This document shows, one piece after another, positions 1 through 64,000 of a DNA stretch of 64,000 nt (its first letter is position 1; every line of letters begins with the position of its first letter). The position numbers and the translations under genes are program-made. Source of the stretch: an uncultured virus (IMG/VR IMGVR_UViG_3300005083_000010) (lineage: Duplodnaviria > Heunggongvirae > Uroviricota > Caudoviricetes); the IMG/VR virus record IMGVR_UViG_3300005083_000010; one strand, written 5' to 3'. The notes under the pieces were generated by a model, which worked only from the letters and a program-made list of their open reading frames with translations, did not search any database and was not told the DNA's origin.

Positions 1-243
1 CTCGTCCGTGGGTTCTTCGTCCGTGGGTTCGTCCATAGGCTCATCGCACTTGTCCTTGTTGCGCCCATCATCTCTGTCGTTGCCCCTGTCGTTGCCCCTG
101 TCGTTGTCCCTGTCCCTGCTGTCATACTTGCCGTAGTCGTTACCGCCCTTATCGCCTGTCGTGCAAGCCCAAGCTCCTACACTTGCGGTGACGACGATTA
201 ACGCTAATGCGATAACCAATAGCTTCTTCAATGTCCTTTTCAT
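1..243 (-). CDS. Secreted or membrane-anchored acidic repeat protein (partial, runs off the window start)
   Basis: Own translation: AAGGAG RBS then MKRTLKKLLVIALALIVVTASVGAWAC (signal peptide), then DRGND and DEEPT repeats; not in the ORF track. Confidence 0.7.
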   Translation of the reverse strand, partial: MKRTLKKLLVIALALIVVTASVGAWACTTGDKGGNDYGKYDSRDRDNDRGNDRGNDRDDGRNKDKCDEPMDEPTDEEPTDE

Positions 244-288
244 GTCTCTTCTCCTTTTTTTTATTATGTAGATTGTTTAGACACCAAA

Positions 289-471
289 TTAGGTTGTTTC
301 CAGTTTTGCCTTGTCCATTGCGGCAAACATTTCATTTATCTTGCTCACATCAGAACGGTCTTTCTGTTTGTAGAATTTGCACACATCGTTTTCCCTACAG
401 TACAGCTGTTTCAACGCTATGCAGCTCCTGTGTGCGTAAAACTCGCAGTCTATTAACGCAAAGTATTTCAT
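289..471 (-). CDS. Small Cys-rich hypothetical protein
   Basis: AAGGAG RBS before MKYFALIDC; four Cys. Confidence 0.6.
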   Translation of the reverse strand: MKYFALIDCEFYAHRSCIALKQLYCRENDVCKFYKQKDRSDVSKINEMFAAMDKAKLETT

Positions 472-484
472 ATGTATCTCCTTT

Positions 485-1129
485 TCACTCCAAAACCCAA
501 ACAACGCCTTGCCTTACCCCGAATTGCATACATTCATCTGTAACGCTCTCGCCCAAGTACACGTCAATGTGCTTGCCCTTTACGCCGCTCCCCGTGTCCT
601 CCGCTGTATACTCCCCGCTCATATCTGCATAAGGTTCGGGGAATTGTAGGTACAAACGCGTACCAAGTGGTATCACCTTCGGGTCAACGGCAACCGTGTG
701 CCGCTCTTGTACCCTCTTGCCGCTCGCTGTTATGCCGTATTCCGGGTGTGACGGCAGCTTGGCGCACGACGCCACCGAGAGATCGTAAGCAGTTAACTTG
801 ACACTCATACCTTCCCCGCGTGGCGTTACCGCTTCTCGCTCCACCTCTGCGCCCCTGTTTGCTTCTATCGCGTCAAGACGTTCTTCCAGTCTGCGCACGA
901 CATCTTCAAGCCTGTCCACTTCTGCTTCAAGCGCCGACGCGTCCACCGACACTTCCACCTCAAGCGGTTCAGCCGCAACAGGTTCTTCCGGTATAACGGA
1001 ATAATCTGACCAGTCCACATGTATCACGGAGTATACAATCCCGTACACGCCGACCGCGAACATGAACGCCAAGGGCAGCACAACCGTTAATATGAATCGC
1101 CCTTTGTTGTTAAGCTTAATATTTCTCAT
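485..1129 (-). CDS. Membrane-anchored 3D-domain protein (MltA/Sps-like lytic transglycosylase fold)
   Basis: N-terminal TM, coiled coil, then TAY...GITASG...VAVDPKVIPLGT...AEDTGSGVKGKHIDVY, typical of 3D domains. Confidence 0.85.
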   Translation of the reverse strand: MRNIKLNNKGRFILTVVLPLAFMFAVGVYGIVYSVIHVDWSDYSVIPEEPVAAEPLEVEVSVDASALEAEVDRLEDVVRRLEERLDAIEANRGAEVEREAVTPRGEGMSVKLTAYDLSVASCAKLPSHPEYGITASGKRVQERHTVAVDPKVIPLGTRLYLQFPEPYADMSGEYTAEDTGSGVKGKHIDVYLGESVTDECMQFGVRQGVVWVLE

Positions 1130-1331
1130 ATGTAAATAACCTCCGTACACGGCTTATCTTTGGGCGGTAACACCCGCGCTCTCTGACGTTGCGCGTACTG
1201 CACACCGCGCCAAGGTGTTTGTTCGCGCACCCCGGCAGGACTAACGTGCATTCCGGCGTGTCGACCTTAATGGATTTTTCAAAATAATACGCGCAGCCCG
1301 CGCCGGGGAAATCTACATACATTTCGGTCAC
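1116..1331 (-). CDS. Small Cys-rich hypothetical protein
   Basis: ORF overlapping both neighbours in the operon. Confidence 0.45.
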   Translation of the reverse strand: MTEMYVDFPGAGCAYYFEKSIKVDTPECTLVLPGCANKHLGAVCSTRNVRERGCYRPKISRVRRLFTYEKY

Positions 1332-1495
1332 CTCACATTTCTAACGCCGCTTAGCGACTGTACCTTTGACTGCCGCTTTCGATTCCTCTCATACTTCCAT
1401 ATGGCGTATTCCGCAAACAACCAACCGGCTATGCAGAGCAGCGCCACTTTGCCTATGATAGGCAAGATAACCTTTGCCACGTCTAACACCGTCAT
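1328..1495 (-). CDS. Small membrane protein (55 aa)
   Basis: Own translation MTVLDVAKVILPIIGKVALLCIAGWLFAEYAIW...; GGAGG RBS, ATGA overlap with upstream gene. Confidence 0.6.
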   Translation of the reverse strand: MTVLDVAKVILPIIGKVALLCIAGWLFAEYAIWKYERNRKRQSKVQSLSGVRNVR

Positions 1496-1701
1496 GCCTC
1501 CTTCTCTACGTCGCCCACATATTCACGCAACGCCGCCTTGCTCATCTTCCACAGCCGTCCGACCTTGAACGCGGGCAACTTTCCTTGTTGCGCAAGCTTT
1601 GCCGCGTTCTCGTAGTTCAAGCCAAGCACGATTGCGGCGGTTGCCAAGTCCAGTACAAGCGGCAATTCATTCCATGATTTAAATACTTTGCGTGTCCTCA
1701 T
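1492..1701 (-). CDS. Excisionase-like helix-turn-helix DNA-binding protein
   Basis: LPLVLDLATAAIVLG...GKLPAFKVGRLWK, MerR-like/HTH_17 Xis pattern. Confidence 0.8.
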   Translation of the reverse strand: MRTRKVFKSWNELPLVLDLATAAIVLGLNYENAAKLAQQGKLPAFKVGRLWKMSKAALREYVGDVEKEA

Positions 1702-1714
1702 GTGCGCGATCTCC

Positions 1715-2500
1715 TTATACCTCCACTTCTCGCCCAAGCTTATCTTTGATAAAATCAACCACACGCGGATACCAGAAGATTTCGTAATCCGTGTACCCGT
1801 GATTCGTGAACGGGCGCATTTCGCCGTACTCTTTACCCGCTTCGGTAAGCACCCATCTGTGCTTCTTGCCTTTTTGCACCTTCTCTTGAAGCCCCTCCGC
1901 GTATAGAAACTTGTTCAAGTCGATTACGCTAAGCCCCACCTGCTCGGAAATGCCCGCAACCTTAACCGCTTTCATGTTCTCCACGTCTTCCCGCGCAGGC
2001 AGAAGCGCCTTATACTCGCGGAAGTCCTCACCCGTTATACGCTCCGCGCGGTCTACCGCGTTGCTGTAGGCAAGCCCCACAGGTACATTCCACTTCTTTG
2101 CTATCAACTCCGCATTGCGGATCTCGTCGCGGAATACAACGCCGCTGAGTTTCTCCCGCTTCTTCTTTTGCGGTATGCTGTAACTGCCCGTCCTGCGGAT
2201 CGTGGGTATGATCTCTCCTGCTATCCACATCTGAAACGGAAGCGCCCCCGGCTTGTCCGAACGCGCAAGAAAGAAATACAGTCCCTGCTCTGAAAGCACC
2301 ACCATTTCCTGAATCCCCGAAGGGGTCTGAACCGATGTGACCCCCCTCCAATCTTCCGGTACATGCGCTATTGCCGCTTGTCCTTTCCATGCATATCCAA
2401 GCAGTTCGCACACGTCCTTAGCGACTACCCACGGCTCCCCGTCTTTGACAACCGTCCTTACCTCTTTCCCTTCGTAATTGAATAATTGCAGCTCGTTCAT
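1715..2500 (-). CDS. Bro-N phage antirepressor
   Basis: FNYEGKEVRTV..GEPWVVAKDVC..SEQGLY..RSDKP..IPTIRRTGSY Bro-N; KilA-C-like tail (WVLTEAGKEY). Confidence 0.9.
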   Translation of the reverse strand: MNELQLFNYEGKEVRTVVKDGEPWVVAKDVCELLGYAWKGQAAIAHVPEDWRGVTSVQTPSGIQEMVVLSEQGLYFFLARSDKPGALPFQMWIAGEIIPTIRRTGSYSIPQKKKREKLSGVVFRDEIRNAELIAKKWNVPVGLAYSNAVDRAERITGEDFREYKALLPAREDVENMKAVKVAGISEQVGLSVIDLNKFLYAEGLQEKVQKGKKHRWVLTEAGKEYGEMRPFTNHGYTDYEIFWYPRVVDFIKDKLGREVEV

Positions 2501-2739
2501 TCGTTTGAATCCTCCCTCTTAAAATAAAAATCATCTGGCGAAACTTGTAACGCTTTGCATATGGCTAAAAATTCTGTAGCCGAAAGCGACCGTCTCCGAT
2601 TAAAAACCGCACCCAACTTCGCACCGTCAAATGTAGGGGGCGCTCCGTAAAAAACCGCTTTTTTTGCAACCCCGCTTAAAGTGCGACCTTCGTCTTTGAT
2701 GTGCTGTGCAAGTGCGCTTACCGTGTCCAATTCCTTCAC
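2497..2739 (-). CDS. Cro-like HTH regulator (immunity region 1)
   Basis: 80 aa, EFLAICKALQVSPDDF XRE-like end, divergent from cI. Confidence 0.75.
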   Translation of the reverse strand: MKELDTVSALAQHIKDEGRTLSGVAKKAVFYGAPPTFDGAKLGAVFNRRRSLSATEFLAICKALQVSPDDFYFKREDSNE

Positions 2740-2747
2740 CTCCTTCG

Positions 2748-2856
2748 TTCGAGAATTTCTCTAATATTTGTAGTGTAATCGAGTGTTTCTCAAATGTCAA
2801 CAGTTATTTTGAGTTTTCCTTGAATTATTTTTTATGATTGCGGTATACTTTAATCC
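2748..2856. promoter_or_regulatory. Divergent cro/cI promoters with three operator-like imperfect palindromes GAG-N5-CTC
   Basis: ttcGAGAATTTCTCtaa, atcGAGTGTTTCTCaaa, tttGAGTTTTCCTTgaa; TTGACA on minus and TATACT on plus. Confidence 0.65.
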
Positions 2857-2868
2857 GGAGGACATTAC

Positions 2869-3438
2869 ATGAGCGTACTAAGTAGCAGGATCCGCGAATG
2901 CCGTGAACGCAAAGGCTTAAAGCAATCTGACCTTGAAAAGATCCTCGGCGTGAAAAACGGCGTTGTTTCAAACTGGGAGCGGGATATTAACAGACCTGAC
3001 GTAGACAAGCTAATGCAGCTTTGCGACGCATTGGATACTACGCCGTCATACCTGTTAAATCACCCCTCCGAAAGTGTGTATATACGTCCCCACGGGCAGC
3101 AGCCCGTACCCATGTTGGGCGGTGTCGCGGCACTCGGTGCAGAGATTAAGTGTGACTTCTGTCTGTACGCCAAGGGCGAATCCATGTTACCTACTATCCA
3201 CGACGGCGACATCGTGTTTGTTCGGAAACAACCCACCGTTGAGACCGGTGAGATAGCCGCCGTCATGATTGACGATGAAGTAACGCTTAGGCGCTTCTAC
3301 CGAAGCGGTCACACGGTTATGCTTGTATCCGATAACCCCGCATACCCGCCCCTTGTGTATGCAAACATAACAGATGTGCGCATACTTGGGCTTGCCGTGG
3401 CGATTGAACGCGACATCTCTATACCCCCTCCTATTTAG
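2869..3438 (+). CDS. CI/LexA-like repressor (XRE HTH + S24 domain), catalytically degenerate
   Basis: HTH (VSNWERDINRP), GESM serine motif, VTLRRF where TLKRF is expected. Confidence 0.9.
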   Translation: MSVLSSRIRECRERKGLKQSDLEKILGVKNGVVSNWERDINRPDVDKLMQLCDALDTTPSYLLNHPSESVYIRPHGQQPVPMLGGVAALGAEIKCDFCLYAKGESMLPTIHDGDIVFVRKQPTVETGEIAAVMIDDEVTLRRFYRSGHTVMLVSDNPAYPPLVYANITDVRILGLAVAIERDISIPPPI

Positions 3439-4222
3439 GTTCCTCTCCTATCGCGATTTGCTCTTTCCCGATGTACTTGTTGATGAAGTATTCCTGTCCT
3501 TTGCCTGTCACCTTAGCGGTCTTGTGTATTCTGCTTACGCCGCCCGAGTGTATGACCGCCGTTTCCTTTATGCGGAACAGTCCAAGCTCCATTGCCCTTT
3601 GCGTCGGCATGTTATAGTCCGCGCCCTCGCGCTTGATTAGGTACCCGTCTTCCCTCAATCGCTCAAAGAAACGCTTCTGTCCGGTGTTCATGCCATTGCC
3701 TTTGAGTATCTTTGCCATGTCGCCGATTAGAATAGTGTCCTCGGAGCATGAAACCGAATCCGCAAACAGCACTTTCGGCTTGTCCGCTTCTATCTGCAAC
3801 TGCAATTTCTCTTTCGCGGCGCGTTCGTCTTTAAGCGCCGTCAGCGTTGCAATCAGGAAGTCCGGATCCCCTAATATCCGCTCCGCCGTTTCCGTTGTCG
3901 CGTACATGCCGTACTTGCGTATTGCCGGTAACACCTCGTGCGTTATCCACCTCTTGAATTGTTTCGCCTCCGGCTTGTCGGAGCGTATGATTACGTTGTA
4001 CACTCCCGCTTCGTTGATGATGGTTGTTTCTTGGTTTCTGCCTAATGCGTCGATGATATGAGTTTGGCTCACCTCATCTTCCTCAAGCCGTTCTGCTACA
4101 CGTGCGGGGGTAGTAAGCCCCAATACTTCACACACATCTCTAAGCACCCACCACGGCTCGCCGTCTCGGATAACAGTCCTGACTTGCTTTCCTTCGTAAT
4201 TGAATAGCTGTAAATCGTTCAT
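3431..4222 (-). CDS. Bro-N + ANT/KilA-C phage antirepressor
   Basis: Bro-N start; KPKVLFADSV..NMPTQRAMELGLF..KVTGKGQEYF. Confidence 0.92.
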   Translation of the reverse strand: MNDLQLFNYEGKQVRTVIRDGEPWWVLRDVCEVLGLTTPARVAERLEEDEVSQTHIIDALGRNQETTIINEAGVYNVIIRSDKPEAKQFKRWITHEVLPAIRKYGMYATTETAERILGDPDFLIATLTALKDERAAKEKLQLQIEADKPKVLFADSVSCSEDTILIGDMAKILKGNGMNTGQKRFFERLREDGYLIKREGADYNMPTQRAMELGLFRIKETAVIHSGGVSRIHKTAKVTGKGQEYFINKYIGKEQIAIGEEPK

Positions 4223-4467
4223 GCATTCGCCTCCTTAAGATCGTTATCCCTATTTAGGGACGGTTCGGTTAAAAAAATATCGCACTTCAAATTCGTGTCA
4301 GTAATGCCTAACACGTCGCATATGCGGGATACTTCCCGTGTGTCAAATGCGTTTCTTCCTAAAAGCTTTCTTGACATAGATTGCGGGCTAATTCCAATTA
4401 GTTTGCTTAATTTGCTCTGGTTAACTCCCGCTAAAGCCATCTGCGATTTAAGCAAATGTACATTCAT
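4219..4467 (-). CDS. Cro-like HTH regulator (immunity region 2)
   Basis: GGAGGT RBS; LSKLIGISPQSMSRKL HTH, DIF end. Confidence 0.8.
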   Translation of the reverse strand: MNVHLLKSQMALAGVNQSKLSKLIGISPQSMSRKLLGRNAFDTREVSRICDVLGITDTNLKCDIFLTEPSLNRDNDLKEANA

Positions 4468-4499
4468 TTGTGGTATCCACCTCCTATCCAACAGCGATT

Positions 4500-4635
4500 T
4501 TTCATTATCCCCGTTTAGGGATATATGTAATATAACAGTAACACAAAGATTTGTCAACCCAATTTAGGGATAAATTTTAAAAATTTTTTAAACGCGTTGT
4601 AATTTAGGGATAATACGGTTATCCTTTATATAAAG
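4500..4635. promoter_or_regulatory. Divergent promoter/operator region 2 with repeated (T)CCC-N3-TTTAGGGA operators
   Basis: tatccccgtttagggata, acccaatttagggata, gtaatttagggata; a fourth copy at about 4245-4260; TTGACA on minus. Confidence 0.65.
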
Positions 4636-4801
4636 GAGTAGTGACTATGAGTGTTACGAGTGACAGGCTAAAAGACTTAGTTGAAAAAAGCGAATATACT
4701 TTTGAAAAGTTAGGAAAGATAACGGGCATAGCTAAATCATCTATACAGCGTTACGCCTCCGGCAGTACCTATAAAATACCGGTGGACGCCATAGAAAAAT
4801 T

Positions 4802-4839
4802 AGCTGATTGCGTGGGTTCGATTCCCATCACCCGCTTCA
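4802..4839 (+). other. 3' half of tRNA-Gly (attP-core-like fragment; not an intact tRNA)
   Basis: GCTGA (anticodon stem 3' side), TTGC, GTGGG-TTCGATT-CCCAT (T arm), CACCCGC (acceptor), T discriminator; no 5' half upstream. Confidence 0.85.
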
Positions 4840-4843
4840 CCGC

Positions 4844-4877
4844 AAAACCGCTGAAATCAAAGGTTTCAGCGGTTTTT
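4844..4877. terminator. Hairpin terminator after the tRNA fragment
   Basis: AAAACCGCTGAAA-tcaaagg-TTTCAGCGGTTTT. Confidence 0.8.
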
Positions 4878-4953
4878 CCATGTCAACGATTTCCAGTAAA
4901 ATCGGCTTATTTCGTCTTAAAATTGATAAATTGTTCGTAAAAAGTTCGTAAAG

Positions 4954-4980
4954 AAAACCCCTCGATTTCGAGAGGTTTTT
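4954..4980. terminator. Terminator at the end of the late (lysis) operon
   Basis: AAAACCCCTCG-attt-CGAGAGGTTTT. Confidence 0.7.
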
Positions 4981-5000
4981 GGCTTATTGCATGTGCGTTT

Positions 5001-5318
5001 TTACGTTGCGGCGGATTCGCCTGTGTGTTCGTACACCGCAGCTTCTATCAGCGCATTTAAATCCGCAGAGCTTAGGTTTAGCTTGAAGCCCTTCGCCGCT
5101 AAGAAGTCCTCCACGTACAGCTTCTTTTTCGCGCCCACGTCCTCAAGCTCGTCTTGATAAATCTTCTCGGCGGCTTGCACCGCTATAGCCACCCAATGTT
5201 GCACTTGCTCAAGCTTCGCCGTTCCTATCTTCGTTTTAATCCACGGGATAAGGAAACCTGTTATCAGCGCCGCCGCCAAGGCTATTATCGCGTTTAGTAT
5301 CGGTGTTAAATCAATCAT
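5001..5318 (-). CDS. Holin (LL-H-like)
   Basis: Single N-terminal TM; AVQAAEKI..KKLYV..IEAAVYE. Confidence 0.85.
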   Translation of the reverse strand: MIDLTPILNAIIALAAALITGFLIPWIKTKIGTAKLEQVQHWVAIAVQAAEKIYQDELEDVGAKKKLYVEDFLAAKGFKLNLSSADLNALIEAAVYEHTGESAAT

Positions 5319-5332
5319 GTGTTTCCCCTTTC

Positions 5333-6169
5333 TTACCAGTAAATAATGTTGTTAAGCACTCGCGTTGTCGAGAACAGCATTGTGTTGTCCACACACAAAT
5401 TGCAGCTCCCGCCCGCGTCAAGTGCGACCGCCCCTTCAAGCCCCAAAAACTCATATGCCGTGCGCTGTGCTTGCTTGTGTCCGCTCCCCTGACGCGTGGC
5501 AAAGACTATCTTGCCGTCCTTTACCCCGATTAGCGTTCGGTTGCACACTCGCCCGACTTCTGACGCGCACCACCCCTCCGACGCAATGCTTGCCGCCGTG
5601 TCGCCGGAGGGCGGTACATACCAATGTTGGCAAGCAAAGTGAAGCTTGTCCACGTCGGGAACGATGTGCTTGTCGTAAAACTGCCCGACCTTCACCGTGC
5701 CGTCCTTGTACACAAGCAGCGTCCCTGTCGGCGTCTCACCCGACCATATGTTCTTCTTTTCCCGCAGCACCTTACCTTCCGAGATGAGCCAACCTATGGT
5801 GTTCGGCGGCGCGAAATTGTTACCGTTCGTGAAGTTAGTGTACCCGAGCGCCTTTATCTGCGGACCCGTCTTTGTTATCTGCGCGGCTTTAAGCGACATC
5901 GGATCCACGGTGACGGTGTGCACGGTTAAAAGCGCCGTCCACGTTTTCTGTCCTACAATGCCGTCGGCGACCAAGCAGCACGCAGACTGAAACGACTTTA
6001 CCGCTGAAAGTGTTTTCGCGCCGAACGCGCCGTCGACCGTCCCGCACGCAAACCCGCCGCCGTTTAGCTCTGTTTGCAATAGCTTAACCGCCGTGCCTTT
6101 GCTCCCCTGCCGCACCGTGTCTTTCGGTATAGCCTTTATGGTCTGCTTCTGATAAGTGTATGCGCTCAT
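5333..6169 (-). CDS. Endolysin-like protein: PG-binding domain + phosphodiester glycosidase (NAGPA-like) domain
   Basis: GSKGTAVKLLQ..VDGAFGAKT..FQ..ADGIVGQKTW (PG_binding_1); NRTLIG..LDAGGS; GGAGG RBS. Confidence 0.8.
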   Translation of the reverse strand: MSAYTYQKQTIKAIPKDTVRQGSKGTAVKLLQTELNGGGFACGTVDGAFGAKTLSAVKSFQSACCLVADGIVGQKTWTALLTVHTVTVDPMSLKAAQITKTGPQIKALGYTNFTNGNNFAPPNTIGWLISEGKVLREKKNIWSGETPTGTLLVYKDGTVKVGQFYDKHIVPDVDKLHFACQHWYVPPSGDTAASIASEGWCASEVGRVCNRTLIGVKDGKIVFATRQGSGHKQAQRTAYEFLGLEGAVALDAGGSCNLCVDNTMLFSTTRVLNNIIYW

Positions 6170-6180
6170 GTGTTCCTCCC

Positions 6181-8757
6181 TTATATCGTAATATTGCCTA
6201 ACGCGTTCAAGCCTGTCGTCGAACTCCACACACCCGTATTCGCAAGCCTGATGTAGAACTTGTATATCGTGTACAGAGTGCTGAACGCGGGGCGAATCCG
6301 CAAGTATGCCGCCCACGTGCCGCTTGCTATGCCGCTCGGCAGCGTGAGGTAGTAATCCTTTGTGAACGCCGTGCCGCACTCCCAGAAACGCGGATCGTCG
6401 CTAATCGGCAGCTCTACGTCCGTGTACCCGTCACGCTTAAGCACAAGCGCAATCTCCTGCTGTTTCGTCAGATTGCCCCAACCGTCGTTGCGCAGATTAA
6501 GCTGACACCTAAGCGTGTTGCCCGACACACCGAAGCCCGCAGACGTAAGCCGGAACCTGTAACCCATCATAGCGCCGAACGCCTTGTAAGCCGTGGCGAA
6601 ATTCGGATATGTCGTGGTGTCTGCAACCCAAAGGTTTAAAACGTCCGTGTCATACTCGGAGTGTATGTTGTTCACATGGTCAAGCGCCATGCGCGTACCC
6701 GCCGCCGGTGCTTGATTTAGCGTGTTGCCGCCCGGGTCGTCAAACAACTCTACGCTAAACGGCGTGTATAGCGTATGGTTTGGCACCCACGCCCGCTCTT
6801 GCGTGGCGTTGTATGCCGTCTCATTGTTCGCGCCCTTTAGGCTGTCAAACGTCCCCGCGTCTGTGCTTGAGTACAAATAGCCGTCATTGTGATACGCGAT
6901 TCGCCCCTGCCGCGTGTTCGTGTACGCTGTATCCGCGTTCTGCGTCGCCGTCCAACCGGTGGCGTCACGCATGTATCTCGGGCGGCGCAAGTTTATCGGT
7001 ATTGACGCGGGCAGAGTATTCATCCACTCTGTAATAACCTGTTCACGGTAAGTCTGCGAGGGCAAGCCCGTCCCCGAACCGCTGCTCCCGTCATAGTAGG
7101 ACGTGTGCCATTCGCCCCACGGTCCGAACATGCCCGCGTGCACGCTTAGGATTATATCTTCGTATGGCGCAAGCACCGCCGCAACGCTGTCAATGTGCGA
7201 TAAGAGCGTTGATATGCTTGTAGGCTCGGGCTTGCTCGCACCGCTCCAGTCGTACGCGGCGCGGAACATTACGCCTATGCCGCCCGACCGGCACCGGCTA
7301 AGCGTCGTTGAAAGCGTCGATGTGCTTGGCGTCCCGCTTGATGGCAGCGTAAGCTCCCACAAGAGAAGCGGATTAAAGTTGTTGTACATCGAGGTCAAAC
7401 TGCTTGTGCTCGGCGCGGAATCCTCATACATGCGATACCACCCGCGCCAAGGATTGCAGAAGTCGCTGAAATCTTCCGTGAAGCTGTACGTGGTAGTAAT
7501 CGCGATGTCGCCGCTGTCGCCTCCACCGCTGTCGCCGCCCCCGCTGTCGCCTCCACCGCTGTCACCGCCTCCGCTGTCACCGCCTCCGCTGTCACCGCCG
7601 CCGCTGTCACCGCCTCCGCTGTCGCCTCCACCGCTGTCGCCGCCGCCTCCGACGTTATCCCCGATTGTTCCTTCGCCGTCCCATATCATGAACTCGTTTT
7701 CATATATGCGCGGATCTATCCTCTCAACGCCGGACTTGTCCACGTAAATAATCTTCGAGATCTCGGTGCTTGCAATCGCCCCGCCTGTTGGTTTCACCCA
7801 ATAAAACAGCGTTAAATCCGAATCCACCGCTTCAAGCGTCAACGTAAACGAGATTGCCACATCGTATATGTATGCGGTCGTCGAACTTGAAACCCTGCTT
7901 GCCCCTACGGGAAAGTGGACGGAATACGCGTCAACCGCTCCGATTTGCCGCGTATAGAAGTAATCCGTCGCGGAGTTGTACTGGCAGAAGCAGTTAACCG
8001 ATGAGCCTATCGTTATGCCAAGCGTCGAAAACGGTATAGTGACGCTCGATTCAGCCGTGGTGTTTGTGTGTGCTACAGGTGTGAAGCTTGATATTTGCGA
8101 CCATGACCACGTGCTGCTACCTGCTGTCCCTGTGTATTGATATAGCCTGCATTTAGTCGCGGAACTCCAATCAACGTAATAGTCATAGCCCATGTTCGTG
8201 CCGTCATAGTTGTACCCGGTTGCGGTATTGCCATCTGCGTTTATCAGAAACATACACTTGCTTATCGTGAGAGTACCCTTGAAGCTGATAATGATATTGG
8301 TGCCATCATCTGTAACGAAGAATCCCGACGTTGGCGCGGGCACCACAATAGCCCCTGAAACGGCGTCACGGATAAGCGACATATCGTCTGTGGTAAGCGC
8401 GGACGTGTAATCGGTCGCCGTCGTGGTAAGACTGCCGAGGCTTGTCGCGGTATTAAGCGTAGGCGCGCTTGCCGCCATTGCCCCTGCGCAAAGATTCGCC
8501 CTGCTTGCGTTTGCCGCACCCGCGCGTATTGTAACCGTGGCACCTGTTACGGCAGACACCGCCGCGCCGCCTATCTCCGCCGCAACGCTCGACAAGTCAA
8601 ACGTGAAATCTATCCAAGGCGCGGTAACGCTTGACGATATTGCGCGGCTTGCGTAAGTCGTAAGCGAATTGTCATAAGCGTTTGCTATATTTGTCCACGT
8701 GCTTGAGCCGTTTACCCCACTTGTCGGGCGCTGTGCGGTTATCGTTACATCACTCAT
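6181..8757 (-). CDS. Virion-associated putative glycoside hydrolase/depolymerase (DUF4874/DUF4832-like C-terminal half)
   Basis: NPWRGWY, FRAAYD, AGMFGPWGEWH, HNDGYL, GYRF motifs; Ser/Thr-rich beta N-terminus; (GGGDS)n linker. Confidence 0.7.
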   Translation of the reverse strand: MSDVTITAQRPTSGVNGSSTWTNIANAYDNSLTTYASRAISSSVTAPWIDFTFDLSSVAAEIGGAAVSAVTGATVTIRAGAANASRANLCAGAMAASAPTLNTATSLGSLTTTATDYTSALTTDDMSLIRDAVSGAIVVPAPTSGFFVTDDGTNIIISFKGTLTISKCMFLINADGNTATGYNYDGTNMGYDYYVDWSSATKCRLYQYTGTAGSSTWSWSQISSFTPVAHTNTTAESSVTIPFSTLGITIGSSVNCFCQYNSATDYFYTRQIGAVDAYSVHFPVGASRVSSSTTAYIYDVAISFTLTLEAVDSDLTLFYWVKPTGGAIASTEISKIIYVDKSGVERIDPRIYENEFMIWDGEGTIGDNVGGGGDSGGGDSGGGDSGGGDSGGGDSGGGDSGGGDSGGGDSGGGDSGDIAITTTYSFTEDFSDFCNPWRGWYRMYEDSAPSTSSLTSMYNNFNPLLLWELTLPSSGTPSTSTLSTTLSRCRSGGIGVMFRAAYDWSGASKPEPTSISTLLSHIDSVAAVLAPYEDIILSVHAGMFGPWGEWHTSYYDGSSGSGTGLPSQTYREQVITEWMNTLPASIPINLRRPRYMRDATGWTATQNADTAYTNTRQGRIAYHNDGYLYSSTDAGTFDSLKGANNETAYNATQERAWVPNHTLYTPFSVELFDDPGGNTLNQAPAAGTRMALDHVNNIHSEYDTDVLNLWVADTTTYPNFATAYKAFGAMMGYRFRLTSAGFGVSGNTLRCQLNLRNDGWGNLTKQQEIALVLKRDGYTDVELPISDDPRFWECGTAFTKDYYLTLPSGIASGTWAAYLRIRPAFSTLYTIYKFYIRLANTGVWSSTTGLNALGNITI
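7506..7648 (-). repeat. 15-bp tandem repeat encoding a (GGGDS) linker, about nine units
   Basis: ccgctgtcRccKcc repeated at 15-bp period. Confidence 0.9.
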
Positions 8758-8761
8758 GCTA

Positions 8762-8980
8762 TTACCCCGTAATCACGTATATTGTTCCGGGCGTCTTAAC
8801 GTCAAGGGCGTCATACGCGGCTTGCGTCGTCTCGACCACAACGCCCACACCCACATTCCCGCTTGACGTGCCGACGAAAAGACTGCCGGTGTCCGTGCAG
8901 AACCCCGGCTCGCCCGGATTCAGCGTCGGCAGTTGCGCCTGTGCGCCACGGTAAAATTGTATGTTCTGATTCCTTGCCAT
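8762..8980 (-). CDS. Mini tail-fibre adaptor (Mtd_N-like domain + QAAYDAL..TIYVI motif)
   Basis: IQFYRG..LNPGEPGFCTDTG.LFVG. Confidence 0.75.
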   Translation of the reverse strand: MARNQNIQFYRGAQAQLPTLNPGEPGFCTDTGSLFVGTSSGNVGVGVVVETTQAAYDALDVKTPGTIYVITG

Positions 8981-9004
8981 CGGCGTCTTGTCCTTTCTGT
9001 GTTA

Positions 9005-9838
9005 TCATGAAATCATTACGTTCTGATTATTTAAAACATAACTACCATTTGTTTTTACAATCGCCCCTGAATTGATTGTATATGTGTTAAGCCGCACGAT
9101 AGAGCCTTGATCTGCTTGAATGGCGTTTCCCGTAGAAGTTATTGTAATATTGTTAATAAAAGCTTCGCCACCCAAAGCATAAATGCCCGAACCAGAAGAT
9201 ATTGTAATTGGTGAAGCTGCCCAAACCTTTGAGTATTGTACGCTTAAGCCCCCGGAACCTGATGTCCCAAATGTATATGGATAAGTATTTAATAGCCAAA
9301 CTTCAGGGCACATATAGGTTAAAAACGCACTCGCAAGACTTACCGGTGCTGCACCATAGTTACACATTGTCACCCGTTTACAGTAAGAAAAAGTTAGGCA
9401 CGGCAATAATGTTGGTGTTGCCGTACTACCGAGAAACGCTATAAACAAGGGCAATTGAAAATTGTTAATTTGCCAATCGGTAGTAGTCGTGCCGGAATAA
9501 TCCCCGGCTTTTACCCTAACATTTACACACGTCTCATTGGCTGATGAGCCGTAGTTTATCAGCCATGGCGCTTGAAACCTCGCTAATGCCGCTTTAAGCG
9601 TAGGTGCGGCATAAGTAGAACCCCAGTCTATTCCGGTACCCGTAGCGCCCGCTTCTATACATACGGTCACCTCTGTTGACATGTTGTTAAGACTACTCGC
9701 CCCTATCTCCTTATTACCGCTTGACGATCCCACAAACAGCTTGCCGGTGTCCGTGCAGAACCCCGGCTCGCCCTCGTTTAGTGTCGGAATGGACGATTGC
9801 GCCCCGCGTAAAAACCTAATCAGTTGATTCCTTGCCAT
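9005..9838 (-). CDS. Tail fibre/receptor-binding protein (Mtd_N-like N-terminus, beta-rich C-terminus)
   Basis: Same N-terminal module; AT-richer C-terminal part. Confidence 0.75.
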   Translation of the reverse strand: MARNQLIRFLRGAQSSIPTLNEGEPGFCTDTGKLFVGSSSGNKEIGASSLNNMSTEVTVCIEAGATGTGIDWGSTYAAPTLKAALARFQAPWLINYGSSANETCVNVRVKAGDYSGTTTTDWQINNFQLPLFIAFLGSTATPTLLPCLTFSYCKRVTMCNYGAAPVSLASAFLTYMCPEVWLLNTYPYTFGTSGSGGLSVQYSKVWAASPITISSGSGIYALGGEAFINNITITSTGNAIQADQGSIVRLNTYTINSGAIVKTNGSYVLNNQNVMIS

Positions 9839-9869
9839 TAGCCTATCAATCCTTTCCGCGCGGCGGCTG

Positions 9870-10001
9870 TCACTTCTCGCCGCCGCCTGTTATTTCTTCG
9901 TACTGCTCTTGTGTGATAACGCCCTTCTTTACAGCAAGCGCCACCATTGCCGCGTTCCACAGCCCGCGTTCGTAATTCCTCTTTATCGTTTCATACGTCA
10001 T
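9870..10001 (-). CDS. XkdX-family small protein
   Basis: Own translation MTYETIKRNYERGLWNAAMVALAVRKGVITQEQYEEITG. Confidence 0.85.
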   Translation of the reverse strand: MTYETIKRNYERGLWNAAMVALAVKKGVITQEQYEEITGGGEK

Positions 10002-10005
10002 AATT

Positions 10006-10350
10006 TTAGCCCTCCAAACTCAACAGGTTTTGAAACTCAAGCGCCGCCGCGATACGTTCCTCCGCTGTAAGCGGTACTTCTACGGCGGGCGGGTTTTCCT
10101 CATACGCCGTTATCGCGTCAAGCACGTCTTGGTCGGTCATGTCATCGCTGATAAGCCCAAGCTTTGCCGCCCGCTCCTTCATTGCGCTAAACTCGTACCA
10201 CACCGCAAGCGAATACGGCTGATCCGCTATGACGTGCTTGAACGTAGGCAGCGCCGCCGCAGGATACCGTGCTATCACCTGTTCCGGTGTTAGCACCTCG
10301 CCTATCGGTGTTATGAGTGTCTCTTGCTTGTCCCAGATTTTATACTTCAT
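10006..10350 (-). CDS. Putative tail-fibre assembly chaperone
   Basis: Lies before XkdX; PLTAEERIAAALE C-terminus. Confidence 0.6.
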   Translation of the reverse strand: MKYKIWDKQETLITPIGEVLTPEQVIARYPAAALPTFKHVIADQPYSLAVWYEFSAMKERAAKLGLISDDMTDQDVLDAITAYEENPPAVEVPLTAEERIAAALEFQNLLSLEG

Positions 10351-10376
10351 TACCTTTAATCCCTCCTTAAGGTTTA

Positions 10377-11510
10377 TTAGCTGAATGTGAAAGCGTCTAC
10401 CGCCGCTGTCATGTCATAATAGTAGTCGTATTCATTGTCGTAATCTATTCTGCCGCCTGCCGCTATTACCGTGTTCCCTACAAACGTACAACCCGGATAG
10501 GTACCATAATCCCAATGCCCTACTTGATCCGCCCAATAAATGCCCGTAGTACCCGAATAGTATGTATGAGTGAGCGCGTGATCCCAAACACCCACAATAC
10601 TGTTGCAGCCTATTTCATACGCAGAACCTGTATACCAATCTCCGCGAATCGTAGTCGGCTCCGTACCGCCTAACGGTAAACCGTCATAATCCCTTGTACA
10701 GAAATTCGGTGAAACCAAACTAACGGTAAGATCCGGGAATATCACCATGCTGTATGTCATATAGCTGTAACTTGTCGCCTCGTGTAAAATGGCGTAATAT
10801 GGGGTCCCAGTCCCCCAATCTCCCCAATGGTTATACGAGCCCGCACCATATAGATTTACCTCCGTCATGGTTAATGATGTATCCCAACAGTAGTAAGGCT
10901 CGCCCCCGTTTGCTGGATTGCCCCCGCCTATTATCATATGAGTAGGTGTAGAAACGCCACCAACGTGATCGGCTACCCCTGATGTAGAAAGTGTTGTAAG
11001 AGTGAGCGCGGCGTTGTATACGTCAAAGCTACCAAAAACGAAAAACCCACCGTAACTGCTATTCCGCACCCTTACATCATCGCTATTAAAACCCCACGCC
11101 GTACACGCTACGTTTGAATGCGTCAGGCTTGCGTTGTACACGTCAAGCACACCATCTGTGCTCAGGTTGCGGAAAAGTGCGTAAGCACCCACCCCCACGC
11201 TGTTCATTATCTGCGCCGACGTGGAATCCGCTACCGCAACCTGTGTAAGGCTTGAGTTGTAGGCTTGCACCGTTTTGTCCGAGCTACTGTCATTCTTTTT
11301 AGCAAACACCGCGTAGTTGCCCACCGTCTCACCTACGGTTATGCGCGCAGACGATAACGACTGCAAGGCTTGCGGCGCTCCCGGCGTAAGCGCGTCGGTT
11401 ACCTTCTCCCACACCGTCGTTGTGCCGAAGATCACCTTTGTCACGTTTGAGCCGCCCCACGTTATTGTCCCGCTTGTCGGCACCTCCGTACCGTCCCAAA
11501 TAAGCGCCAA
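10377..11510 (-). CDS. Tail-associated beta-repeat (propeller-like) protein
   Basis: VTKVIFGTTTVW N-terminal motif; repeated (D)VYNASLT units. Confidence 0.65.
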   Translation of the reverse strand: MALIWDGTEVPTSGTITWGGSNVTKVIFGTTTVWEKVTDALTPGAPQALQSLSSARITVGETVGNYAVFAKKNDSSSDKTVQAYNSSLTQVAVADSTSAQIMNSVGVGAYALFRNLSTDGVLDVYNASLTHSNVACTAWGFNSDDVRVRNSSYGGFFVFGSFDVYNAALTLTTLSTSGVADHVGGVSTPTHMIIGGGNPANGGEPYYCWDTSLTMTEVNLYGAGSYNHWGDWGTGTPYYAILHEATSYSYMTYSMVIFPDLTVSLVSPNFCTRDYDGLPLGGTEPTTIRGDWYTGSAYEIGCNSIVGVWDHALTHTYYSGTTGIYWADQVGHWDYGTYPGCTFVGNTVIAAGGRIDYDNEYDYYYDMTAAVDAFTFS

Positions 11511-11525
11511 TCAAATCACCTCTCC

Positions 11526-12029
11526 CTACGACACGCTTGTTACTACGTTCTGTTTGCTGAATGTGCCGCTCGAAGTCTGCACCGTGCGTGTGTAATCGTG
11601 AACGTGCGACGAGACCGTATGCGAGTGCGAAGGACCCGTGTGCGTGTGCGTGCCTGTCGCAACCGCCGTCGTGGACACAAGCGTCAGCGTCGTCCCTGAC
11701 AGCGTGCCGGTTACGACATTCACCGTCCCGCTCGGAGCGCCGGTTGCGCCTGTCCCGCCCGTGCCTGTCGTAAGACTGCCCGAACCGCCGGTGCTTACCG
11801 TTTCCGTGCTTACCGAGCCGACATACGACCCCGTGTTCGTTATGCCGTACGCCGCCGTGGTAACCGTAAGCGGAGCGCCACCGTCGTCCGCGCCTATCTC
11901 CACGTTCCCGTTAGCCGAGCCGATGTACAGCTTGCCTGTGTCTGTGCAGAAACCCGGCTCTCCCTCATTCAAGGAGGGAAGGGAAGCTTCCGCTCCCCTG
12001 AAAAATTTAATTAGCTTGTTCCTTGCCAT
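11526..12029 (-). CDS. Tail fibre with Mtd_N-like domain and HxH metal-binding motifs
   Basis: GEPGFCTDTG; THTHTGPSHSHTVSSHVHD. Confidence 0.75.
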   Translation of the reverse strand: MARNKLIKFFRGAEASLPSLNEGEPGFCTDTGKLYIGSANGNVEIGADDGGAPLTVTTAAYGITNTGSYVGSVSTETVSTGGSGSLTTGTGGTGATGAPSGTVNVVTGTLSGTTLTLVSTTAVATGTHTHTGPSHSHTVSSHVHDYTRTVQTSSGTFSKQNVVTSVS

Positions 12030-12052
12030 TTACCCTACCTCCTTAGCGCGTC

Positions 12053-12898
12053 TTAGAACGTGCCGCCGTCTATGCCTGTGGGCACCGCCGCCGTAATCGC
12101 CGCCGTTACAAACGCCGTCGTCGCTATCTGCGTGGTGTTAGTCCCCGCCGCAGCCGTGGGCGCTGTAGGCGTACCGGTAAGCGCGGGACTTGCCAAAGGC
12201 GCTTTAAGCGCTATCTGGTCAAACAGGCTCTTAATGTTGTCCGCGTAACGCTGTGAAAGCGTCCTGAGTGAGTGCGTACCCGCCGTGGCTTGCGTGGTGC
12301 TTGCCGCAGGAGCCGTAATCGTCACCGATACAGGCACGCTTATGTTGCCGCCGGTGTCTGTTACGGTGCCTGTCGCGTTGTCGTCGCCCCCGATCGTCCT
12401 GTTAAGCCCGAGCGGAGTAAGTATCTCCTTCCAGTTTGCAAGCGTTGAAGCCGGTGTCTGCGCAAGGATAAACGTCTTGTTTACGTCCGTGCGTATGCAG
12501 ACATCACCTTGCCCCGCAGACGATAACGCAAGCATTGCCGCCTCCGTGGTCGCCGTGAATACGTCCGTCAGCGCAAGCGAAGGTATCATACCCGCGTCAA
12601 GCTTGCCGTTCGCGTCAAGCTTTACAAGATCGCCCGCAGCCGTGCCGGTCTCGCCGGTCAGCCAGTCGGCAAGCGCCTTAGCCGTTACAAGCTTGCCCTC
12701 CGTGTCTGTACCTGTGGCAATCTGTGCCGTCGTCAGCACGTTAAACGATGTGCCATCAGGATTGATAAGCACCTTGTTTGTGCCGTCAGAGATGTACAGT
12801 TTACCTGTGTCTGTAGTGAATGCAGGCTCGCCCGCAAGCAGCGTCGCCGAAGCCAGATTCGCCGCAAGACCTCTCTTTAATTGAATTGTTGTTGACAT
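12053..12898 (-). CDS. Tail fibre protein (Mtd_N-like, ASPALTGTPTAPT motif, C-terminal DGGTF)
   Basis: IQLKRG..GEPAFTTDTG; KAPLASPALTGTPTAPTAAAGTNTTQIATTAFV. Confidence 0.85.
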   Translation of the reverse strand: MSTTIQLKRGLAANLASATLLAGEPAFTTDTGKLYISDGTNKVLINPDGTSFNVLTTAQIATGTDTEGKLVTAKALADWLTGETGTAAGDLVKLDANGKLDAGMIPSLALTDVFTATTEAAMLALSSAGQGDVCIRTDVNKTFILAQTPASTLANWKEILTPLGLNRTIGGDDNATGTVTDTGGNISVPVSVTITAPAASTTQATAGTHSLRTLSQRYADNIKSLFDQIALKAPLASPALTGTPTAPTAAAGTNTTQIATTAFVTAAITAAVPTGIDGGTF

Positions 12899-12955
12899 AC
12901 TACTAATCCCCCTTCATTGTGTTTGTTTCACCGTCACCTATATCTATCCAACGCC

Positions 12956-13282
12956 TTAGAACGTCCCGCCGTCTACGTTCGTTAGCGTTAATAGCCCCGC
13001 GTCTGCCGCGTCCACCCATTCGCCGTCCAATATCACATACGGACCCCCGCTTGCCGGTACATCGTCAGGCAGTCCCGCGTCCTCCGCTAACTGCCACGCT
13101 CCGTCAATCCATACATACGGTCCCCCTGTGCTTGGCGGCGCGGGTAAAGTACCGCCGCCCGCAAGCAATTCCTCCGCATATCTGCATACCCTTGTTACTG
13201 TAGGCACATTGCTCCCCCCTCCGCTTGAACTACCGCCCGAGCCGCCGCCCGAGCCTGACCCGCCTATCGCTATTAGCGCCAT
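12956..13282 (-). CDS. Small tail-associated protein with internal duplication and C-terminal DGGTF
   Basis: GGPYVWIDGAW / GGPYVILDGEW repeat. Confidence 0.6.
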   Translation of the reverse strand: MALIAIGGSGSGGGSGGSSSGGGSNVPTVTRVCRYAEELLAGGGTLPAPPSTGGPYVWIDGAWQLAEDAGLPDDVPASGGPYVILDGEWVDAADAGLLTLTNVDGGTF

Positions 13283-13283
13283 C

Positions 13284-13715
13284 TTAGTTTGCCTCCGCTA
13301 ATTTACTTATTGAGACTATCGAGCCGCCTTGTACGTCCTTCCAATAGCTTTTGTTCGCCCGCACGTCAAGGTGTGTGAACGAGTTGCCGTTGTGCGTGTA
13401 AACGCCTATGCCCTTGAAGCCTAATTCCTCGCCTATCACCGCTATCTGATACGGCGTGTACCCCGACACCTTCACGTCCGCTGCCTTGCCGAGCAGGTGC
13501 TGTGACGCGGGCGCGCCGCCGCACTTCGTGTTGTACTCCGGCGTACGATACGCGCTGCACACCACAACCGCCTTGCCCACCTTGTCCCGCAGCGCTTGCA
13601 GCTTTGTCACCAAGTCCATGTTGATAATCACCTTGCCGCTCCCGTCGTTGCAGTCAAACTCGCTAAGCTTGAAATTCTTTGTAAGGTTAAAATCCTCCAA
13701 CACCTGATACGTCAT
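13284..13715 (-). CDS. Peptidase M15A endolysin
   Basis: NFKLSEF..SAYRT..N..GGA..SQHLLGKAAD..HLDVR zinc motifs. Confidence 0.9.
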   Translation of the reverse strand: MTYQVLEDFNLTKNFKLSEFDCNDGSGKVIINMDLVTKLQALRDKVGKAVVVCSAYRTPEYNTKCGGAPASQHLLGKAADVKVSGYTPYQIAVIGEELGFKGIGVYTHNGNSFTHLDVRANKSYWKDVQGGSIVSISKLAEAN

Positions 13716-14068
13716 GCACTCCCACCTTCCTTTTGCTTCGACATTGCGTCCTCCATCACCATAATCCGTTCTATCCGCGCGTCATTCATCTCGTCCTCCG
13801 CGCTTCTAAGCTCCCCGAGCGCCCGCGTTATCCCGCCTGTGGGCGAACCGTCAACCACCGTCGACCCTATCACATCTACCGTCTTAACCACCTTGCTAAT
13901 CATCTTGTCCTTTGCCCGCTCATACTTCATGCGGGAAGTCTCATAGGAATCAACCTTGGTTTCTACACGTTTCACGTGCTTGTTGTTAAGCCACGCCGCG
14001 CCGAGTACCCCTACCACCGGAAGAACAATCCCAAGCAAGCTAAGCATTTCACCGTACGTCACGCCCAT
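13712..14068 (-). CDS. Holin-like single-TM protein
   Basis: TGATG coupling to the upstream gene, one TM, coiled cytoplasmic tail, ATGA coupling to the endolysin. Confidence 0.6.
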   Translation of the reverse strand: MGVTYGEMLSLLGIVLPVVGVLGAAWLNNKHVKRVETKVDSYETSRMKYERAKDKMISKVVKTVDVIGSTVVDGSPTGGITRALGELRSAEDEMNDARIERIMVMEDAMSKQKEGGSA

Positions 14069-14652
14069 CACGCCCCCTTGCGTTCTGCGGCTATATCCAG
14101 TATTGGCACAGCCACCGCCCATAACAAAAGCAAATCGTACAGCAGAAGCAACCACAGCGGCGCGTCCGCAATAACATTTTCTGATATGCCCGCCACAATC
14201 AGATAGTCGCCTAAGTCTGTCGGCACCCATCGGAAGTACATGGCTATCTTGCCAAACTCGCTGTCTGTCTCGTACGTCCCCGATTTCGCCGAATACACAA
14301 TGCTTGCAAACCTCGGGTTGCTTGTCGGATCGTATATGTACTGTTCATCGTCCGGCACGCCTATTTCCGCTACGCGCCGCGAAAGCTGTTTCAGCGCCCC
14401 ATCGTACAGCACCCCGACGGTGTGCGCCTGCGCGTCTATCGCCTGCGCGTCGCTCACAAGCGATTGTTCGTACAAGTCCTTCGTGTCGGTGTAATCGCCC
14501 CAGAGCAGAATGTCCTCGTCCAAGTCGTCACAGATGATGTCCACGATAGTCTTTTGTGCGTTGAACATGCTGTCGTAATTCTGTTTCGTAAAGCCGTTGT
14601 GCATGACGTTCAGCACTATGCCAAGTCCTACAAGACATACAATCAGGCTCAT
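14068..14652 (-). CDS. Two-TM membrane protein with a sensor-like (Cache/PAS-type) extracellular domain
   Basis: TM - long helix - beta-rich segment - TM, almost no cytoplasmic domain. Confidence 0.55.
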   Translation of the reverse strand: MSLIVCLVGLGIVLNVMHNGFTKQNYDSMFNAQKTIVDIICDDLDEDILLWGDYTDTKDLYEQSLVSDAQAIDAQAHTVGVLYDGALKQLSRRVAEIGVPDDEQYIYDPTSNPRFASIVYSAKSGTYETDSEFGKIAMYFRWVPTDLGDYLIVAGISENVIADAPLWLLLLYDLLLLWAVAVPILDIAAERKGA

Positions 14653-14696
14653 TCGTGTTTTGAAGTGTTTAATGTTCGTCGCAATCTCTCCTTTAC

Positions 14697-15364
<668 letters not shown>

Positions 15365-15368
<4 letters not shown>

Positions 15369-15820
15369 GGAATCGTCACCTCGTCACATAAAATAAATTT
15401 AGGGGGCTTTAGGTCTGTCAGCGTTGTAACCCCTCCGTCAGCGTATGTAAGCTGTATGTCATACACGTAGATACCGGGCGGTATGCGCCCTGTGTTGCGC
15501 GGGTAAATGCAAATCGACATCGAGCCGTCTCTGTTTGGCGCACACGTCTTTTGCAGAAGCACTCGTGATAACCACGGCGAATGCCATTGCGCGTGACCGG
15601 GCAGCCTGTGCCGCACCGTAAAGCGCACCCTGTCCATCGGCTCAAACGGAACCACGCTGTAACCGCGCTGTCGGATATGGCTTGCTATGCGGTCACTTCC
15701 GTCGTCGATGAAAAGCGCGGGAGTTGTCGGCGCGTCAGACTTCACTACCTTTAGCAGCGTGATTGAATCGCTGTCGCCCCGCGTCATTCTTATATCCCAG
15801 TTCTTTACGTCCACCGCCAT
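15365..15820 (-). CDS. BppU-like fibre-attachment protein
   Basis: [26 protein letters not shown]; start taken after the leader terminator. Confidence 0.65.
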
Positions 15821-15831
15821 CACCCCCATAG

Positions 15832-15945
15832 AAAAAGCCGCCCTAAGACAGACGTTGTACACGTCTGTCCTTGGCGGCTGTTTGAAACAACCTTCACAAC
15901 TATTCAACTACTACCATTATACCACAAACAAAAATTTTGTTAAGT
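15832..15945 (-). promoter_or_regulatory. Late promoter + structured terminator/antiterminator leader, copy A
   Basis: TTAACA-16-TATAAT (TGTG extended); leader nearly identical to 37347-37426; hairpin followed by TTTTT. Confidence 0.8.
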
Positions 15946-15948
15946 CTT

Positions 15949-18900
15949 TTACCAACCTAAATCAGCTTTTAATTTCTTCCATTTCGTGTCAGTATTGATG
16001 GATTCAAGGAACGCTATCTCCGCCGCCGACAACCCGCTAACCGCTTGCGCCGCCTCTACCCATTCGTCCTTGTCGTAACTGCCGTGTCCCTTCTCACCAT
16101 CAGGTTGGTCTACCGCTCTAAGCTCCGCCATGAACGCGATGTACTCCGCCGTGCTCATGCCCGACATCTGCGCCGCCGCGTCCGCTTTTTCTATCCATGA
16201 GGACGCGCTCGGGAGTGTGTATGTCTTGTCTGTCGCAAGCTTGTCCTTCTTGTCCGCGTAGTCGTACGCCCACGCGGTAGCCTTGTCTTTCAGCGCTTCG
16301 TCGAGTGCCTTGTACGCGGCGGAGCTTGTAAGTTCCATGTACACGGGCTTGTATATCTTCTCCTGCGCCGCCGTCCTCGGATTCACAAGGTAGTCGCGTT
16401 CGTATGCCGATAACCCTGACACCTTCGCCGCCGCTTCTTTCTTTTCCTCCGTGTCGTAACTGCCGTGTCCTTTCTCGCCCTCCGGCTCGTCTACGGACTT
16501 TAGCGCCGACCGATACAGTATGTAGTCTGTCGTGGATATCCCCATAACCGTTTCGGCGTTCCGCGCGTCCGACATCCAATCCGTTTCCTTGTCCGTACCC
16601 GCCTTGTCGTAATAGTCGTTCGCAAGCTGCCGCATTGCCGCCTTGTCCGCGTCAGACGCAGACGTGTATATCTTCGACGTAAGCACTTCGTCCATGAATG
16701 CGTTGTATTCGGCTTCCTCGTCGGGCGACACGTAGCGCTTCTCTAATTCCTTCACGCTTTTTGTGTCAGCTTCTGCTTTCATGCGGCTCTCCATCTGCGC
16801 CTTTATCTTGTCAGCCGTCGTCGCCGTGTCCGTTCCCCACATATCGCGCGCTATCATGTCGTCGTATATGCGCTTGTACGCTTCGGGATCTGTCTGCTTC
16901 GCCTCATACAGCAAATCCATGTATGTCTTAAGGTTTGACGACACGCCCTGCCGCAAAGTGTACGTAGCAAGCTTGTACTGCAATTCGACATTGTTTGTCG
17001 CGCCGGTTATGGTGTTTACGATAGACATCACATCACGCTTCACGTTATACACCGGCACCCCTAAAAGCCTTGCCGTTTCAGCAAACAAATCACTCCACGC
17101 GCTAAGCGGCGTGTACTTGCCCGAGCCTGACTGCGCTTTCATCACGTTCTGGATTGCGGAGCTTAGGTTCGCAAACCCCTCCATGTCCATACGCGACACG
17201 TCATAGCCTTGGAAGATTGACACGACGTCTTTGACGTATGGTATATACTGCAATGGATTAAACGCGCTGCCCAAATTACCTTTCAGCATGTGCGTGGTAA
17301 ACCAACCCTCGCCGTCCTCGCCCTTCCCGAAAAACTGCGCGAGCATTTTCTCCCAAAAGCTAAGTTCGTCATCGTCGTCACGCAAGGCGTCTACGAACGA
17401 TTGTACGGCGGCGTTGACGGACAGCGACGCCGCAAGTGACAGCACCGTGGCGGCTATCTTCTTCCGCGCCGCGTTCTTTTCGGTTTGGGTCGTCGCCCCC
17501 TTCAAGTCATACATAGCTGAAACAAACATGTTGTACTGCATTGTCGGCTCTGACATAAACGCCGTTGCCATCTGATTTATCGCGTTGTGCGACCGCATTA
17601 TCTGCGACCGCTGCAATGTGCCGTCAACAACCTGCGTGTTGTCTATAACCTCGCCAAACCGCTCCGCCACCGCCGCGTAAAATTCCTCCGTACCGGGCTT
17701 GAGTGACTTGTGCTTCGCCTTGGTTTCCGCTTCTATCGCGTTCCACAACACGCCCCACCCAAAGCTATCCATGCCCGACGCCGGTGCCATCGACAACTCG
17801 CGCGCTTTCTCAAGTGGCGTCTCGCTGTTAAACAGTATCTCCTTAAGCTTCTTGCCCGTCTGCACGTCAAAGTTGCCCCACGCTTTCCATTGCGCGATTG
17901 GCGCGTATTTAACCGCTTTTTGCCACCCTGCCACCACGTTTTTAGCACTTCCCGGTATGAAGTATATCGGGTTTACCATCTGCATACCGCGTATTATCGC
18001 CGTGGGCTGCTGCAAAATAACGCGGAGGTTCAAGCCCACAGCCGCCGCCTTGTAGTTGCGCATAAACCGCCCCGTAAGACTGCTGTCGTCCGTGGCGTTC
18101 CCCACTATGTCGCGCAGGAGCGTGTCAACGTAGCTTACACCCCGCTTGTCGCCCATTACTTGGTCTATAAGGTTCTTAACCGTCGTAACAAGGTTCCCGT
18201 CGTCGTCGCGGAATTTATAGTTCTTCACGCGGTTAATATCCTCAAGCACCGGCATGTATCCGGCGTAAGTCGCCATGCCGCCTAAATGCTCGCTGAACGT
18301 GTCAAACACGCTCCCGATGTATATAGACGTTTTAGCGTTAGGCGCAATCGGCTTCGCGAAACTTACGTTCTTAAGCGACGGCGTTGTAAAGCTTGCCGAT
18401 TCACCCGCTTTACTGTTAATCTCGTTCGTGTTTACGCGTATCGACCAGTAATCCGGCTCTGTAAACTTCTTGTAGTTAAACACCCGCATTGACGCTTCGT
18501 TGCCCTCGTTCGCGAGCACCGTTGACGCGTAAGCCCGCAGCGCGTCCGCGACCGCTCTTTCCCCCGGTGACAGAAGCGCGACCGCCGCCCTAACCTCGTC
18601 TTCGGTTATGCCGCTCACCGGCGTTGCGCTCTGCTTAACGTCCATTAAGCCCTTCTTGACCGTCGGAAGTACAATACCGCCTGTTAGTATGTGCGCCATG
18701 CCTTGATCACGTTCGCTCAAGTTGTAAAGCTCCATAAGCCCCGCGACCGTAAGCTCCCATTCCTCGCCCCCGAGTGTCACCGTTACCTTAGTGTCCTCAA
18801 GCTTGCGCACGTCAATGTCGTAATCCTTCAAAGCCTGTAGCGTGTATTCCCTTGCGGCTTCTATAATAGCGATCGTCTTGTCTTGCGCTTCACGCAGGCT

Positions 18901-21900
18901 CTTAAACATTGCGTCGCCCTGCCGCCCTAACATGTGGAAGAACGTGTTCGGTCTTAGCATGTCGATTTCAAACAGCTTTTGCACCGCGCCCAAAAACTTA
19001 CTCGCCGTGTTCTTAATCCGCTTGCCCTCGTTGTCCGCCCGCAGCTGCGCCGCCATCTGTGCTATCGTCTCGCCGCGCTTCGCCGCAAACGCCTTGTTAA
19101 CCGTGGCGATTGACGCCTCCACCCCGCGAATCGCGTTCCATAGCGTGTTAAGCTGATTAAGGTTCATATCCACAAGCCGCGTGTCCGCAAGCGCTATGGC
19201 GTCGTCAAGGTACCCCGTGGTGCCATCGCCCCCAAGCAGGTCAGGGTCAAGCACAAAATCCTCGCCCTTGTTCTCAACGTAAAGCCGCTTAAGCTTGTTA
19301 AACGCTTCTGTGCGCTTTGTCGCTTCGCCCGTGCCGTCCTTCACGTGCTTGCCGTCCGCGTCCACCGTGTAATTGCTCTCAAGGTTAATAGCTTCAAGGA
19401 GCGCCGCCACCGTGGTCTTAAGTTCCTCCGGCAAGTGCTTCTTGTCCGTCGGGCGCAGGAGTTTAGCGGACAGTCTGCTGACGTGCCGCTGAATCTTCCC
19501 CTTAAGCTGTGTTTCCTGCGTCCGTGTGCGTTTTGCTTGTACGCGCCGCGCAAAGTCTGCCTTAAGCTTCTGCTCGCGTTCTTCACGCTTCTGCTTAAGC
19601 GATTTCTTAAGTTCTTCTATGCGCGTGCTGTTCTCTTTCTTTATCTCGTCAAGCTTGGCGTTCTTCTCCGCTCTAAGCTTCTCGAGACGCTCCCTGTCAG
19701 TATCTTTAACCTTCTTTATCTCCTGTTGGTGCTTAACGCCCTTCACCGCCAATTGGTCACGGTACTCCGCTCTTACATTCTTAAGCTTCTGCTTGTGCTC
19801 TGCGTCCTTCGCCGCTAACTTGTCGCGGCTTTCCGCTTTCGCGTCCGCAAGCGCCTGCTTATGCTTCTCGGCGGCGGCAAGCTGTTTCATCTTCTGCTTG
19901 TCTGCGAATGTCGGTTTAGTAACGCCCACTTTAGCGGAAATATCATCAATCCAATTCTGCGCGTAACGCTCGATCATTTCCTCTACTTCTTCATCCGTAA
20001 ACTCCATCTCGATTACCTTCTCAGATTCATCGAGAATCCACGCAATGTGCTGTAGCTGATCCGCAGGGTGCGTAATATCCTCGGGGAAAAGGGCGTACCC
20101 CCATGTTTCCTGCAAATCCGCCCACTCCATATCTGTGTACGCCCCGCTATTGGCAAAGTGCAGCCTGCCGAAATGGTCTTTGAGAAACTGTCCGAAATCA
20201 GGTATACTGCGCCTGTCCTTTTGGCTTATGCTAAATGTGCGGCGCTTAAGATCGTCGGCGACATCTTCAAGATACGACGGTACTGCGTAACTCCTATCCG
20301 CTTCAACGTAAGCGCTTGCAGGACCCCGCGCAATGCGCATAGCCTCGAATATGTCAAACTCTCCGTCCTCGCCGCCCTCCACACAATACTTGCTTAGCAC
20401 TTCCATATCCTTGATAAACTTCGTCCGCTCCGACTTCGTAAAGTCTATTTTATCGTGGAGCAGCGACTTCGCAAACTTGTCAGCCTCGTCCATGTTTACG
20501 TGTATGCCCTTTGTCAGACGCGTCTCGTTGCGCCAATGCTCCACACGCTCCGCAAGCAGCTTGTTTGTGTCGTTCAGGCTCTGTATCTTGGTTTGCAGTT
20601 CCGTAAGCTCCGCATTCGTAATCCCCGCAGGCTGTTTCTTCTCCATATCCGCAACCATCTTATCAAACGCTCGGGAATACTTAGCACCGTCCGAATACTC
20701 GTCCACCGCCGACGCTAACGGCTCACCCGTTTCTTCGTCAACAACTTTTGAAACATTTTCGGGATTGACAAGATCCTCAAGCCGCTGTATGATTGAATCA
20801 GATAAAGCTTCGGGGGCGGTGGAGCTCGTTTTTACGGGGTCACCGCTGTTGCTATTGCGATTGCCCCGAAGCTTTTCTATTTCAAGCATTTCCAAAGAAT
20901 AAATACGGTTTCCGTAGTTGGCAGTTTCCTTTACTGTGAGATATGCAACATGCTCGCCATTGAGCAATATAGGCGCCGCGAACCTTTTTATAGTAACATT
21001 CGGATCACCCGCGTCCTTATGAGAAGACACCTCAATAGCGTGCTTCCAGACACGCTGAATGTTCTTAACAACCGTTAGGTGCTGTTTCTCCGTAAAGCCA
21101 TTATTTATTGATTTAGCAATAGCCACATTGTTTGTAAGTTTGCGCCTTTGCTCACCGTTAATCTGTGCCGTTACCCCTTCTTCTACATTAGCTAAATCAA
21201 TACCTGCCAAAGCCTTTAACGCTTCCTGTACGCTGGTGCTTGTCGCCTTGGTGTCTATGCTTAATGTCAAGTCCGCTACGGTCTCCCAATCCCCGAACCA
21301 CTTCTTAAACGCCGGCGTCCGCACCGTAAGCCATTGCTTCGCGTCAAGCTTCGTGTCCTTGCCATTCGGCGCTTTAAGCCATTGCGGCGTACCTTCGTAC
21401 TGCTGACGCACGGCGGCTTCTTCTTCGGTCAAGTTATACGTCTCACCGTCATGTGTGAAGGAGCGGCTAAATTTCACGTCCTCAACGGAATTAAGCGCGT
21501 CAAGCCTTGCCGCCTCGTCGCCGTCCGGGTACTCCAAAACTTGTACGCCGTTGTCTTCCAGTCCACTTACCACGTCCGCGTCCGTTCCTTCCGGCACGAC
21601 CGCCGCCACTACCTCGTTGAAACCGACGGCGCGCGCAGGCTTCGCTTCAAACATGTTGACGGGCATTTCCGCTAAATCGTTGGCTAAATCGGCGATCTCC
21701 TGCGCAATCTCCGGTGTAACCTTCTTATGGTACTTGCTAAGCTCCGTATAAATTGACTTCGGATTTTTCGTCTTTTTAAGCACTTCAACAATATCCGTAC
21801 CAATCTCATCAAACGCTCTAAAACTGTTAGAGCTATTGTCCGGCAATAGGCGATTCAGTATATCATGATATGTATTTTCGTATTCCTTTCGGCGCTCGCC

Positions 21901-24900
21901 CAATTCTTCCTCGGACAGCGGTGACAGCCGTCCCTCGTCCGCTTTAATATCAGATATACTCTTGTACGTCTTTGCCGCCGCCGCCGCGACTACGGACGCC
22001 GTAGGCGCGAAACCACCCTCCGCTCTGTCACCGCTTGCCTTCATTGCCTTAACAATGTTATCAAGGGTATAATCGTCATACAGCTGTGTGAATGTACGCC
22101 TGTTGCCGGAGGCGGTAAACATATCCTTGTTATTCCTGATACCTTTGCGAGAAACAATGCCGGAAAACTGTTCGCGCACCCAAGCCTTGTATTTATCCAT
22201 CAAGCCGGAATCGTTCTCAAAATACTCATCAACCAAACTTCCTGTCAAGCCCTCGTCATACGACGTCACCCCACGCAATTTCAAGTAGTTACGCACATCA
22301 TTAAACAAAGAATCCGCGTTGCCGTAGCCAAAATTATCCTCGGTATATAACTCCTTCGGCGCATTATCGCGTAACTTCTTTGCAAACCCGGACGGATTAG
22401 GGTTCTTGGCTATCGTGGCTTCCATATCCGCGCGATACTGAGTATTCAGCGCGTCGCGCATACGCTTGATTATTTCATCTCGGTTCTCGTCAGGAAGATA
22501 ATTATTCTCAAGGAATAAGTCCTCGCCCATTTCAGCTATGACTTCTTCCACGGCGTCATTACCGAATTGGCTGTTAAATCCGGTCATTTCCGGTTTAAAC
22601 CCGTCAATACCGCCGTCAAGCGCAAACAGTTGTTTTAATCGCCCCGCGTACTCCACGCCCTCGCCAATGTCGCCGCGCCCGTTATCTACGTACTTTTCCA
22701 ACTCGTATTCACGCGGTATAAGATTGACGCCGCCCATATTTAGACTGCGCTTATCGATTATCTTCTTGAACCGCTCCGTCACTGCCTTGATTACCTTCGT
22801 GTCAAGCTCGTACCCGACCTCCGGCGTCGTCGGCGTCCACGCGTCCGCGCCGTACACCTTGTTACGCTTGTCGGAAGGGTTAATCGTGTCCTTGCGGAAC
22901 ACAAGCGAAACGTCGCCGAATTTATTCCACCCATCACGCCCCTTTACAATCGCTATTGACGGCATGGGCAAGCCGCCAAGGCTCAACGCCTCTTTTAGCT
23001 TCGGCACATTCAGGTTATGCACGGCGATTAAATCTTTCGTTTCTTCAATAGGAAACGCCCTGCTAAACTTAGGCTCGTCAAACGTGACCTCATCGAGTAT
23101 CTTCACGGCGTTGTCGTCGAACACTACATAGCACTCACCGTCCTTATCTCCGTTGTAATATATGCCCTTTATGCCGTATTCGTTTAGTGTTTTTGACGCC
23201 CACTCATCATTCCGTATTTCGTCAGAGGACTTTTGGTATCGCGCATACTCATAAAGCTTCTTATAAATGTCAGAGCCCCTATCATAATTTGAAAACTCCA
23301 AACCGCCAAAGCGGAACCTTCTTTGGATTTTTTTAAGAGCGCTCTGGACTGTATCAGGTTGCTCAACAAACATCGCAAATTCGTCAATCATTACGTCCAC
23401 GTCGGGAATGTCCACGGTGAAAAGCTTGCCCGGAGGATCCCAATTTGCGGCAACCGTATTCTTAAACCATTCACGGGCTTTTTCTCCATAGGCACTATCG
23501 TTCGCAACCGCTTCTATGTCACCTGAAAGTAGAAGCTCGTCGATTAGCCCCATTCGCTCATAATATTCCTGCGCCGTATCGCCGCTGCTCTTGTTTGCTA
23601 TACGCTCAAAGCTGTCCTGCCACTCCGACAGCGTTTTGCCTTTAAACTTCGCCGTCCTCTCATATTCTGAATAAACGTCTTTCGCAAGGGCTGTCTGATA
23701 CCCGAGTGCCACCTGCTTATCCTTCGCGAAATACAAGCCCCAACCATGCACCTGTGCGCCCTCGCCGCTGCCGATATGCTCAAGCAGGAACTTGTCAAAC
23801 TTGTACGGCGAACCGTGAAAAGCGATAGAAAATTTTGCCGTATCCTTCGGCACCTCAACCGTCGTGCCGTCAGTTAGCTCTATCTTGCCGTTTTCAAGCT
23901 TCAACCCATTATCAATCGCACCCGGAGATTTTTTATTTTGGGTATTGCTTTTTTCTGCGTCAGGCGTTACACTTGAGTTAAGTTTAAGAGCGTCTTGTGT
24001 CTCCGTCTTGGACGTTACTCCGGGAATACCTTTATTGGTAGGTATCGGGGCGGGCACTACGGCGCTCTTATTCTTATATGCTGTTATGACATAAAGTGTC
24101 TTTAGACTTGTGTCCGGAACGACTTGTGAGACAATATATGCCCCATTTACCCGCTTTTCTATTAACACCTTATCAGCTTTGGTTCCGTCAGCATTATGAT
24201 ACCGAGACGATTTCCCATCAAGCTTACCGTTGTCTGCGTTTGCCAGAACATACCCAATCCGCGCTATGTCGCGGTTGTCGCGCATTGATTTATCCGCGCT
24301 ACCATTCTTACCGTGACGTTTTTGTATGTGGTCGATTTTGTCGTTTTGTATCTCAATCTTGTACCCGCTATAATCACGTCCGGTCAATTGTTTCAACAAA
24401 GCGCCAAGCGTATCGTTTACGGTACCCACCGACACCGCCCCACTAATTGCCGAATCTTCCCCCGCTTCAATCCTGATAGCTCGTTCTAAGATGTCGGCGT
24501 CAACCGCATTATTGTACTCGTCTATGGTCTTTTGCATATTTACATCGGCATTAAACTTCTCCCCCTCCGGCGGACCCGTCCTGCGCGCCGTCCCCGCTTC
24601 GGTCTCGTTGCTTAGCGCCGCCCTGCGCGTGCTTGCCGTAAACACCGCCGCGCCGCCCGCTTGCGCAACCCTCCGCGCTATACTATTCTCGTCAAATACG
24701 TTCATGCCCGCGAACGCGTCACAAAGCATTTCCTCTATGATCTCGTCCCGTGACATGTTCGTGCCATCGTAAAGCGAGGCATACCAATTAGCCAACACGT
24801 CAAATTCCGCCTGCGTGAAGTCCTCGGCAATGCTTGCCTCCACCCGCGCCATAAGCCCCGGGTCGGATCGTATGTATGAATGGAATAGCTCATGATTGGC

Positions 24901-27900
24901 AAGCTGTGTCGCCGTAAACTCAGGGCTGTCTACGCGTATGACAATATCCGCGCCCTTTATGAAACCCTGTACACGATACGATTGCCCACGCTCACTTACG
25001 TGAATATCGCCCGTGACGAACGTCACATTAAACCCACGCGCTTCAAGCTCCGCCTTTATCTCTTTAAGCTCCGCGTCGTCCTCTATCGCCGCGTCCGGTA
25101 CAACCGTCGCGGTCGTCTCCGTCGTACCGTTTTTAAGCCCTAAGTCCTTGCCGCTTACTTCCCGTCCGGATAAAGCTTTGACATTATTTCGTCTTTCAAC
25201 TGCTGTTGCTTTTTGGTCAGCGGCTTCTTCTCCCACCCCGGCTTGTGCGCGGAGTGCCACGCGCTTACGCTCCCCTCCGGTATTACCGCGATCCCCCCGT
25301 TCGGAGCTTGCACGAAGTACCGCGTCACCTCCGGTTTGTCCTGCGGCTTTTCCTGCGGATTGTCCTGCCTCTTGTCCTGCTGATTCGACACTTGTTACAC
25401 CTCCGGTCTTTGTTTCTTTGACTTCTCCAACATTCTGTTGTGTAGTCGTTGCTTTTTGCGTGTTCGCATTGTTTTTCTCTGTGTTCGCGTATTTGTTCTT
25501 GTACGAACCGTTAGCAATATCCGCGCCCCCTGCGTCGTATGCGGCGGTAATCTGATCTATAGTCATAACGTCTTCCGCATGGGAACGTACCATAGCGTCA
25601 TATGGATTCTGGTCGTTCGCGCCCGCTTCATACATTGCGTTAAACGCTTCTGCGTATTCAAACGTATCCGTTGTTGACGAAACACCGCTATTATACGCCT
25701 TTGCGCCCTCGGTGCCAAGCGTGGAAAGGTACATGCCGTTTGAGCCTTTGTATGTGCCGTTCTTCACGTCTGCGACACCCGCCGCGTATGCTACCGCTTG
25801 CTGATACGACGTAAGCGCGTTTGTCGGGTCAAGCGCCTGTTCAAGTTCGGCGTTGTCGGTCAAGCCCTTCGCGCCCGCTTCATAGAACGCGTGATACACC
25901 GTGTCATACGCAGACTGGTCTTGCGTTGTGGCATGGTCAAAGCTGTATCCCTTCTTACCCTCGTCGCCAAGCGTACTAAGCGTAGGCACGCTCTCAATGT
26001 CTGACTTGAACGTGTCAAAATCCCACTCCGCCGCCTGTTCCGTCGCGGCTTCGGCTTCGGCTTCTGCCGCCACTTCCTCTGTTGCCGTTGACGCCGCTGC
26101 TGTTACGTCCGCCGTTGCCGCTTTTTCTACTACCGGTGTTGCCGCTTCTGCCTCCGCAGACGCCGCTATCTTTTCTTCCAAAGCGGATTTAACAATCTGT
26201 ATCTGTTCAGCTTCGGTAATATGCCACGGTAACTGCTCCTGCATAGCATTCATCTTTGCGGGGAAGTCCGGGTCAAGTTCCTCGACAGCGGCAGTATCTT
26301 GAAACACCTTCGTGGCTAATTCGTCAGACACCGTGCCGTTGTTAGCCCGTGCATACTCTACCGCCTCTTGAAGCGTTGCGTTCGTAGGCGCAAACACCTC
26401 TTTTGCCGGTGCCTGTGCCGGTGCTGCTTCTGCCTCCGCAGACGCCGCTTCTGTTGCCGCTTTTACAGCGGCGGCGATGTCCGATGTCCCGCTTGTAGGC
26501 TCAACGGTTTTTTGTTTAGCCGAATTAACCGCGCCTGATATAGCGGGCGCGGCGGACACCGTACCGCCTACGGCTGTACCTATAGCCCCCGAATACAACG
26601 CCCGTGCGGGGTTTATCACGCCCTCACTTTCCTTGTCAAGCGGATCCTCCGCTATCCACGGTATATTCCTACCCGCTATAAGTTTGTTGACAGCACCTTC
26701 CCACACGTCCTGCGGTATCTCTTCAAAACCTTCGCCCAGAGCCGCCTTTAAGTAAGCCACCAAGCCTTTTAACCCGCCCGACTTGAAAGCCGCCTGCGCG
26801 CCGCCGCCCTCAAGCACACTCTGACCGTAAGCGTTGATGATAGCCGCAAGCATTGCCGTAGGCTCGTCGACACCTTCCGCTAAATTGTCCTGATACGACT
26901 GCGCAAACACCTTAAGCCCAATCGGCGCCGTGGACGCGTCAGGGATCGCCGCCTTTGCCGTCGCCTTCGCCGCCGACTTAAGAAACGTATTGCGCGTTTC
27001 CTTATCCATAACAATCTTTGCAATCTTCTTCGGGGCTTGCTTTGCCAGATCCTTCAAACTAAGCTTAACCGCCGCTTTTGCCCCCGCCTTCACGCCGCTC
27101 TTGGTAAGCCCCGCTATGCCCATCGAAAGTACCATGTCCGGCACCACTTGAAGCGCGTCATACACAAAGCCTAAAACAAAATCGCCTTGTGTAGCTTGCT
27201 CCCGCAAATCCTTCGCCGCTTCAAAATCCGCAGCACCTTTCGCTAACATCTCGGGCGCATATGTCGATTCGCTCATCACGTCTTTCAGTTCTTTTTCCGC
27301 TTCTTCGTAAGTCTTACCGGTACCCGCAGACATAGCTAAAGCGGTTAACGGTAGATAATTCGCTTCGTTGTTCGCTTGTAACGCCGATGACGCCACCGAC
27401 GCCACCGTGTGCGCCATGCCTTTGGTGTCTTGCCACCAACCTTTGCCCGCAAGCGTCAGAAAGTCTGAAATCTTTGACGCATTGCCAAGCTCGCCGCCGC
27501 TCTCACTCAGAAGCCTCGCCGCAGGAACCTCGGGGGTAGGCGCGGTCTCTTTTGGCGTCAATGTCAGCGGAGTTTTCGCCGCCGCCGCAACCGCCGTTTC
27601 CGCCTCGGTCACCCCCGGCGTTAATGTCAGCGGGTTTTGCGCCGCCGCCGCCGAAATCGCACCCAACCTCACCGGACCGACCGGAGTAACCGTCTGAGGC
27701 GTCTCCGGCGCGGACACCTTTAACGCCCCACCCCCATTCGACGTCAATGCAAGCGGACTTGGTTCCGCCGTAGGAGTAGTCGCCGTCGGAGTAGTCGCCG
27801 CCGCACTTGACGCGCCGCCTTTAAGCCTGTCAGCCGTGGATTTTAACACCACATTATCCGTTGCTTTCTTCGCAAGTTCCTCAAGCTTTGTCACCGTCGT

Positions 27901-28074
27901 TTTCGGCGCAAGCGAAAGCTCCGCAAGCTCCTTCTGCTTTGCGGCTTCTTGCGCCTCTACCGCTTTTTGCTCGGCAACCATATCACGCGCCAGTTTTATC
28001 TTCTCGGAAAGAGATGTAGTCTTTTTCTTGTTCTCTGTCTCCCGCGCCTGTGCTATCTTTTCTTTAAGTGTCAA
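15949..28074 (-). CDS. Giant polyvalent ejection protein (4041 aa): HExxH metallopeptidase, PBECR-like RNase, ART-PolyVal-like ADP-ribosyltransferase, LPD3-like and other domains
   Basis: NHELFH..EE; DHIQKRHG..DIARIGYVL; FHGSPYKFDKF..GEGAQVHGWGLYF; WLKAPNGK..VRTPAFKKWFGDWE; helical C-terminal ejection region. Confidence 0.85.
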   Translation of the reverse strand: MTLKEKIAQARETENKKKTTSLSEKIKLARDMVAEQKAVEAQEAAKQKELAELSLAPKTTVTKLEELAKKATDNVVLKSTADRLKGGASSAAATTPTATTPTAEPSPLALTSNGGGALKVSAPETPQTVTPVGPVRLGAISAAAAQNPLTLTPGVTEAETAVAAAAKTPLTLTPKETAPTPEVPAARLLSESGGELGNASKISDFLTLAGKGWWQDTKGMAHTVASVASSALQANNEANYLPLTALAMSAGTGKTYEEAEKELKDVMSESTYAPEMLAKGAADFEAAKDLREQATQGDFVLGFVYDALQVVPDMVLSMGIAGLTKSGVKAGAKAAVKLSLKDLAKQAPKKIAKIVMDKETRNTFLKSAAKATAKAAIPDASTAPIGLKVFAQSYQDNLAEGVDEPTAMLAAIINAYGQSVLEGGGAQAAFKSGGLKGLVAYLKAALGEGFEEIPQDVWEGAVNKLIAGRNIPWIAEDPLDKESEGVINPARALYSGAIGTAVGGTVSAAPAISGAVNSAKQKTVEPTSGTSDIAAAVKAATEAASAEAEAAPAQAPAKEVFAPTNATLQEAVEYARANNGTVSDELATKVFQDTAAVEELDPDFPAKMNAMQEQLPWHITEAEQIQIVKSALEEKIAASAEAEAATPVVEKAATADVTAAASTATEEVAAEAEAEAATEQAAEWDFDTFKSDIESVPTLSTLGDEGKKGYSFDHATTQDQSAYDTVYHAFYEAGAKGLTDNAELEQALDPTNALTSYQQAVAYAAGVADVKNGTYKGSNGMYLSTLGTEGAKAYNSGVSSTTDTFEYAEAFNAMYEAGANDQNPYDAMVRSHAEDVMTIDQITAAYDAGGADIANGSYKNKYANTEKNNANTQKATTTQQNVGEVKETKTGGVTSVESAGQEAGQSAGKAAGQTGGDAVLRASSERGDRGNTGGERKRVALRAQAGVGEEAADQKATAVERRNNVKALSGREVSGKDLGLKNGTTETTATVVPDAAIEDDAELKEIKAELEARGFNVTFVTGDIHVSERGQSYRVQGFIKGADIVIRVDSPEFTATQLANHELFHSYIRSDPGLMARVEASIAEDFTQAEFDVLANWYASLYDGTNMSRDEIIEEMLCDAFAGMNVFDENSIARRVAQAGGAAVFTASTRRAALSNETEAGTARRTGPPEGEKFNADVNMQKTIDEYNNAVDADILERAIRIEAGEDSAISGAVSVGTVNDTLGALLKQLTGRDYSGYKIEIQNDKIDHIQKRHGKNGSADKSMRDNRDIARIGYVLANADNGKLDGKSSRYHNADGTKADKVLIEKRVNGAYIVSQVVPDTSLKTLYVITAYKNKSAVVPAPIPTNKGIPGVTSKTETQDALKLNSSVTPDAEKSNTQNKKSPGAIDNGLKLENGKIELTDGTTVEVPKDTAKFSIAFHGSPYKFDKFLLEHIGSGEGAQVHGWGLYFAKDKQVALGYQTALAKDVYSEYERTAKFKGKTLSEWQDSFERIANKSSGDTAQEYYERMGLIDELLLSGDIEAVANDSAYGEKAREWFKNTVAANWDPPGKLFTVDIPDVDVMIDEFAMFVEQPDTVQSALKKIQRRFRFGGLEFSNYDRGSDIYKKLYEYARYQKSSDEIRNDEWASKTLNEYGIKGIYYNGDKDGECYVVFDDNAVKILDEVTFDEPKFSRAFPIEETKDLIAVHNLNVPKLKEALSLGGLPMPSIAIVKGRDGWNKFGDVSLVFRKDTINPSDKRNKVYGADAWTPTTPEVGYELDTKVIKAVTERFKKIIDKRSLNMGGVNLIPREYELEKYVDNGRGDIGEGVEYAGRLKQLFALDGGIDGFKPEMTGFNSQFGNDAVEEVIAEMGEDLFLENNYLPDENRDEIIKRMRDALNTQYRADMEATIAKNPNPSGFAKKLRDNAPKELYTEDNFGYGNADSLFNDVRNYLKLRGVTSYDEGLTGSLVDEYFENDSGLMDKYKAWVREQFSGIVSRKGIRNNKDMFTASGNRRTFTQLYDDYTLDNIVKAMKASGDRAEGGFAPTASVVAAAAAKTYKSISDIKADEGRLSPLSEEELGERRKEYENTYHDILNRLLPDNSSNSFRAFDEIGTDIVEVLKKTKNPKSIYTELSKYHKKVTPEIAQEIADLANDLAEMPVNMFEAKPARAVGFNEVVAAVVPEGTDADVVSGLEDNGVQVLEYPDGDEAARLDALNSVEDVKFSRSFTHDGETYNLTEEEAAVRQQYEGTPQWLKAPNGKDTKLDAKQWLTVRTPAFKKWFGDWETVADLTLSIDTKATSTSVQEALKALAGIDLANVEEGVTAQINGEQRRKLTNNVAIAKSINNGFTEKQHLTVVKNIQRVWKHAIEVSSHKDAGDPNVTIKRFAAPILLNGEHVAYLTVKETANYGNRIYSLEMLEIEKLRGNRNSNSGDPVKTSSTAPEALSDSIIQRLEDLVNPENVSKVVDEETGEPLASAVDEYSDGAKYSRAFDKMVADMEKKQPAGITNAELTELQTKIQSLNDTNKLLAERVEHWRNETRLTKGIHVNMDEADKFAKSLLHDKIDFTKSERTKFIKDMEVLSKYCVEGGEDGEFDIFEAMRIARGPASAYVEADRSYAVPSYLEDVADDLKRRTFSISQKDRRSIPDFGQFLKDHFGRLHFANSGAYTDMEWADLQETWGYALFPEDITHPADQLQHIAWILDESEKVIEMEFTDEEVEEMIERYAQNWIDDISAKVGVTKPTFADKQKMKQLAAAEKHKQALADAKAESRDKLAAKDAEHKQKLKNVRAEYRDQLAVKGVKHQQEIKKVKDTDRERLEKLRAEKNAKLDEIKKENSTRIEELKKSLKQKREEREQKLKADFARRVQAKRTRTQETQLKGKIQRHVSRLSAKLLRPTDKKHLPEELKTTVAALLEAINLESNYTVDADGKHVKDGTGEATKRTEAFNKLKRLYVENKGEDFVLDPDLLGGDGTTGYLDDAIALADTRLVDMNLNQLNTLWNAIRGVEASIATVNKAFAAKRGETIAQMAAQLRADNEGKRIKNTASKFLGAVQKLFEIDMLRPNTFFHMLGRQGDAMFKSLREAQDKTIAIIEAAREYTLQALKDYDIDVRKLEDTKVTVTLGGEEWELTVAGLMELYNLSERDQGMAHILTGGIVLPTVKKGLMDVKQSATPVSGITEDEVRAAVALLSPGERAVADALRAYASTVLANEGNEASMRVFNYKKFTEPDYWSIRVNTNEINSKAGESASFTTPSLKNVSFAKPIAPNAKTSIYIGSVFDTFSEHLGGMATYAGYMPVLEDINRVKNYKFRDDDGNLVTTVKNLIDQVMGDKRGVSYVDTLLRDIVGNATDDSSLTGRFMRNYKAAAVGLNLRVILQQPTAIIRGMQMVNPIYFIPGSAKNVVAGWQKAVKYAPIAQWKAWGNFDVQTGKKLKEILFNSETPLEKARELSMAPASGMDSFGWGVLWNAIEAETKAKHKSLKPGTEEFYAAVAERFGEVIDNTQVVDGTLQRSQIMRSHNAINQMATAFMSEPTMQYNMFVSAMYDLKGATTQTEKNAARKKIAATVLSLAASLSVNAAVQSFVDALRDDDDELSFWEKMLAQFFGKGEDGEGWFTTHMLKGNLGSAFNPLQYIPYVKDVVSIFQGYDVSRMDMEGFANLSSAIQNVMKAQSGSGKYTPLSAWSDLFAETARLLGVPVYNVKRDVMSIVNTITGATNNVELQYKLATYTLRQGVSSNLKTYMDLLYEAKQTDPEAYKRIYDDMIARDMWGTDTATTADKIKAQMESRMKAEADTKSVKELEKRYVSPDEEAEYNAFMDEVLTSKIYTSASDADKAAMRQLANDYYDKAGTDKETDWMSDARNAETVMGISTTDYILYRSALKSVDEPEGEKGHGSYDTEEKKEAAAKVSGLSAYERDYLVNPRTAAQEKIYKPVYMELTSSAAYKALDEALKDKATAWAYDYADKKDKLATDKTYTLPSASSWIEKADAAAQMSGMSTAEYIAFMAELRAVDQPDGEKGHGSYDKDEWVEAAQAVSGLSAAEIAFLESINTDTKWKKLKADLGW
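20765..20880 (+). ncRNA. Candidate antisense sRNA with its own promoter, nested after the LPD3-like domain
   Basis: TTGACA-17-TATGAT; perfect 12-bp stem 20804-20815/20864-20875 enclosing GCGGTG/CACCGC and CGT-TTTT-ACG hairpins; T-rich tail. Confidence 0.65.
23945..24076 (+). ncRNA. Candidate antisense sRNA with its own promoter, nested after the PBECR-like domain
   Basis: TTGCTT-17-TACACT; 10-bp stem 23985-23994/24061-24070 enclosing a multi-stem junction with CGT-CTTGG-ACG; T-rich tail. Confidence 0.65.
25155..25391 (-). CDS. Candidate nested out-of-frame 78-aa protein inside the polyvalent gene
   Basis: GGAGGT 7 nt before GTG; protein-like composition. Confidence 0.45.
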   Translation of the reverse strand: MSNQQDKRQDNPQEKPQDKPEVTRYFVQAPNGGIAVIPEGSVSAWHSAHKPGWEKKPLTKKQQQLKDEIMSKLYPDGK

Positions 28075-28104
28075 CCACCGTCACCCCATTCATGCAGTCA
28101 TAGG

Positions 28105-30264
28105 CTATTGTGAAAGCAAATATTCTATGAGTTTCACACCTTCGCTTGTCAATCCGCCGCCGCCGCCAGATAGTCTGTACTCTAAAATTTCTCCGTATTT
28201 TGCTAATTGTTCCGTCGAATTAGTTGAATCAGCTTCGAGAGCGAGGTCTAATACCTGCAACACATACTCAATGTCCGAACCAAATTCCTTCGCTAATTCT
28301 TTCGCAGACATACCCAATTGCTGGGATAACGCCGCGTATGTACCGGTGCCGCTCACCAAGTTGCTTCCGGAGCCTGTCTTGAATGTTACGCTGTCGCTGT
28401 TCTTCGCCGCGTTAATCCGCGCCGTCTCCGCGTTTAATCGGCTCGTTTCTGCCTGATACCACTCACGCTCATTGTCCGCTATAGCCTGCGCGTAAGATTG
28501 ACTGTACGTTCCCGCCGGAAGCCCTAAATACGGCTCCATCCAATCTGTAACCACACCCGTTGTCTTAAACGTATTAAGCGCGTTCTCAAACATCGTTTGA
28601 TACGCCTCGTCTGCCAACTTTGCCGCCGCCGCTTCTGCCGCCGCCTGTGCGTCTATCTTCTGTTGACGCGCCGCTTGCAGATACGGTATCAGCGGATCGT
28701 CCGCGTCAAGCGTGTTTATGTATGCCTGTATATCGCTGTAGTGCGCCTGTGCCTGTACCGCCGCTTCGTTCGCGAGCGCTTCTTGCTCCGCGCTTGCTAT
28801 CTTAAGCCCGTTTAGCGTCTGCTCCTGCTGTGTCGTTTCAAGGTTTGCCGCGCTCTGCGCAAGCTCCGCGTCCGTCAGCTGTCCCGTCAGCGTCTTTGAA
28901 CCGTCAGGCAGCGTCCCTGTATCCGTTATCGCGTCACGCAATGCCTGATACGCTCTCTCATACTGCGTAGTATCAAGCCCCTGTAACAGGCTCATCACGT
29001 CGTAAAGCTTTGAATCCTGCACCGTGTCGCGTGTGTACTCCGTGTTTGAAGCGTTTGTCAAAGCGTTAAGCAGCGTGGAGTAGTCCGCCGTGTCGTCGCG
29101 ATACTGCGCATACTCGTCGTTCGACACGCCTTGCAGCGCTTGCAATTGGCTTATAATGTTTGTGTACTCCTGCTGTTTCTGTTGCTGTCCTTGCGCTATA
29201 AGCGCAGGGAGTACGCTTGACGCAAAGTTCTGATTATACACGTTTTGCGCCTGTGACGCTGCCGCCGTCGCCGCCGTGGACGGTCTGCCGCCTGTCATTG
29301 CCGCAAGCGTCGCCATCTGGTCGGCATACGCGTCGCGCCCCGCCCTCTCGTAATACTCCTTAAGCGCTTCATACTGCGGGTCGGAATACACGTCGTAACT
29401 GCTGTCGAAATTTGTCAAAGCGTTTAACGCGCTCGAAATCTGGTCTGCGTACGGATTTTGATACGTCGTGTTGGCTATATTTGTCAAAGCGTTTAACGCG
29501 CTTGTTATCTGGTCTGCGTACGGGTCTTGATACGCCGTCTGCGAATCCGCAAGTATTGCGTTAAGGTACTGCGTAATCAAGTCCGTATACTGCGTTGTCG
29601 TGGGCGTGCTTGCGCTCGACAAGTAGTTTAACGCCGACGATGAATTAGTCGTGCCCGTGACCGGATACCCGGACTGATCAAGCACCTGTATAGCCACCGC
29701 GGGTATATTCTCCGTAGGTATGCCCATCTTAGCAAGCACCGCCGAAACGCCCTCTATCGTAGCGGGGACAGTCTCACCGTAAAGCTGTATCGTCGCCGTC
29801 GTAGGCGTTGCCGCCGCCGCCGTTCCCGTTGACGTGCTTGTGCTTGCGCTTGAACCCGCGAGCATTGACGACACCGTGGACGGTATCATCTCTGCGGGCA
29901 TACCCGCTTTAGCAAGCTCCGCCGCAATCGCGTCCGCCGTGGCGGGAACCGTAACACCGTTAATGTTCAGCGTCGCGCCCGTCGTTGTTGGCGTTATAGT
30001 CGTAACCGGCGTCGATGTCGTAGGCGTAATCGTTGCCGCCGCCGGAGTTGACGTCGTAGGCGTAACCGCCGCAGCAGCCGGAGTTGTAGTTGTCACCGCA
30101 GGAGTTGTCGTAGTCACCGCCGGAGTTGTCGCCGCCGCAGGAGCGGCGGTAGCCGCCTTATACTCCGAAGCTATGCGCGCCTCATACGCGCCAAGGCTCT
30201 CCGTCGCGCTCTTTGGATTTGCCGCCGCGTAATCGTAAATCGAGTTGTATGTCGTAGTCGCCAT
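28105..30264 (-). CDS. Putative internal virion/ejection protein
   Basis: Ala/Thr/Gln-rich helical; YSDPQYEAL..AAMTGGRPSTAA; internal duplications; precedes the giant protein. Confidence 0.7.
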   Translation of the reverse strand: MATTTYNSIYDYAAANPKSATESLGAYEARIASEYKAATAAPAAATTPAVTTTTPAVTTTTPAAAAVTPTTSTPAAATITPTTSTPVTTITPTTTGATLNINGVTVPATADAIAAELAKAGMPAEMIPSTVSSMLAGSSASTSTSTGTAAAATPTTATIQLYGETVPATIEGVSAVLAKMGIPTENIPAVAIQVLDQSGYPVTGTTNSSSALNYLSSASTPTTTQYTDLITQYLNAILADSQTAYQDPYADQITSALNALTNIANTTYQNPYADQISSALNALTNFDSSYDVYSDPQYEALKEYYERAGRDAYADQMATLAAMTGGRPSTAATAAASQAQNVYNQNFASSVLPALIAQGQQQKQQEYTNIISQLQALQGVSNDEYAQYRDDTADYSTLLNALTNASNTEYTRDTVQDSKLYDVMSLLQGLDTTQYERAYQALRDAITDTGTLPDGSKTLTGQLTDAELAQSAANLETTQQEQTLNGLKIASAEQEALANEAAVQAQAHYSDIQAYINTLDADDPLIPYLQAARQQKIDAQAAAEAAAAKLADEAYQTMFENALNTFKTTGVVTDWMEPYLGLPAGTYSQSYAQAIADNEREWYQAETSRLNAETARINAAKNSDSVTFKTGSGSNLVSGTGTYAALSQQLGMSAKELAKEFGSDIEYVLQVLDLALEADSTNSTEQLAKYGEILEYRLSGGGGGLTSEGVKLIEYLLSQ

Positions 30265-30276
30265 CAAACCACCCTC

Positions 30277-30936
30277 CTATACCCATTGCATAACGCCGTT
30301 TACGCTCGTCAATGTGAACGTACCCGACGCGGGCGGCGCGGGTACCACTATATACCCCGCCGCCGCCACCGCCGCGACTGCCGCCGCGTTCGCGCCTGTC
30401 ACCTGCGCCCAATCTATGTCACCGGAGTAATCCCCGTTTGTATCCAAATTCGCTAAATACCCAGCCGCGTTCACCGCCGCCACCGCCGCCGCGTCCGCGC
30501 CTGTCACTTGCGCCCACGGTATAGCCGCAGACGCCCCCACCGCCACATTCGTCCCAAGCTCCAAATCGTCTATCAGGCTTGTCGAAATCTTAGTCGTACC
30601 CGCCGTAATCTGATTTGTCTTAACCTGCCCCGTATACACCCCGGCAGACGTTATGTAATCGGCGTACGTGCTATCGCCCCACGCCGCCACCGCTTTACTG
30701 TTGGCATTCGTTATCTGGCTCCACGGAATAGCGCCGATAAGTGAAGCGTCAAGAGACGTGTCGCCCGGCGTCAGCTTGTCCGTGGAAATGTCCGTTATGT
30801 TCTCGGAATCAAGGTGGTCAAGCGCCCATCTAAGCTCATCTATCGTTTCATGATACGCGTTGATGAACCCCCTAAGCCGTTCCTCCGACGTTTCCGCGCC
30901 GCTCGGTATATACTGCTTTAGCTTAATGTTTGCCAA
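30277..30936 (-). CDS. Putative tail/virion structural protein
   Basis: Threefold I(P/D)W(S/A)Q(I/V)T repeat; position after the nozzle gene. Confidence 0.6.
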   Translation of the reverse strand: MANIKLKQYIPSGAETSEERLRGFINAYHETIDELRWALDHLDSENITDISTDKLTPGDTSLDASLIGAIPWSQITNANSKAVAAWGDSTYADYITSAGVYTGQVKTNQITAGTTKISTSLIDDLELGTNVAVGASAAIPWAQVTGADAAAVAAVNAAGYLANLDTNGDYSGDIDWAQVTGANAAAVAAVAAAGYIVVPAPPASGTFTLTSVNGVMQWV

Positions 30937-30940
30937 TTAC

Positions 30941-32314
30941 TCACCGCCCCAAATAGTGGAATACCCGCGTAAACTGGTGCAGCGTCACCTCGCCGTGTCC
31001 CTCAAGCCTAATCTGAAAGTGGTCGCAATTGCGCATTCTAAGCGGCACTTGCACACTACCCAATCCGCTGTCCGCATACCGCGCAATCTGTCGGTATTCT
31101 CCGTCGTTGTACTTCACATACACCTCAAAGTAAGCACCCTCGCCAAGGTCTGCGCGAAATCTAAGTTCCGAATACCCCTTCGCGCCGTCGTACTGCTCCG
31201 TAAACCGCTTTGTTTCAAAGCCCCAATGCACCCGCTCCCGCCCCGCGTTAAACTGCCATATCGGACAAAGCGGCGCGTCTGTCGTGCCTGCTTCAACCTC
31301 ACGCGGCGCTTCAAGCGCGTACAAATGATTGTCGTAAAACGCGAAATCCTGCACGTGCAAACTGTCCTCACGGAACCACGTGCTTTTCCACGTGTCATAG
31401 CAATACAATTCATAGCCCTTGCCGTCAAACAGCGATATATAATAATATCTGCCATCGCCGCCCGCCGTTCCGCTCACATACCTTGTGTTAAGGCACTCGC
31501 TCACTATCTCGGGGAAACCGCCCGCGTACGCCGCCACCCCAAGCGGGCTTAACCAAAACAATATGTCGTTTACCTCGACTATGCTCTTGTTGTCTATGCA
31601 CCCAAGCTTCGACACCTCCGTAAACTGAAAGTTCTTCGGGGTATCGCCGTATAGCCGCCACACATGTTCTTCCTTAAACACCATGACATAACCTTTATAC
31701 TCGTGTATGCCCGTAAACGCTCCGTTCGTGCCTGTCGTTGCCGCCCACGCGTTGTCTGCCCTTATGCCGCCCGTCGATTCGTCCGTGAACGTAGTCCAAT
31801 CGTCATAATCCCCAAGCGCCGTGCAGCATATGTTATCCTGCCCGTCCACGCCCCATACGCGGTTGTTCATCGTAGTGGTATACACGATGTCGGGAACACT
31901 CCCTTCATCACACCCCGCAGGATTGTACCAATCGCCCGCCCCGAATGTCGAAAACTCCCCGCTAATCGTGTCGTAACTTACCTTGTCGGGGAATATTACT
32001 ATCCTCTGCGAAATCTCCGTCATAGATTTAGGCGTTGCCGTGACCGTCCCCACAAGCTCGCCGTCGTAGTAGAAATCCGTGCCGTCAACTACCGCAAGTT
32101 TCGTTGAAGCGAATAATGCCATGCCGTTTGTAACCGCGCTGTGCGTGTCCCTCGACGCGCGTGGGCTTAACAGCGGAAACGCCTTTGTCGACATGTTCCG
32201 CGTAGACGCAAGCGCCGTGTCCGCGATTTCGCTTCTGCGGTCAAGCCCGGTAAACTCTATCGCGCTTTTCTTTATTCGGCTGTCCTTCGTGTTAGGTAAA
32301 GCCGCTAAGTACAT
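30941..32314 (-). CDS. Tail nozzle/tubular protein B-like (beta-propeller)
   Basis: VFKE..LYG..GCID..SI..LFWLS..GV pattern of podoviral stabilisation proteins. Confidence 0.75.
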   Translation of the reverse strand: MYLAALPNTKDSRIKKSAIEFTGLDRRSEIADTALASTRNMSTKAFPLLSPRASRDTHSAVTNGMALFASTKLAVVDGTDFYYDGELVGTVTATPKSMTEISQRIVIFPDKVSYDTISGEFSTFGAGDWYNPAGCDEGSVPDIVYTTTMNNRVWGVDGQDNICCTALGDYDDWTTFTDESTGGIRADNAWAATTGTNGAFTGIHEYKGYVMVFKEEHVWRLYGDTPKNFQFTEVSKLGCIDNKSIVEVNDILFWLSPLGVAAYAGGFPEIVSECLNTRYVSGTAGGDGRYYYISLFDGKGYELYCYDTWKSTWFREDSLHVQDFAFYDNHLYALEAPREVEAGTTDAPLCPIWQFNAGRERVHWGFETKRFTEQYDGAKGYSELRFRADLGEGAYFEVYVKYNDGEYRQIARYADSGLGSVQVPLRMRNCDHFQIRLEGHGEVTLHQFTRVFHYLGR

Positions 32315-33067
32315 TTACCATGCCTCCGTTGCTTGCATTAGTTTTACGGGCTTTGTCGGTCTTACGTTCTCCCACCATGCCACAAACTCCGACACCGCTT
32401 GATTGTACATTGCCTGATGATTGGCGTATTCGTTGTAGTCCTTTTGCAGATACGCCACCTGCGCAAGCAAGTAGTAGTCATAAAGCCGTCCGAACCTGTC
32501 GGGTATAACAAGTTCTTCGTGTCCCGCGTATTCCATCTGGTGGGGTTTTGGCACATGCCTGTAGGTTATTATGACTTCGCCGCGCCGAAAATAGCTGTGG
32601 CTGTCAAACACATGATAGTGCTGTGTATAATATCTGTCCTTGTCAGCGCCGTCCTTGTCCCACGGTCTTGTGTCCGTAGGTCGGTGTTCGTGACCGAACC
32701 TGTGACCGTACACCAAGTGGTCGGCGACTTCGCCGTACCTGTCGGATATATAGTGTCCGCACGGCGGGAACACGTTTATCATATCGTCCTCAAGCCAATA
32801 TGAGTAAGGCTGTTTGTCCGCTCTCGCGTCCACCTTCTGATACTTGCGCCCCGACACCATGACCGTAACTATCCGTGTCATATCATCTGTCGGCGGGTCA
32901 AACCTGTCCGCCCCCGGCTCTGCCGGATACCGCTCGTTGCGGAAATCCTCTATAACATCGGCATACACGTTTTGCTCCACGTCGTTTATGTGCCGCAGAA
33001 GCATTGCGTTGTCGTACGGAACATCGTTCGCCCTCTTAAATTCTTCGATGTACTGCAAAACCGTCAA
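32315..33067 (-). CDS. Head-tail adaptor (tubular protein A-like)
   Basis: Helical ends, IPDRF..YYLLAQ motif, position. Confidence 0.65.
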   Translation of the reverse strand: MTVLQYIEEFKRANDVPYDNAMLLRHINDVEQNVYADVIEDFRNERYPAEPGADRFDPPTDDMTRIVTVMVSGRKYQKVDARADKQPYSYWLEDDMINVFPPCGHYISDRYGEVADHLVYGHRFGHEHRPTDTRPWDKDGADKDRYYTQHYHVFDSHSYFRRGEVIITYRHVPKPHQMEYAGHEELVIPDRFGRLYDYYLLAQVAYLQKDYNEYANHQAMYNQAVSEFVAWWENVRPTKPVKLMQATEAW

Positions 33068-33073
33068 GGCTCA

Positions 33074-33430
33074 TCACCCCGCCTTTTTCTTCTTCTTTGC
33101 CGCCTTTTGCGGCTCCGCGCTTACCTCAAGCCCCGCAAGCACCTCGTCCAAATCTATGTCGCCAAGCACGTCCGCGACTGTCGGCGTAACCGGCACCGCG
33201 AAAACCGTCTCAATCGTTTGCGCGGGCGGCGCGGAAACCTCCACGGGCGCTTCCGGCGTCACCGGCGCAAGCACGTCAACATCAGCAGTTTCCGGCGCAG
33301 GCGCAGAGACTTCGACAAGAACGTCCGCTTCACGCGGCGTAAGAATTGCTTTAATTTGACACAGCTCCTGTAATATACCGTATAGAAGCACCTGCTCTGT
33401 AGAACTTACGTTATAACCTTTATACTGCAT
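33074..33430 (-). CDS. Hypothetical protein (Pro/Ala/Glu-rich)
   Basis: ORF after the capsid gene; its RBS is interrupted by the TnpB element. Confidence 0.6.
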   Translation of the reverse strand: MQYKGYNVSSTEQVLLYGILQELCQIKAILTPREADVLVEVSAPAPETADVDVLAPVTPEAPVEVSAPPAQTIETVFAVPVTPTVADVLGDIDLDEVLAGLEVSAEPQKAAKKKKKAG

Positions 33431-33440
33431 ACGTCCTACC

Positions 33441-34600
33441 CTTTCTAAATTTACTAAAATCTGCGACTACGCAAATTTCACATTAGATTCCTGCTTCGTA
33501 GCACCCTTTAGACGCTCCACAGGCTTAACTTCCGGTGCTGCCCACCGTAGTATATTTATCGCCGCATTTACATCGCGGTCGTGTTCCGTTCCGCAATCGG
33601 GACACTTCCATTTTCTTACCGACAGCCGCATTTCTCGCTGATAATACCCGCATATGCTACAAGTCTTGCTCGACGGTTCGAATCTTCCGCAGTACCGCAC
33701 TTCGTTAGCTTTGTACTCGAAATGTCGTCTTATTTCCGCAAAAGCAACATCTGATATGGCGCGGGCTAAGTTATGGTTTTTGACCATACCAGCCACATTC
33801 AAGTCTTCAAGACATATCGTTCCGTACTTCTGCGTCACGTCCGTAGTAAATTTGTGCGTGTAGTCATGCCTTGCACAAGCTGCCCGATAATANNNNNNNN
33901 NNNNNNNNNNNNNNNNNNNNNNNNNNNNTGTGCGTGTGCTATCTTCTTGCGAAACTTCTTTTCAACGTGTGGGTTCGGATATTTCGTGCCGTCCGACAAT
34001 GTGGCGAGGTCTTTTACACCTAAGTCTATTCCAATTTCGCCAGACGCTTGGTTTTCGCTGTCAGGCACTTCGCATTGGATAGACACGAACCACATATCTG
34101 CCGTTCTCGACACCGTTACGTTGTAAATCTTTTCTGCTTCGTACCGCAGTTCTTCCGACATCTTGATTTTGAGTTTCTTCGGCAATCGAATGTATTTCCC
34201 GTCAAACTTTACAACCGAACCGTCTATCCTGAAACTGTCGCGTACACCTTTCTTGTGGAACTTCGGGTGTGCGTTCTGCTTGCTGTACATCTTCTTGAAC
34301 GCACCGTCAAGGTCGTTTAACGCTGCTTCTGCCACCCACTTGCTGACTTCATACACAAACGGGTATTGTTCCGCCTTGATTGAGTTCCACCATCTCTTGA
34401 TTGAGTAATAGTTGTGCTTGATTCCGTTCTTATAGTCCTCGTTCCATTTTGCAAGACAGGAATTGTATGCAAGGCGAGCCACGCCGCAATGCTTTATAAG
34501 CATTGTCTGCTGTACGTTATTCGGATATATCCGTATTTTGTGCGCCCGCTTCATCCCTTATCAACTCCTTTGCCTTTTTGTATTTGCGAAGACCATACCG
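33441..34600 (-). mobile_element. Non-autonomous IS607-family derivative (tnpB + tnpA C-terminal remnant)
   Basis: Flanked by GG on both sides; YGLRKYKK remnant upstream of tnpB; removal restores GGAGG-TAGGACGT-ATG. Confidence 0.7.
33467..34554 (-). CDS. tnpB: TnpB RNA-guided endonuclease (frame split only by the N gap at 33893-33928)
   Basis: HKIRIYPN HTH; GIDLG, LEDL, HDRDVNAA RuvC motifs; CxxC..CxxC. Confidence 0.92.
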
Positions 34601-34618
34601 CCTCCGCTATTAACAGAA

Positions 34619-34650
34619 CGGGGCGCAGAGGCTTAAACCCTGCGCCCCGC
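34619..34650 (-). terminator. Hairpin after the capsid gene
   Basis: CGGGGCGCAG..CTGCGCCCCG followed by TTCTGTT. Confidence 0.7.
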
Positions 34651-34655
34651 ACGTC

Positions 34656-35555
34656 TTAGGTTGATATGTTACCGTAAATCCACTTGTAGTCTGTGTAGCC
34701 GTAACTCCAAGAGCCGACTACCTTGTACTTGATTGCTTCGGTGTCAAAATCCTGATCTCTTTCAGGGCTTGGGTGCCTTGAATCGAACCATTTCAGATGA
34801 CGCTTCATAGCGGACGAATCCACCAAGAACCACTTCTTACCCGTGATGAAGGGGTGATAGAAATACTTAAGCTCGCTGCGCATTACGTTGATGTCGTTAA
34901 GCTCCGCAGGCGTGAGATCCGCCGCGCTCGTGCCGCAAATCTTCTTGCCCTCGTCCCAATACTCAATGCCCGTAATAAGCGTGTCAGGCTGCAAGAAAAG
35001 CAGATCGCCCTTGTCGTCCGTAAGCTGTGCGAGCGCCTTGTACGCCTTGATGAGGTTGGGCAGCGTCAGCGGATCCGTGCCGACATTGCTCTGCGTGTGT
35101 GTCGTGTCCTCCGGTGAGAACGGGTGCGCCGCGCTACAAAGCGGCTGTCCGTCAGGTCCTAATAGCGTGTTGTCAAACGCCCCCTCAAACGGTACAACTC
35201 CGTGACCCTGATATGTCTTGTAGACAGTATCAGCGAGCAGCGCCGTCCTTTCTTCAAGGTGGTTGTACTGCCTGTATCTGAATATATCTTCCTCAAATAC
35301 AAGACCCGAGGAATACTTCCTCTGTATGAACCTCTTCTCGAATCCGAGGTTAAACTGCTGATAGCTGACCGTACCTTCCCACGGCGCCATCTTGCCGATT
35401 GAGCCGACACCTACAAACACCTCCTGTATGCTGTCTGTGTCCTTCCTGTTGTAAAGCTTGCCGATGTAGTCCGGTTTCTTGTACATCTCAGTATCCCAAA
35501 ATTCGGCTACGGACGCGGTTGTTGCGTCGATAATCTCTTGAGTGATGTAACCCAT
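34656..35555 (-). CDS. Major capsid protein (Mu gpT-like)
   Basis: GPDGQPLCSAAHP..SN..L..DDKG..PDTL..WFLVD..DFDT..YGYTDYKWIYG. Confidence 0.85.
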   Translation of the reverse strand: MGYITQEIIDATTASVAEFWDTEMYKKPDYIGKLYNRKDTDSIQEVFVGVGSIGKMAPWEGTVSYQQFNLGFEKRFIQRKYSSGLVFEEDIFRYRQYNHLEERTALLADTVYKTYQGHGVVPFEGAFDNTLLGPDGQPLCSAAHPFSPEDTTHTQSNVGTDPLTLPNLIKAYKALAQLTDDKGDLLFLQPDTLITGIEYWDEGKKICGTSAADLTPAELNDINVMRSELKYFYHPFITGKKWFLVDSSAMKRHLKWFDSRHPSPERDQDFDTEAIKYKVVGSWSYGYTDYKWIYGNIST

Positions 35556-35576
35556 CGTTCATGTCCTCCCTTCCGC

Positions 35577-36218
35577 TTAGGTATCCTGCCAGAACATGCG
35601 TCCAAGCAGGAAGTATGATTCTACGTTGTTGTAATCACCGGTTACGAATTTCAGAATGCCAAGGTCAGACACCGTGAAGTCCACGTTCTGAAACGTCGCG
35701 TCCGCGCCCCAACCATCGTAATTCTTTGCCGAATGCCCCGGAACTACGTAAAACGTATCACCGGCGGCAAACGCCGTAACCTGATCCGGTACCGTGAGAA
35801 CGCCGCTCGCGTCCGAGAGTACAGGCAGCTTCGCGCCTTTTAGCGCAGGGTTTGACGCACACGATATTACCTCCACCGCGCCGCCCTTCCACACACCGTC
35901 AGGACCGCTAAGGCTTGTCGAAATCGTCGTCGAACTGCCGCCCGTCGCCGTTACAACCGCGCCTTTTGTCCTGTATACCGCCGTCTCCGACGTCAGTACG
36001 GGTACAAACTTGTCCGCGATAGCAGGGGTTGCTTCCTCCCACTCCCACGCGTAATCTTTGATAGCCACGCCCGCGCCCATGCCGCTTGTGCCGCTTGCCA
36101 CGCCTTGTCCTACCACGTTGCCTACCATTGACCCGGTATACACGTCGCCGCTTACCGGAAGCACTTCTTTCAGCGGCGTTTTCGCGCCGTTGAGGTCGTA
36201 TGCCCATTCAAATGCCAT
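35577..36218 (-). CDS. Putative capsid decoration protein
   Basis: Between scaffold and capsid genes; beta-rich. Confidence 0.55.
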   Translation of the reverse strand: MAFEWAYDLNGAKTPLKEVLPVSGDVYTGSMVGNVVGQGVASGTSGMGAGVAIKDYAWEWEEATPAIADKFVPVLTSETAVYRTKGAVVTATGGSSTTISTSLSGPDGVWKGGAVEVISCASNPALKGAKLPVLSDASGVLTVPDQVTAFAAGDTFYVVPGHSAKNYDGWGADATFQNVDFTVSDLGILKFVTGDYNNVESYFLLGRMFWQDT

Positions 36219-36246
36219 GATTTTCCACCTTCCTTAATCGTATTCT

Positions 36247-37275
36247 TTAGCCGCTCTTTTTCATTTCCAACGACCGCCGCGCAACCTTCGTCGGGGATAA
36301 CCCAAACGCTTTTGCTATGTCGCTCGTCAGCTTGTTCGGCTTGACGGCTTCATTCGGCTCGTCGCCCTCCGCGTCCCCGCCCTTCGGCGTTCCGCGCTTG
36401 CTCCGGTCTTGAATGTCGGCGATCGCAGCTTTCACCGCCGCTTCTTTCTCCTTCGCCGCTTCTTGCTTTTCCTTGCCTATAAGCTCGTCGAGTTTCTCTG
36501 TAGTGAGATAATCACTACGCAGCGTTTTGTACAGTAATTCCGGCGGGACTGTAGGGTGCGCCGCTGTTATCTCGTCAAACTTTTCCTCTAAATCCTTAAA
36601 GAACCTATCCTGACGCAGCGTTTCTTTTACCGTCGCAAGGGCTTTTTCCCTCGCAAGCTTTTCCTTCTCCGCTTTCGTCTGCTTTACTACGGGGTGATTC
36701 TCTATCACCGCTTCAAGCTTGTCGGGATCCCCCTCCGCGCTCGCAATATCCTCCGCAAGCTTTTCCCGCTCTATGCGGTCAAGCTCCTTCACATACTCCG
36801 CCGCGTCCTTGTACCCCGCAGCTTTCGCCGCCCTCTGCAATACCGCCGCAAGAGCCGCGCTGTCCTCTTTCGCCTTGTCTGCGGCTTGCTTCACCTTGTC
36901 GTAGTTGTACCCCTTCTGCAAATACGTCTTGCGCTCCGACTTCGGTATCTTGACGGTCTCTTTGTTGTACACAATCTCGTCAAACTCCGCGTCGGCTTGC
37001 GTGTCCCCTTCGCTGTCGTCCTTTATCGTGTCTGCCTTTTTCGTGTCATCGTCCTTCGCCTTGCTGTCGTCTGCACCCGATTTGTCAGCCGCGTCTGCGC
37101 CCTTCTTCGCCCCTGCGGTATCTGCCGGTAAGCTGTCCCCCGCGTCTTGCGCTTTCAGTACGCCGATTAGCTTCTCAAACGGACTTGCGCTCTTTGCCTT
37201 GCCCGCGTCCTTCTGCGCCGCCGCTCCGGCTTCGCCGTCCTCCGCGAACTTCTGCAAATTCATTTGCCTTATCAT
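36247..37275 (-). CDS. Scaffolding protein
   Basis: MNLQKFAE start, acidic N-terminus, LQKGYNYDK, coiled coil. Confidence 0.75.
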   Translation of the reverse strand: MIRQMNLQKFAEDGEAGAAAQKDAGKAKSASPFEKLIGVLKAQDAGDSLPADTAGAKKGADAADKSGADDSKAKDDDTKKADTIKDDSEGDTQADAEFDEIVYNKETVKIPKSERKTYLQKGYNYDKVKQAADKAKEDSAALAAVLQRAAKAAGYKDAAEYVKELDRIEREKLAEDIASAEGDPDKLEAVIENHPVVKQTKAEKEKLAREKALATVKETLRQDRFFKDLEEKFDEITAAHPTVPPELLYKTLRSDYLTTEKLDELIGKEKQEAAKEKEAAVKAAIADIQDRSKRGTPKGGDAEGDEPNEAVKPNKLTSDIAKAFGLSPTKVARRSLEMKKSG

Positions 37276-37346
37276 CTTTCGCCCTCCTGACTGGTTTGTC
37301 AGCCTATATTTATCTGCGGCTTGGTGACCGCTAAACATCTGCAAAT

Positions 37347-37460
37347 AAAAAGCCGCCCTAAGGCAGACGTATGCAGCGTCTGCCCTTGGCGGCTGTTTGA
37401 AACAACCTTCACAGCTATTCAACTACTGTCATTATATCACATTTTCGACGTTACGCAAGT
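37347..37460 (-). promoter_or_regulatory. Late promoter + structured terminator/antiterminator leader, copy B
   Basis: TTGCGT-16-TATAAT (TGTG extended); same leader as copy A with compensatory changes. Confidence 0.8.
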
Positions 37461-37634
37461 CGAAAAGTATATAACATTAACCGTGTTGCACGTTTGCCCG
37501 TCGTGCCGGTGCTTGCATTTTACGTAAATAAGTCCTCCATGCGGCGCGTGTCCAAACTCCGCAAGCTTGTGACCGCACACACCGCAGCGTGCTTCTCCGT
37601 AATCCCGTCCTATCAGCACCGCCTTAACCCGCAT
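37437..37634 (-). CDS. Mu Com-like zinc-finger regulator
   Basis: RCGVCGHKLAE..IYVKC..CNTVN, Com-family pattern. Confidence 0.75.
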   Translation of the reverse strand: MRVKAVLIGRDYGEARCGVCGHKLAEFGHAPHGGLIYVKCKHRHDGQTCNTVNVIYFSTCVTSKM

Positions 37635-39881
37635 TTACTGCCCCCTTTGCGCCATGCGTTCCGCAAGGCTTATAGCACCCATCTCCTTTGTCGTTCTGTC
37701 CTTCGACTGTTGCGCCATCATCTTTGCCTGCGCCGACATCGCCACTTGCTTCTCCATGCTCTGGTTCTGCGCCGCTATCTTCTGCAAACTTGCTTGATCT
37801 TTAGCCTGTTGCAGCGCTTGTTCGGCTTGCTGTTGCGTCTGCTGTGCCTGTTGCTCCGCTTGTGCCTGCGCTTGCCTCATCTGCTGCACTTCCGCGACTA
37901 TTTCCTCTATCGGCGGGAACTTGCCCGTATCTATCGTCTTCCAGTATGCCTGCAACCCGATGAATCCCGCACCTATCAGGTTCGTCGCAAGGTTCGTGTA
38001 GTAGTTTCGGTCGGTGGGCTTCTCGTCCCTCACCTTCACCTTTATGTCAAACTCCGGTATAAATTCCTCAAGCTTCGGTATGCGATTGCCAAGCCCGTCC
38101 GTCACGTATTCGCCGTCCTCGCCTGTCTCGTAACTGCGCGTCCATGTCCGCACAAGCAACCGCCGGTTAAACGTCGCGGACTTCGGCGCGTCCTTCTTTG
38201 TCTTTACCTGCATGAGCAGCTGCATTATCGCTTGCAGCTGTTGGTATGGATCCGTGCCTTGCGGCATGTTGGCTATCTCAAGCAGCTTTGCGTATGCCTG
38301 ATCCTTCGCGTTGGCAAGCTGTCTGTTCCCAAGCACCCTGTATGTCCTGTCCTCCGTGTAAAACTGCGCTATTCGGCTTATAACCATCTTCGCCATCTCG
38401 ATTAAGAAGTCCTCAAGCACCGCAAGCTTTAGCTTCGTCAGCCTGTCCCCGCGTTCCCCAAGCTCCTGTATTGACGCGTACGGCACGTTCGCACCCGGTG
38501 ATATACCCCGCTGTATGTCCGTGTTCTGGCTTGTCGCGTCTATCATCTCGCGCTTGTATTCCTTGTACTGCGTGAAGTATGAGGGTATCTGCGTGACCGG
38601 TCGCGGCTGTAAGCCGTTTATGTCGTTCACTTCTATGTACATGTTAGGCTTCGCCTGATTCTCAACAAGCTCATCTCTTTGAGACGCCGATAACGCCCCG
38701 CGCTGATAAAACCCGCCGCCTAAGCCCGTTGACAGCATTGCCCCAAGCTCTATCTCGTCCGCCTTGTTGTGCAGTATCTGCGGTATCACTACGTTCCGTA
38801 TCTCACCCATGCCCCACGGCTGCTTCTCGTCCGCGTGAAGCACCTTGAAGATAAACGGATACAAGCCGTCCTCGTACACGTACGGCACATAGTCAAGCAG
38901 CACCCCGCCCGCTTTGTATGCACAATGTACGCCCGTCAGTATGCCGTCTGCCATATCCCGCCATTCCTGCGCCTTGTACGGCAGATTGTCCGCCTCCGCT
39001 TCTTCCGCTCTGCGCTTGAACTCCTTCTTCCACTCGTCCGGCACAAACGCAGGCACTCCCTTGTGAAAGTGCGTTATCAGCGTCGCCTGTTTGGGATCCG
39101 CGCCCTCGTTGCCCATGCCCTTCTCAAGGTCAAGCATGTCCTCGATTACATACTTCCCGCGTTCCTCCCATTGCTCCGCAAACCACGCAAGCTTCTTTCG
39201 CTCTTTTATGTTGATAAAACTGCATTCTTGAAGTCTTTCCTCTAAGTCCAATATCGCGGGATCCGGATAGAATTGGCTCTTTTTCATCGCTTGTATGCGG
39301 ACTTCGCCTATCCACCTGTCAGGACCCGCACCGCCTATCCAGTTGTTGTCCCACGGCACGTAACCGATGAACGGTCCGTATTGTATGCCTTGCAGCACTA
39401 TCTTCTTCCATTGGCTCTTGAATCCGTTCTTGTCCAATAGATACGCAAGCAAATCGTTCAGCGCCCCCGCCGCTATTCCGTCCTCCGGCTCCACGCCCTG
39501 TATGTCAAACTCCGGCACGCTCGACGTCAGCGCCGCCGTCATGTTCAGCACCATCGGGAATACAAGATTGTCCTCTGAATTGAAATTGCGCTTGCGCCCT
39601 TCCGTGGATCGCGGTCCCTTTGACGTCTCCCATTGCTTCCCGCCGCCTTGGAATATCTTGTACTCGTCGTCCCAATCGCGCTCAACCTTCGTCCGCGTTC
39701 CACCCTCCGCGTACGTCTGTGCCATCTCTATCCGACCCACAAGCTCATCTTCCTCCGCGCTGTTGTGCGTGGAAAAATACTCGCGCTCCGACTTGTCGCC
39801 GCGTGCCGCCCTCACCTTGTCGAACGCCTTGCCGCCATGTTCGTGTTTCTTGCCGCCCCGGGAATCATCATCAAATGCCAC
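37635..39881 (-). CDS. Portal protein
   Basis: Size, position after TerL, FYPDP, PWGMGE..PQ..N, Gln-rich barrel tail. Confidence 0.85.
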   Translation of the reverse strand: MAFDDDSRGGKKHEHGGKAFDKVRAARGDKSEREYFSTHNSAEEDELVGRIEMAQTYAEGGTRTKVERDWDDEYKIFQGGGKQWETSKGPRSTEGRKRNFNSEDNLVFPMVLNMTAALTSSVPEFDIQGVEPEDGIAAGALNDLLAYLLDKNGFKSQWKKIVLQGIQYGPFIGYVPWDNNWIGGAGPDRWIGEVRIQAMKKSQFYPDPAILDLEERLQECSFINIKERKKLAWFAEQWEERGKYVIEDMLDLEKGMGNEGADPKQATLITHFHKGVPAFVPDEWKKEFKRRAEEAEADNLPYKAQEWRDMADGILTGVHCAYKAGGVLLDYVPYVYEDGLYPFIFKVLHADEKQPWGMGEIRNVVIPQILHNKADEIELGAMLSTGLGGGFYQRGALSASQRDELVENQAKPNMYIEVNDINGLQPRPVTQIPSYFTQYKEYKREMIDATSQNTDIQRGISPGANVPYASIQELGERGDRLTKLKLAVLEDFLIEMAKMVISRIAQFYTEDRTYRVLGNRQLANAKDQAYAKLLEIANMPQGTDPYQQLQAIMQLLMQVKTKKDAPKSATFNRRLLVRTWTRSYETGEDGEYVTDGLGNRIPKLEEFIPEFDIKVKVRDEKPTDRNYYTNLATNLIGAGFIGLQAYWKTIDTGKFPPIEEIVAEVQQMRQAQAQAEQQAQQTQQQAEQALQQAKDQASLQKIAAQNQSMEKQVAMSAQAKMMAQQSKDRTTKEMGAISLAERMAQRGQ

Positions 39882-39895
39882 CGAATCCCCCTCCT

Positions 39896-40138
39896 TCAAT
39901 CAAAGAACGCGTGTTCGCGCTTCTCTTCCTTTACAGGCGTCGGGTATATCCCCTTCGCTCTGCGTATCAGGCTGTACGTCCGCTTTACCGCTTTCGCCGC
40001 CACCGCTTGCGGCGCGTCCGGCGCGGGCTGTTGCAGCGCTTTGCCTATGCGTATACCCCATTGCAGAAACACGCACGCACCTGTCGCAAACACCAACGCG
40101 AACGCTATAAAGACTAAAAACCCGTAACCATCACCCAT
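39896..40138 (-). CDS. Small membrane protein
   Basis: Single TM; preceded by TTGCGC-16-TATAAT promoter. Confidence 0.55.
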   Translation of the reverse strand: MGDGYGFLVFIAFALVFATGACVFLQWGIRIGKALQQPAPDAPQAVAAKAVKRTYSLIRRAKGIYPTPVKEEKREHAFFD

Positions 40139-40189
40139 ATCTTGCGTCCTCCTGCCCTCATTATACCACATATGGTATTTTGCGCAATG

Positions 40190-42085
40190 TCAATCGAACG
40201 GATTCAGCCGCGATTCCGTCGCCCCGACCCGCGCCTCCGTGTCCCTGTCGAAACTCCCACGCTCCCGCCATACCACCGCCTCCGCTTCAAAGCTTTGGTG
40301 CCGCCGTACCTCGCTCGCTATCATGTCCGCGAACAGCACGTCGTCATGTTTCCCCGGCATTGCGTCAGGTCTACCCTTCGCGTCCCTCACGAATGTCAAG
40401 CACTCCTGCAACATCGTTATGTCGTTGAACAGGTCTATGTTGTTCTCTATCAGCGCTATCTCTTTGTCTATGATTAGCGGGCGCGTGTTCCCGTCCGTCT
40501 TCCACCCGTGCGCCGCCTTGTACTCTCCCGTCATGTCGTCGTACCGCCTCCGCTGATACTGTCGCGGATAGTGCAGCCGCTCCAATTCCTCTATCGGCGC
40601 CGTGTTGAAATTCATCTCTATCGCTATTAACGCCATCTGATAAAACCACCCCAGACAATACACCTGCCATGTGTACGGCTTGCTGTGCGTCCAGTTCCCG
40701 TGCAGCACCGCCGCCCGGTTACCCGTCACGTTGTTTATCACCACCGCCGCGTACTTGTCGCTGTTCGCGCTCTCGCCCTTCGTGTCCCCGCCTATCACGT
40801 ACGGCACGTTCTCTTGTGGGTATTCGTATATCGTCGTGTGTCCGTTCTTGTCCTCCCTGAACCGTATCGTCGGTCGCCTTATCGCGTTCTCCGTCTCCGC
40901 GTCCTCCCAATCAAACGTGAAGTACCCCCGCTTCGGCGGCGCTTGCGCGTACTTCTGCCTTAACACCGTTATCCGCTTCTGTACCTTGTCGTTGTTGAAT
41001 ATCGGCGTCCCCGAGAATATGAACGCCTCCTCCGCGCAGCTTGGGTATTCCTGCTTCATCAGCGCTAAATCGCTCTTGTTGCTTACCTTGAATTGCCACA
41101 CCCACCACGCCACTTGCTCCGCCGTTAACCCGTACTCTATCACCGCGTTCGTTATGTATTCCTCCGCGTCCGCGTTGTCTAAACCCTTTATCAGCTCCAT
41201 CGTCGTCTTGTCCGTCGCCTGCCGGTAGTCCGCGTAGTCCCACCACGCGAAAAACATCGTGTCCCAGCCCCCGCCCTTCTGCGCGTCCGTCCATAACGTG
41301 TAGAAGTCGTTCAACCCGTTCGCCGTGCTCTCTATCACTACCTCCGTGTGCGGTAACGCAGGCACCGCCGCCATTATGCCCGCTAACTGCGTTAACGCAC
41401 TTTTCCCCTGCGGCGATTGCCAAAACCCAAACTCCGATAAGTGCGCGTACGCCACCGTGTCGCCGCGCCCTATGCCCACATCTCCCGCCGTCTGTATCGT
41501 TATCTTCGAGTTTAACCCCTTGCCCCCGCCCTTGTGTCCCGTCGGCACGTCAAACACTAACTCCGTCGCGTTCGACTTCTTCCGTAGCGGCTTTACTTCC
41601 TTCGCCATCATGTCGTACATGTACTTCGCCTTTGAAAATATCTTCCCCGTCGCGTCTGATGTGTGCGCCACTATCAACCCTACGCTGTTCTCCTTCGTCA
41701 CGCAGTTGTACATCATGCGCCCCTGCTCGTTCGTGCTCACACCCTCCTGCCGCGCCTTTAGGATTATCAGCCGCACCGGTCGCCCCGCTGCGTGCGTCGC
41801 CTCTATCCGCTCGTTTATCCGCCGCTGTATGTCGTTGTGTATCAAAGGCACCGTCGCACCGCTCTTGTCCACTATCTTTAAGTACCGCTCCGCAAACTTC
41901 CCGTAATCCTTTAATGCCTCGTATGCCTCCTGCTCGTCAAGCAATGCATACACTTCCTTTAGCCTCGCCTCGTACCGCCGACGCGCCTCCGGCTCCATGC
42001 GCGCTATCTCATCAGCCGTCTTTATCCCTACCCCCGCTATCCGCCTACTCGTCGTCCGCGTCGTCGTATTCGTCATCGTCGTCAT
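40190..42085 (-). CDS. terL: Terminase large subunit
   Basis: ILKARQEGVST Walker A, HLSEF Walker B, ESTANG, IGGDT, HDDVLFA; start uncertain. Confidence 0.93.
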   Translation of the reverse strand: MTTMTNTTTRTTSRRIAGVGIKTADEIARMEPEARRRYEARLKEVYALLDEQEAYEALKDYGKFAERYLKIVDKSGATVPLIHNDIQRRINERIEATHAAGRPVRLIILKARQEGVSTNEQGRMMYNCVTKENSVGLIVAHTSDATGKIFSKAKYMYDMMAKEVKPLRKKSNATELVFDVPTGHKGGGKGLNSKITIQTAGDVGIGRGDTVAYAHLSEFGFWQSPQGKSALTQLAGIMAAVPALPHTEVVIESTANGLNDFYTLWTDAQKGGGWDTMFFAWWDYADYRQATDKTTMELIKGLDNADAEEYITNAVIEYGLTAEQVAWWVWQFKVSNKSDLALMKQEYPSCAEEAFIFSGTPIFNNDKVQKRITVLRQKYAQAPPKRGYFTFDWEDAETENAIRRPTIRFREDKNGHTTIYEYPQENVPYVIGGDTKGESANSDKYAAVVINNVTGNRAAVLHGNWTHSKPYTWQVYCLGWFYQMALIAIEMNFNTAPIEELERLHYPRQYQRRRYDDMTGEYKAAHGWKTDGNTRPLIIDKEIALIENNIDLFNDITMLQECLTFVRDAKGRPDAMPGKHDDVLFADMIASEVRRHQSFEAEAVVWRERGSFDRDTEARVGATESRLNPFD

Positions 42086-43070
42086 AGCACACATCTCCTT
42101 CCGCGTCATCATCAGCGTCATCGTCATCGCCATCGTCTGCGTCATCATCGTCATCGTCCGCGTCCTCGCCATCGTCTGCGTCATCGTCGTCGTACTCGTC
42201 GTCGTCGTACACTAACTCGAAATCCCCGTCCGCTGTCTCTATCAGCCGCCCTTCCCGCTTGCTCGCACCTTCGCCCGCTCCCTGCACCCCCGCAGGCAAA
42301 CACCTCTGCCCCCCGTTTACCGTGTACGCTGTGTCTGCCGTGTTCGCCCCGTGGGTGTAGGTAGTATCTCCTGCGTATACCCCTTGCGGATTATCCTCCG
42401 AGCAGCTTGTGTCGTTTGCCGAGCAGCTTGTGGCATTTGCCCCGTGCGCACCTTGCGCGTTGCCGCTTTCTCCCCCGCTTGCCCCTCGCGCGTCGCCGCT
42501 GTCCACTTCCTCGTACTCCACTTCCTCGTACTCCGCCTCCGTCACAAGCTCCGACAACAACTCGTTCAACCGCCGCTCCCTCGCCTCCGCCGCTTCCTCC
42601 GTCATCTCTACCTTTACGTTCACTTGCGCCCCCACTTGCGCCTCCCGGTACTTCTCCGGTAATGCCCCCTTTAGCAAAAATTGTAATAAGCTGTCGCTGT
42701 ATACCTTCTCTTCCCCTACCTTCTTCCCCTTGTACCATACCGGCGCCGAGTATCCTAACGCCCTCCGCCGTGCCTCCGTCTCAAGCGCGTGCGCCGCCAT
42801 CGTTAACGCCTCATCATAATCCGCCGCATACGCCCAGTCGCTCCTTAACCATTCCTTGTGCTGCCTTACACTTACTCCCGATACCACCGAAGCCCCACTC
42901 GTGTTCCCCGTCTCCGCTATCCCTACCAAATACGCCATCTTCTCCGGCTCGTGCTTGTATCTGTCCGCCCATTGAAATCGGTACATCTCATACCGTTCCT
43001 CGTTCTTCTTCACCGCCCGCTCTATCATGCCCTTGCTCGATATTAACGGCATTTCTTCACTACCTCCCAT
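42045..43070 (-). CDS. terS: Terminase small subunit with acidic tail
   Basis: ALETEARRRALG..YSDSLLQFLLKG..PEKYRE. Confidence 0.85.
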   Translation of the reverse strand: MGGSEEMPLISSKGMIERAVKKNEERYEMYRFQWADRYKHEPEKMAYLVGIAETGNTSGASVVSGVSVRQHKEWLRSDWAYAADYDEALTMAAHALETEARRRALGYSAPVWYKGKKVGEEKVYSDSLLQFLLKGALPEKYREAQVGAQVNVKVEMTEEAAEARERRLNELLSELVTEAEYEEVEYEEVDSGDARGASGGESGNAQGAHGANATSCSANDTSCSEDNPQGVYAGDTTYTHGANTADTAYTVNGGQRCLPAGVQGAGEGASKREGRLIETADGDFELVYDDDEYDDDDADDGEDADDDDDDADDGDDDDADDDAEGDVCYDDDDEYDDADDE

Positions 43071-43224
43071 CTTCTTGGTTTAGAAGATTGACCTTGCCTG
43101 ACCTTCCTATACCCCCATTGTAGCACATCTGTTCCGTCTTGTCTGCATGGCTTAAACCTCTCTCCGTAGACGCTTTGCCGCCTATGTCACCTATAACGGT
43201 GTCCGTATGCTTTATCCGTATATC

Positions 43225-43348
43225 CGTTTACTTTATATTCGTAATCGTTTACTTTATACTTGTAACCGTTTACTTTATATCATTAACATACTTAATAACC
43301 TAAATCGTTTACTTTATATCCTTAATAACCTAAATCATTTACTTTATA
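43225..43348. repeat. Five CRTTTACTTTATA direct repeats
   Basis: Starts at 43225, 43246, 43267, 43306, 43336. Confidence 0.9.
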
Positions 43349-43703
43349 GCCTAAAGCGTTTATTGTGTTAATCCCTTCAACCCTTCAACCTTATACCTCC
43401 CCCTCCTTAATCCCCCCCACTTTAATCCCCCATTAGCCCCTCGCCCCATATGCTTGGTAGGTGCCCATGCTCCTATGTACTTTTATACGTGGGAACTTCC
43501 TTTGACCACCTCCGCGCGAGACGCCGCCCGCCGAAGCCGCCTACCACCCCCCGCCTCGGAAAAACCCCACCCCCCTTGAAATCCGCTCTGGAACCGCACT
43601 CCGACACGCGGCGCTGTCATATCGCGCGGCGCTCTGCGATACATACACACATATCACAACAACAATCCGCGCATACATCAGGAGCGCGGACGCGGGCAAA
43701 GGT

Positions 43704-43836
43704 TAACCGGCACGGAGGCTTGACGGCACGGNNNNNNNNNNNNNNNNNNNNNNNNNNNNNNNNNNNNNNNNNNNNNNNNNNNNNNNNNNNNNNNNNNNNN
43801 NNNNNNNNNNNNTTGACGGCACGGAGGCTTGACGGC
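43704..43836. repeat. 16-bp tandem repeat TTGACGGCACGGAGGC spanning an assembly gap
   Basis: Same unit on both sides of the N run. Confidence 0.8.
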
Positions 43837-43964
43837 GCCACGGCTCACCAGACGCGCGGGAACGGCTCTTAAACCGCTCCGAAGCGGGAAAAGGTATCAG
43901 GATATTACCCGAACGGATTAACGGCTTAAATCGGCAAATAGACGGCATAGCGTTGACGCAAAGG

Positions 43965-44031
43965 CATAGCGGAGTGTCAGCGGAGGCATAGCGGAGTGTC
44001 AGCGGAGGCACAGCGGAGTGTCAGCGGAGGC
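43965..44031. repeat. 22-bp tandem repeat GCGGAGTGTCAGCGGAGGCAYA, about three copies
   Basis: Read directly. Confidence 0.85.
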
Positions 44032-44210
44032 GCGACAGCACATCAGCACATCGGCGCGGCGGGCGCATAAAGCAAGCAGCCCCGGGCGGGCGGAGAGAGG
44101 GAAAAAAGGTTAAAACCCGCTTGAAATAGCATGTTTCACGACTTGTTAAAGATTTATCAATTCTCAAAAACAAGTGTTTTTGAGAAAACGCAAAATTGGA
44201 AATTTTCGAG

Positions 44211-44490
44211 AATGCCACAAATGCCACAAAAAGGCACACTACCAAAAACCTCAAAAACCGCTTAAATACTATATTTTAACCTTAATGTGGCATTTGTGGC
44301 ATTTGTGCCTTACTCAAAAACTTTTTATATGAAAGGATAATAATGGTAATTATTTATTTATAAATTCCCTATTTTTTTCCTTTTCTATATACTTTATATG
44401 TACTATGCCACTATTGCCACACAATTCCGGGCAAACCCGCGCCACGACTGGGCGGGAAGGCGTGGCATGGGCAAAAATAAAATGCCACGC
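44211..44490. other. Candidate replication origin: TGCCAC/GTGGCA iterons around an AT-rich core
   Basis: About nine iterons in both orientations, several as pairs 9 bp apart; AT-rich 44320-44400. Confidence 0.55.
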
Positions 44491-44704
44491 CTCTGACCTT
44501 CTCTGACCAAACTTCAAACCCGCTCACCGCCTGCGTTTTCGGGTTTTTTGGAAATAAATCCAAGGAAAATTTGTCAATATCTCTCAAATGTCATATAATG
44601 TATACTTATATATCCTTATATCTCCAAACATGGTAATTCGGCAAAACGAAAAAGCCGGTCAAGGCAAGACCGGCTCGGGCTGATAGATGTATGCGTTAAC
44701 GTGG

Positions 44705-45019
44705 TTATCCTCCGTAGGTATCTTGGACATATGCGGGCAAGTCTGCGGGAGACATGCCGTCAGCGACCCACTTATAAGCCTCATCGGACATATCAGTAAT
44801 GCGCACGATGGTATCATCGGGCATGTTGGAGAGAGTGTTATAGCGATGACCGCCTGAGAGTAGGCATAGGCACTCACCGTCGTCGTAATAGCACAAGCCG
44901 TATGCGTCGTCGAGCTCCAAGCAATAATCGGCGTTGAGTGTCTCACGGTGATAGGTGATACCGTAACCGTCGTATAGCTTAGAGCGGATACAGCCCCACG
45001 TAGTGGTAGTGGTATACAT
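44705..45019 (-). CDS. Hypothetical acidic protein
   Basis: AAGGAGG RBS before MYTTTTTW. Confidence 0.6.
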   Translation of the reverse strand: MYTTTTTWGCIRSKLYDGYGITYHRETLNADYCLELDDAYGLCYYDDGECLCLLSGGHRYNTLSNMPDDTIVRITDMSDEAYKWVADGMSPADLPAYVQDTYGG

Positions 45020-45032
45020 CGTGATAACCTCC

Positions 45033-45341
45033 TTATAATATGTCATCAAGGCATATATCGTCGATAACGGCGCCGGCGGTGTCGGCGTCGTGGCTGTGTG
45101 CGTCAATGGTGCGGGCGTCATCGGGCGCAATTACAAGCCTTATTGCGCCGGAAAGCTCCAGATACACATGATAAGACGCGTCAAGTGCGGCGGCAATAGC
45201 GGACAATTCCGCGATTGTAAAGGTATCACGCTTGAGTTTCTGGTTAAAATTTGCGGGCGTCATGCCTATAGCGCGGGCAAGATTAGCTTGACTAATATTG
45301 CGGTAAGCGCAGGCGGTTTTGATAGCTGTTTCTGTCGTCAC
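45033..45341 (-). CDS. XRE-like HTH regulator
   Basis: ISQANLARAIGMTPANFNQKLKR. Confidence 0.8.
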   Translation of the reverse strand: MTTETAIKTACAYRNISQANLARAIGMTPANFNQKLKRDTFTIAELSAIAAALDASYHVYLELSGAIRLVIAPDDARTIDAHSHDADTAGAVIDDICLDDIL

Positions 45342-45585
45342 GGGTTAATCCTCCTATCTAATAGTGATGATAGCAGTATAACACGCTCATGTGTATGTTG
45401 TCAAGCCTTATATTAGCGTTATTAATTAATATCTTAATTAATTCAAAAAATCTATTAATAAAATTAATAATAATCTATTGGCATTATTAAGCGATTGCTT
45501 TATACTATTAAGCAAGAAGTAGATGAACTTTGACAACAAGATACCGGCAAGAGGCGGTTGAGAAGTCAACCGCCGCCGTCAGCAG

Positions 45586-45801
45586 TCAACCGTCGTCGAC
45601 ATGCTCCATGATGTCAGCGGGCTGACAATGGAGAGCTGTGCATATCTTATCAAGCATGTCCGTAGTAAGGTTATCATGCTTGCTAAGCTTAGCCAGAGTG
45701 GTAGTTGATATATCTGCGAGCTTAAGCAACTCCATTTTTTTGACGCCGCGCCGGTTGAGCAAGTCAAAGAGCTTGTAGTATTTGATAGCCATGCAATGCA
45801 C
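45586..45801 (-). CDS. Cro/C1-type HTH regulator (HTH_26-like)
   Basis: IKYYKLFDLL..TLAKL..LDKICTALHCQPADIME. Confidence 0.85.
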   Translation of the reverse strand: MHCMAIKYYKLFDLLNRRGVKKMELLKLADISTTTLAKLSKHDNLTTDMLDKICTALHCQPADIMEHVDDG

Positions 45802-45882
45802 CTCCTACAAGCATTTTAGCGCAATTAAGTCACTGTGGCAAGAAATATTTATGAAAATTCAGAAATTTTTTTGAAAAAGGTA

Positions 45883-45916
45883 TTGACAAGTTAAACATGT
45901 TTACCGATAATATAAT
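45883..45916 (+). promoter_or_regulatory. Early operon sigma-A promoter with palindrome TAAACATGTTTA in the spacer
   Basis: TTGACA-17-GATAAT, AT-rich UP region. Confidence 0.7.
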
Positions 45917-45979
45917 TGTGAGAACGCAGAAATAATTATTTAAGCAAATAATAAATTATGAAAGAGAGAGGGAAAGACG

Positions 45980-46357
45980 ATGACAACAACAGAGATAAGG
46001 AAAGAACTTGAAACCCGTAAAGACCGGAGCGCATGGAACAAAGGCGTAACGGTATACGCTTTGGAGCTGATAGACAGCTTAGAGGAAAACGACGTCACGG
46101 AGCTAACCGGAGCGCCTGCGGACAGGCAGGAAATGTTAAACGGCGCCAAGGACTGGGCGCAATACTCATGGGGAGGCTGTGCGCTTATCTATGATGAGGA
46201 CATCGCGACGCGGTTATGCACGGCGTCGGAGCTTAAGCGCACGGCGCACGGCGCACGGCGCCCAAACGCGCGGGAAGAATGGCTTGACGTTCAGGCGCGG
46301 GCGTTATATCAGGCGGCATACAGGATTTTATGGTTGGCGAAGGCGGGAGGCAAATGA
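45980..46357 (+). CDS. Phage early protein of unknown function
   Basis: First gene after the promoter; RSAWNKGV..NGAKDW..YSWGG. Confidence 0.75.
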   Translation: MTTTEIRKELETRKDRSAWNKGVTVYALELIDSLEENDVTELTGAPADRQEMLNGAKDWAQYSWGGCALIYDEDIATRLCTASELKRTAHGARRPNAREEWLDVQARALYQAAYRILWLAKAGGK

Positions 46358-46485
46358 CAATTCTTGAAGTGGCGGCGGTACTACTACCGCCGATTGGGTT
46401 TACGGTGGCGGCGTTTATAGCCGCGCACGTGATAGTAGAATCGGGTATCAGAAAATATGGCGCGAAAGCGGACAAGGAGGATTAA
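46354..46485 (+). CDS. Small membrane protein (43 aa)
   Basis: Own translation MTILEVAAVLLPPIGFTVAAFIAAHVIV; GGAGG RBS, ATGA overlap. Confidence 0.55.
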   Translation: MTILEVAAVLLPPIGFTVAAFIAAHVIVESGIRKYGAKADKED

Positions 46486-46489
46486 GACA

Positions 46490-46741
46490 ATGGCAACAAC
46501 AATGGCAAGGCGCCCGATACCGGCGCCGATAATCGCGGGTTATGACCGCCCGAACGACGGAAAGGCGCGTGAAGTGTTTTACCAACACGCGGAGACAAGC
46601 GATGTAACCTACAATCTGGACAAGGCGCTTGCGTGGTATAGCAACGGCGCGTCGGTGCTTGTATGGAATCCGGTTATCGGGATGCCTGTACAAAACACGG
46701 ACAGGCGTGAGACGTGGGTACACGAGATAACCTTATATTAA
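46490..46741 (+). CDS. Small early protein
   Basis: AGGAGG RBS. Confidence 0.65.
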   Translation: MATTMARRPIPAPIIAGYDRPNDGKAREVFYQHAETSDVTYNLDKALAWYSNGASVLVWNPVIGMPVQNTDRRETWVHEITLY

Positions 46742-46743
46742 GC

Positions 46744-46813
46744 GCCGAAACGGCGGGGAGAAAGCCCGCCGTCTGCGGGAGAGTGGCACTCACCGCACCG
46801 ATGAGGCAAGCCA
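46744..46813 (+). ncRNA. Type II hammerhead ribozyme (CCGAUGA core variant, loop I pseudoknot), copy 1
   Basis: GCC-GAAA-C-GGCGGG/CCCGCC-GUC-UGCGG/CCGCA-CCGAUGA-GGC; loop UGGC complementary to 3' GCCA. Confidence 0.85.
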
Positions 46814-46844
46814 AAATAACAATAACATAGGAGGGCTTAAGGAC

Positions 46845-47066
46845 ATGACGATGAGACGAACCCACGCAGTATCATGCGACGGAAACGGTTTATGGTATGC
46901 ACACAAGGTAGGTTTTCCGCATATTCCACTTGCCGGCTCATTTAGCCGGCGCCGAGCGGACGCGGAAAAGCTTGCGGCGGCAATGCAGGCGATACCGGTA
47001 CAAGAGTGGCGCAAGCTGCGAGACCAAGCCAAGTACCGGAATATATCAGGAGAGACTTTTAATTAA
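46845..47066 (+). CDS. Small early protein flanked by hammerheads
   Basis: AGGAGG RBS; 73 aa. Confidence 0.7.
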   Translation: MTMRRTHAVSCDGNGLWYAHKVGFPHIPLAGSFSRRRADAEKLAAAMQAIPVQEWRKLRDQAKYRNISGETFN

Positions 47067-47137
47067 GCCGAAACGGCGGGAGAGGAAACCCGCCGTCTGC
47101 GGGAGAGTGGCACTCACCGCACCGATGAGGCAAGCCA
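47067..47137 (+). ncRNA. Type II hammerhead ribozyme, copy 2
   Basis: Identical to copy 1 except the stem III loop. Confidence 0.85.
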
Positions 47138-47167
47138 AAATAACAATAACATAGGAGGATTAAGACA

Positions 47168-47590
47168 ATGGCAACAACAAAGACATGGCAAGTTACTATA
47201 GTGGAGACGCTCCGCAAAACGATAATGGTTGAAGCCGCGACGCGGGAGGACGCGCAAGACGCGGTAGAATCCGCGTGGCATGACGGCGACTATGTGTTAG
47301 ACGCCGATGATTTCAGCGATGTAGAGTTTTACACGGAGGAAGCGACCGACGACGCGGAGGAAATCGCGGAGACGCGAGCGGAGTTTGCGCGGGAATCCAA
47401 GGCGTCACGGATTGCGCGATTGTACCCTAACGCGACATGGGAAGCGGTTGACAAAGACAAATGCGCAGATTGTGAAAGGTTTTGTTCGAAGCACCGCTTC
47501 CTATACCGCGTTTTTGACGAATACGGGCTTATAGCGGTGTTAACTTCAAATGATTTTGGCTATGTGCCTGTTTGCGAAAGGGAGGATTAA
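47168..47590 (+). CDS. DpnD/PcfM-like protein
   Basis: VTIVETLRKTIMVEA..EDA..YVLDADDF..VEF. Confidence 0.7.
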   Translation: MATTKTWQVTIVETLRKTIMVEAATREDAQDAVESAWHDGDYVLDADDFSDVEFYTEEATDDAEEIAETRAEFARESKASRIARLYPNATWEAVDKDKCADCERFCSKHRFLYRVFDEYGLIAVLTSNDFGYVPVCERED

Positions 47591-47593
47591 GCT

Positions 47594-47794
47594 ATGACAA
47601 CAACAATAATGCATGTGTGGGCTATACGCCCGCACATGTGGAACAAATGGCAAATCTGTTTTCGCATGGGCGGGCTTGAGCTTTTAGGAGAGGCGCACGG
47701 CGCGACGCGCAAAGAAGCCGTCAAGGACTTACGGCGGCGCGGATACACGGTGCCGCGCGAATTAGAGAGAGAAGGGAGGCGGCAGGCATGTTAA
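47594..47794 (+). CDS. Small early protein
   Basis: GGAGG RBS. Confidence 0.6.
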   Translation: MTTTIMHVWAIRPHMWNKWQICFRMGGLELLGEAHGATRKEAVKDLRRRGYTVPRELEREGRRQAC

Positions 47795-48012
47795 ACATAG
47801 CTGTGGTAGTTAAGCGGGTGTCAAATTCCGATTACAGCGGTTATGTAATCGGAAAATTGGAGTACACGACGCCCGATGGGCAATTGTTCCCTTGTACGTA
47901 CACCCGCAGGGAAGGCGACACGGACACAACAGACACTTGGGCGCGTATGCGCCATGAGCTACCCGACGCGTCATGGGACGATGTGGAAATCGGAGATTAC
48001 ATCTCCGGTTAA
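47788..48012 (+). CDS. Small early protein
   Basis: GGAGG RBS, overlap with the upstream gene. Confidence 0.6.
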   Translation: MLNIAVVVKRVSNSDYSGYVIGKLEYTTPDGQLFPCTYTRREGDTDTTDTWARMRHELPDASWDDVEIGDYISG

Positions 48013-48138
48013 AACGGGCAGGACGCCGGACGGCGCGGAGCAGTTTAAGCCATTACTCATAGATGGGTAATGGTTTTTGCTGTGAATCCGACAAGCGAAC
48101 GACACAAGTTGACACGACAAAGAAGGAGGGAAAACACG

Positions 48139-48723
48139 ATGATTTACGGTTACGCACGGTGCAGCACGAACGAGGACAGGCAGGACATCACGCGGCAGAC
48201 GCGGGAGTTAATGGAGCTTGGAGCGCGGGAGGAAAACATATACTTTGAGTATGAAAGCGGGTGTAAGGTAGAGAGGGCGAGACTTAGCGCACTACTTGCG
48301 GCGGTTAAGCCGGGGGACGTGATAGTTACGACGGAGGTATCACGATTGACGCGCAGCACGCGGCAGCTATGCGACATTATACAGCTTGTGCAGGACAGGC
48401 GGCTAAAGCTGATAATCAAGGGCAGCATAACGGTTGATTGCACCGACGGCAGCATGGACGCCATGACGGCGGCATTCTTGAAGATAGTCGGCGTGTTTAG
48501 CGAGCTTGAGCGCGACATGATTTCAAGCCGAGTGCGTTCAGGGCTAAACAATGCGCGCGCGAAGGGCAGGACATTAGGACGCCCGGCGGCGGTGCGAGCG
48601 GGCGCCGATGAATTTCGCCAGGAGGTAGAGGACGCGCGGAGGGCAGGGCTATCTATGGGCAGTATCGCGAAGGCACGGGGTATAAGCACGGCGACGCTTT
48701 ACCGCAAGCTGAAAGAGGCGTAA
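48139..48723 (+). CDS. Small serine recombinase (resolvase/invertase) with C-terminal HTH
   Basis: YGYARCST..Q..RQ..ESG..SRLTRS..ELER..GRP..ISTATLYR. Confidence 0.92.
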   Translation: MIYGYARCSTNEDRQDITRQTRELMELGAREENIYFEYESGCKVERARLSALLAAVKPGDVIVTTEVSRLTRSTRQLCDIIQLVQDRRLKLIIKGSITVDCTDGSMDAMTAAFLKIVGVFSELERDMISSRVRSGLNNARAKGRTLGRPAAVRAGADEFRQEVEDARRAGLSMGSIAKARGISTATLYRKLKEA

Positions 48724-48759
48724 GCCGAACAAACACAAGCAGATACGAACAATTACGAA

Positions 48760-48790
48760 CAAAGGCGCTCCACATCGAGAGCGCCTTTTG
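48760..48790. terminator. Bidirectional terminator between convergent operons
   Basis: AAAGGCGCTC..GAGCGCCTTTT. Confidence 0.75.
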
Positions 48791-48798
48791 CTTGTCGG

Positions 48799-49146
48799 CT
48801 ATATCCACGCTTTTACCCGCGCGGAGGGGTTATCCTTGGCGGCGCGCAGGACGTCGGTCAGGAACCGATAGAATCCGCTGATAGTTCCCCAACCGTTCGG
48901 CGCTTCATACTGTTTATATTCCGCAGGGTTTTCATCGAGCAGTTGAACGGCGCGTTCGAGGGGCGCTACGAGGTCGGCGGCGTGAAGGTGATCGCCCGGG
49001 TGCCACAGAATCTCATAGACGCCGAGCGCTTGCGCCATGCCGCCGAGGTTATGGGTAATATTGCGCCAGTACAGTTCAGTACCGTCAACGGTGCCGCCGC
49101 AATGCGGGCATTTTACATCTTCTATTAGATACAGGTCAAGGCTCAT
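48799..49146 (-). CDS. Hypothetical phage protein
   Basis: MSLDLYL..NITHNLGGMA..PNGWGT. Confidence 0.7.
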   Translation of the reverse strand: MSLDLYLIEDVKCPHCGGTVDGTELYWRNITHNLGGMAQALGVYEILWHPGDHLHAADLVAPLERAVQLLDENPAEYKQYEAPNGWGTISGFYRFLTDVLRAAKDNPSARVKAWI

Positions 49147-50597
49147 TGATAGTGCTCCTTTTCGATTTTATACTTTACGGCGTCGAGGATAGACGCTTGA
49201 ACGGTGTCTTTACGTTCGAGGACGGCGGCGACAGCTTCATCGACGGTACCGGCGGAAAGCAGCCGATGTATTATTACAGACGGTGCTTGTTGTCCCTGAC
49301 GCCACAACCGCGCGTTTGCTTGCTGATAGTATTCGAGATTGTATGTAAGCCCGTACCAGATGATTGTATGCCCGCCGCCTTGGAGGTTAAGCCCATGCCC
49401 GGCGCTTGCGGGGTGCGCGAGCAGGACGGGTATTTCCCCGGCGTTCCACCGGTCGATTATTTCAGGCGAGCTTGGCAGGGTCTGCGCGGCGATTTCAGCC
49501 AGTATTGCGTCGCGGTCGTGTAGAAATTCATAGAATACCAAAACGGGGCTTAAAACGCTTTCTACGAGGTCACAGAGCATATCAAGCTTGGCGCGGTGCA
49601 GGGTAACGACGTCCCGTGTTTCGGTGTAGGCGCGTCCGTTACAGAATTGTAGGAGCTTATTGACGACACCGGCGGCGCTTCCGGCGGTAATTGTTTCGCC
49701 TTGAAGCTCGAGAAGCGCGGTGCGTTCCATCTTCCTATACGCTTTCATCGCGGCGTCGGGCAGCGTAACGCGGAGGTCATTAACCACACGGTCAGGCATT
49801 TTGAGCCAATCTTCCGCGCGGAGTGCCACGGTTATATCTGACAACTTGTCCATGATGATTTCCTTGGCGCCCGCGCGGGGCTTATAGGACGCCACGACGG
49901 GATAACCGCCGGTGTACAGTATTTTATCAGGCTCCATATACATTTGCCTGAATCGGGTTATCGAGGTTTCGAGCCGTTCGCCTTTATCGAGCAGATATAT
50001 TTGTCCCCACAATTGTTCTATCGAGTTCGGCGCGGGCGTGCCGGTAAGCTCCACGACTTGGCAAGCCGTATGTTTGACAATGCGCGCGAGGGTTTTAAAC
50101 CACGCGCCCGACGGCGTGCGGAATCCCACAGTTTCATCAAGGATTATGAGGTTGAAGGGAAACACATGTTTGTTATCCCATTGCCATTTACCATGCGACA
50201 GCTTTTTGGTGTACCGGTCAAACAGCCATTGAATGTTATTCCGACACATAACGGCGATGTCAAAGCCATGCGGCGCGGCGTTGATACCATCGAGGGCGGC
50301 GGCGCGTTCGACGGCGGTGCCGGTCAGCTTCACAAGCCGCAGATACCGCAGATGATTCCATTTGCGCAGTTCGTCTGACCATGTATGCTCTGCTATTGCT
50401 TTCCCCGACAAGACAAGCGCCTTGACGGGCAGGCAATAGTCATAGACAAGGTTATTGACGGCGGTCAGCGTTGCGACGGTTTTACCCAAGCCCATTTCAG
50501 CCCACACCGCGCAGGACGCGCCCGATTCAATCATTTCGGTAATCCGCGCCTGATACGGGTGAGGGGTGTATGCGATTACATTAAGCGTATCAGCCAA
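49143..50597 (-). CDS. SNF2-family helicase
   Basis: EMGLGKT, LDE, LTGTPAPN, HPASAGHGLNLQ, QANARLWRQGQ. Confidence 0.92.
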   Translation of the reverse strand: MADTLNVIAYTPHPYQARITEMIESGASCAVWAEMGLGKTVATLTAVNNLVYDYCLPVKALVLSGKAIAEHTWSDELRKWNHLRYLRLVKLTGTAVERAAALDGINAAPHGFDIAVMCRNNIQWLFDRYTKKLSHGKWQWDNKHVFPFNLIILDETVGFRTPSGAWFKTLARIVKHTACQVVELTGTPAPNSIEQLWGQIYLLDKGERLETSITRFRQMYMEPDKILYTGGYPVVASYKPRAGAKEIIMDKLSDITVALRAEDWLKMPDRVVNDLRVTLPDAAMKAYRKMERTALLELQGETITAGSAAGVVNKLLQFCNGRAYTETRDVVTLHRAKLDMLCDLVESVLSPVLVFYEFLHDRDAILAEIAAQTLPSSPEIIDRWNAGEIPVLLAHPASAGHGLNLQGGGHTIIWYGLTYNLEYYQQANARLWRQGQQAPSVIIHRLLSAGTVDEAVAAVLERKDTVQASILDAVKYKIEKEHYQ

Positions 50598-50851
50598 TCG
50601 TTGGCGTCCTCCTTGCTCCATATTTCGACATAGCGGTAATGCCGTTCTTTGAGCCACAGTTTCCAAGCCTTTTGCCGCTCCGACATAACGCCGCCGGGGC
50701 GTTTAAACTCGACGAACCAAACCGCGCCGTCGTCACACAGCGCGAGCCGGTCGGGAATACCGGTATTGCCGGGGCTAATCAGTTTTATCATTCGCAGTCC
50801 CTTCTTCTCGAGCTTCTGCTTCACATATTTCTCGATGTCCTTCTCCAACAT
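50576..50851 (-). CDS. VRR-NUC nuclease
   Basis: EKDIE..GIPDRL..FVEFKRPGG..Q. Confidence 0.9.
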   Translation of the reverse strand: MLEKDIEKYVKQKLEKKGLRMIKLISPGNTGIPDRLALCDDGAVWFVEFKRPGGVMSERQKAWKLWLKERHYRYVEIWSKEDANDWLIRLM

Positions 50852-51272
50852 GTTTTTCCGCCTCCGGTTTAAACGATTCACGGCGCAAATGCCGTGCATA
50901 TTCTTCATCATTGTGTTTTTTCTCGTCGCGCGAGCGCTTGTATAATTCAACTTCTTCTCGAGCTTTACGGTTTGTGTACCGTTTAAAGCATTCGGACTTA
51001 TCTGACATCTTGAATATCCAATTAAGCGCGTCGCGGTCTTTAGGTATGTATCCGCTCCACAGCATAGCGCCTTTAAACTCACCGTTTGACACATAAAACC
51101 CGCCTATATCGCCGCTAAAAATGTGTTTCAAGCCGTAACTTGTGTATTTTGTGTAATACCTTTTTTGTGGTGTTATTTTTTCAGCAATCCATTTAAGCAG
51201 CACCTTTTTATCATCTTCTGACAGTTCATAAAACCGTTCCGGCTCGTCACCGGCTGTTCGATACTTCGACAC
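50775..51272 (-). CDS. Hypothetical protein (SYGLKH motif)
   Basis: GGAGGT RBS; TSYGLKHIF..YVSNGEFKGAM. Confidence 0.6.
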   Translation of the reverse strand: MSKYRTAGDEPERFYELSEDDKKVLLKWIAEKITPQKRYYTKYTSYGLKHIFSGDIGGFYVSNGEFKGAMLWSGYIPKDRDALNWIFKMSDKSECFKRYTNRKAREEVELYKRSRDEKKHNDEEYARHLRRESFKPEAEKHVGEGHREICEAEAREEGTANDKTD

Positions 51273-53604
51273 AGTATTTACCTCCTTTACGGTCAAATAC
51301 ATGGTGTTGTACACCATAATTCGGCACACGTTTTTTGCCCACATATATCCAGTCTTTCTGCTTACGCAGAACCCGCGTAATATCTTTAGCGTTGTGTTTT
51401 AAATCTGACAAGTTTTTGTGCAGGCATTCGCACCATACGGTGGCGGCGCAAATGCGGTCAGGTATTTCTTCGATTGAATCCGTGTCGCCCTCAAGCCATG
51501 CCTCTATTACACCGATTGTCGCGTCAGTTTCCTCGAACTGCGCTTGTGATTCTTCCACTTGTGAAATCATGTGTTCGGGAATCAGCGCGTCTTCGCCTTG
51601 CTTATAGTAATAATAAGCTTCTGCCCAGTATTGCTGTACCAATTTGTCGGTTAACTCTTTAAACAGGTTTTTTGTACGCTTTTTGGGGTTTATTCGTATG
51701 CACCAGAAGCGCCGGTTACCTGTTTTGTCCCGCAGAAATTCTTCTTCGTTTGTGGTACCAAAGAAGATAGCCTTGCGGGGAAAATCGCTAACTTCGCGGT
51801 CGTATGCTACGCGATAAGAATCCGTTGTTTTTGTGATGAATTGCTTTACATCTTCTATTTCCGATTTTTTGTATGCACTCATTTCACCAAACTCAAACAA
51901 CCACGCGCTTTGCAGCATTTCACCTGCTTCTTTAGAATCGAAATTCTTTAACGAATCGTTAAACCATTCGCCGCCCATACGGGCTAACAGACTACTCTTA
52001 AACCCGCCTTGCGCTCCGACAAGGATAAGCACGTAGTCATGTTTACAGCCCGGTTCATAAATGCGCTTTACACCGGCGATAAACTGCTTACGGGTAAACA
52101 TGCGGTTAATCTCTGACGCTTCCGCGCCCAAATACTCAACGAAAAGCGTTTCAAGGCGTTCTACGCCGTCCCACGGCGCCGATTCTATATATTCTTTGAT
52201 AGGGTGAAACGGATTGCGCCGTGCGACGTGAGTAAGCGCGTCCACAAATCGCACAGAGCTACTAAGCCTAAAATTACTCTCAAGCCATACCATAGCTTCC
52301 CTATCATCAAAGCCTTGCCAAGCTTCATACTCTTTGTGGTGCGTATCGTCCATTTTTCGCCACGGCAGGTTTTTTCGGATTGAAATCCTATGCTTAAATT
52401 CGTCAAATGCTAATACATCTTTAAACGCGCCGTTTTGTAGTATTAGCACGTAGTTATCTCTAACATCAACTAAGCCGTTTTTGCCTTTGACCAGTTTTTT
52501 CAGCCAAGCGTCCGGGTCATCGTCTATGTTGTCCAAGTTGTCCGTGTTATCCGTCTCGTCGGCGTCGAACACGCCCGCCGCCTCGGCTGTTGTTTTCTCC
52601 TGCATTTCCGGCAGCGCAGACGCCCACGCTTCCATAGCCTTTTGCGACGGCATATCTCCTATAGGCGTATCAGGCGCGGCGTCCTTGTCCATTTCGCCAA
52701 ACATGTGTATACGCACTAAATCCCAAGCATTGCACTCACGGCAGCTTATCGGGTCTGTTGCGTGCAGGCTGTAGGCATACTGCGCGTTATCGTAGAGCAG
52801 CAAGCCGCCGCTTAGCGCCGTACCGTGCGCCCAAGAATATTGTCGGTCGTTAAACCTGATATACTTGTCCGGCAGATACTTAGTTATAGCGCCGTGAATA
52901 TCTCCGCACGCGCGGCAGAACCGTCCTACAATGCCATCTTTTTCACGCGGATCCGGGAGCTTGTTTCCTTCCGTCACGTGTACTTCCTTTTCGGATTTAA
53001 ACTTAAGCCATTGCTTTGTATCCACCCACCACGGGTTATCTCTTACCCACGCGGCGACATCGAGCGGAGCGCCGTCTTGACGCTCCGGCAGGTGCGGCAC
53101 ATCTTTAGGGAGCGTGGGCATATACATTCCGCGTTCGGGCTGTATGGTCGTCTTGTCGAAATAGTGTTCGCCCAGTTCAATCACAAACTTCCGCGCGATT
53201 GCTTCATACATTATCGCGCTCACAGGCTCGCTGAACGGTGCTACTATCCGCAGCTTTTGCTTATCCTCGCTCCACGACACGGTTTGATACATCACGGCGG
53301 CTAAATCCGGGTACAGCGTGGTAAACCTAAGCCACAGAAATTCATCGCCGTTATCCGCGTCAAGCGTGAGCATAGAGCGGTTAACCACTTCTCCCCTTGC
53401 GCGGCGCGTGCCACGCAGCGCGCCGCCGACAAATATATAGCCGTCTTTTTGCTTCTTAACCTCCGTAGTGTCGGCGGCGACACACGAAAGCCGCCGAAGG
53501 TGTTTTTCCTCCGTCAGCTTATCCGCGAACGCGTCCCACAATTCGGTTACTTGCCTATAGCTATTGCTTTCGGCTTTTGGTGCTATGTGATATGTAACAT
53601 ACAT
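51247..53604 (-). CDS. Primase-helicase (PrimPol-like N-terminus + VirE/VapE ATPase)
   Basis: LTLDAD; PGCKHDY..GAQGGFKS..FGTTN..DKTGNRRFW. Confidence 0.9.
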   Translation of the reverse strand: MYVTYHIAPKAESNSYRQVTELWDAFADKLTEEKHLRRLSCVAADTTEVKKQKDGYIFVGGALRGTRRARGEVVNRSMLTLDADNGDEFLWLRFTTLYPDLAAVMYQTVSWSEDKQKLRIVAPFSEPVSAIMYEAIARKFVIELGEHYFDKTTIQPERGMYMPTLPKDVPHLPERQDGAPLDVAAWVRDNPWWVDTKQWLKFKSEKEVHVTEGNKLPDPREKDGIVGRFCRACGDIHGAITKYLPDKYIRFNDRQYSWAHGTALSGGLLLYDNAQYAYSLHATDPISCRECNAWDLVRIHMFGEMDKDAAPDTPIGDMPSQKAMEAWASALPEMQEKTTAEAAGVFDADETDNTDNLDNIDDDPDAWLKKLVKGKNGLVDVRDNYVLILQNGAFKDVLAFDEFKHRISIRKNLPWRKMDDTHHKEYEAWQGFDDREAMVWLESNFRLSSSVRFVDALTHVARRNPFHPIKEYIESAPWDGVERLETLFVEYLGAEASEINRMFTRKQFIAGVKRIYEPGCKHDYVLILVGAQGGFKSSLLARMGGEWFNDSLKNFDSKEAGEMLQSAWLFEFGEMSAYKKSEIEDVKQFITKTTDSYRVAYDREVSDFPRKAIFFGTTNEEEFLRDKTGNRRFWCIRINPKKRTKNLFKELTDKLVQQYWAEAYYYYKQGEDALIPEHMISQVEESQAQFEETDATIGVIEAWLEGDTDSIEEIPDRICAATVWCECLHKNLSDLKHNAKDITRVLRKQKDWIYVGKKRVPNYGVQHHVFDRKGGKYCVEVSNSR

Positions 53605-53658
53605 AAATCGAACCTCTTTGCTTTAGAATAAGGTCTTGCTTAGTACCATAAGGTTCAA

Positions 53659-53859
53659 TCAGTTCTCCTCGGTTTCACTTGTTAACTTAATCAGTTCTAT
53701 AGTCATTCGCATAAGCAAGACGCACACAAGCGCCTTTACCTCGTCCTCGTCGTCCTTTTCTACGGATTCATGCCATTCATCGAGCATTCGCTTCTGAATA
53801 GGCGCCAATGCCATCATGATGATTTTCCGTGCTTCTTGTTTCGTGTACATGTCCGCCAT
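53659..53859 (-). CDS. Small hypothetical protein
   Basis: GAGGT RBS. Confidence 0.55.
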   Translation of the reverse strand: MADMYTKQEARKIIMMALAPIQKRMLDEWHESVEKDDEDEVKALVCVLLMRMTIELIKLTSETEEN

Positions 53860-53871
53860 GTTTTACACCTC

Positions 53872-54195
53872 CTATCCGTGCCAATTCTTCATACCCTTCT
53901 GACCGACGCCGCGCCGAACCACCGCCGATTCACTCGCGGGCATTGCGATTATGCTATACGTCGGAAAGCTTTGCACGAACATTTCGTTCTTGCAGTTTAG
54001 GCATTTGATATTTGATTCCTCGTTCGTTGTTAATCCAAGCTCCGCCAAGTCGTCGTAACCGCTTATGCTAAATCCGCAATACGGGCATACAAGCTTGTCC
54101 TCATGTGTGCGCGGATAAAAGCATTGATAGCCCTCGTCCGCGCAGCCGGGGGTGTTCCAGCAGCATTGCGGGCATATGTTATACTTATCAGGCAT
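53872..54195 (-). CDS. Zn-finger hypothetical protein
   Basis: Several CxxC motifs. Confidence 0.6.
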   Translation of the reverse strand: MPDKYNICPQCCWNTPGCADEGYQCFYPRTHEDKLVCPYCGFSISGYDDLAELGLTTNEESNIKCLNCKNEMFVQSFPTYSIIAMPASESAVVRRGVGQKGMKNWHG

Positions 54196-55108
54196 TGTTT
54201 ACCCCCTCTCCTATAAACAACTTCCCATAATACGTGTCATACCAATCCGACTTGCGCCATTGTCCGCTATACACATACTTTGTCGCGAAGTATTGCGCCT
54301 CTTTGCTGATGGGGTGTCCACCGTTATGTAAATCTCTATAAGCTTGTGCGTAAAGCGTTATTGCCCCCAAGTCCCGCAGTTCTTCTATTCGCGCCATAGC
54401 GTCGGGTATGTCCCGCACAAGAAAATACACAAATATCCGCGTTGACGGCACACCGCAATCGTTTAGAAGTCTTATAGCGTGTCGTAAAGGTTTAACCGAT
54501 GAATACGTGTCACAAGCAAATCGCAAGTATTTAATCCACTTAAGTTTGGAAAGCATTTGCGCAGTTGCTATGCTAACAAGTCTTGCGTCCATGCCTTGAT
54601 TTATATCTATTGGATATTTACAGTTTTCTATTTGCCTAATCCCCCAAGAGGACGCAAGAATATTGTTATCCATAAGCACTATGCCGCGTCCGTTTTCCGC
54701 AATATCGTCAAGTCGTCTATACGGCTGAATACTTCCTTCTTTTTCGGGTACAACACACCATTCGCAGCGGTTAGGGCAGCCGCGAGTTAAAAACCCTATG
54801 TCATACGGATAATCCGGATACAGGCTATAATCGGGCTTTAGCGCGTCTATTTCGTCAGGTAGCTTGCTTTGTATGTCATACCCTGTACCGCCTTTAATTG
54901 TAGTTTCGGGCAAATACGGGTCTGTAGGAGTAAACGTAAAAATCTTACTCGAATATACCAAGTCGTAATCACACATAACAGGCAACCACCACTTAACCGT
55001 ATCCCCGCGCAGCTTATGATATGTAGATATTTTCATAAGTGCGTAGTTTGGGTAAGTCTTTTTCTTTCTAAAATGTGCGGCGTCGGCGTCATGTAAGCCT
55101 ATTACCAT
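54188..55108 (-). CDS. Radical SAM protein
   Basis: TRGCPNRCEWCVV (CxxxCxxC); DNN; QGMDAR. Confidence 0.88.
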   Translation of the reverse strand: MVIGLHDADAAHFRKKKTYPNYALMKISTYHKLRGDTVKWWLPVMCDYDLVYSSKIFTFTPTDPYLPETTIKGGTGYDIQSKLPDEIDALKPDYSLYPDYPYDIGFLTRGCPNRCEWCVVPEKEGSIQPYRRLDDIAENGRGIVLMDNNILASSWGIRQIENCKYPIDINQGMDARLVSIATAQMLSKLKWIKYLRFACDTYSSVKPLRHAIRLLNDCGVPSTRIFVYFLVRDIPDAMARIEELRDLGAITLYAQAYRDLHNGGHPISKEAQYFATKYVYSGQWRKSDWYDTYYGKLFIGEGVNNA

Positions 55109-55111
55109 ACT

Positions 55112-57094
55112 TTACCCCTTCCTGTAAAACGCGCTTGCGAAGCCCTCCGCCTTGTGCGGCATTCCCGCCGCCCACTCCGGCAGACGGGCAAATATCCCCG
55201 CAAGCTTGTTTACCATGTATTCCGTTTCTTTCGTTTCCGGCACCTCGATAACAACCTCATCGTGGACGTGCAGCACCACCGGATAACCTTCTTGTTCTAC
55301 TTGTGCTATGCCGTACGCCAACAAGTCCCTACACGCGGCGCTAACGAAGTTTTCAACCAGTTTCCCGCCGAATGTTTTAATCCGTTCCCACTTGTGCGTA
55401 ACGGCGTTAATCCCTTCATACGTCAGCCCCTCACGGTTGAAGCGCTTGTCAATCTCTATAGCCGGACGTGGGTAATACAAACTCCGACCGGACGGCAGAG
55501 CCAAGCGCAAAAAGCCTTTTTCGCACACAAACCCAATCCCCGGCTTGACCGGGTGATACACGCCGGGGTGTCGCACCGCCGACATAGCCGCGTTGCCTGT
55601 TAGCGCCCACAAGTTGACAATATGCCCGTTTGCTTTGCGGTACACGTCAACCATGCCTTGATACTTGTCCTCCGGTATCACATGTCCGTAGTCCATAGCC
55701 TTCATTGCCCCGACAGCCCCTCCGTAGTTGCAGGCAAGGCAAGCAGTTTTAGCTTGTTGCCGCTGTTCCTTTGTAACGTCTTTCACCTCCACGTTAAACA
55801 AGCGGCTTGCCGTTTCCTTGTACAAATCGCGCCCGTCCCTGAACGCGTCAACCGCCCATTGTTCCCCCGCTATAAACGCCACATACCGCGCCTCCACTTG
55901 TGAGAAGTCCACCACGACAAACATATTCCCCGGCGTAGGCACTATCGCAGTTCGCACCAACTCACTTAGTACCGTCGCAGGTGAATCGTACATGTATTGC
56001 ATAATCCAGTAGTCCCCGCACGACACGAAAACCCGCGCTTCTTCGAGATCCCGCAGCTTCATACCGCCTCTCACTAAATTTTGCGGCTGAAAAATGCGCC
56101 CCGCCCATCTCCCCGTATGTGTTCCATAGAACGCCAAAGAGCCGCGCAGCCGTCCATCTGCGCTAACTGCGTTAGACAGCGCGGCGTACTTGCTCACGCT
56201 TGACTTCCCGAGTTCGCGGCGGATCTCCATTAGCCGCGTCACGTTCTCCGGCACATCGTCACGCGCCAGATACTTTATAACGTCTGCTTTTTGGAGCTTG
56301 CTTTCGTCCTCATCGAGTTCTTTGTTCAGCCATGTGCGCAGTTGTTTAACGCTGTTCGGGTTATCCAAGCCCGACAATTCGGCGGCTTCTGCGGTCAGCT
56401 TTGCCCGCATTTCGTCGTTTATAGCTATAGCGCCATCGACCAAATCCGTATCAACGCGCATACCGCGACTGTTTATCTTGAGGTCAAGCCGCCATTCCTC
56501 CCACACATGCGCGGGTACAGGCACGTTTGACAGCAGCTTGTGTATGTACCGTTCCGCCGTGACATCGCCCGCGCAGTATTCCTTAAAGGTTTCCCACGCG
56601 CTGTCAGGTTCGCCGAGCGGGAGTGTCGGCAAGTGCCGCGTCGTCGGGTCGGAGCGTGTCGGCGTATGCGGTTGGCAAAAATAGCGTATTAGCATGTCGC
56701 CCGTGTCCTTCTTTGCCACGTCCTCCGACAGGTTTAACGCTTCTCCGCATTGCTTGAGCGATCGCGGCAAGCCAAGGTAACACGCATGTATCATAATGTC
56801 TTCCCATTGCGACGTGTCGAGAGTTATGCCGAAGTGCTTCTCAAGGCAAACAATCTCAAACTGACTATTCCACGCAAGCTTCTTGACGTCAGGGTTAAGC
56901 AGCGTATGCTTAAGCCAATCAAGCGCGGCGCCGGACACACCGCTTTTCATGTCATACACTTGCGGCGGATCGTCGCCGTCTGCTATGCCGACCAGAAGCA
57001 CTTCAAAGTCAGGCGCCTCCGCGTAGCGGAATACCCCTGACTTTGTAAGGTTTGTACTGCTATATGTTTCAATATCTATCACGATTTCACGCAT
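55112..57094 (-). CDS. DNA polymerase family A with 3'-5' exonuclease
   Basis: DIETYS; TGRWAG..QPQN; DFSQVEAR; RQQAK..YG; HVHDE. Confidence 0.95.
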   Translation of the reverse strand: MREIVIDIETYSSTNLTKSGVFRYAEAPDFEVLLVGIADGDDPPQVYDMKSGVSGAALDWLKHTLLNPDVKKLAWNSQFEIVCLEKHFGITLDTSQWEDIMIHACYLGLPRSLKQCGEALNLSEDVAKKDTGDMLIRYFCQPHTPTRSDPTTRHLPTLPLGEPDSAWETFKEYCAGDVTAERYIHKLLSNVPVPAHVWEEWRLDLKINSRGMRVDTDLVDGAIAINDEMRAKLTAEAAELSGLDNPNSVKQLRTWLNKELDEDESKLQKADVIKYLARDDVPENVTRLMEIRRELGKSSVSKYAALSNAVSADGRLRGSLAFYGTHTGRWAGRIFQPQNLVRGGMKLRDLEEARVFVSCGDYWIMQYMYDSPATVLSELVRTAIVPTPGNMFVVVDFSQVEARYVAFIAGEQWAVDAFRDGRDLYKETASRLFNVEVKDVTKEQRQQAKTACLACNYGGAVGAMKAMDYGHVIPEDKYQGMVDVYRKANGHIVNLWALTGNAAMSAVRHPGVYHPVKPGIGFVCEKGFLRLALPSGRSLYYPRPAIEIDKRFNREGLTYEGINAVTHKWERIKTFGGKLVENFVSAACRDLLAYGIAQVEQEGYPVVLHVHDEVVIEVPETKETEYMVNKLAGIFARLPEWAAGMPHKAEGFASAFYRKG

Positions 57095-57300
57095 TCGTCT
57101 TCTCCGTACCCCATATACTCCGTCCCGTACTCATCATCAAACCACGCTTCGAAATACTCACGAAACCGTATGATTATGTCGGGATTGCTTTTACGCCTTA
57201 TTGTGGCGTTCATGTCATATTGCCAACTCGACAACACAATACGGGCAATTTCTTCCATGAAAAGCTTACGGTGTTCCGTAGACATAATTTCCTGTGTCAT
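57079..57300 (-). CDS. Small hypothetical protein
   Basis: Coupled ORF in the operon. Confidence 0.55.
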   Translation of the reverse strand: MTQEIMSTEHRKLFMEEIARIVLSSWQYDMNATIRRKSNPDIIIRFREYFEAWFDDEYGTEYMGYGEDECVKS

Positions 57301-57521
57301 ATGTTCCCCGCTTCTATGTCTGCGATAGCAAACATGAGTATCGTCATTGCGCGAGATTTCACGTCGTCATGGTTTTCAGTTCCCGCCTCCATCATTTCAA
57401 AAAACATTTTCTGAGCGATAGGTTCTAACCTATCAACGAGAAACCTACGCGCCGCTTTGTCGATTTCTTCTTTTTCGTCTTTCGAGTGCTTCTTCTTCTT
57501 TATAGGTATCACGTTATTCAT
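57297..57521 (-). CDS. Small hypothetical protein
   Basis: GGAGG RBS, ATGA coupling. Confidence 0.6.
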   Translation of the reverse strand: MNNVIPIKKKKHSKDEKEEIDKAARRFLVDRLEPIAQKMFFEMMEAGTENHDDVKSRAMTILMFAIADIEAGNI

Positions 57522-58279
57522 ACAGCCGTCCCCTCCAGTTTCTTTTGCTCCTGCCGCTTAAGTTTTGCGGCGCGCACGAGTTCATTTTCCCTGCGCAGAA
57601 TGTCTCTCATTGCGTGTAGTTTCACTTTGACCTGCTGATAGATGACCTTGTAATGCAGGTTCTGTGCCATTCCATCAAGAATAATGTGCCGCATTTCAAT
57701 CTCGTACATCATAATGTCCGCAAGCTTGCTCTTGTCGCAGTCGTCGCGGCTCTCATATCCGGTGATGTCTTTAACAAGCTTCGAGTAAATCAGGTAATAC
57801 TTATCCGCGTGTTTACTGCCTTGCGCTTCTGCGTAGTCAACAAACATCTGTATAGCGTCAGTAGCCATGCCGCGATAATACTTACCCTCCGCTCTTATCA
57901 ATTGCCATTCATCGGTATGACGTTCGGCAAGTTGCTTCTCCATTTTGTTAAAGGCGTTTATGTAAGCTTCCTTGAACTGAGCCGCCTTTTCACCTCTGTA
58001 TCCCATGGTTAAAAACGTGAAGCCGTCTTTTGTCAGGAGGTATTCTGGTCGTTTCTCTCCTTTGTTATCTGTGTATTTAACGAGCCCAAAGTTGGACTCG
58101 TTAAACCCCTCCGAGCAGTCCAAATTTTCTATATCCCTTAAAACATGCTTATGGTTTTTATGAAACATCGCGGCAACGTCTCTGCTTGATATGCGAGCAG
58201 TATCCTTCCAAACAATAAGGTGTGTTTCCTCGGGCGATTCAATCTTTTTCGTTACTATGTTCTTCTTGCTCTTTGCCAT
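57518..58279 (-). CDS. Rha-family regulator
   Basis: SRDVA..F.KNHKHVLRDIE..YLLTKDGFTFLTMGYRGEKA..FK..YI.AFN.ME. Confidence 0.9.
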   Translation of the reverse strand: MAKSKKNIVTKKIESPEETHLIVWKDTARISSRDVAAMFHKNHKHVLRDIENLDCSEGFNESNFGLVKYTDNKGEKRPEYLLTKDGFTFLTMGYRGEKAAQFKEAYINAFNKMEKQLAERHTDEWQLIRAEGKYYRGMATDAIQMFVDYAEAQGSKHADKYYLIYSKLVKDITGYESRDDCDKSKLADIMMYEIEMRHIILDGMAQNLHYKVIYQQVKVKLHAMRDILRRENELVRAAKLKRQEQKKLEGTAV

Positions 58280-58296
58280 AAACTTATTCTCCTTTC

Positions 58297-58671
58297 TTAA
58301 TGCTGTTTCCATAAGTCCATCGTCCTCCCTTCGTCTAAGTTAATCAGGCGGTTAAGGTATTGCCGCGCTTTCTTCAAGTCCTGCGTCCCCGCCTTGTGCG
58401 ATTCACGCCACACATATTTCATGATTACAGCCTTGCAGTACCCGCGAAATTCCTCTTTCGTTAACGCGCTTTGGATAGCGTCTATGCACTCAACGCCGCC
58501 TTGCGTGTAGTGCGGCGGCTCGTACACCGCGTTATTCTCCCGCACCAATTTAAACGTCAAGCAATCGTTCGGGTCGCAATTTACATCACGCGTATCATAC
58601 GCGGCGCACTTGAATAGCTGTTCCGCGTCGCTCCATCGCGCAAATTTGCAGTCGTGCTTTTCAATCGCCAC
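58297..58671 (-). CDS. DUF3310 (nucleotide-kinase-like) protein
   Basis: PPHYTQGGVECIDAI..KYVWR..K...DLKKA..YL. Confidence 0.85.
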   Translation of the reverse strand: MAIEKHDCKFARWSDAEQLFKCAAYDTRDVNCDPNDCLTFKLVRENNAVYEPPHYTQGGVECIDAIQSALTKEEFRGYCKAVIMKYVWRESHKAGTQDLKKARQYLNRLINLDEGRTMDLWKQH

Positions 58672-59602
58672 GGTCAAGTACCTCCATTTTTTCAAGTTCA
58701 AGCTGTATGTATTCATCTTCTGTGTTGCGATTCCCATTCGTAGCTTTCTTCTTAGAAGGGGATAGCCACCAGTCCATAACGCTTTCGCCACCGTTAGCCC
58801 ATTTCTTGTCTGACATAAGCCCGTCACGTTTACGCGCAGCCAACATACGGTCAAAAGCGCTGACATAATTTTTTCTGTACTGCGGGTACATCTCAAACTC
58901 GAAAATTATTCCTTTCCTACCTGCCATCGGGCAGCCGATACAACCTATGCGGGAAAACCCGCAAGCGTAAAGCGGATTGGTTTGAAGTTTCCTGTCTTTG
59001 ATATATCTCCATATCTCTCCATCAGTCCAGTCGATGATAGGATTAGTGGCAATCCTTGCGCGCAATTGACATATGTCAGTCAGCTTCTGCGCGTCATCGT
59101 TCTCATCGTAATATATAATGCGCTTCTGCTTGTCTTTGTGGAGGCTTTCCCACGCCCCACGGTTCTTGCGCTTGTTGCTTTCTGCCCATCGTACACCTGT
59201 CATAATGTGCTGCCCGTCAAAGCGTCGTTCTTTGAAAAACTCGCAGCAGTACCGCGCAATGCGGGTCGGCGGCATTCGCTTTACCGGAATGAGGTTCCAC
59301 ATCGACGCTCGTACCGTCCTACCGTCAACATCTGTAATTTCGTCGGGATAATTGATTTTGGTGGTTATGCCCTTGTTGCTAAGCCCGTGGAATACTTCCT
59401 TGATGTGCCAAACCGTTTCCGGCGCGTCAACCGTAGTATGATTGTGTTCCACCTTAAACTCCACGTCGCTACGCAGCGCAAGGTCGAGCAAGACTTCGCT
59501 ATCTTTGCCGCCGCTGTAGGCAACTATAAGGTTGTTGCCCATCTCATTTGCTACTTCTGCCGCCGCTTTGATTCTTTTAATTGCAATGTCGCTTCTATCC
59601 AT
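58661..59602 (-). CDS. PAPS-reductase-family (PP-loop) protein
   Basis: AYSGGKDS; RYCC; GVRWAES..R; RIGCIGCP. Confidence 0.9.
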   Translation of the reverse strand: MDRSDIAIKRIKAAAEVANEMGNNLIVAYSGGKDSEVLLDLALRSDVEFKVEHNHTTVDAPETVWHIKEVFHGLSNKGITTKINYPDEITDVDGRTVRASMWNLIPVKRMPPTRIARYCCEFFKERRFDGQHIMTGVRWAESNKRKNRGAWESLHKDKQKRIIYYDENDDAQKLTDICQLRARIATNPIIDWTDGEIWRYIKDRKLQTNPLYACGFSRIGCIGCPMAGRKGIIFEFEMYPQYRKNYVSAFDRMLAARKRDGLMSDKKWANGGESVMDWWLSPSKKKATNGNRNTEDEYIQLELEKMEVLDRGD

Positions 59603-59619
59603 TACCCCACCCCTCCTGT

Positions 59620-60402
59620 CTATACCTCCATCAATGCCAATTCGTCGTGGCACACAGCCCTAAGATAATCGACGACGGATTCACTCCACCTGATTTCATA
59701 GCCCGAATGCCCGTTTCGTGTGTAGGGATATTCCCCTGCGTACTTCTTGCCGTCATCGGTCAGCCGCCATTCGCCGTCAATCTTCGCTTGCAGTCCTGCG
59801 CTGTACAATAATTCGTTAGTCTTTTTTGCGGACAAACCGCCAAGCTTCTCGCCTATTTGTGTCGCGTTGTATGTATGCACCGGTACATCGTCCGGCTTCG
59901 CGGGAAGGAGTGCTTTGTATGATGAGAAGTCCGAGCCGGTTATGCGCTCCGCGTCGGCAATAGCTTTCGAGTAAGCAATGCCTATCGGCACAGCCCACTT
60001 CTTTGCTATCAATTCAGCATTGCGTATCTCGTCGCGGAACACTATGCCGCGCAATCCGTCTCTCTTTTTCTTTTCCGCTATTAGCACTTGCCTGTAAGCC
60101 GCTTCTGCTTCGATGAAATACTGCCGGAATTGTCTGCCCTTCTCCGAGCGTTGGAGCATACATATCTCTTTCGCCATGTCGAGAGTAAGCTGATGGTCAG
60201 TCCTCGGCTTGCCCGGTAAGCCGTCAGACCTATTACTCAAAATTGAGTAATAGTCTTTCCCTTCCTCAAACCCGTACTCGCACATACGCTCAAACCAATC
60301 GTTGTATCTGGTCTCCACTTTAAGCGCCGTGTGTAAATCCCTTCCTAATACTGTCTGCTTGCCGTCCTGCTTGTTCGTGCTGATTTTAATTAATTCGTTC
60401 AT
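59620..60402 (-). CDS. AntA/AntB-family antirepressor
   Basis: GRDLH..YNDWF..LTLDMAKEICMLQR..G..FRQYFI. Confidence 0.9.
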   Translation of the reverse strand: MNELIKISTNKQDGKQTVLGRDLHTALKVETRYNDWFERMCEYGFEEGKDYYSILSNRSDGLPGKPRTDHQLTLDMAKEICMLQRSEKGRQFRQYFIEAEAAYRQVLIAEKKKRDGLRGIVFRDEIRNAELIAKKWAVPIGIAYSKAIADAERITGSDFSSYKALLPAKPDDVPVHTYNATQIGEKLGGLSAKKTNELLYSAGLQAKIDGEWRLTDDGKKYAGEYPYTRNGHSGYEIRWSESVVDYLRAVCHDELALMEV

Positions 60403-60428
60403 AATATTTCTCCTTCCATATCAAAAAT

Positions 60429-60602
60429 TTATTTTTCGTTTCCCGCGCCCTCGGCGCAGTACCCCTCGCATATAAACGCCCGTCCGGTACACATCTCTAT
60501 GTGACCTAACTCCACCCGCTCAATACATTGCGTCTTAAAGTACAGCAAACAATTACCCGTTGCGGGGTCACGGTGCTTGCAGTTTAGTTTTGCGCTAATC
60601 AT
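60429..60602 (-). CDS. Small Cys-rich protein (57 aa)
   Basis: Own translation MISAKLNCKHRDPATGNC..; GGAGG RBS. Confidence 0.5.
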   Translation of the reverse strand: MISAKLNCKHRDPATGNCLLYFKTQCIERVELGHIEMCTGRAFICEGYCAEGAGNEK

Positions 60603-60763
60603 TCACTTCCTCCGTTTCCAACTCTGCGCTCGGTCTTCCGAAGCACACCTTGCCATAGGCAGACAGTAGTTTGTGCTTACATATGTTGGGCGAATTACAT
60701 AACCAATACCGGGCGCCATATATTCGGGTGCTTTCTCGGTATGGGCAGTTCTTAATACGCATA

Positions 60764-61117
60764 TTACCCCACACCTCCCGTAGTCAGCGTAGTAGGTGTT
60801 ACCGTTGATACCGAGGGTTTCCGTTGCCAAAATTCTTTGGTAAGGCTCTCGTGGACTGCGGTAGTATACCCTGTAGGGTTCGGGTTCACGGTATAGTTCC
60901 CAGTCGTCGATGTAGTTATCTGTCCATGGAACGTGCTGCACCGGTCTACCCAAGGCGCGTACACCGTACCGCATATGGGGCATTGCCAACCCGGCAGCCC
61001 CTGAGATAACCGCCGCTTATCGTTTATGTATACATCGCAACCAATGCACTCCGTCCACTGCTTGGGGCAAGGTAACTCAGTAACGAAGCATGTTCTGCTA
61101 TCCGTTTTACTATCCAT
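60764..61117 (-). CDS. Cys-rich hypothetical protein
   Basis: GWQCPICGTVYAPWV..C; GGAGG RBS. Confidence 0.65.
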   Translation of the reverse strand: MDSKTDSRTCFVTELPCPKQWTECIGCDVYINDKRRLSQGLPGWQCPICGTVYAPWVDRCSTFHGQITTSTTGNYTVNPNPTGYTTAVHESLTKEFWQRKPSVSTVTPTTLTTGGVG

Positions 61118-61369
61118 TTCTCAACCCCTCCAATTCCCTAATATACTCGCCGCCATATTCCCTCTTTGTTAGTTCTATAAATTCCTCCGGCGTAAACTCT
61201 GCCGTCTCAATATCTATTCCGTTGTTCTTGCAGAACACTTCACGCCCTTGCTTGCATGAGCCTGTCAGTATGCCGTGCCATCGGCAATACTGCCGTCTAT
61301 CAACTTGCCAAAATACACACCCGCTCCTGTGCTTCTCACTATCACATACTGACCGATATAAGGCTTCAT
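61110..61369 (-). pseudogene. Out-of-frame fusion of two gene remnants
   Basis: MKPYIGQYVIVRSTGAGVYFGKL stops at 34 aa; another frame gives WHGILTGSCKQGR..EFIELT..YGG with no start. Confidence 0.55.
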
Positions 61370-62562
61370 TTCGACATCTCCCCCATTCTCTTAAATATCC
61401 ACTCCACGCACGGTATTGCTATCGCGTTGCCCGTTGCCCTGTACTTCGCCGTGTCGCTTGCGCCCGGCACGTCGAGCCACCCATCGGGGAATCCCTGTAG
61501 TCGCTCACACTCAAGCGGTGTCAGACGCCTCACATGTTGCGCTGCTGTATAGACTGCACTCGGACCCCGCGCCACAACCGTTGCCGCCAATTCCTCATCA
61601 ATGTTGAAGTCATACTTTGCGTTCACGCCTTGGTTGAATGCCGCACGGTCAAGGCATAATGTCGTGTAGTCGCTTACCCGATTGGTGTGGTCGCCAGTTA
61701 GAGTGCTTGCAGTCTTTCCGTCACCGTTACCTCGGGCGTCGTAGACAGCCATCGTCTGTTCTGTCTTAAGTGTCGCGGAAACCTCCACTTCATACCCAAT
61801 CCCCTGTGCCGTTGCACCTGCTTTATAGGCGAACCCCGCCACAGGTGGCGTCATGCAGTCAGACCCGCTTGCTCCTTCAACGCCGTTTCCAGTTCCGGCG
61901 GCAGCTTCTTCCCCCGGCGTTCCGCCCGGTTCAAAACGCCCTGCGCCGCTCGCGGGCTTAAGAAGTATTTCGGGTGCGGATTGTCCTCCAAAATCTGCGA
62001 CAATAAAGATTCTACGGCGTCGCTGCGGTACTCCAAAGTATCGGGCGTCCAAGACACGCCATGCAATTGAGAAACAGTCGCCCACAACACATCCGGCGTG
62101 TGTCCATTTGCTGTTGTTACGTTTAGGTATGACAACAGTTTCATCTGCGACACGGCAGATTTCTTCGATGATTGTTCGGAAGTCCTCTCCACCGTTGACG
62201 CTGAATAATCCCATGACATTTTCAAATATTCCATATCGCGGTTTTCCATTATGTACCCTCATCTCTTTTATAATCCGTAGCGCTTCGTGTATCAGGCTTG
62301 TCCGTTCTCCTGATAAGCCTTGCCGCGTTCCTGCCACGGAGGCGTCTTGACACGGGAAACCTCCGCTTACAATGTCAACCGGCTCTATTTCTGCGCCGTT
62401 AATGTTGCGTATATCGCCAAGCTGTTTGGCATTTGGAAACCGCTCTGCAAGCAGTCCCACGCAAAACTTTTCGATTTCACTCTGCCAAACAGTATCAATC
62501 CCGGCGCGCCGGGCGGCAAGTTCAAAGCCGCCCACGCCCGAAAACAAACTTCCTAAAGTCAT
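61366..62562 (-). CDS. DNA cytosine-5 methyltransferase
   Basis: FSGVGG, GFPCQ, ENV, QRRRR, RRLTPLECERLQGFP, GNA. Confidence 0.95.
   Translation of the reverse strand: MTLGSLFSGVGGFELAARRAGIDTVWQSEIEKFCVGLLAERFPNAKQLGDIRNINGAEIEPVDIVSGGFPCQDASVAGTRQGLSGERTSLIHEALRIIKEMRVHNGKPRYGIFENVMGLFSVNGGEDFRTIIEEICRVADETVVIPKRNNSKWTHAGCVVGDCFSIAWRVLDARYFGVPQRRRRIFIVADFGGQSAPEILLKPASGAGRFEPGGTPGEEAAAGTGNGVEGASGSDCMTPPVAGFAYKAGATAQGIGYEVEVSATLKTEQTMAVYDARGNGDGKTASTLTGDHTNRVSDYTTLCLDRAAFNQGVNAKYDFNIDEELAATVVARGPSAVYTAAQHVRRLTPLECERLQGFPDGWLDVPGASDTAKYRATGNAIAIPCVEWIFKRMGEMSK
61851..62249 (-). CDS. Nested alternative-frame ORF (M.EcoHK31I beta-like subunit)
   Basis: LSQILE..KYFLSPRAAQGVLNRAERRGKKLP; GAGGGT RBS. 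Confidence 0.65.
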   Translation of the reverse strand: MENRDMEYLKMSWDYSASTVERTSEQSSKKSAVSQMKLLSYLNVTTANGHTPDVLWATVSQLHGVSWTPDTLEYRSDAVESLLSQILEDNPHPKYFLSPRAAQGVLNRAERRGKKLPPELETALKEQAGLTA

Positions 62563-62571
62563 ATTGCCTCC

Positions 62572-63180
62572 TTAGAACGGCAGCTCTATATCGTCGCCGT
62601 TTATGCTAAATAGCGGAGATTCGTCCGCGTCGCCTACAAAGCCATCGTCGAACGCCGTCTTCGGATCGCCCGCGCCCGCAAGCGGTATACCGTCCTTTAC
62701 CTTCTGCAAGTGATTGAGTGCGCAAGCAATACCGGCATTGCCGCTTTTGTTGTAGGCGTAAAAGGTAACATTCGCCCTGCCATATATTCCGCTGTACCAC
62801 TCTGCCGGATCCTTGAGCGGTTCGCGGTACCTGTCCACAAGCCCCGGTTGCTGTTTGCTTGACGCGTTTACCACGTAGCAACCCCTGCACTCTACGCCGT
62901 ACTCTTTCCCCTTCGGCGTCAGCCCGTCGCCGTCGTGGAGCGGATTCAGCGGCGCTTTAATACCCGATAACAGGTTTCGCCCTTCCCTATCGTTCATAAT
63001 CGCGTTGTTTATGCACTCTTTAATCTTGTTAATCGTCACCGTATCTTCCTTCGGTATGAGCAGGACTGCGCTGTATTTCGGCTCGCCCCCGTCCTGCGCC
63101 CTCGGCTCGATCGCCGAAAGATATGAAAACCTCACTACCCCCGTGTTCATCTTTGTTACTCTCAATTCCCTTGTTGCCAT
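62572..63180 (-). CDS. DUF2815/gp2.5-like ssDNA-binding protein
   Basis: VRFSY..KYS..LIPK..PLHDGD..YSG.YGR..LNHLQK..acidic tail LPF. Confidence 0.88.
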   Translation of the reverse strand: MATRELRVTKMNTGVVRFSYLSAIEPRAQDGGEPKYSAVLLIPKEDTVTINKIKECINNAIMNDREGRNLLSGIKAPLNPLHDGDGLTPKGKEYGVECRGCYVVNASSKQQPGLVDRYREPLKDPAEWYSGIYGRANVTFYAYNKSGNAGIACALNHLQKVKDGIPLAGAGDPKTAFDDGFVGDADESPLFSINGDDIELPF

Positions 63181-63199
63181 TGTTTTCTCTCCTTTTCAC

Positions 63200-64000
63200 T
63201 TAATCTTCAAAATCTTCACTATCAGCTATAAACGCCACCGCAGCGGCAGCCGCCGCGTCAAGGCTCATTGCCCGGCGCTTGTCGTTCTCACGCACAAGCG
63301 TAGGCTTGCCCGGCGGCTTAATCAGCATAGGTTCCACCACAGTTGTAAACACCTTATTGCCCACAGTCTTCTTAAGCTCTGTCAGCCCCAACAATTGCGG
63401 AGCTTTCAGGCACAAATCCCGTGGAATGTTTGCCTCCACCAGAGCGTCAAGTACCGCTTTTTCGTCCTTGTACGACCTATTGCTCCTACCCTCGACAAGT
63501 TTCCAACCTTTCCATTGCTTGCCCGCACACGCCGCCGAAAGAGCGTACTTCTGCAAATCCTGTAAAAATTTGATTGCCGGTTCTGCGGCGTTCAGCAGCC
63601 GGACTATCTCATCATCGGTGAGTAGTCCGCTTTGCGGGTCTAAGCCCTCCGCGATCGCCGTGTCGTTGAACACCGCCACCGCTTCGCTTTCCGCACGTTC
63701 GCGGCACACGGGCTTAACCTTACAAAATCGGCACCAACCACCCGCGCTGCGCCGTTCTGTTCCTTCCCAAGCCTCCCAAGCCACTTTACGGATAGAATCG
63801 CCCCACTTGCGCAGTTCCTCCACGCTGTATGTCGTGGACGTGGGCGCTCCGACACGCGGCTGAAATATGTGTACCGCGATCGCGTCCACGTCATAAAACA
63901 TATCCGCTATGCTAAGAGCGCCAAGCGCGTAAAGCTTCAACTGCGGATTGTTTTCAGCCATGACGGGGACACCGCGTCCGTACTTGAAATCAATCACCGT
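63200..64000 (-). CDS. DUF2800 Cas4-like PD-(D/E)XK nuclease (partial)
   Basis: IDFKYGRG..NPQLKLYALG..WCRFC..C..GWKLVEGRS. Confidence 0.88.
   Translation of the reverse strand, partial: TVIDFKYGRGVPVMAENNPQLKLYALGALSIADMFYDVDAIAVHIFQPRVGAPTSTTYSVEELRKWGDSIRKVAWEAWEGTERRSAGGWCRFCKVKPVCRERAESEAVAVFNDTAIAEGLDPQSGLLTDDEIVRLLNAAEPAIKFLQDLQKYALSAACAGKQWKGWKLVEGRSNRSYKDEKAVLDALVEANIPRDLCLKAPQLLGLTELKKTVGNKVFTTVVEPMLIKPPGKPTLVRENDKRRAMSLDAAAAAAVAFIADSEDFED

Follow-up and report, generated by a model that had tools for sequence, protein, structure and literature searches.

Self-cleaving ribozymes can be found between the small genes of phages, where their purpose is still open (PMC6765202, PMC6155905). 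The layout considered here has been known in phages since 2011, when clustered hammerheads flanking single prophage genes were described and processing into single-gene mRNAs was proposed as their role (Perreault 2011, PMC3088659). Cleavage was seen for three tandem sets in vitro and for one in vivo, and the possibility of circular products was also raised (PMC3088659). Twister and other self-cleaving ribozymes occur as interchangeable classes beside the same small genes, and the processing of polycistronic messages has been proposed for them (PMC6765202). Tandem hammerheads can also be found in retrozymes, plant retroelements with LTRs of about 350 bp and a non-coding interior of 600-1000 bp, where they generate circular RNAs (PMC4918200).

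The locus described below belongs to an uncultured tailed phage and lies in a stretch of DNA of 64,000 nucleotides that was analysed as a whole (the window). The clusters of 2011 have two or more hammerheads flanking single genes or short blocks in phage DNA, and here, too, the ribozymes are of type II, loop I can form a pseudoknot with the 3' tail, and the tandem copies surround one small hypothetical gene of a phage operon (PMC3088659). Two features set it apart from those clusters, namely a C at core position 4, which the main text of that report mentions only as a viroid variant, and the near-identity of the two copies (PMC3088659). The likeness to retrozymes is that a pair of directly oriented hammerheads could free a unit whose ends can be ligated (PMC4918200). 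Unlike retrozymes, the locus is part of a phage operon, has repeats of only 91 bp (91-92 nt with loop III) and carries a coding interior, whose protein has relatives in 134 clusters. The locus is one more example of the already known clusters of type II phage hammerheads, here with a tolerated C at core position 4. What is new is modest: C4 is a frequent tolerated variant, and members of the same gene family can be followed by either a hammerhead or a twister. The locus nevertheless provides a compact test case, in which a single gene lies between two ribozymes that are nearly identical and the predicted product has 324 nt.

Two type II hammerheads around one small gene

Both copies exceed the gathering score (37 bits) of the Rfam covariance model for the type II hammerhead, RF02276 (Hammerhead_II), with 37.8 bits at 46743-46816 and 38.7 bits at 47066-47140, and can be assigned to this family on that basis. 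Across the 64-kb window, three Rfam matches were obtained at E<=1, of which only these two are significant, the third being an 18-nt tmRNA fragment far under its own cut-off. A third hammerhead was sought across the whole window and none was found; when positions 40000-52000 were rescanned with the filters off, no extra copy appeared and the next-best score was 8.7 bits.

Hammerhead 1 (46744-46813, plus strand, as are all operon features given below) was delimited by the Rfam match, the fold and the motif positions. Its stem II is formed by 46744-46746 with 46805-46807, its stem III by 46750-46757 with 46765-46772, and its stem I by 46774-46778 with 46793-46797. A GUC triplet is present at 46771-46773 and a CCGAUGA core at 46798-46804, and UGGC at 46784-46787 can pair with GCCA at 46810-46813 in a pseudoknot of 4 bp. 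Hammerhead 2 (47067-47137) is equal to copy 1 save for loop III, with the GUC triplet at 47095-47097, the CCGAUGA core at 47122-47128 and the pseudoknot tail at 47134-47137; the 4-bp pairing between loop I and the 3' tail is possible in this copy as well. In the Rfam alignment and the predicted folds, loops close stems I and III and stem II is open, which is the topology of type II. Stems II, III and I are all found in the minimum free energy (MFE) fold of each copy (z of -2.3 and -2.8 against 200 shuffles), and in this fold some of loop I is paired in an alternative register, in competition with the pseudoknot. When core positions (C3, C4, G5, A6, G8) and C17 are named by the hammerhead numbering, the consensus core C3-U4-G5-A6-N7-G8-A9, G12-A13-A14, A15.1-U16.1 and the NUH triplet are present in full save for U4, which is replaced by C. 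At the level of sequence, both motifs are therefore confirmed as type II hammerheads, and they are predicted to cleave themselves.

Copy 1 begins 2 nt after a TAA (46739-46741) and copy 2 immediately after another (47064-47066, 0 nt). Common to the two copies are a 5' block of 14 nt and an exact block of 70 nt (46765-46834 = 47089-47158), the latter extending to the Shine-Dalgarno sequence, and the copies differ solely in loop III, which has 7 nt in one and 8 nt in the other. Hammerhead consensus places the predicted cuts after C17, at 46773/46774 in copy 1 and at 47097/47098 in copy 2, so that an RNA of 324 nt (46774-47097) containing the ribosome binding site (RBS) and the 73-aa ORF would be released if both ribozymes cut. 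In an initial annotation of this DNA, two hammerheads 0-2 nt after stop codons had been described, identical except for the loop of stem III, with GUC triplets, a UGGC/GCCA pseudoknot and cuts after C46773 and C47097 that would free this 324-nt piece, and the comparison and geometry above bear out each of these points. Its repeat of roughly 100 bp also exists, although the shared blocks and loop III measured here give about 91-92 nt rather than 100.

Phage and operon context

The window covers most of a 65,699-bp contig, with runs of N at 33893-33928 and 43732-43812 that represent assembly gaps or masked stretches. Genes typical of tailed phages are present, including those for a terminase, a portal, a major head protein, a DNA polymerase, a repressor and anti-repressors, and the phage is probably temperate. 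A Clostridia-like host is suggested by the strong GGAGG sites and by the fact that six of the eight genome records with a related motif are Clostridia.

The ribozymes belong to a series of roughly eight small plus-strand genes, the last of which encodes a serine resolvase, and a repressor gene together with two small HTH genes is divergent from this operon. A putative sigma-70-type promoter, a consensus match at 11 of 12 positions, lies at 45883-45911. The first gene (45980-46357, 125 aa) belongs to no named family and has homologues in other phages; among seven loci with such homologues, a hammerhead is nearby in two, once upstream and once downstream. It is followed by an orphan gene of 83 aa (46490-46741), with 2 nt between its stop codon and hammerhead 1, and then by the enclosed 73-aa gene (46845-47066, alternative start at 46851), whose Shine-Dalgarno sequence (46829-46834) forms the end of the shared ribozyme repeat. 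In both copies, the RBS is about 20 nt 3' of the pseudoknot tail. Downstream of hammerhead 2 lies a 140-aa gene (47168-47590) with an N-terminal DpnD/PcfM-like domain (PF14207, E 6e-19).

A second exact repeat, of 28 bp, covers an RBS and the first codons (MATT) at 46475-46502 and the RBS and start of the 140-aa gene at 47153-47180. These repeats, of which none would be expected by chance, bound a 678-bp block that holds the 83-aa gene, both ribozymes and the 73-aa gene. Looser copies of the 28-bp repeat can be seen near 45965 and 47579, and M[A/T]TT begins four of the operon genes after similar RBSs, as a second tier of homogenised gene starts.

Related hammerheads and the C4 core

Relatives were collected by scanning contigs from viruses, metagenomes and genomes with sequence patterns. 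In 29 aligned copies of the family, the pseudoknot helix covaries, with four of five pairs changing on both sides; its cells pair in 94% of cases versus 34-40% when the partners are slid. The invariant stems of this alignment belonged to the search pattern and are hence uninformative. With a structure descriptor, 233 hammerheads were found in 171 loci, and 42 locus strands carry at least two. From these loci, some of them overlapping or short-flanked, 45 distinct tandem intervals of 287-1969 nt were obtained. By a crude caller, 23 of them contain a single RBS-led ORF of 50 aa or more, and the flanking copies are at least 85% alike in 13. A stop triplet, counted in any frame, lies 0-2 nt upstream of 89 of the 181 distinct hammerheads. 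Since this layout recurs across related loci, the arrangement in the window represents the normal anatomy of this hammerhead family. Arrays of 5-7 diverged type II hammerheads per 3-6 kb, with one hammerhead ahead of most small genes, are found in loci L018 and L079 (Singulisphaera record), L069 and L132.

The CCGAUGA core, which is present in both copies, had been called unusual at first, a description that the relatives do not uphold. A scan of viral contigs was made with all seven core bases free, in which 80 of 124 stretches were analysed and 88 matches were listed; 75 passed a core-blind stem filter, giving 64 distinct sequences. The filter dropped 13 of the 88, among which five look like real hammerheads (CUGAUAA twice, CUGAUGA twice and CUGAAGA once), none with C4 or with a change at G5 or A6. 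Among the 64 distinct matches listed, position 4 is always a pyrimidine, with U in 53 sequences and C in the other 11, while G5 and A6 are invariant (64/64); the excess of C4 over changes at G5/A6 (11 versus 0) gives a Fisher p of 0.0006 with related sequences counted separately. Positions 3 and 8 are C-G in 57, U-A in six and C-A in one of the same matches listed. Covariant U3-A8 cores occur in L093, L115, L124, L161, L165 and L166, and L166, which also has C4, is a double variant. Considering all loci clustered at 88% identity, C4 is found in 21 of 115 clusters, three of which are mixed U/C. The recurrence of C4 while G5 and A6 stay fixed indicates a specifically tolerated variant and not decay.

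The same substitution is known from a viroid, where U4C considerably lowers in vitro activity and yet retains enough of it to support infectivity (PMC3088659). That precedent is a viroid, whereas the present cases (11 of the 64 matches listed) are type II ribozymes of DNA phages. A survey of 2026 uses CYGANGA as its core descriptor (PMC13481778), and no published frequency of C4 in phage type II hammerheads was found in the literature searched. As U4-to-C is frequent and specifically tolerated in phage type II hammerheads, descriptors fixed on CUGANGA are incomplete and would overlook roughly one in six members of this family. A protonated cytidine can stand in for the U of a U-turn, a motif that also occurs in the hammerhead (PMC4105743), and by analogy C4 may act in this way here.

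The enclosed gene and its homologues

The 73-aa gene is taken as real, since a profile search places its product in an unnamed family of small phage proteins with 134 clusters at 50% identity and since its AlphaFold model, a beta-hairpin with two helices, is confident (pLDDT 87.7). No Pfam or PHROG family was assigned to the protein, and none of 32 family members has a Pfam match. Fold searches gave no clear known fold (best VIA Z 3.9, best BFVD E 0.03), and the best ESM Atlas feature score, 0.85, is a lead only; these missing structural matches do not demonstrate a new fold. Word-index searches with the 73-aa and 83-aa proteins returned only the window's own proteins. In INPHARED, the 73-aa protein was unmatched and the first operon gene gave one short DNA match. 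As for close relatives of the cassette, an exact-motif scan of viral contigs gave none, and the 140-aa gene gave no confirmed locus.

Regarding the neighbourhood of the 73-aa homologues, a ribozyme is found beside the gene in one of 25 loci. In this locus, L217, the homologue (1198-1422) has its own strong promoter upstream and a twister-P5 ribozyme (62 bits) downstream, which begins at the first base after the stop codon of the gene, is followed by an RBS and occurs as a single copy. In the other 24 loci, no ribozyme lies within 1.2 kb, and the gene hence does not depend on one. The gene family of the 73-aa protein thus shows a swap between a hammerhead and a twister, the latter being a different RNA fold present only once. 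As the scaffold is another one, the position is the same and there is no upstream partner, L217 fits a cut at the gene boundary rather than matched ends or a circle; the same small gene being trailed by either ribozyme suggests that the cut itself is what matters.

Processing of the operon message and alternative explanations

The reading that we favour, and consider reasonably probable, is a partial and perhaps slow processing of a long message into hairpin-capped, single-gene linear mRNAs. Transcription from the promoter at 45883-45911 would give a long RNA that spans the roughly eight small genes, and each hammerhead, placed just after a stop codon and 55-70 nt ahead of the next start codon, would cut itself co-transcriptionally. 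The resulting pieces would be genes 1-3, the 73-aa gene alone (324 nt) and the downstream genes. Owing to the type II topology, downstream pieces would begin with a 5'-OH end carrying the stem I hairpin and the pseudoknot, upstream pieces would end with a cyclic phosphate after the GC-rich stem III hairpin, and translation and decay would be uncoupled gene by gene. In the predicted fold of the 324-nt fragment, the stem I hairpin starts at nucleotide 1 and the 8-bp stem III hairpin with one additional C forms the 3' end, so that both termini would be structured; such hairpin ends probably shield the RNA from exonucleases. The two copies probably arose when a ribozyme-plus-RBS module was recently duplicated or homogenised, and this module could double as homology for the gain and loss of genes. 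Processing of mRNA was already put forward in the initial annotation as a likely role, and it is supported by the known layout, by the recurrence in the family and by the twister at the gene boundary in L217.

Considering the C4 core, the 4-bp pseudoknot and the competing pairing of loop I, cleavage of both copies is probably slow or partial rather than absent. In one tested construct, shortening of the pseudoknot from 6 to 4 bp lowered the rate about 20-fold (PMC3088659). In Firmicutes, a 5'-OH end made by a ribozyme can trigger decay instead of protection, as reported for glmS (PMC6765202), and the effect of a cut on expression could consequently go in either direction.

A circular mRNA had also been suggested, in which the hammerhead reaction run in reverse, or a host ligase of the RtcB type, would join the ends of the 324-nt RNA into a circle that resists exonucleases and carries the RBS and the ORF. 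The ends would indeed be a 5'-OH and a cyclic phosphate, their ligation would rebuild a complete hammerhead, as had been noted, and an end-to-end stem II is predicted in the linear fragment with a probability of 0.39. Tandem hammerheads do make circles in retrozymes (PMC4918200). Compatible ends and a rebuilt junction nevertheless follow from any two copies of the same type in direct orientation and are therefore not special to this locus, and the rebuilt hammerhead would reopen the circle, as a ligated hammerhead junction can be cleaved again. The length of 324 nt is a multiple of three (108 codons), and the ORF frame of a circle would contain a single stop codon; as a signal, this length was rejected, since the 45 tandem intervals of the relatives are split evenly among the three frames (15/14/16) and show no constraint on length or frame. 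Copies at least 85% alike are restricted to the 13 of 45 pairs mentioned above, and the L217 homologue has a 3' twister with no ribozyme-made 5' end. Neither RtcB nor an RNA ligase is named among the phage ORFs scanned in the window (43 of the 46 ORFs of at least 130 aa; the parent contig is about 1.7 kb longer). For the same layout, spliced and circular products were looked for in 2011 and not detected, according to the main text of that report, which states this with data not shown (PMC3088659). The literature searched, which covered few subscription journals, contains no circle from phage tandem hammerheads. The suggestion is thus not supported as anything special to this locus, and we regard such a circle as unlikely.

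About equally unlikely is a role at the DNA level, in which the 70-bp exact ribozyme-plus-RBS repeat acts as a recombination joint for small-gene cassettes and cleavage is secondary. The gain and loss of cassettes, as first proposed, is plausible and has one clear example among the relatives, where a block of about 1.09 kb, 96% identical between L026 and L040/L048 and with hammerhead copies at both ends, is reordered relative to its neighbour. In these related phages, two cassettes delimited by three hammerheads stand in opposite order (L026:1975-3945 versus L040:1982-4379). The window itself holds near-identical ribozyme copies and the second, 28-bp repeat. Among related pairs, flank swaps are found at hammerheads in 16 of 70 and at shifted positions in 14 of 139 (p 0.02, the pairs not being independent), but they are as frequent at hammerhead-free gene starts of the same loci (15 of 54, p 0.54). 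A hammerhead as a special hotspot is therefore not supported against ordinary gene starts: recombination at the repeat happens, and nothing marks it as special. Moreover, if the repeat acted purely as DNA, neither G5 and A6 nor the C3-G8/U3-A8 covariation nor the covariation of the pseudoknot would be maintained. In the searches run, no close relative of the phage was found, either with or without the cassette.

A similarly low probability is given to copies that were recently duplicated, are decayed or near-inactive and persist only as a spacer carrying the RBS. The considerable loss of in vitro activity with U4C (PMC3088659), the 4-bp pseudoknot with its competing loop I pairing, and the presence of the change in both copies, as a single duplication would give, are in line with it. 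Decay is difficult to reconcile with the occurrence of C4 in 21 of 115 clusters, with the lack of G5/A6 changes among the 64 matches listed, and with the other core bases and the stems, which are intact in both copies.

Slightly less probable again is a stable, translated circular mRNA in which C4 has been selected because a slower, pH-sensitive ribozyme with a protonated-C U-turn lets the rebuilt junction remain ligated. If true, a DNA phage would produce a coding RNA circle by means of ribozymes, with C4 tuning the process; only if circles were shown would this be a new kind of system. The least probable proposal, a switch of downstream translation in which cleavage exposes or hides the Shine-Dalgarno sequence, draws on the RBS lying about 20 nt past the pseudoknot tail in both copies and was rejected as very improbable, since in predicted folds without pseudoknots the Shine-Dalgarno core is mostly unpaired both before and after the cut, with no consistent change.

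Other features of the window

Outside the ribozyme operon, three anti-repressor-type genes and one Rha-like gene are found at 1718-4222, 57521-58312 and 59623-60402. In the structural region, two intergenic copies of 100 nt (15827-15926 and 37342-37441), 86% identical and 21.5 kb apart, contain an internal hairpin and have no Rfam match. An ORF of 4041 aa on the minus strand (15952-28077), which adjoins the gene of an internal virion protein, matches PHROG 22978, a family of unknown function. Lastly, a repeated N-terminal DNA segment of 46-142 nt is common to four genes of the tail region at 8840-12836 (families D5 and D17).
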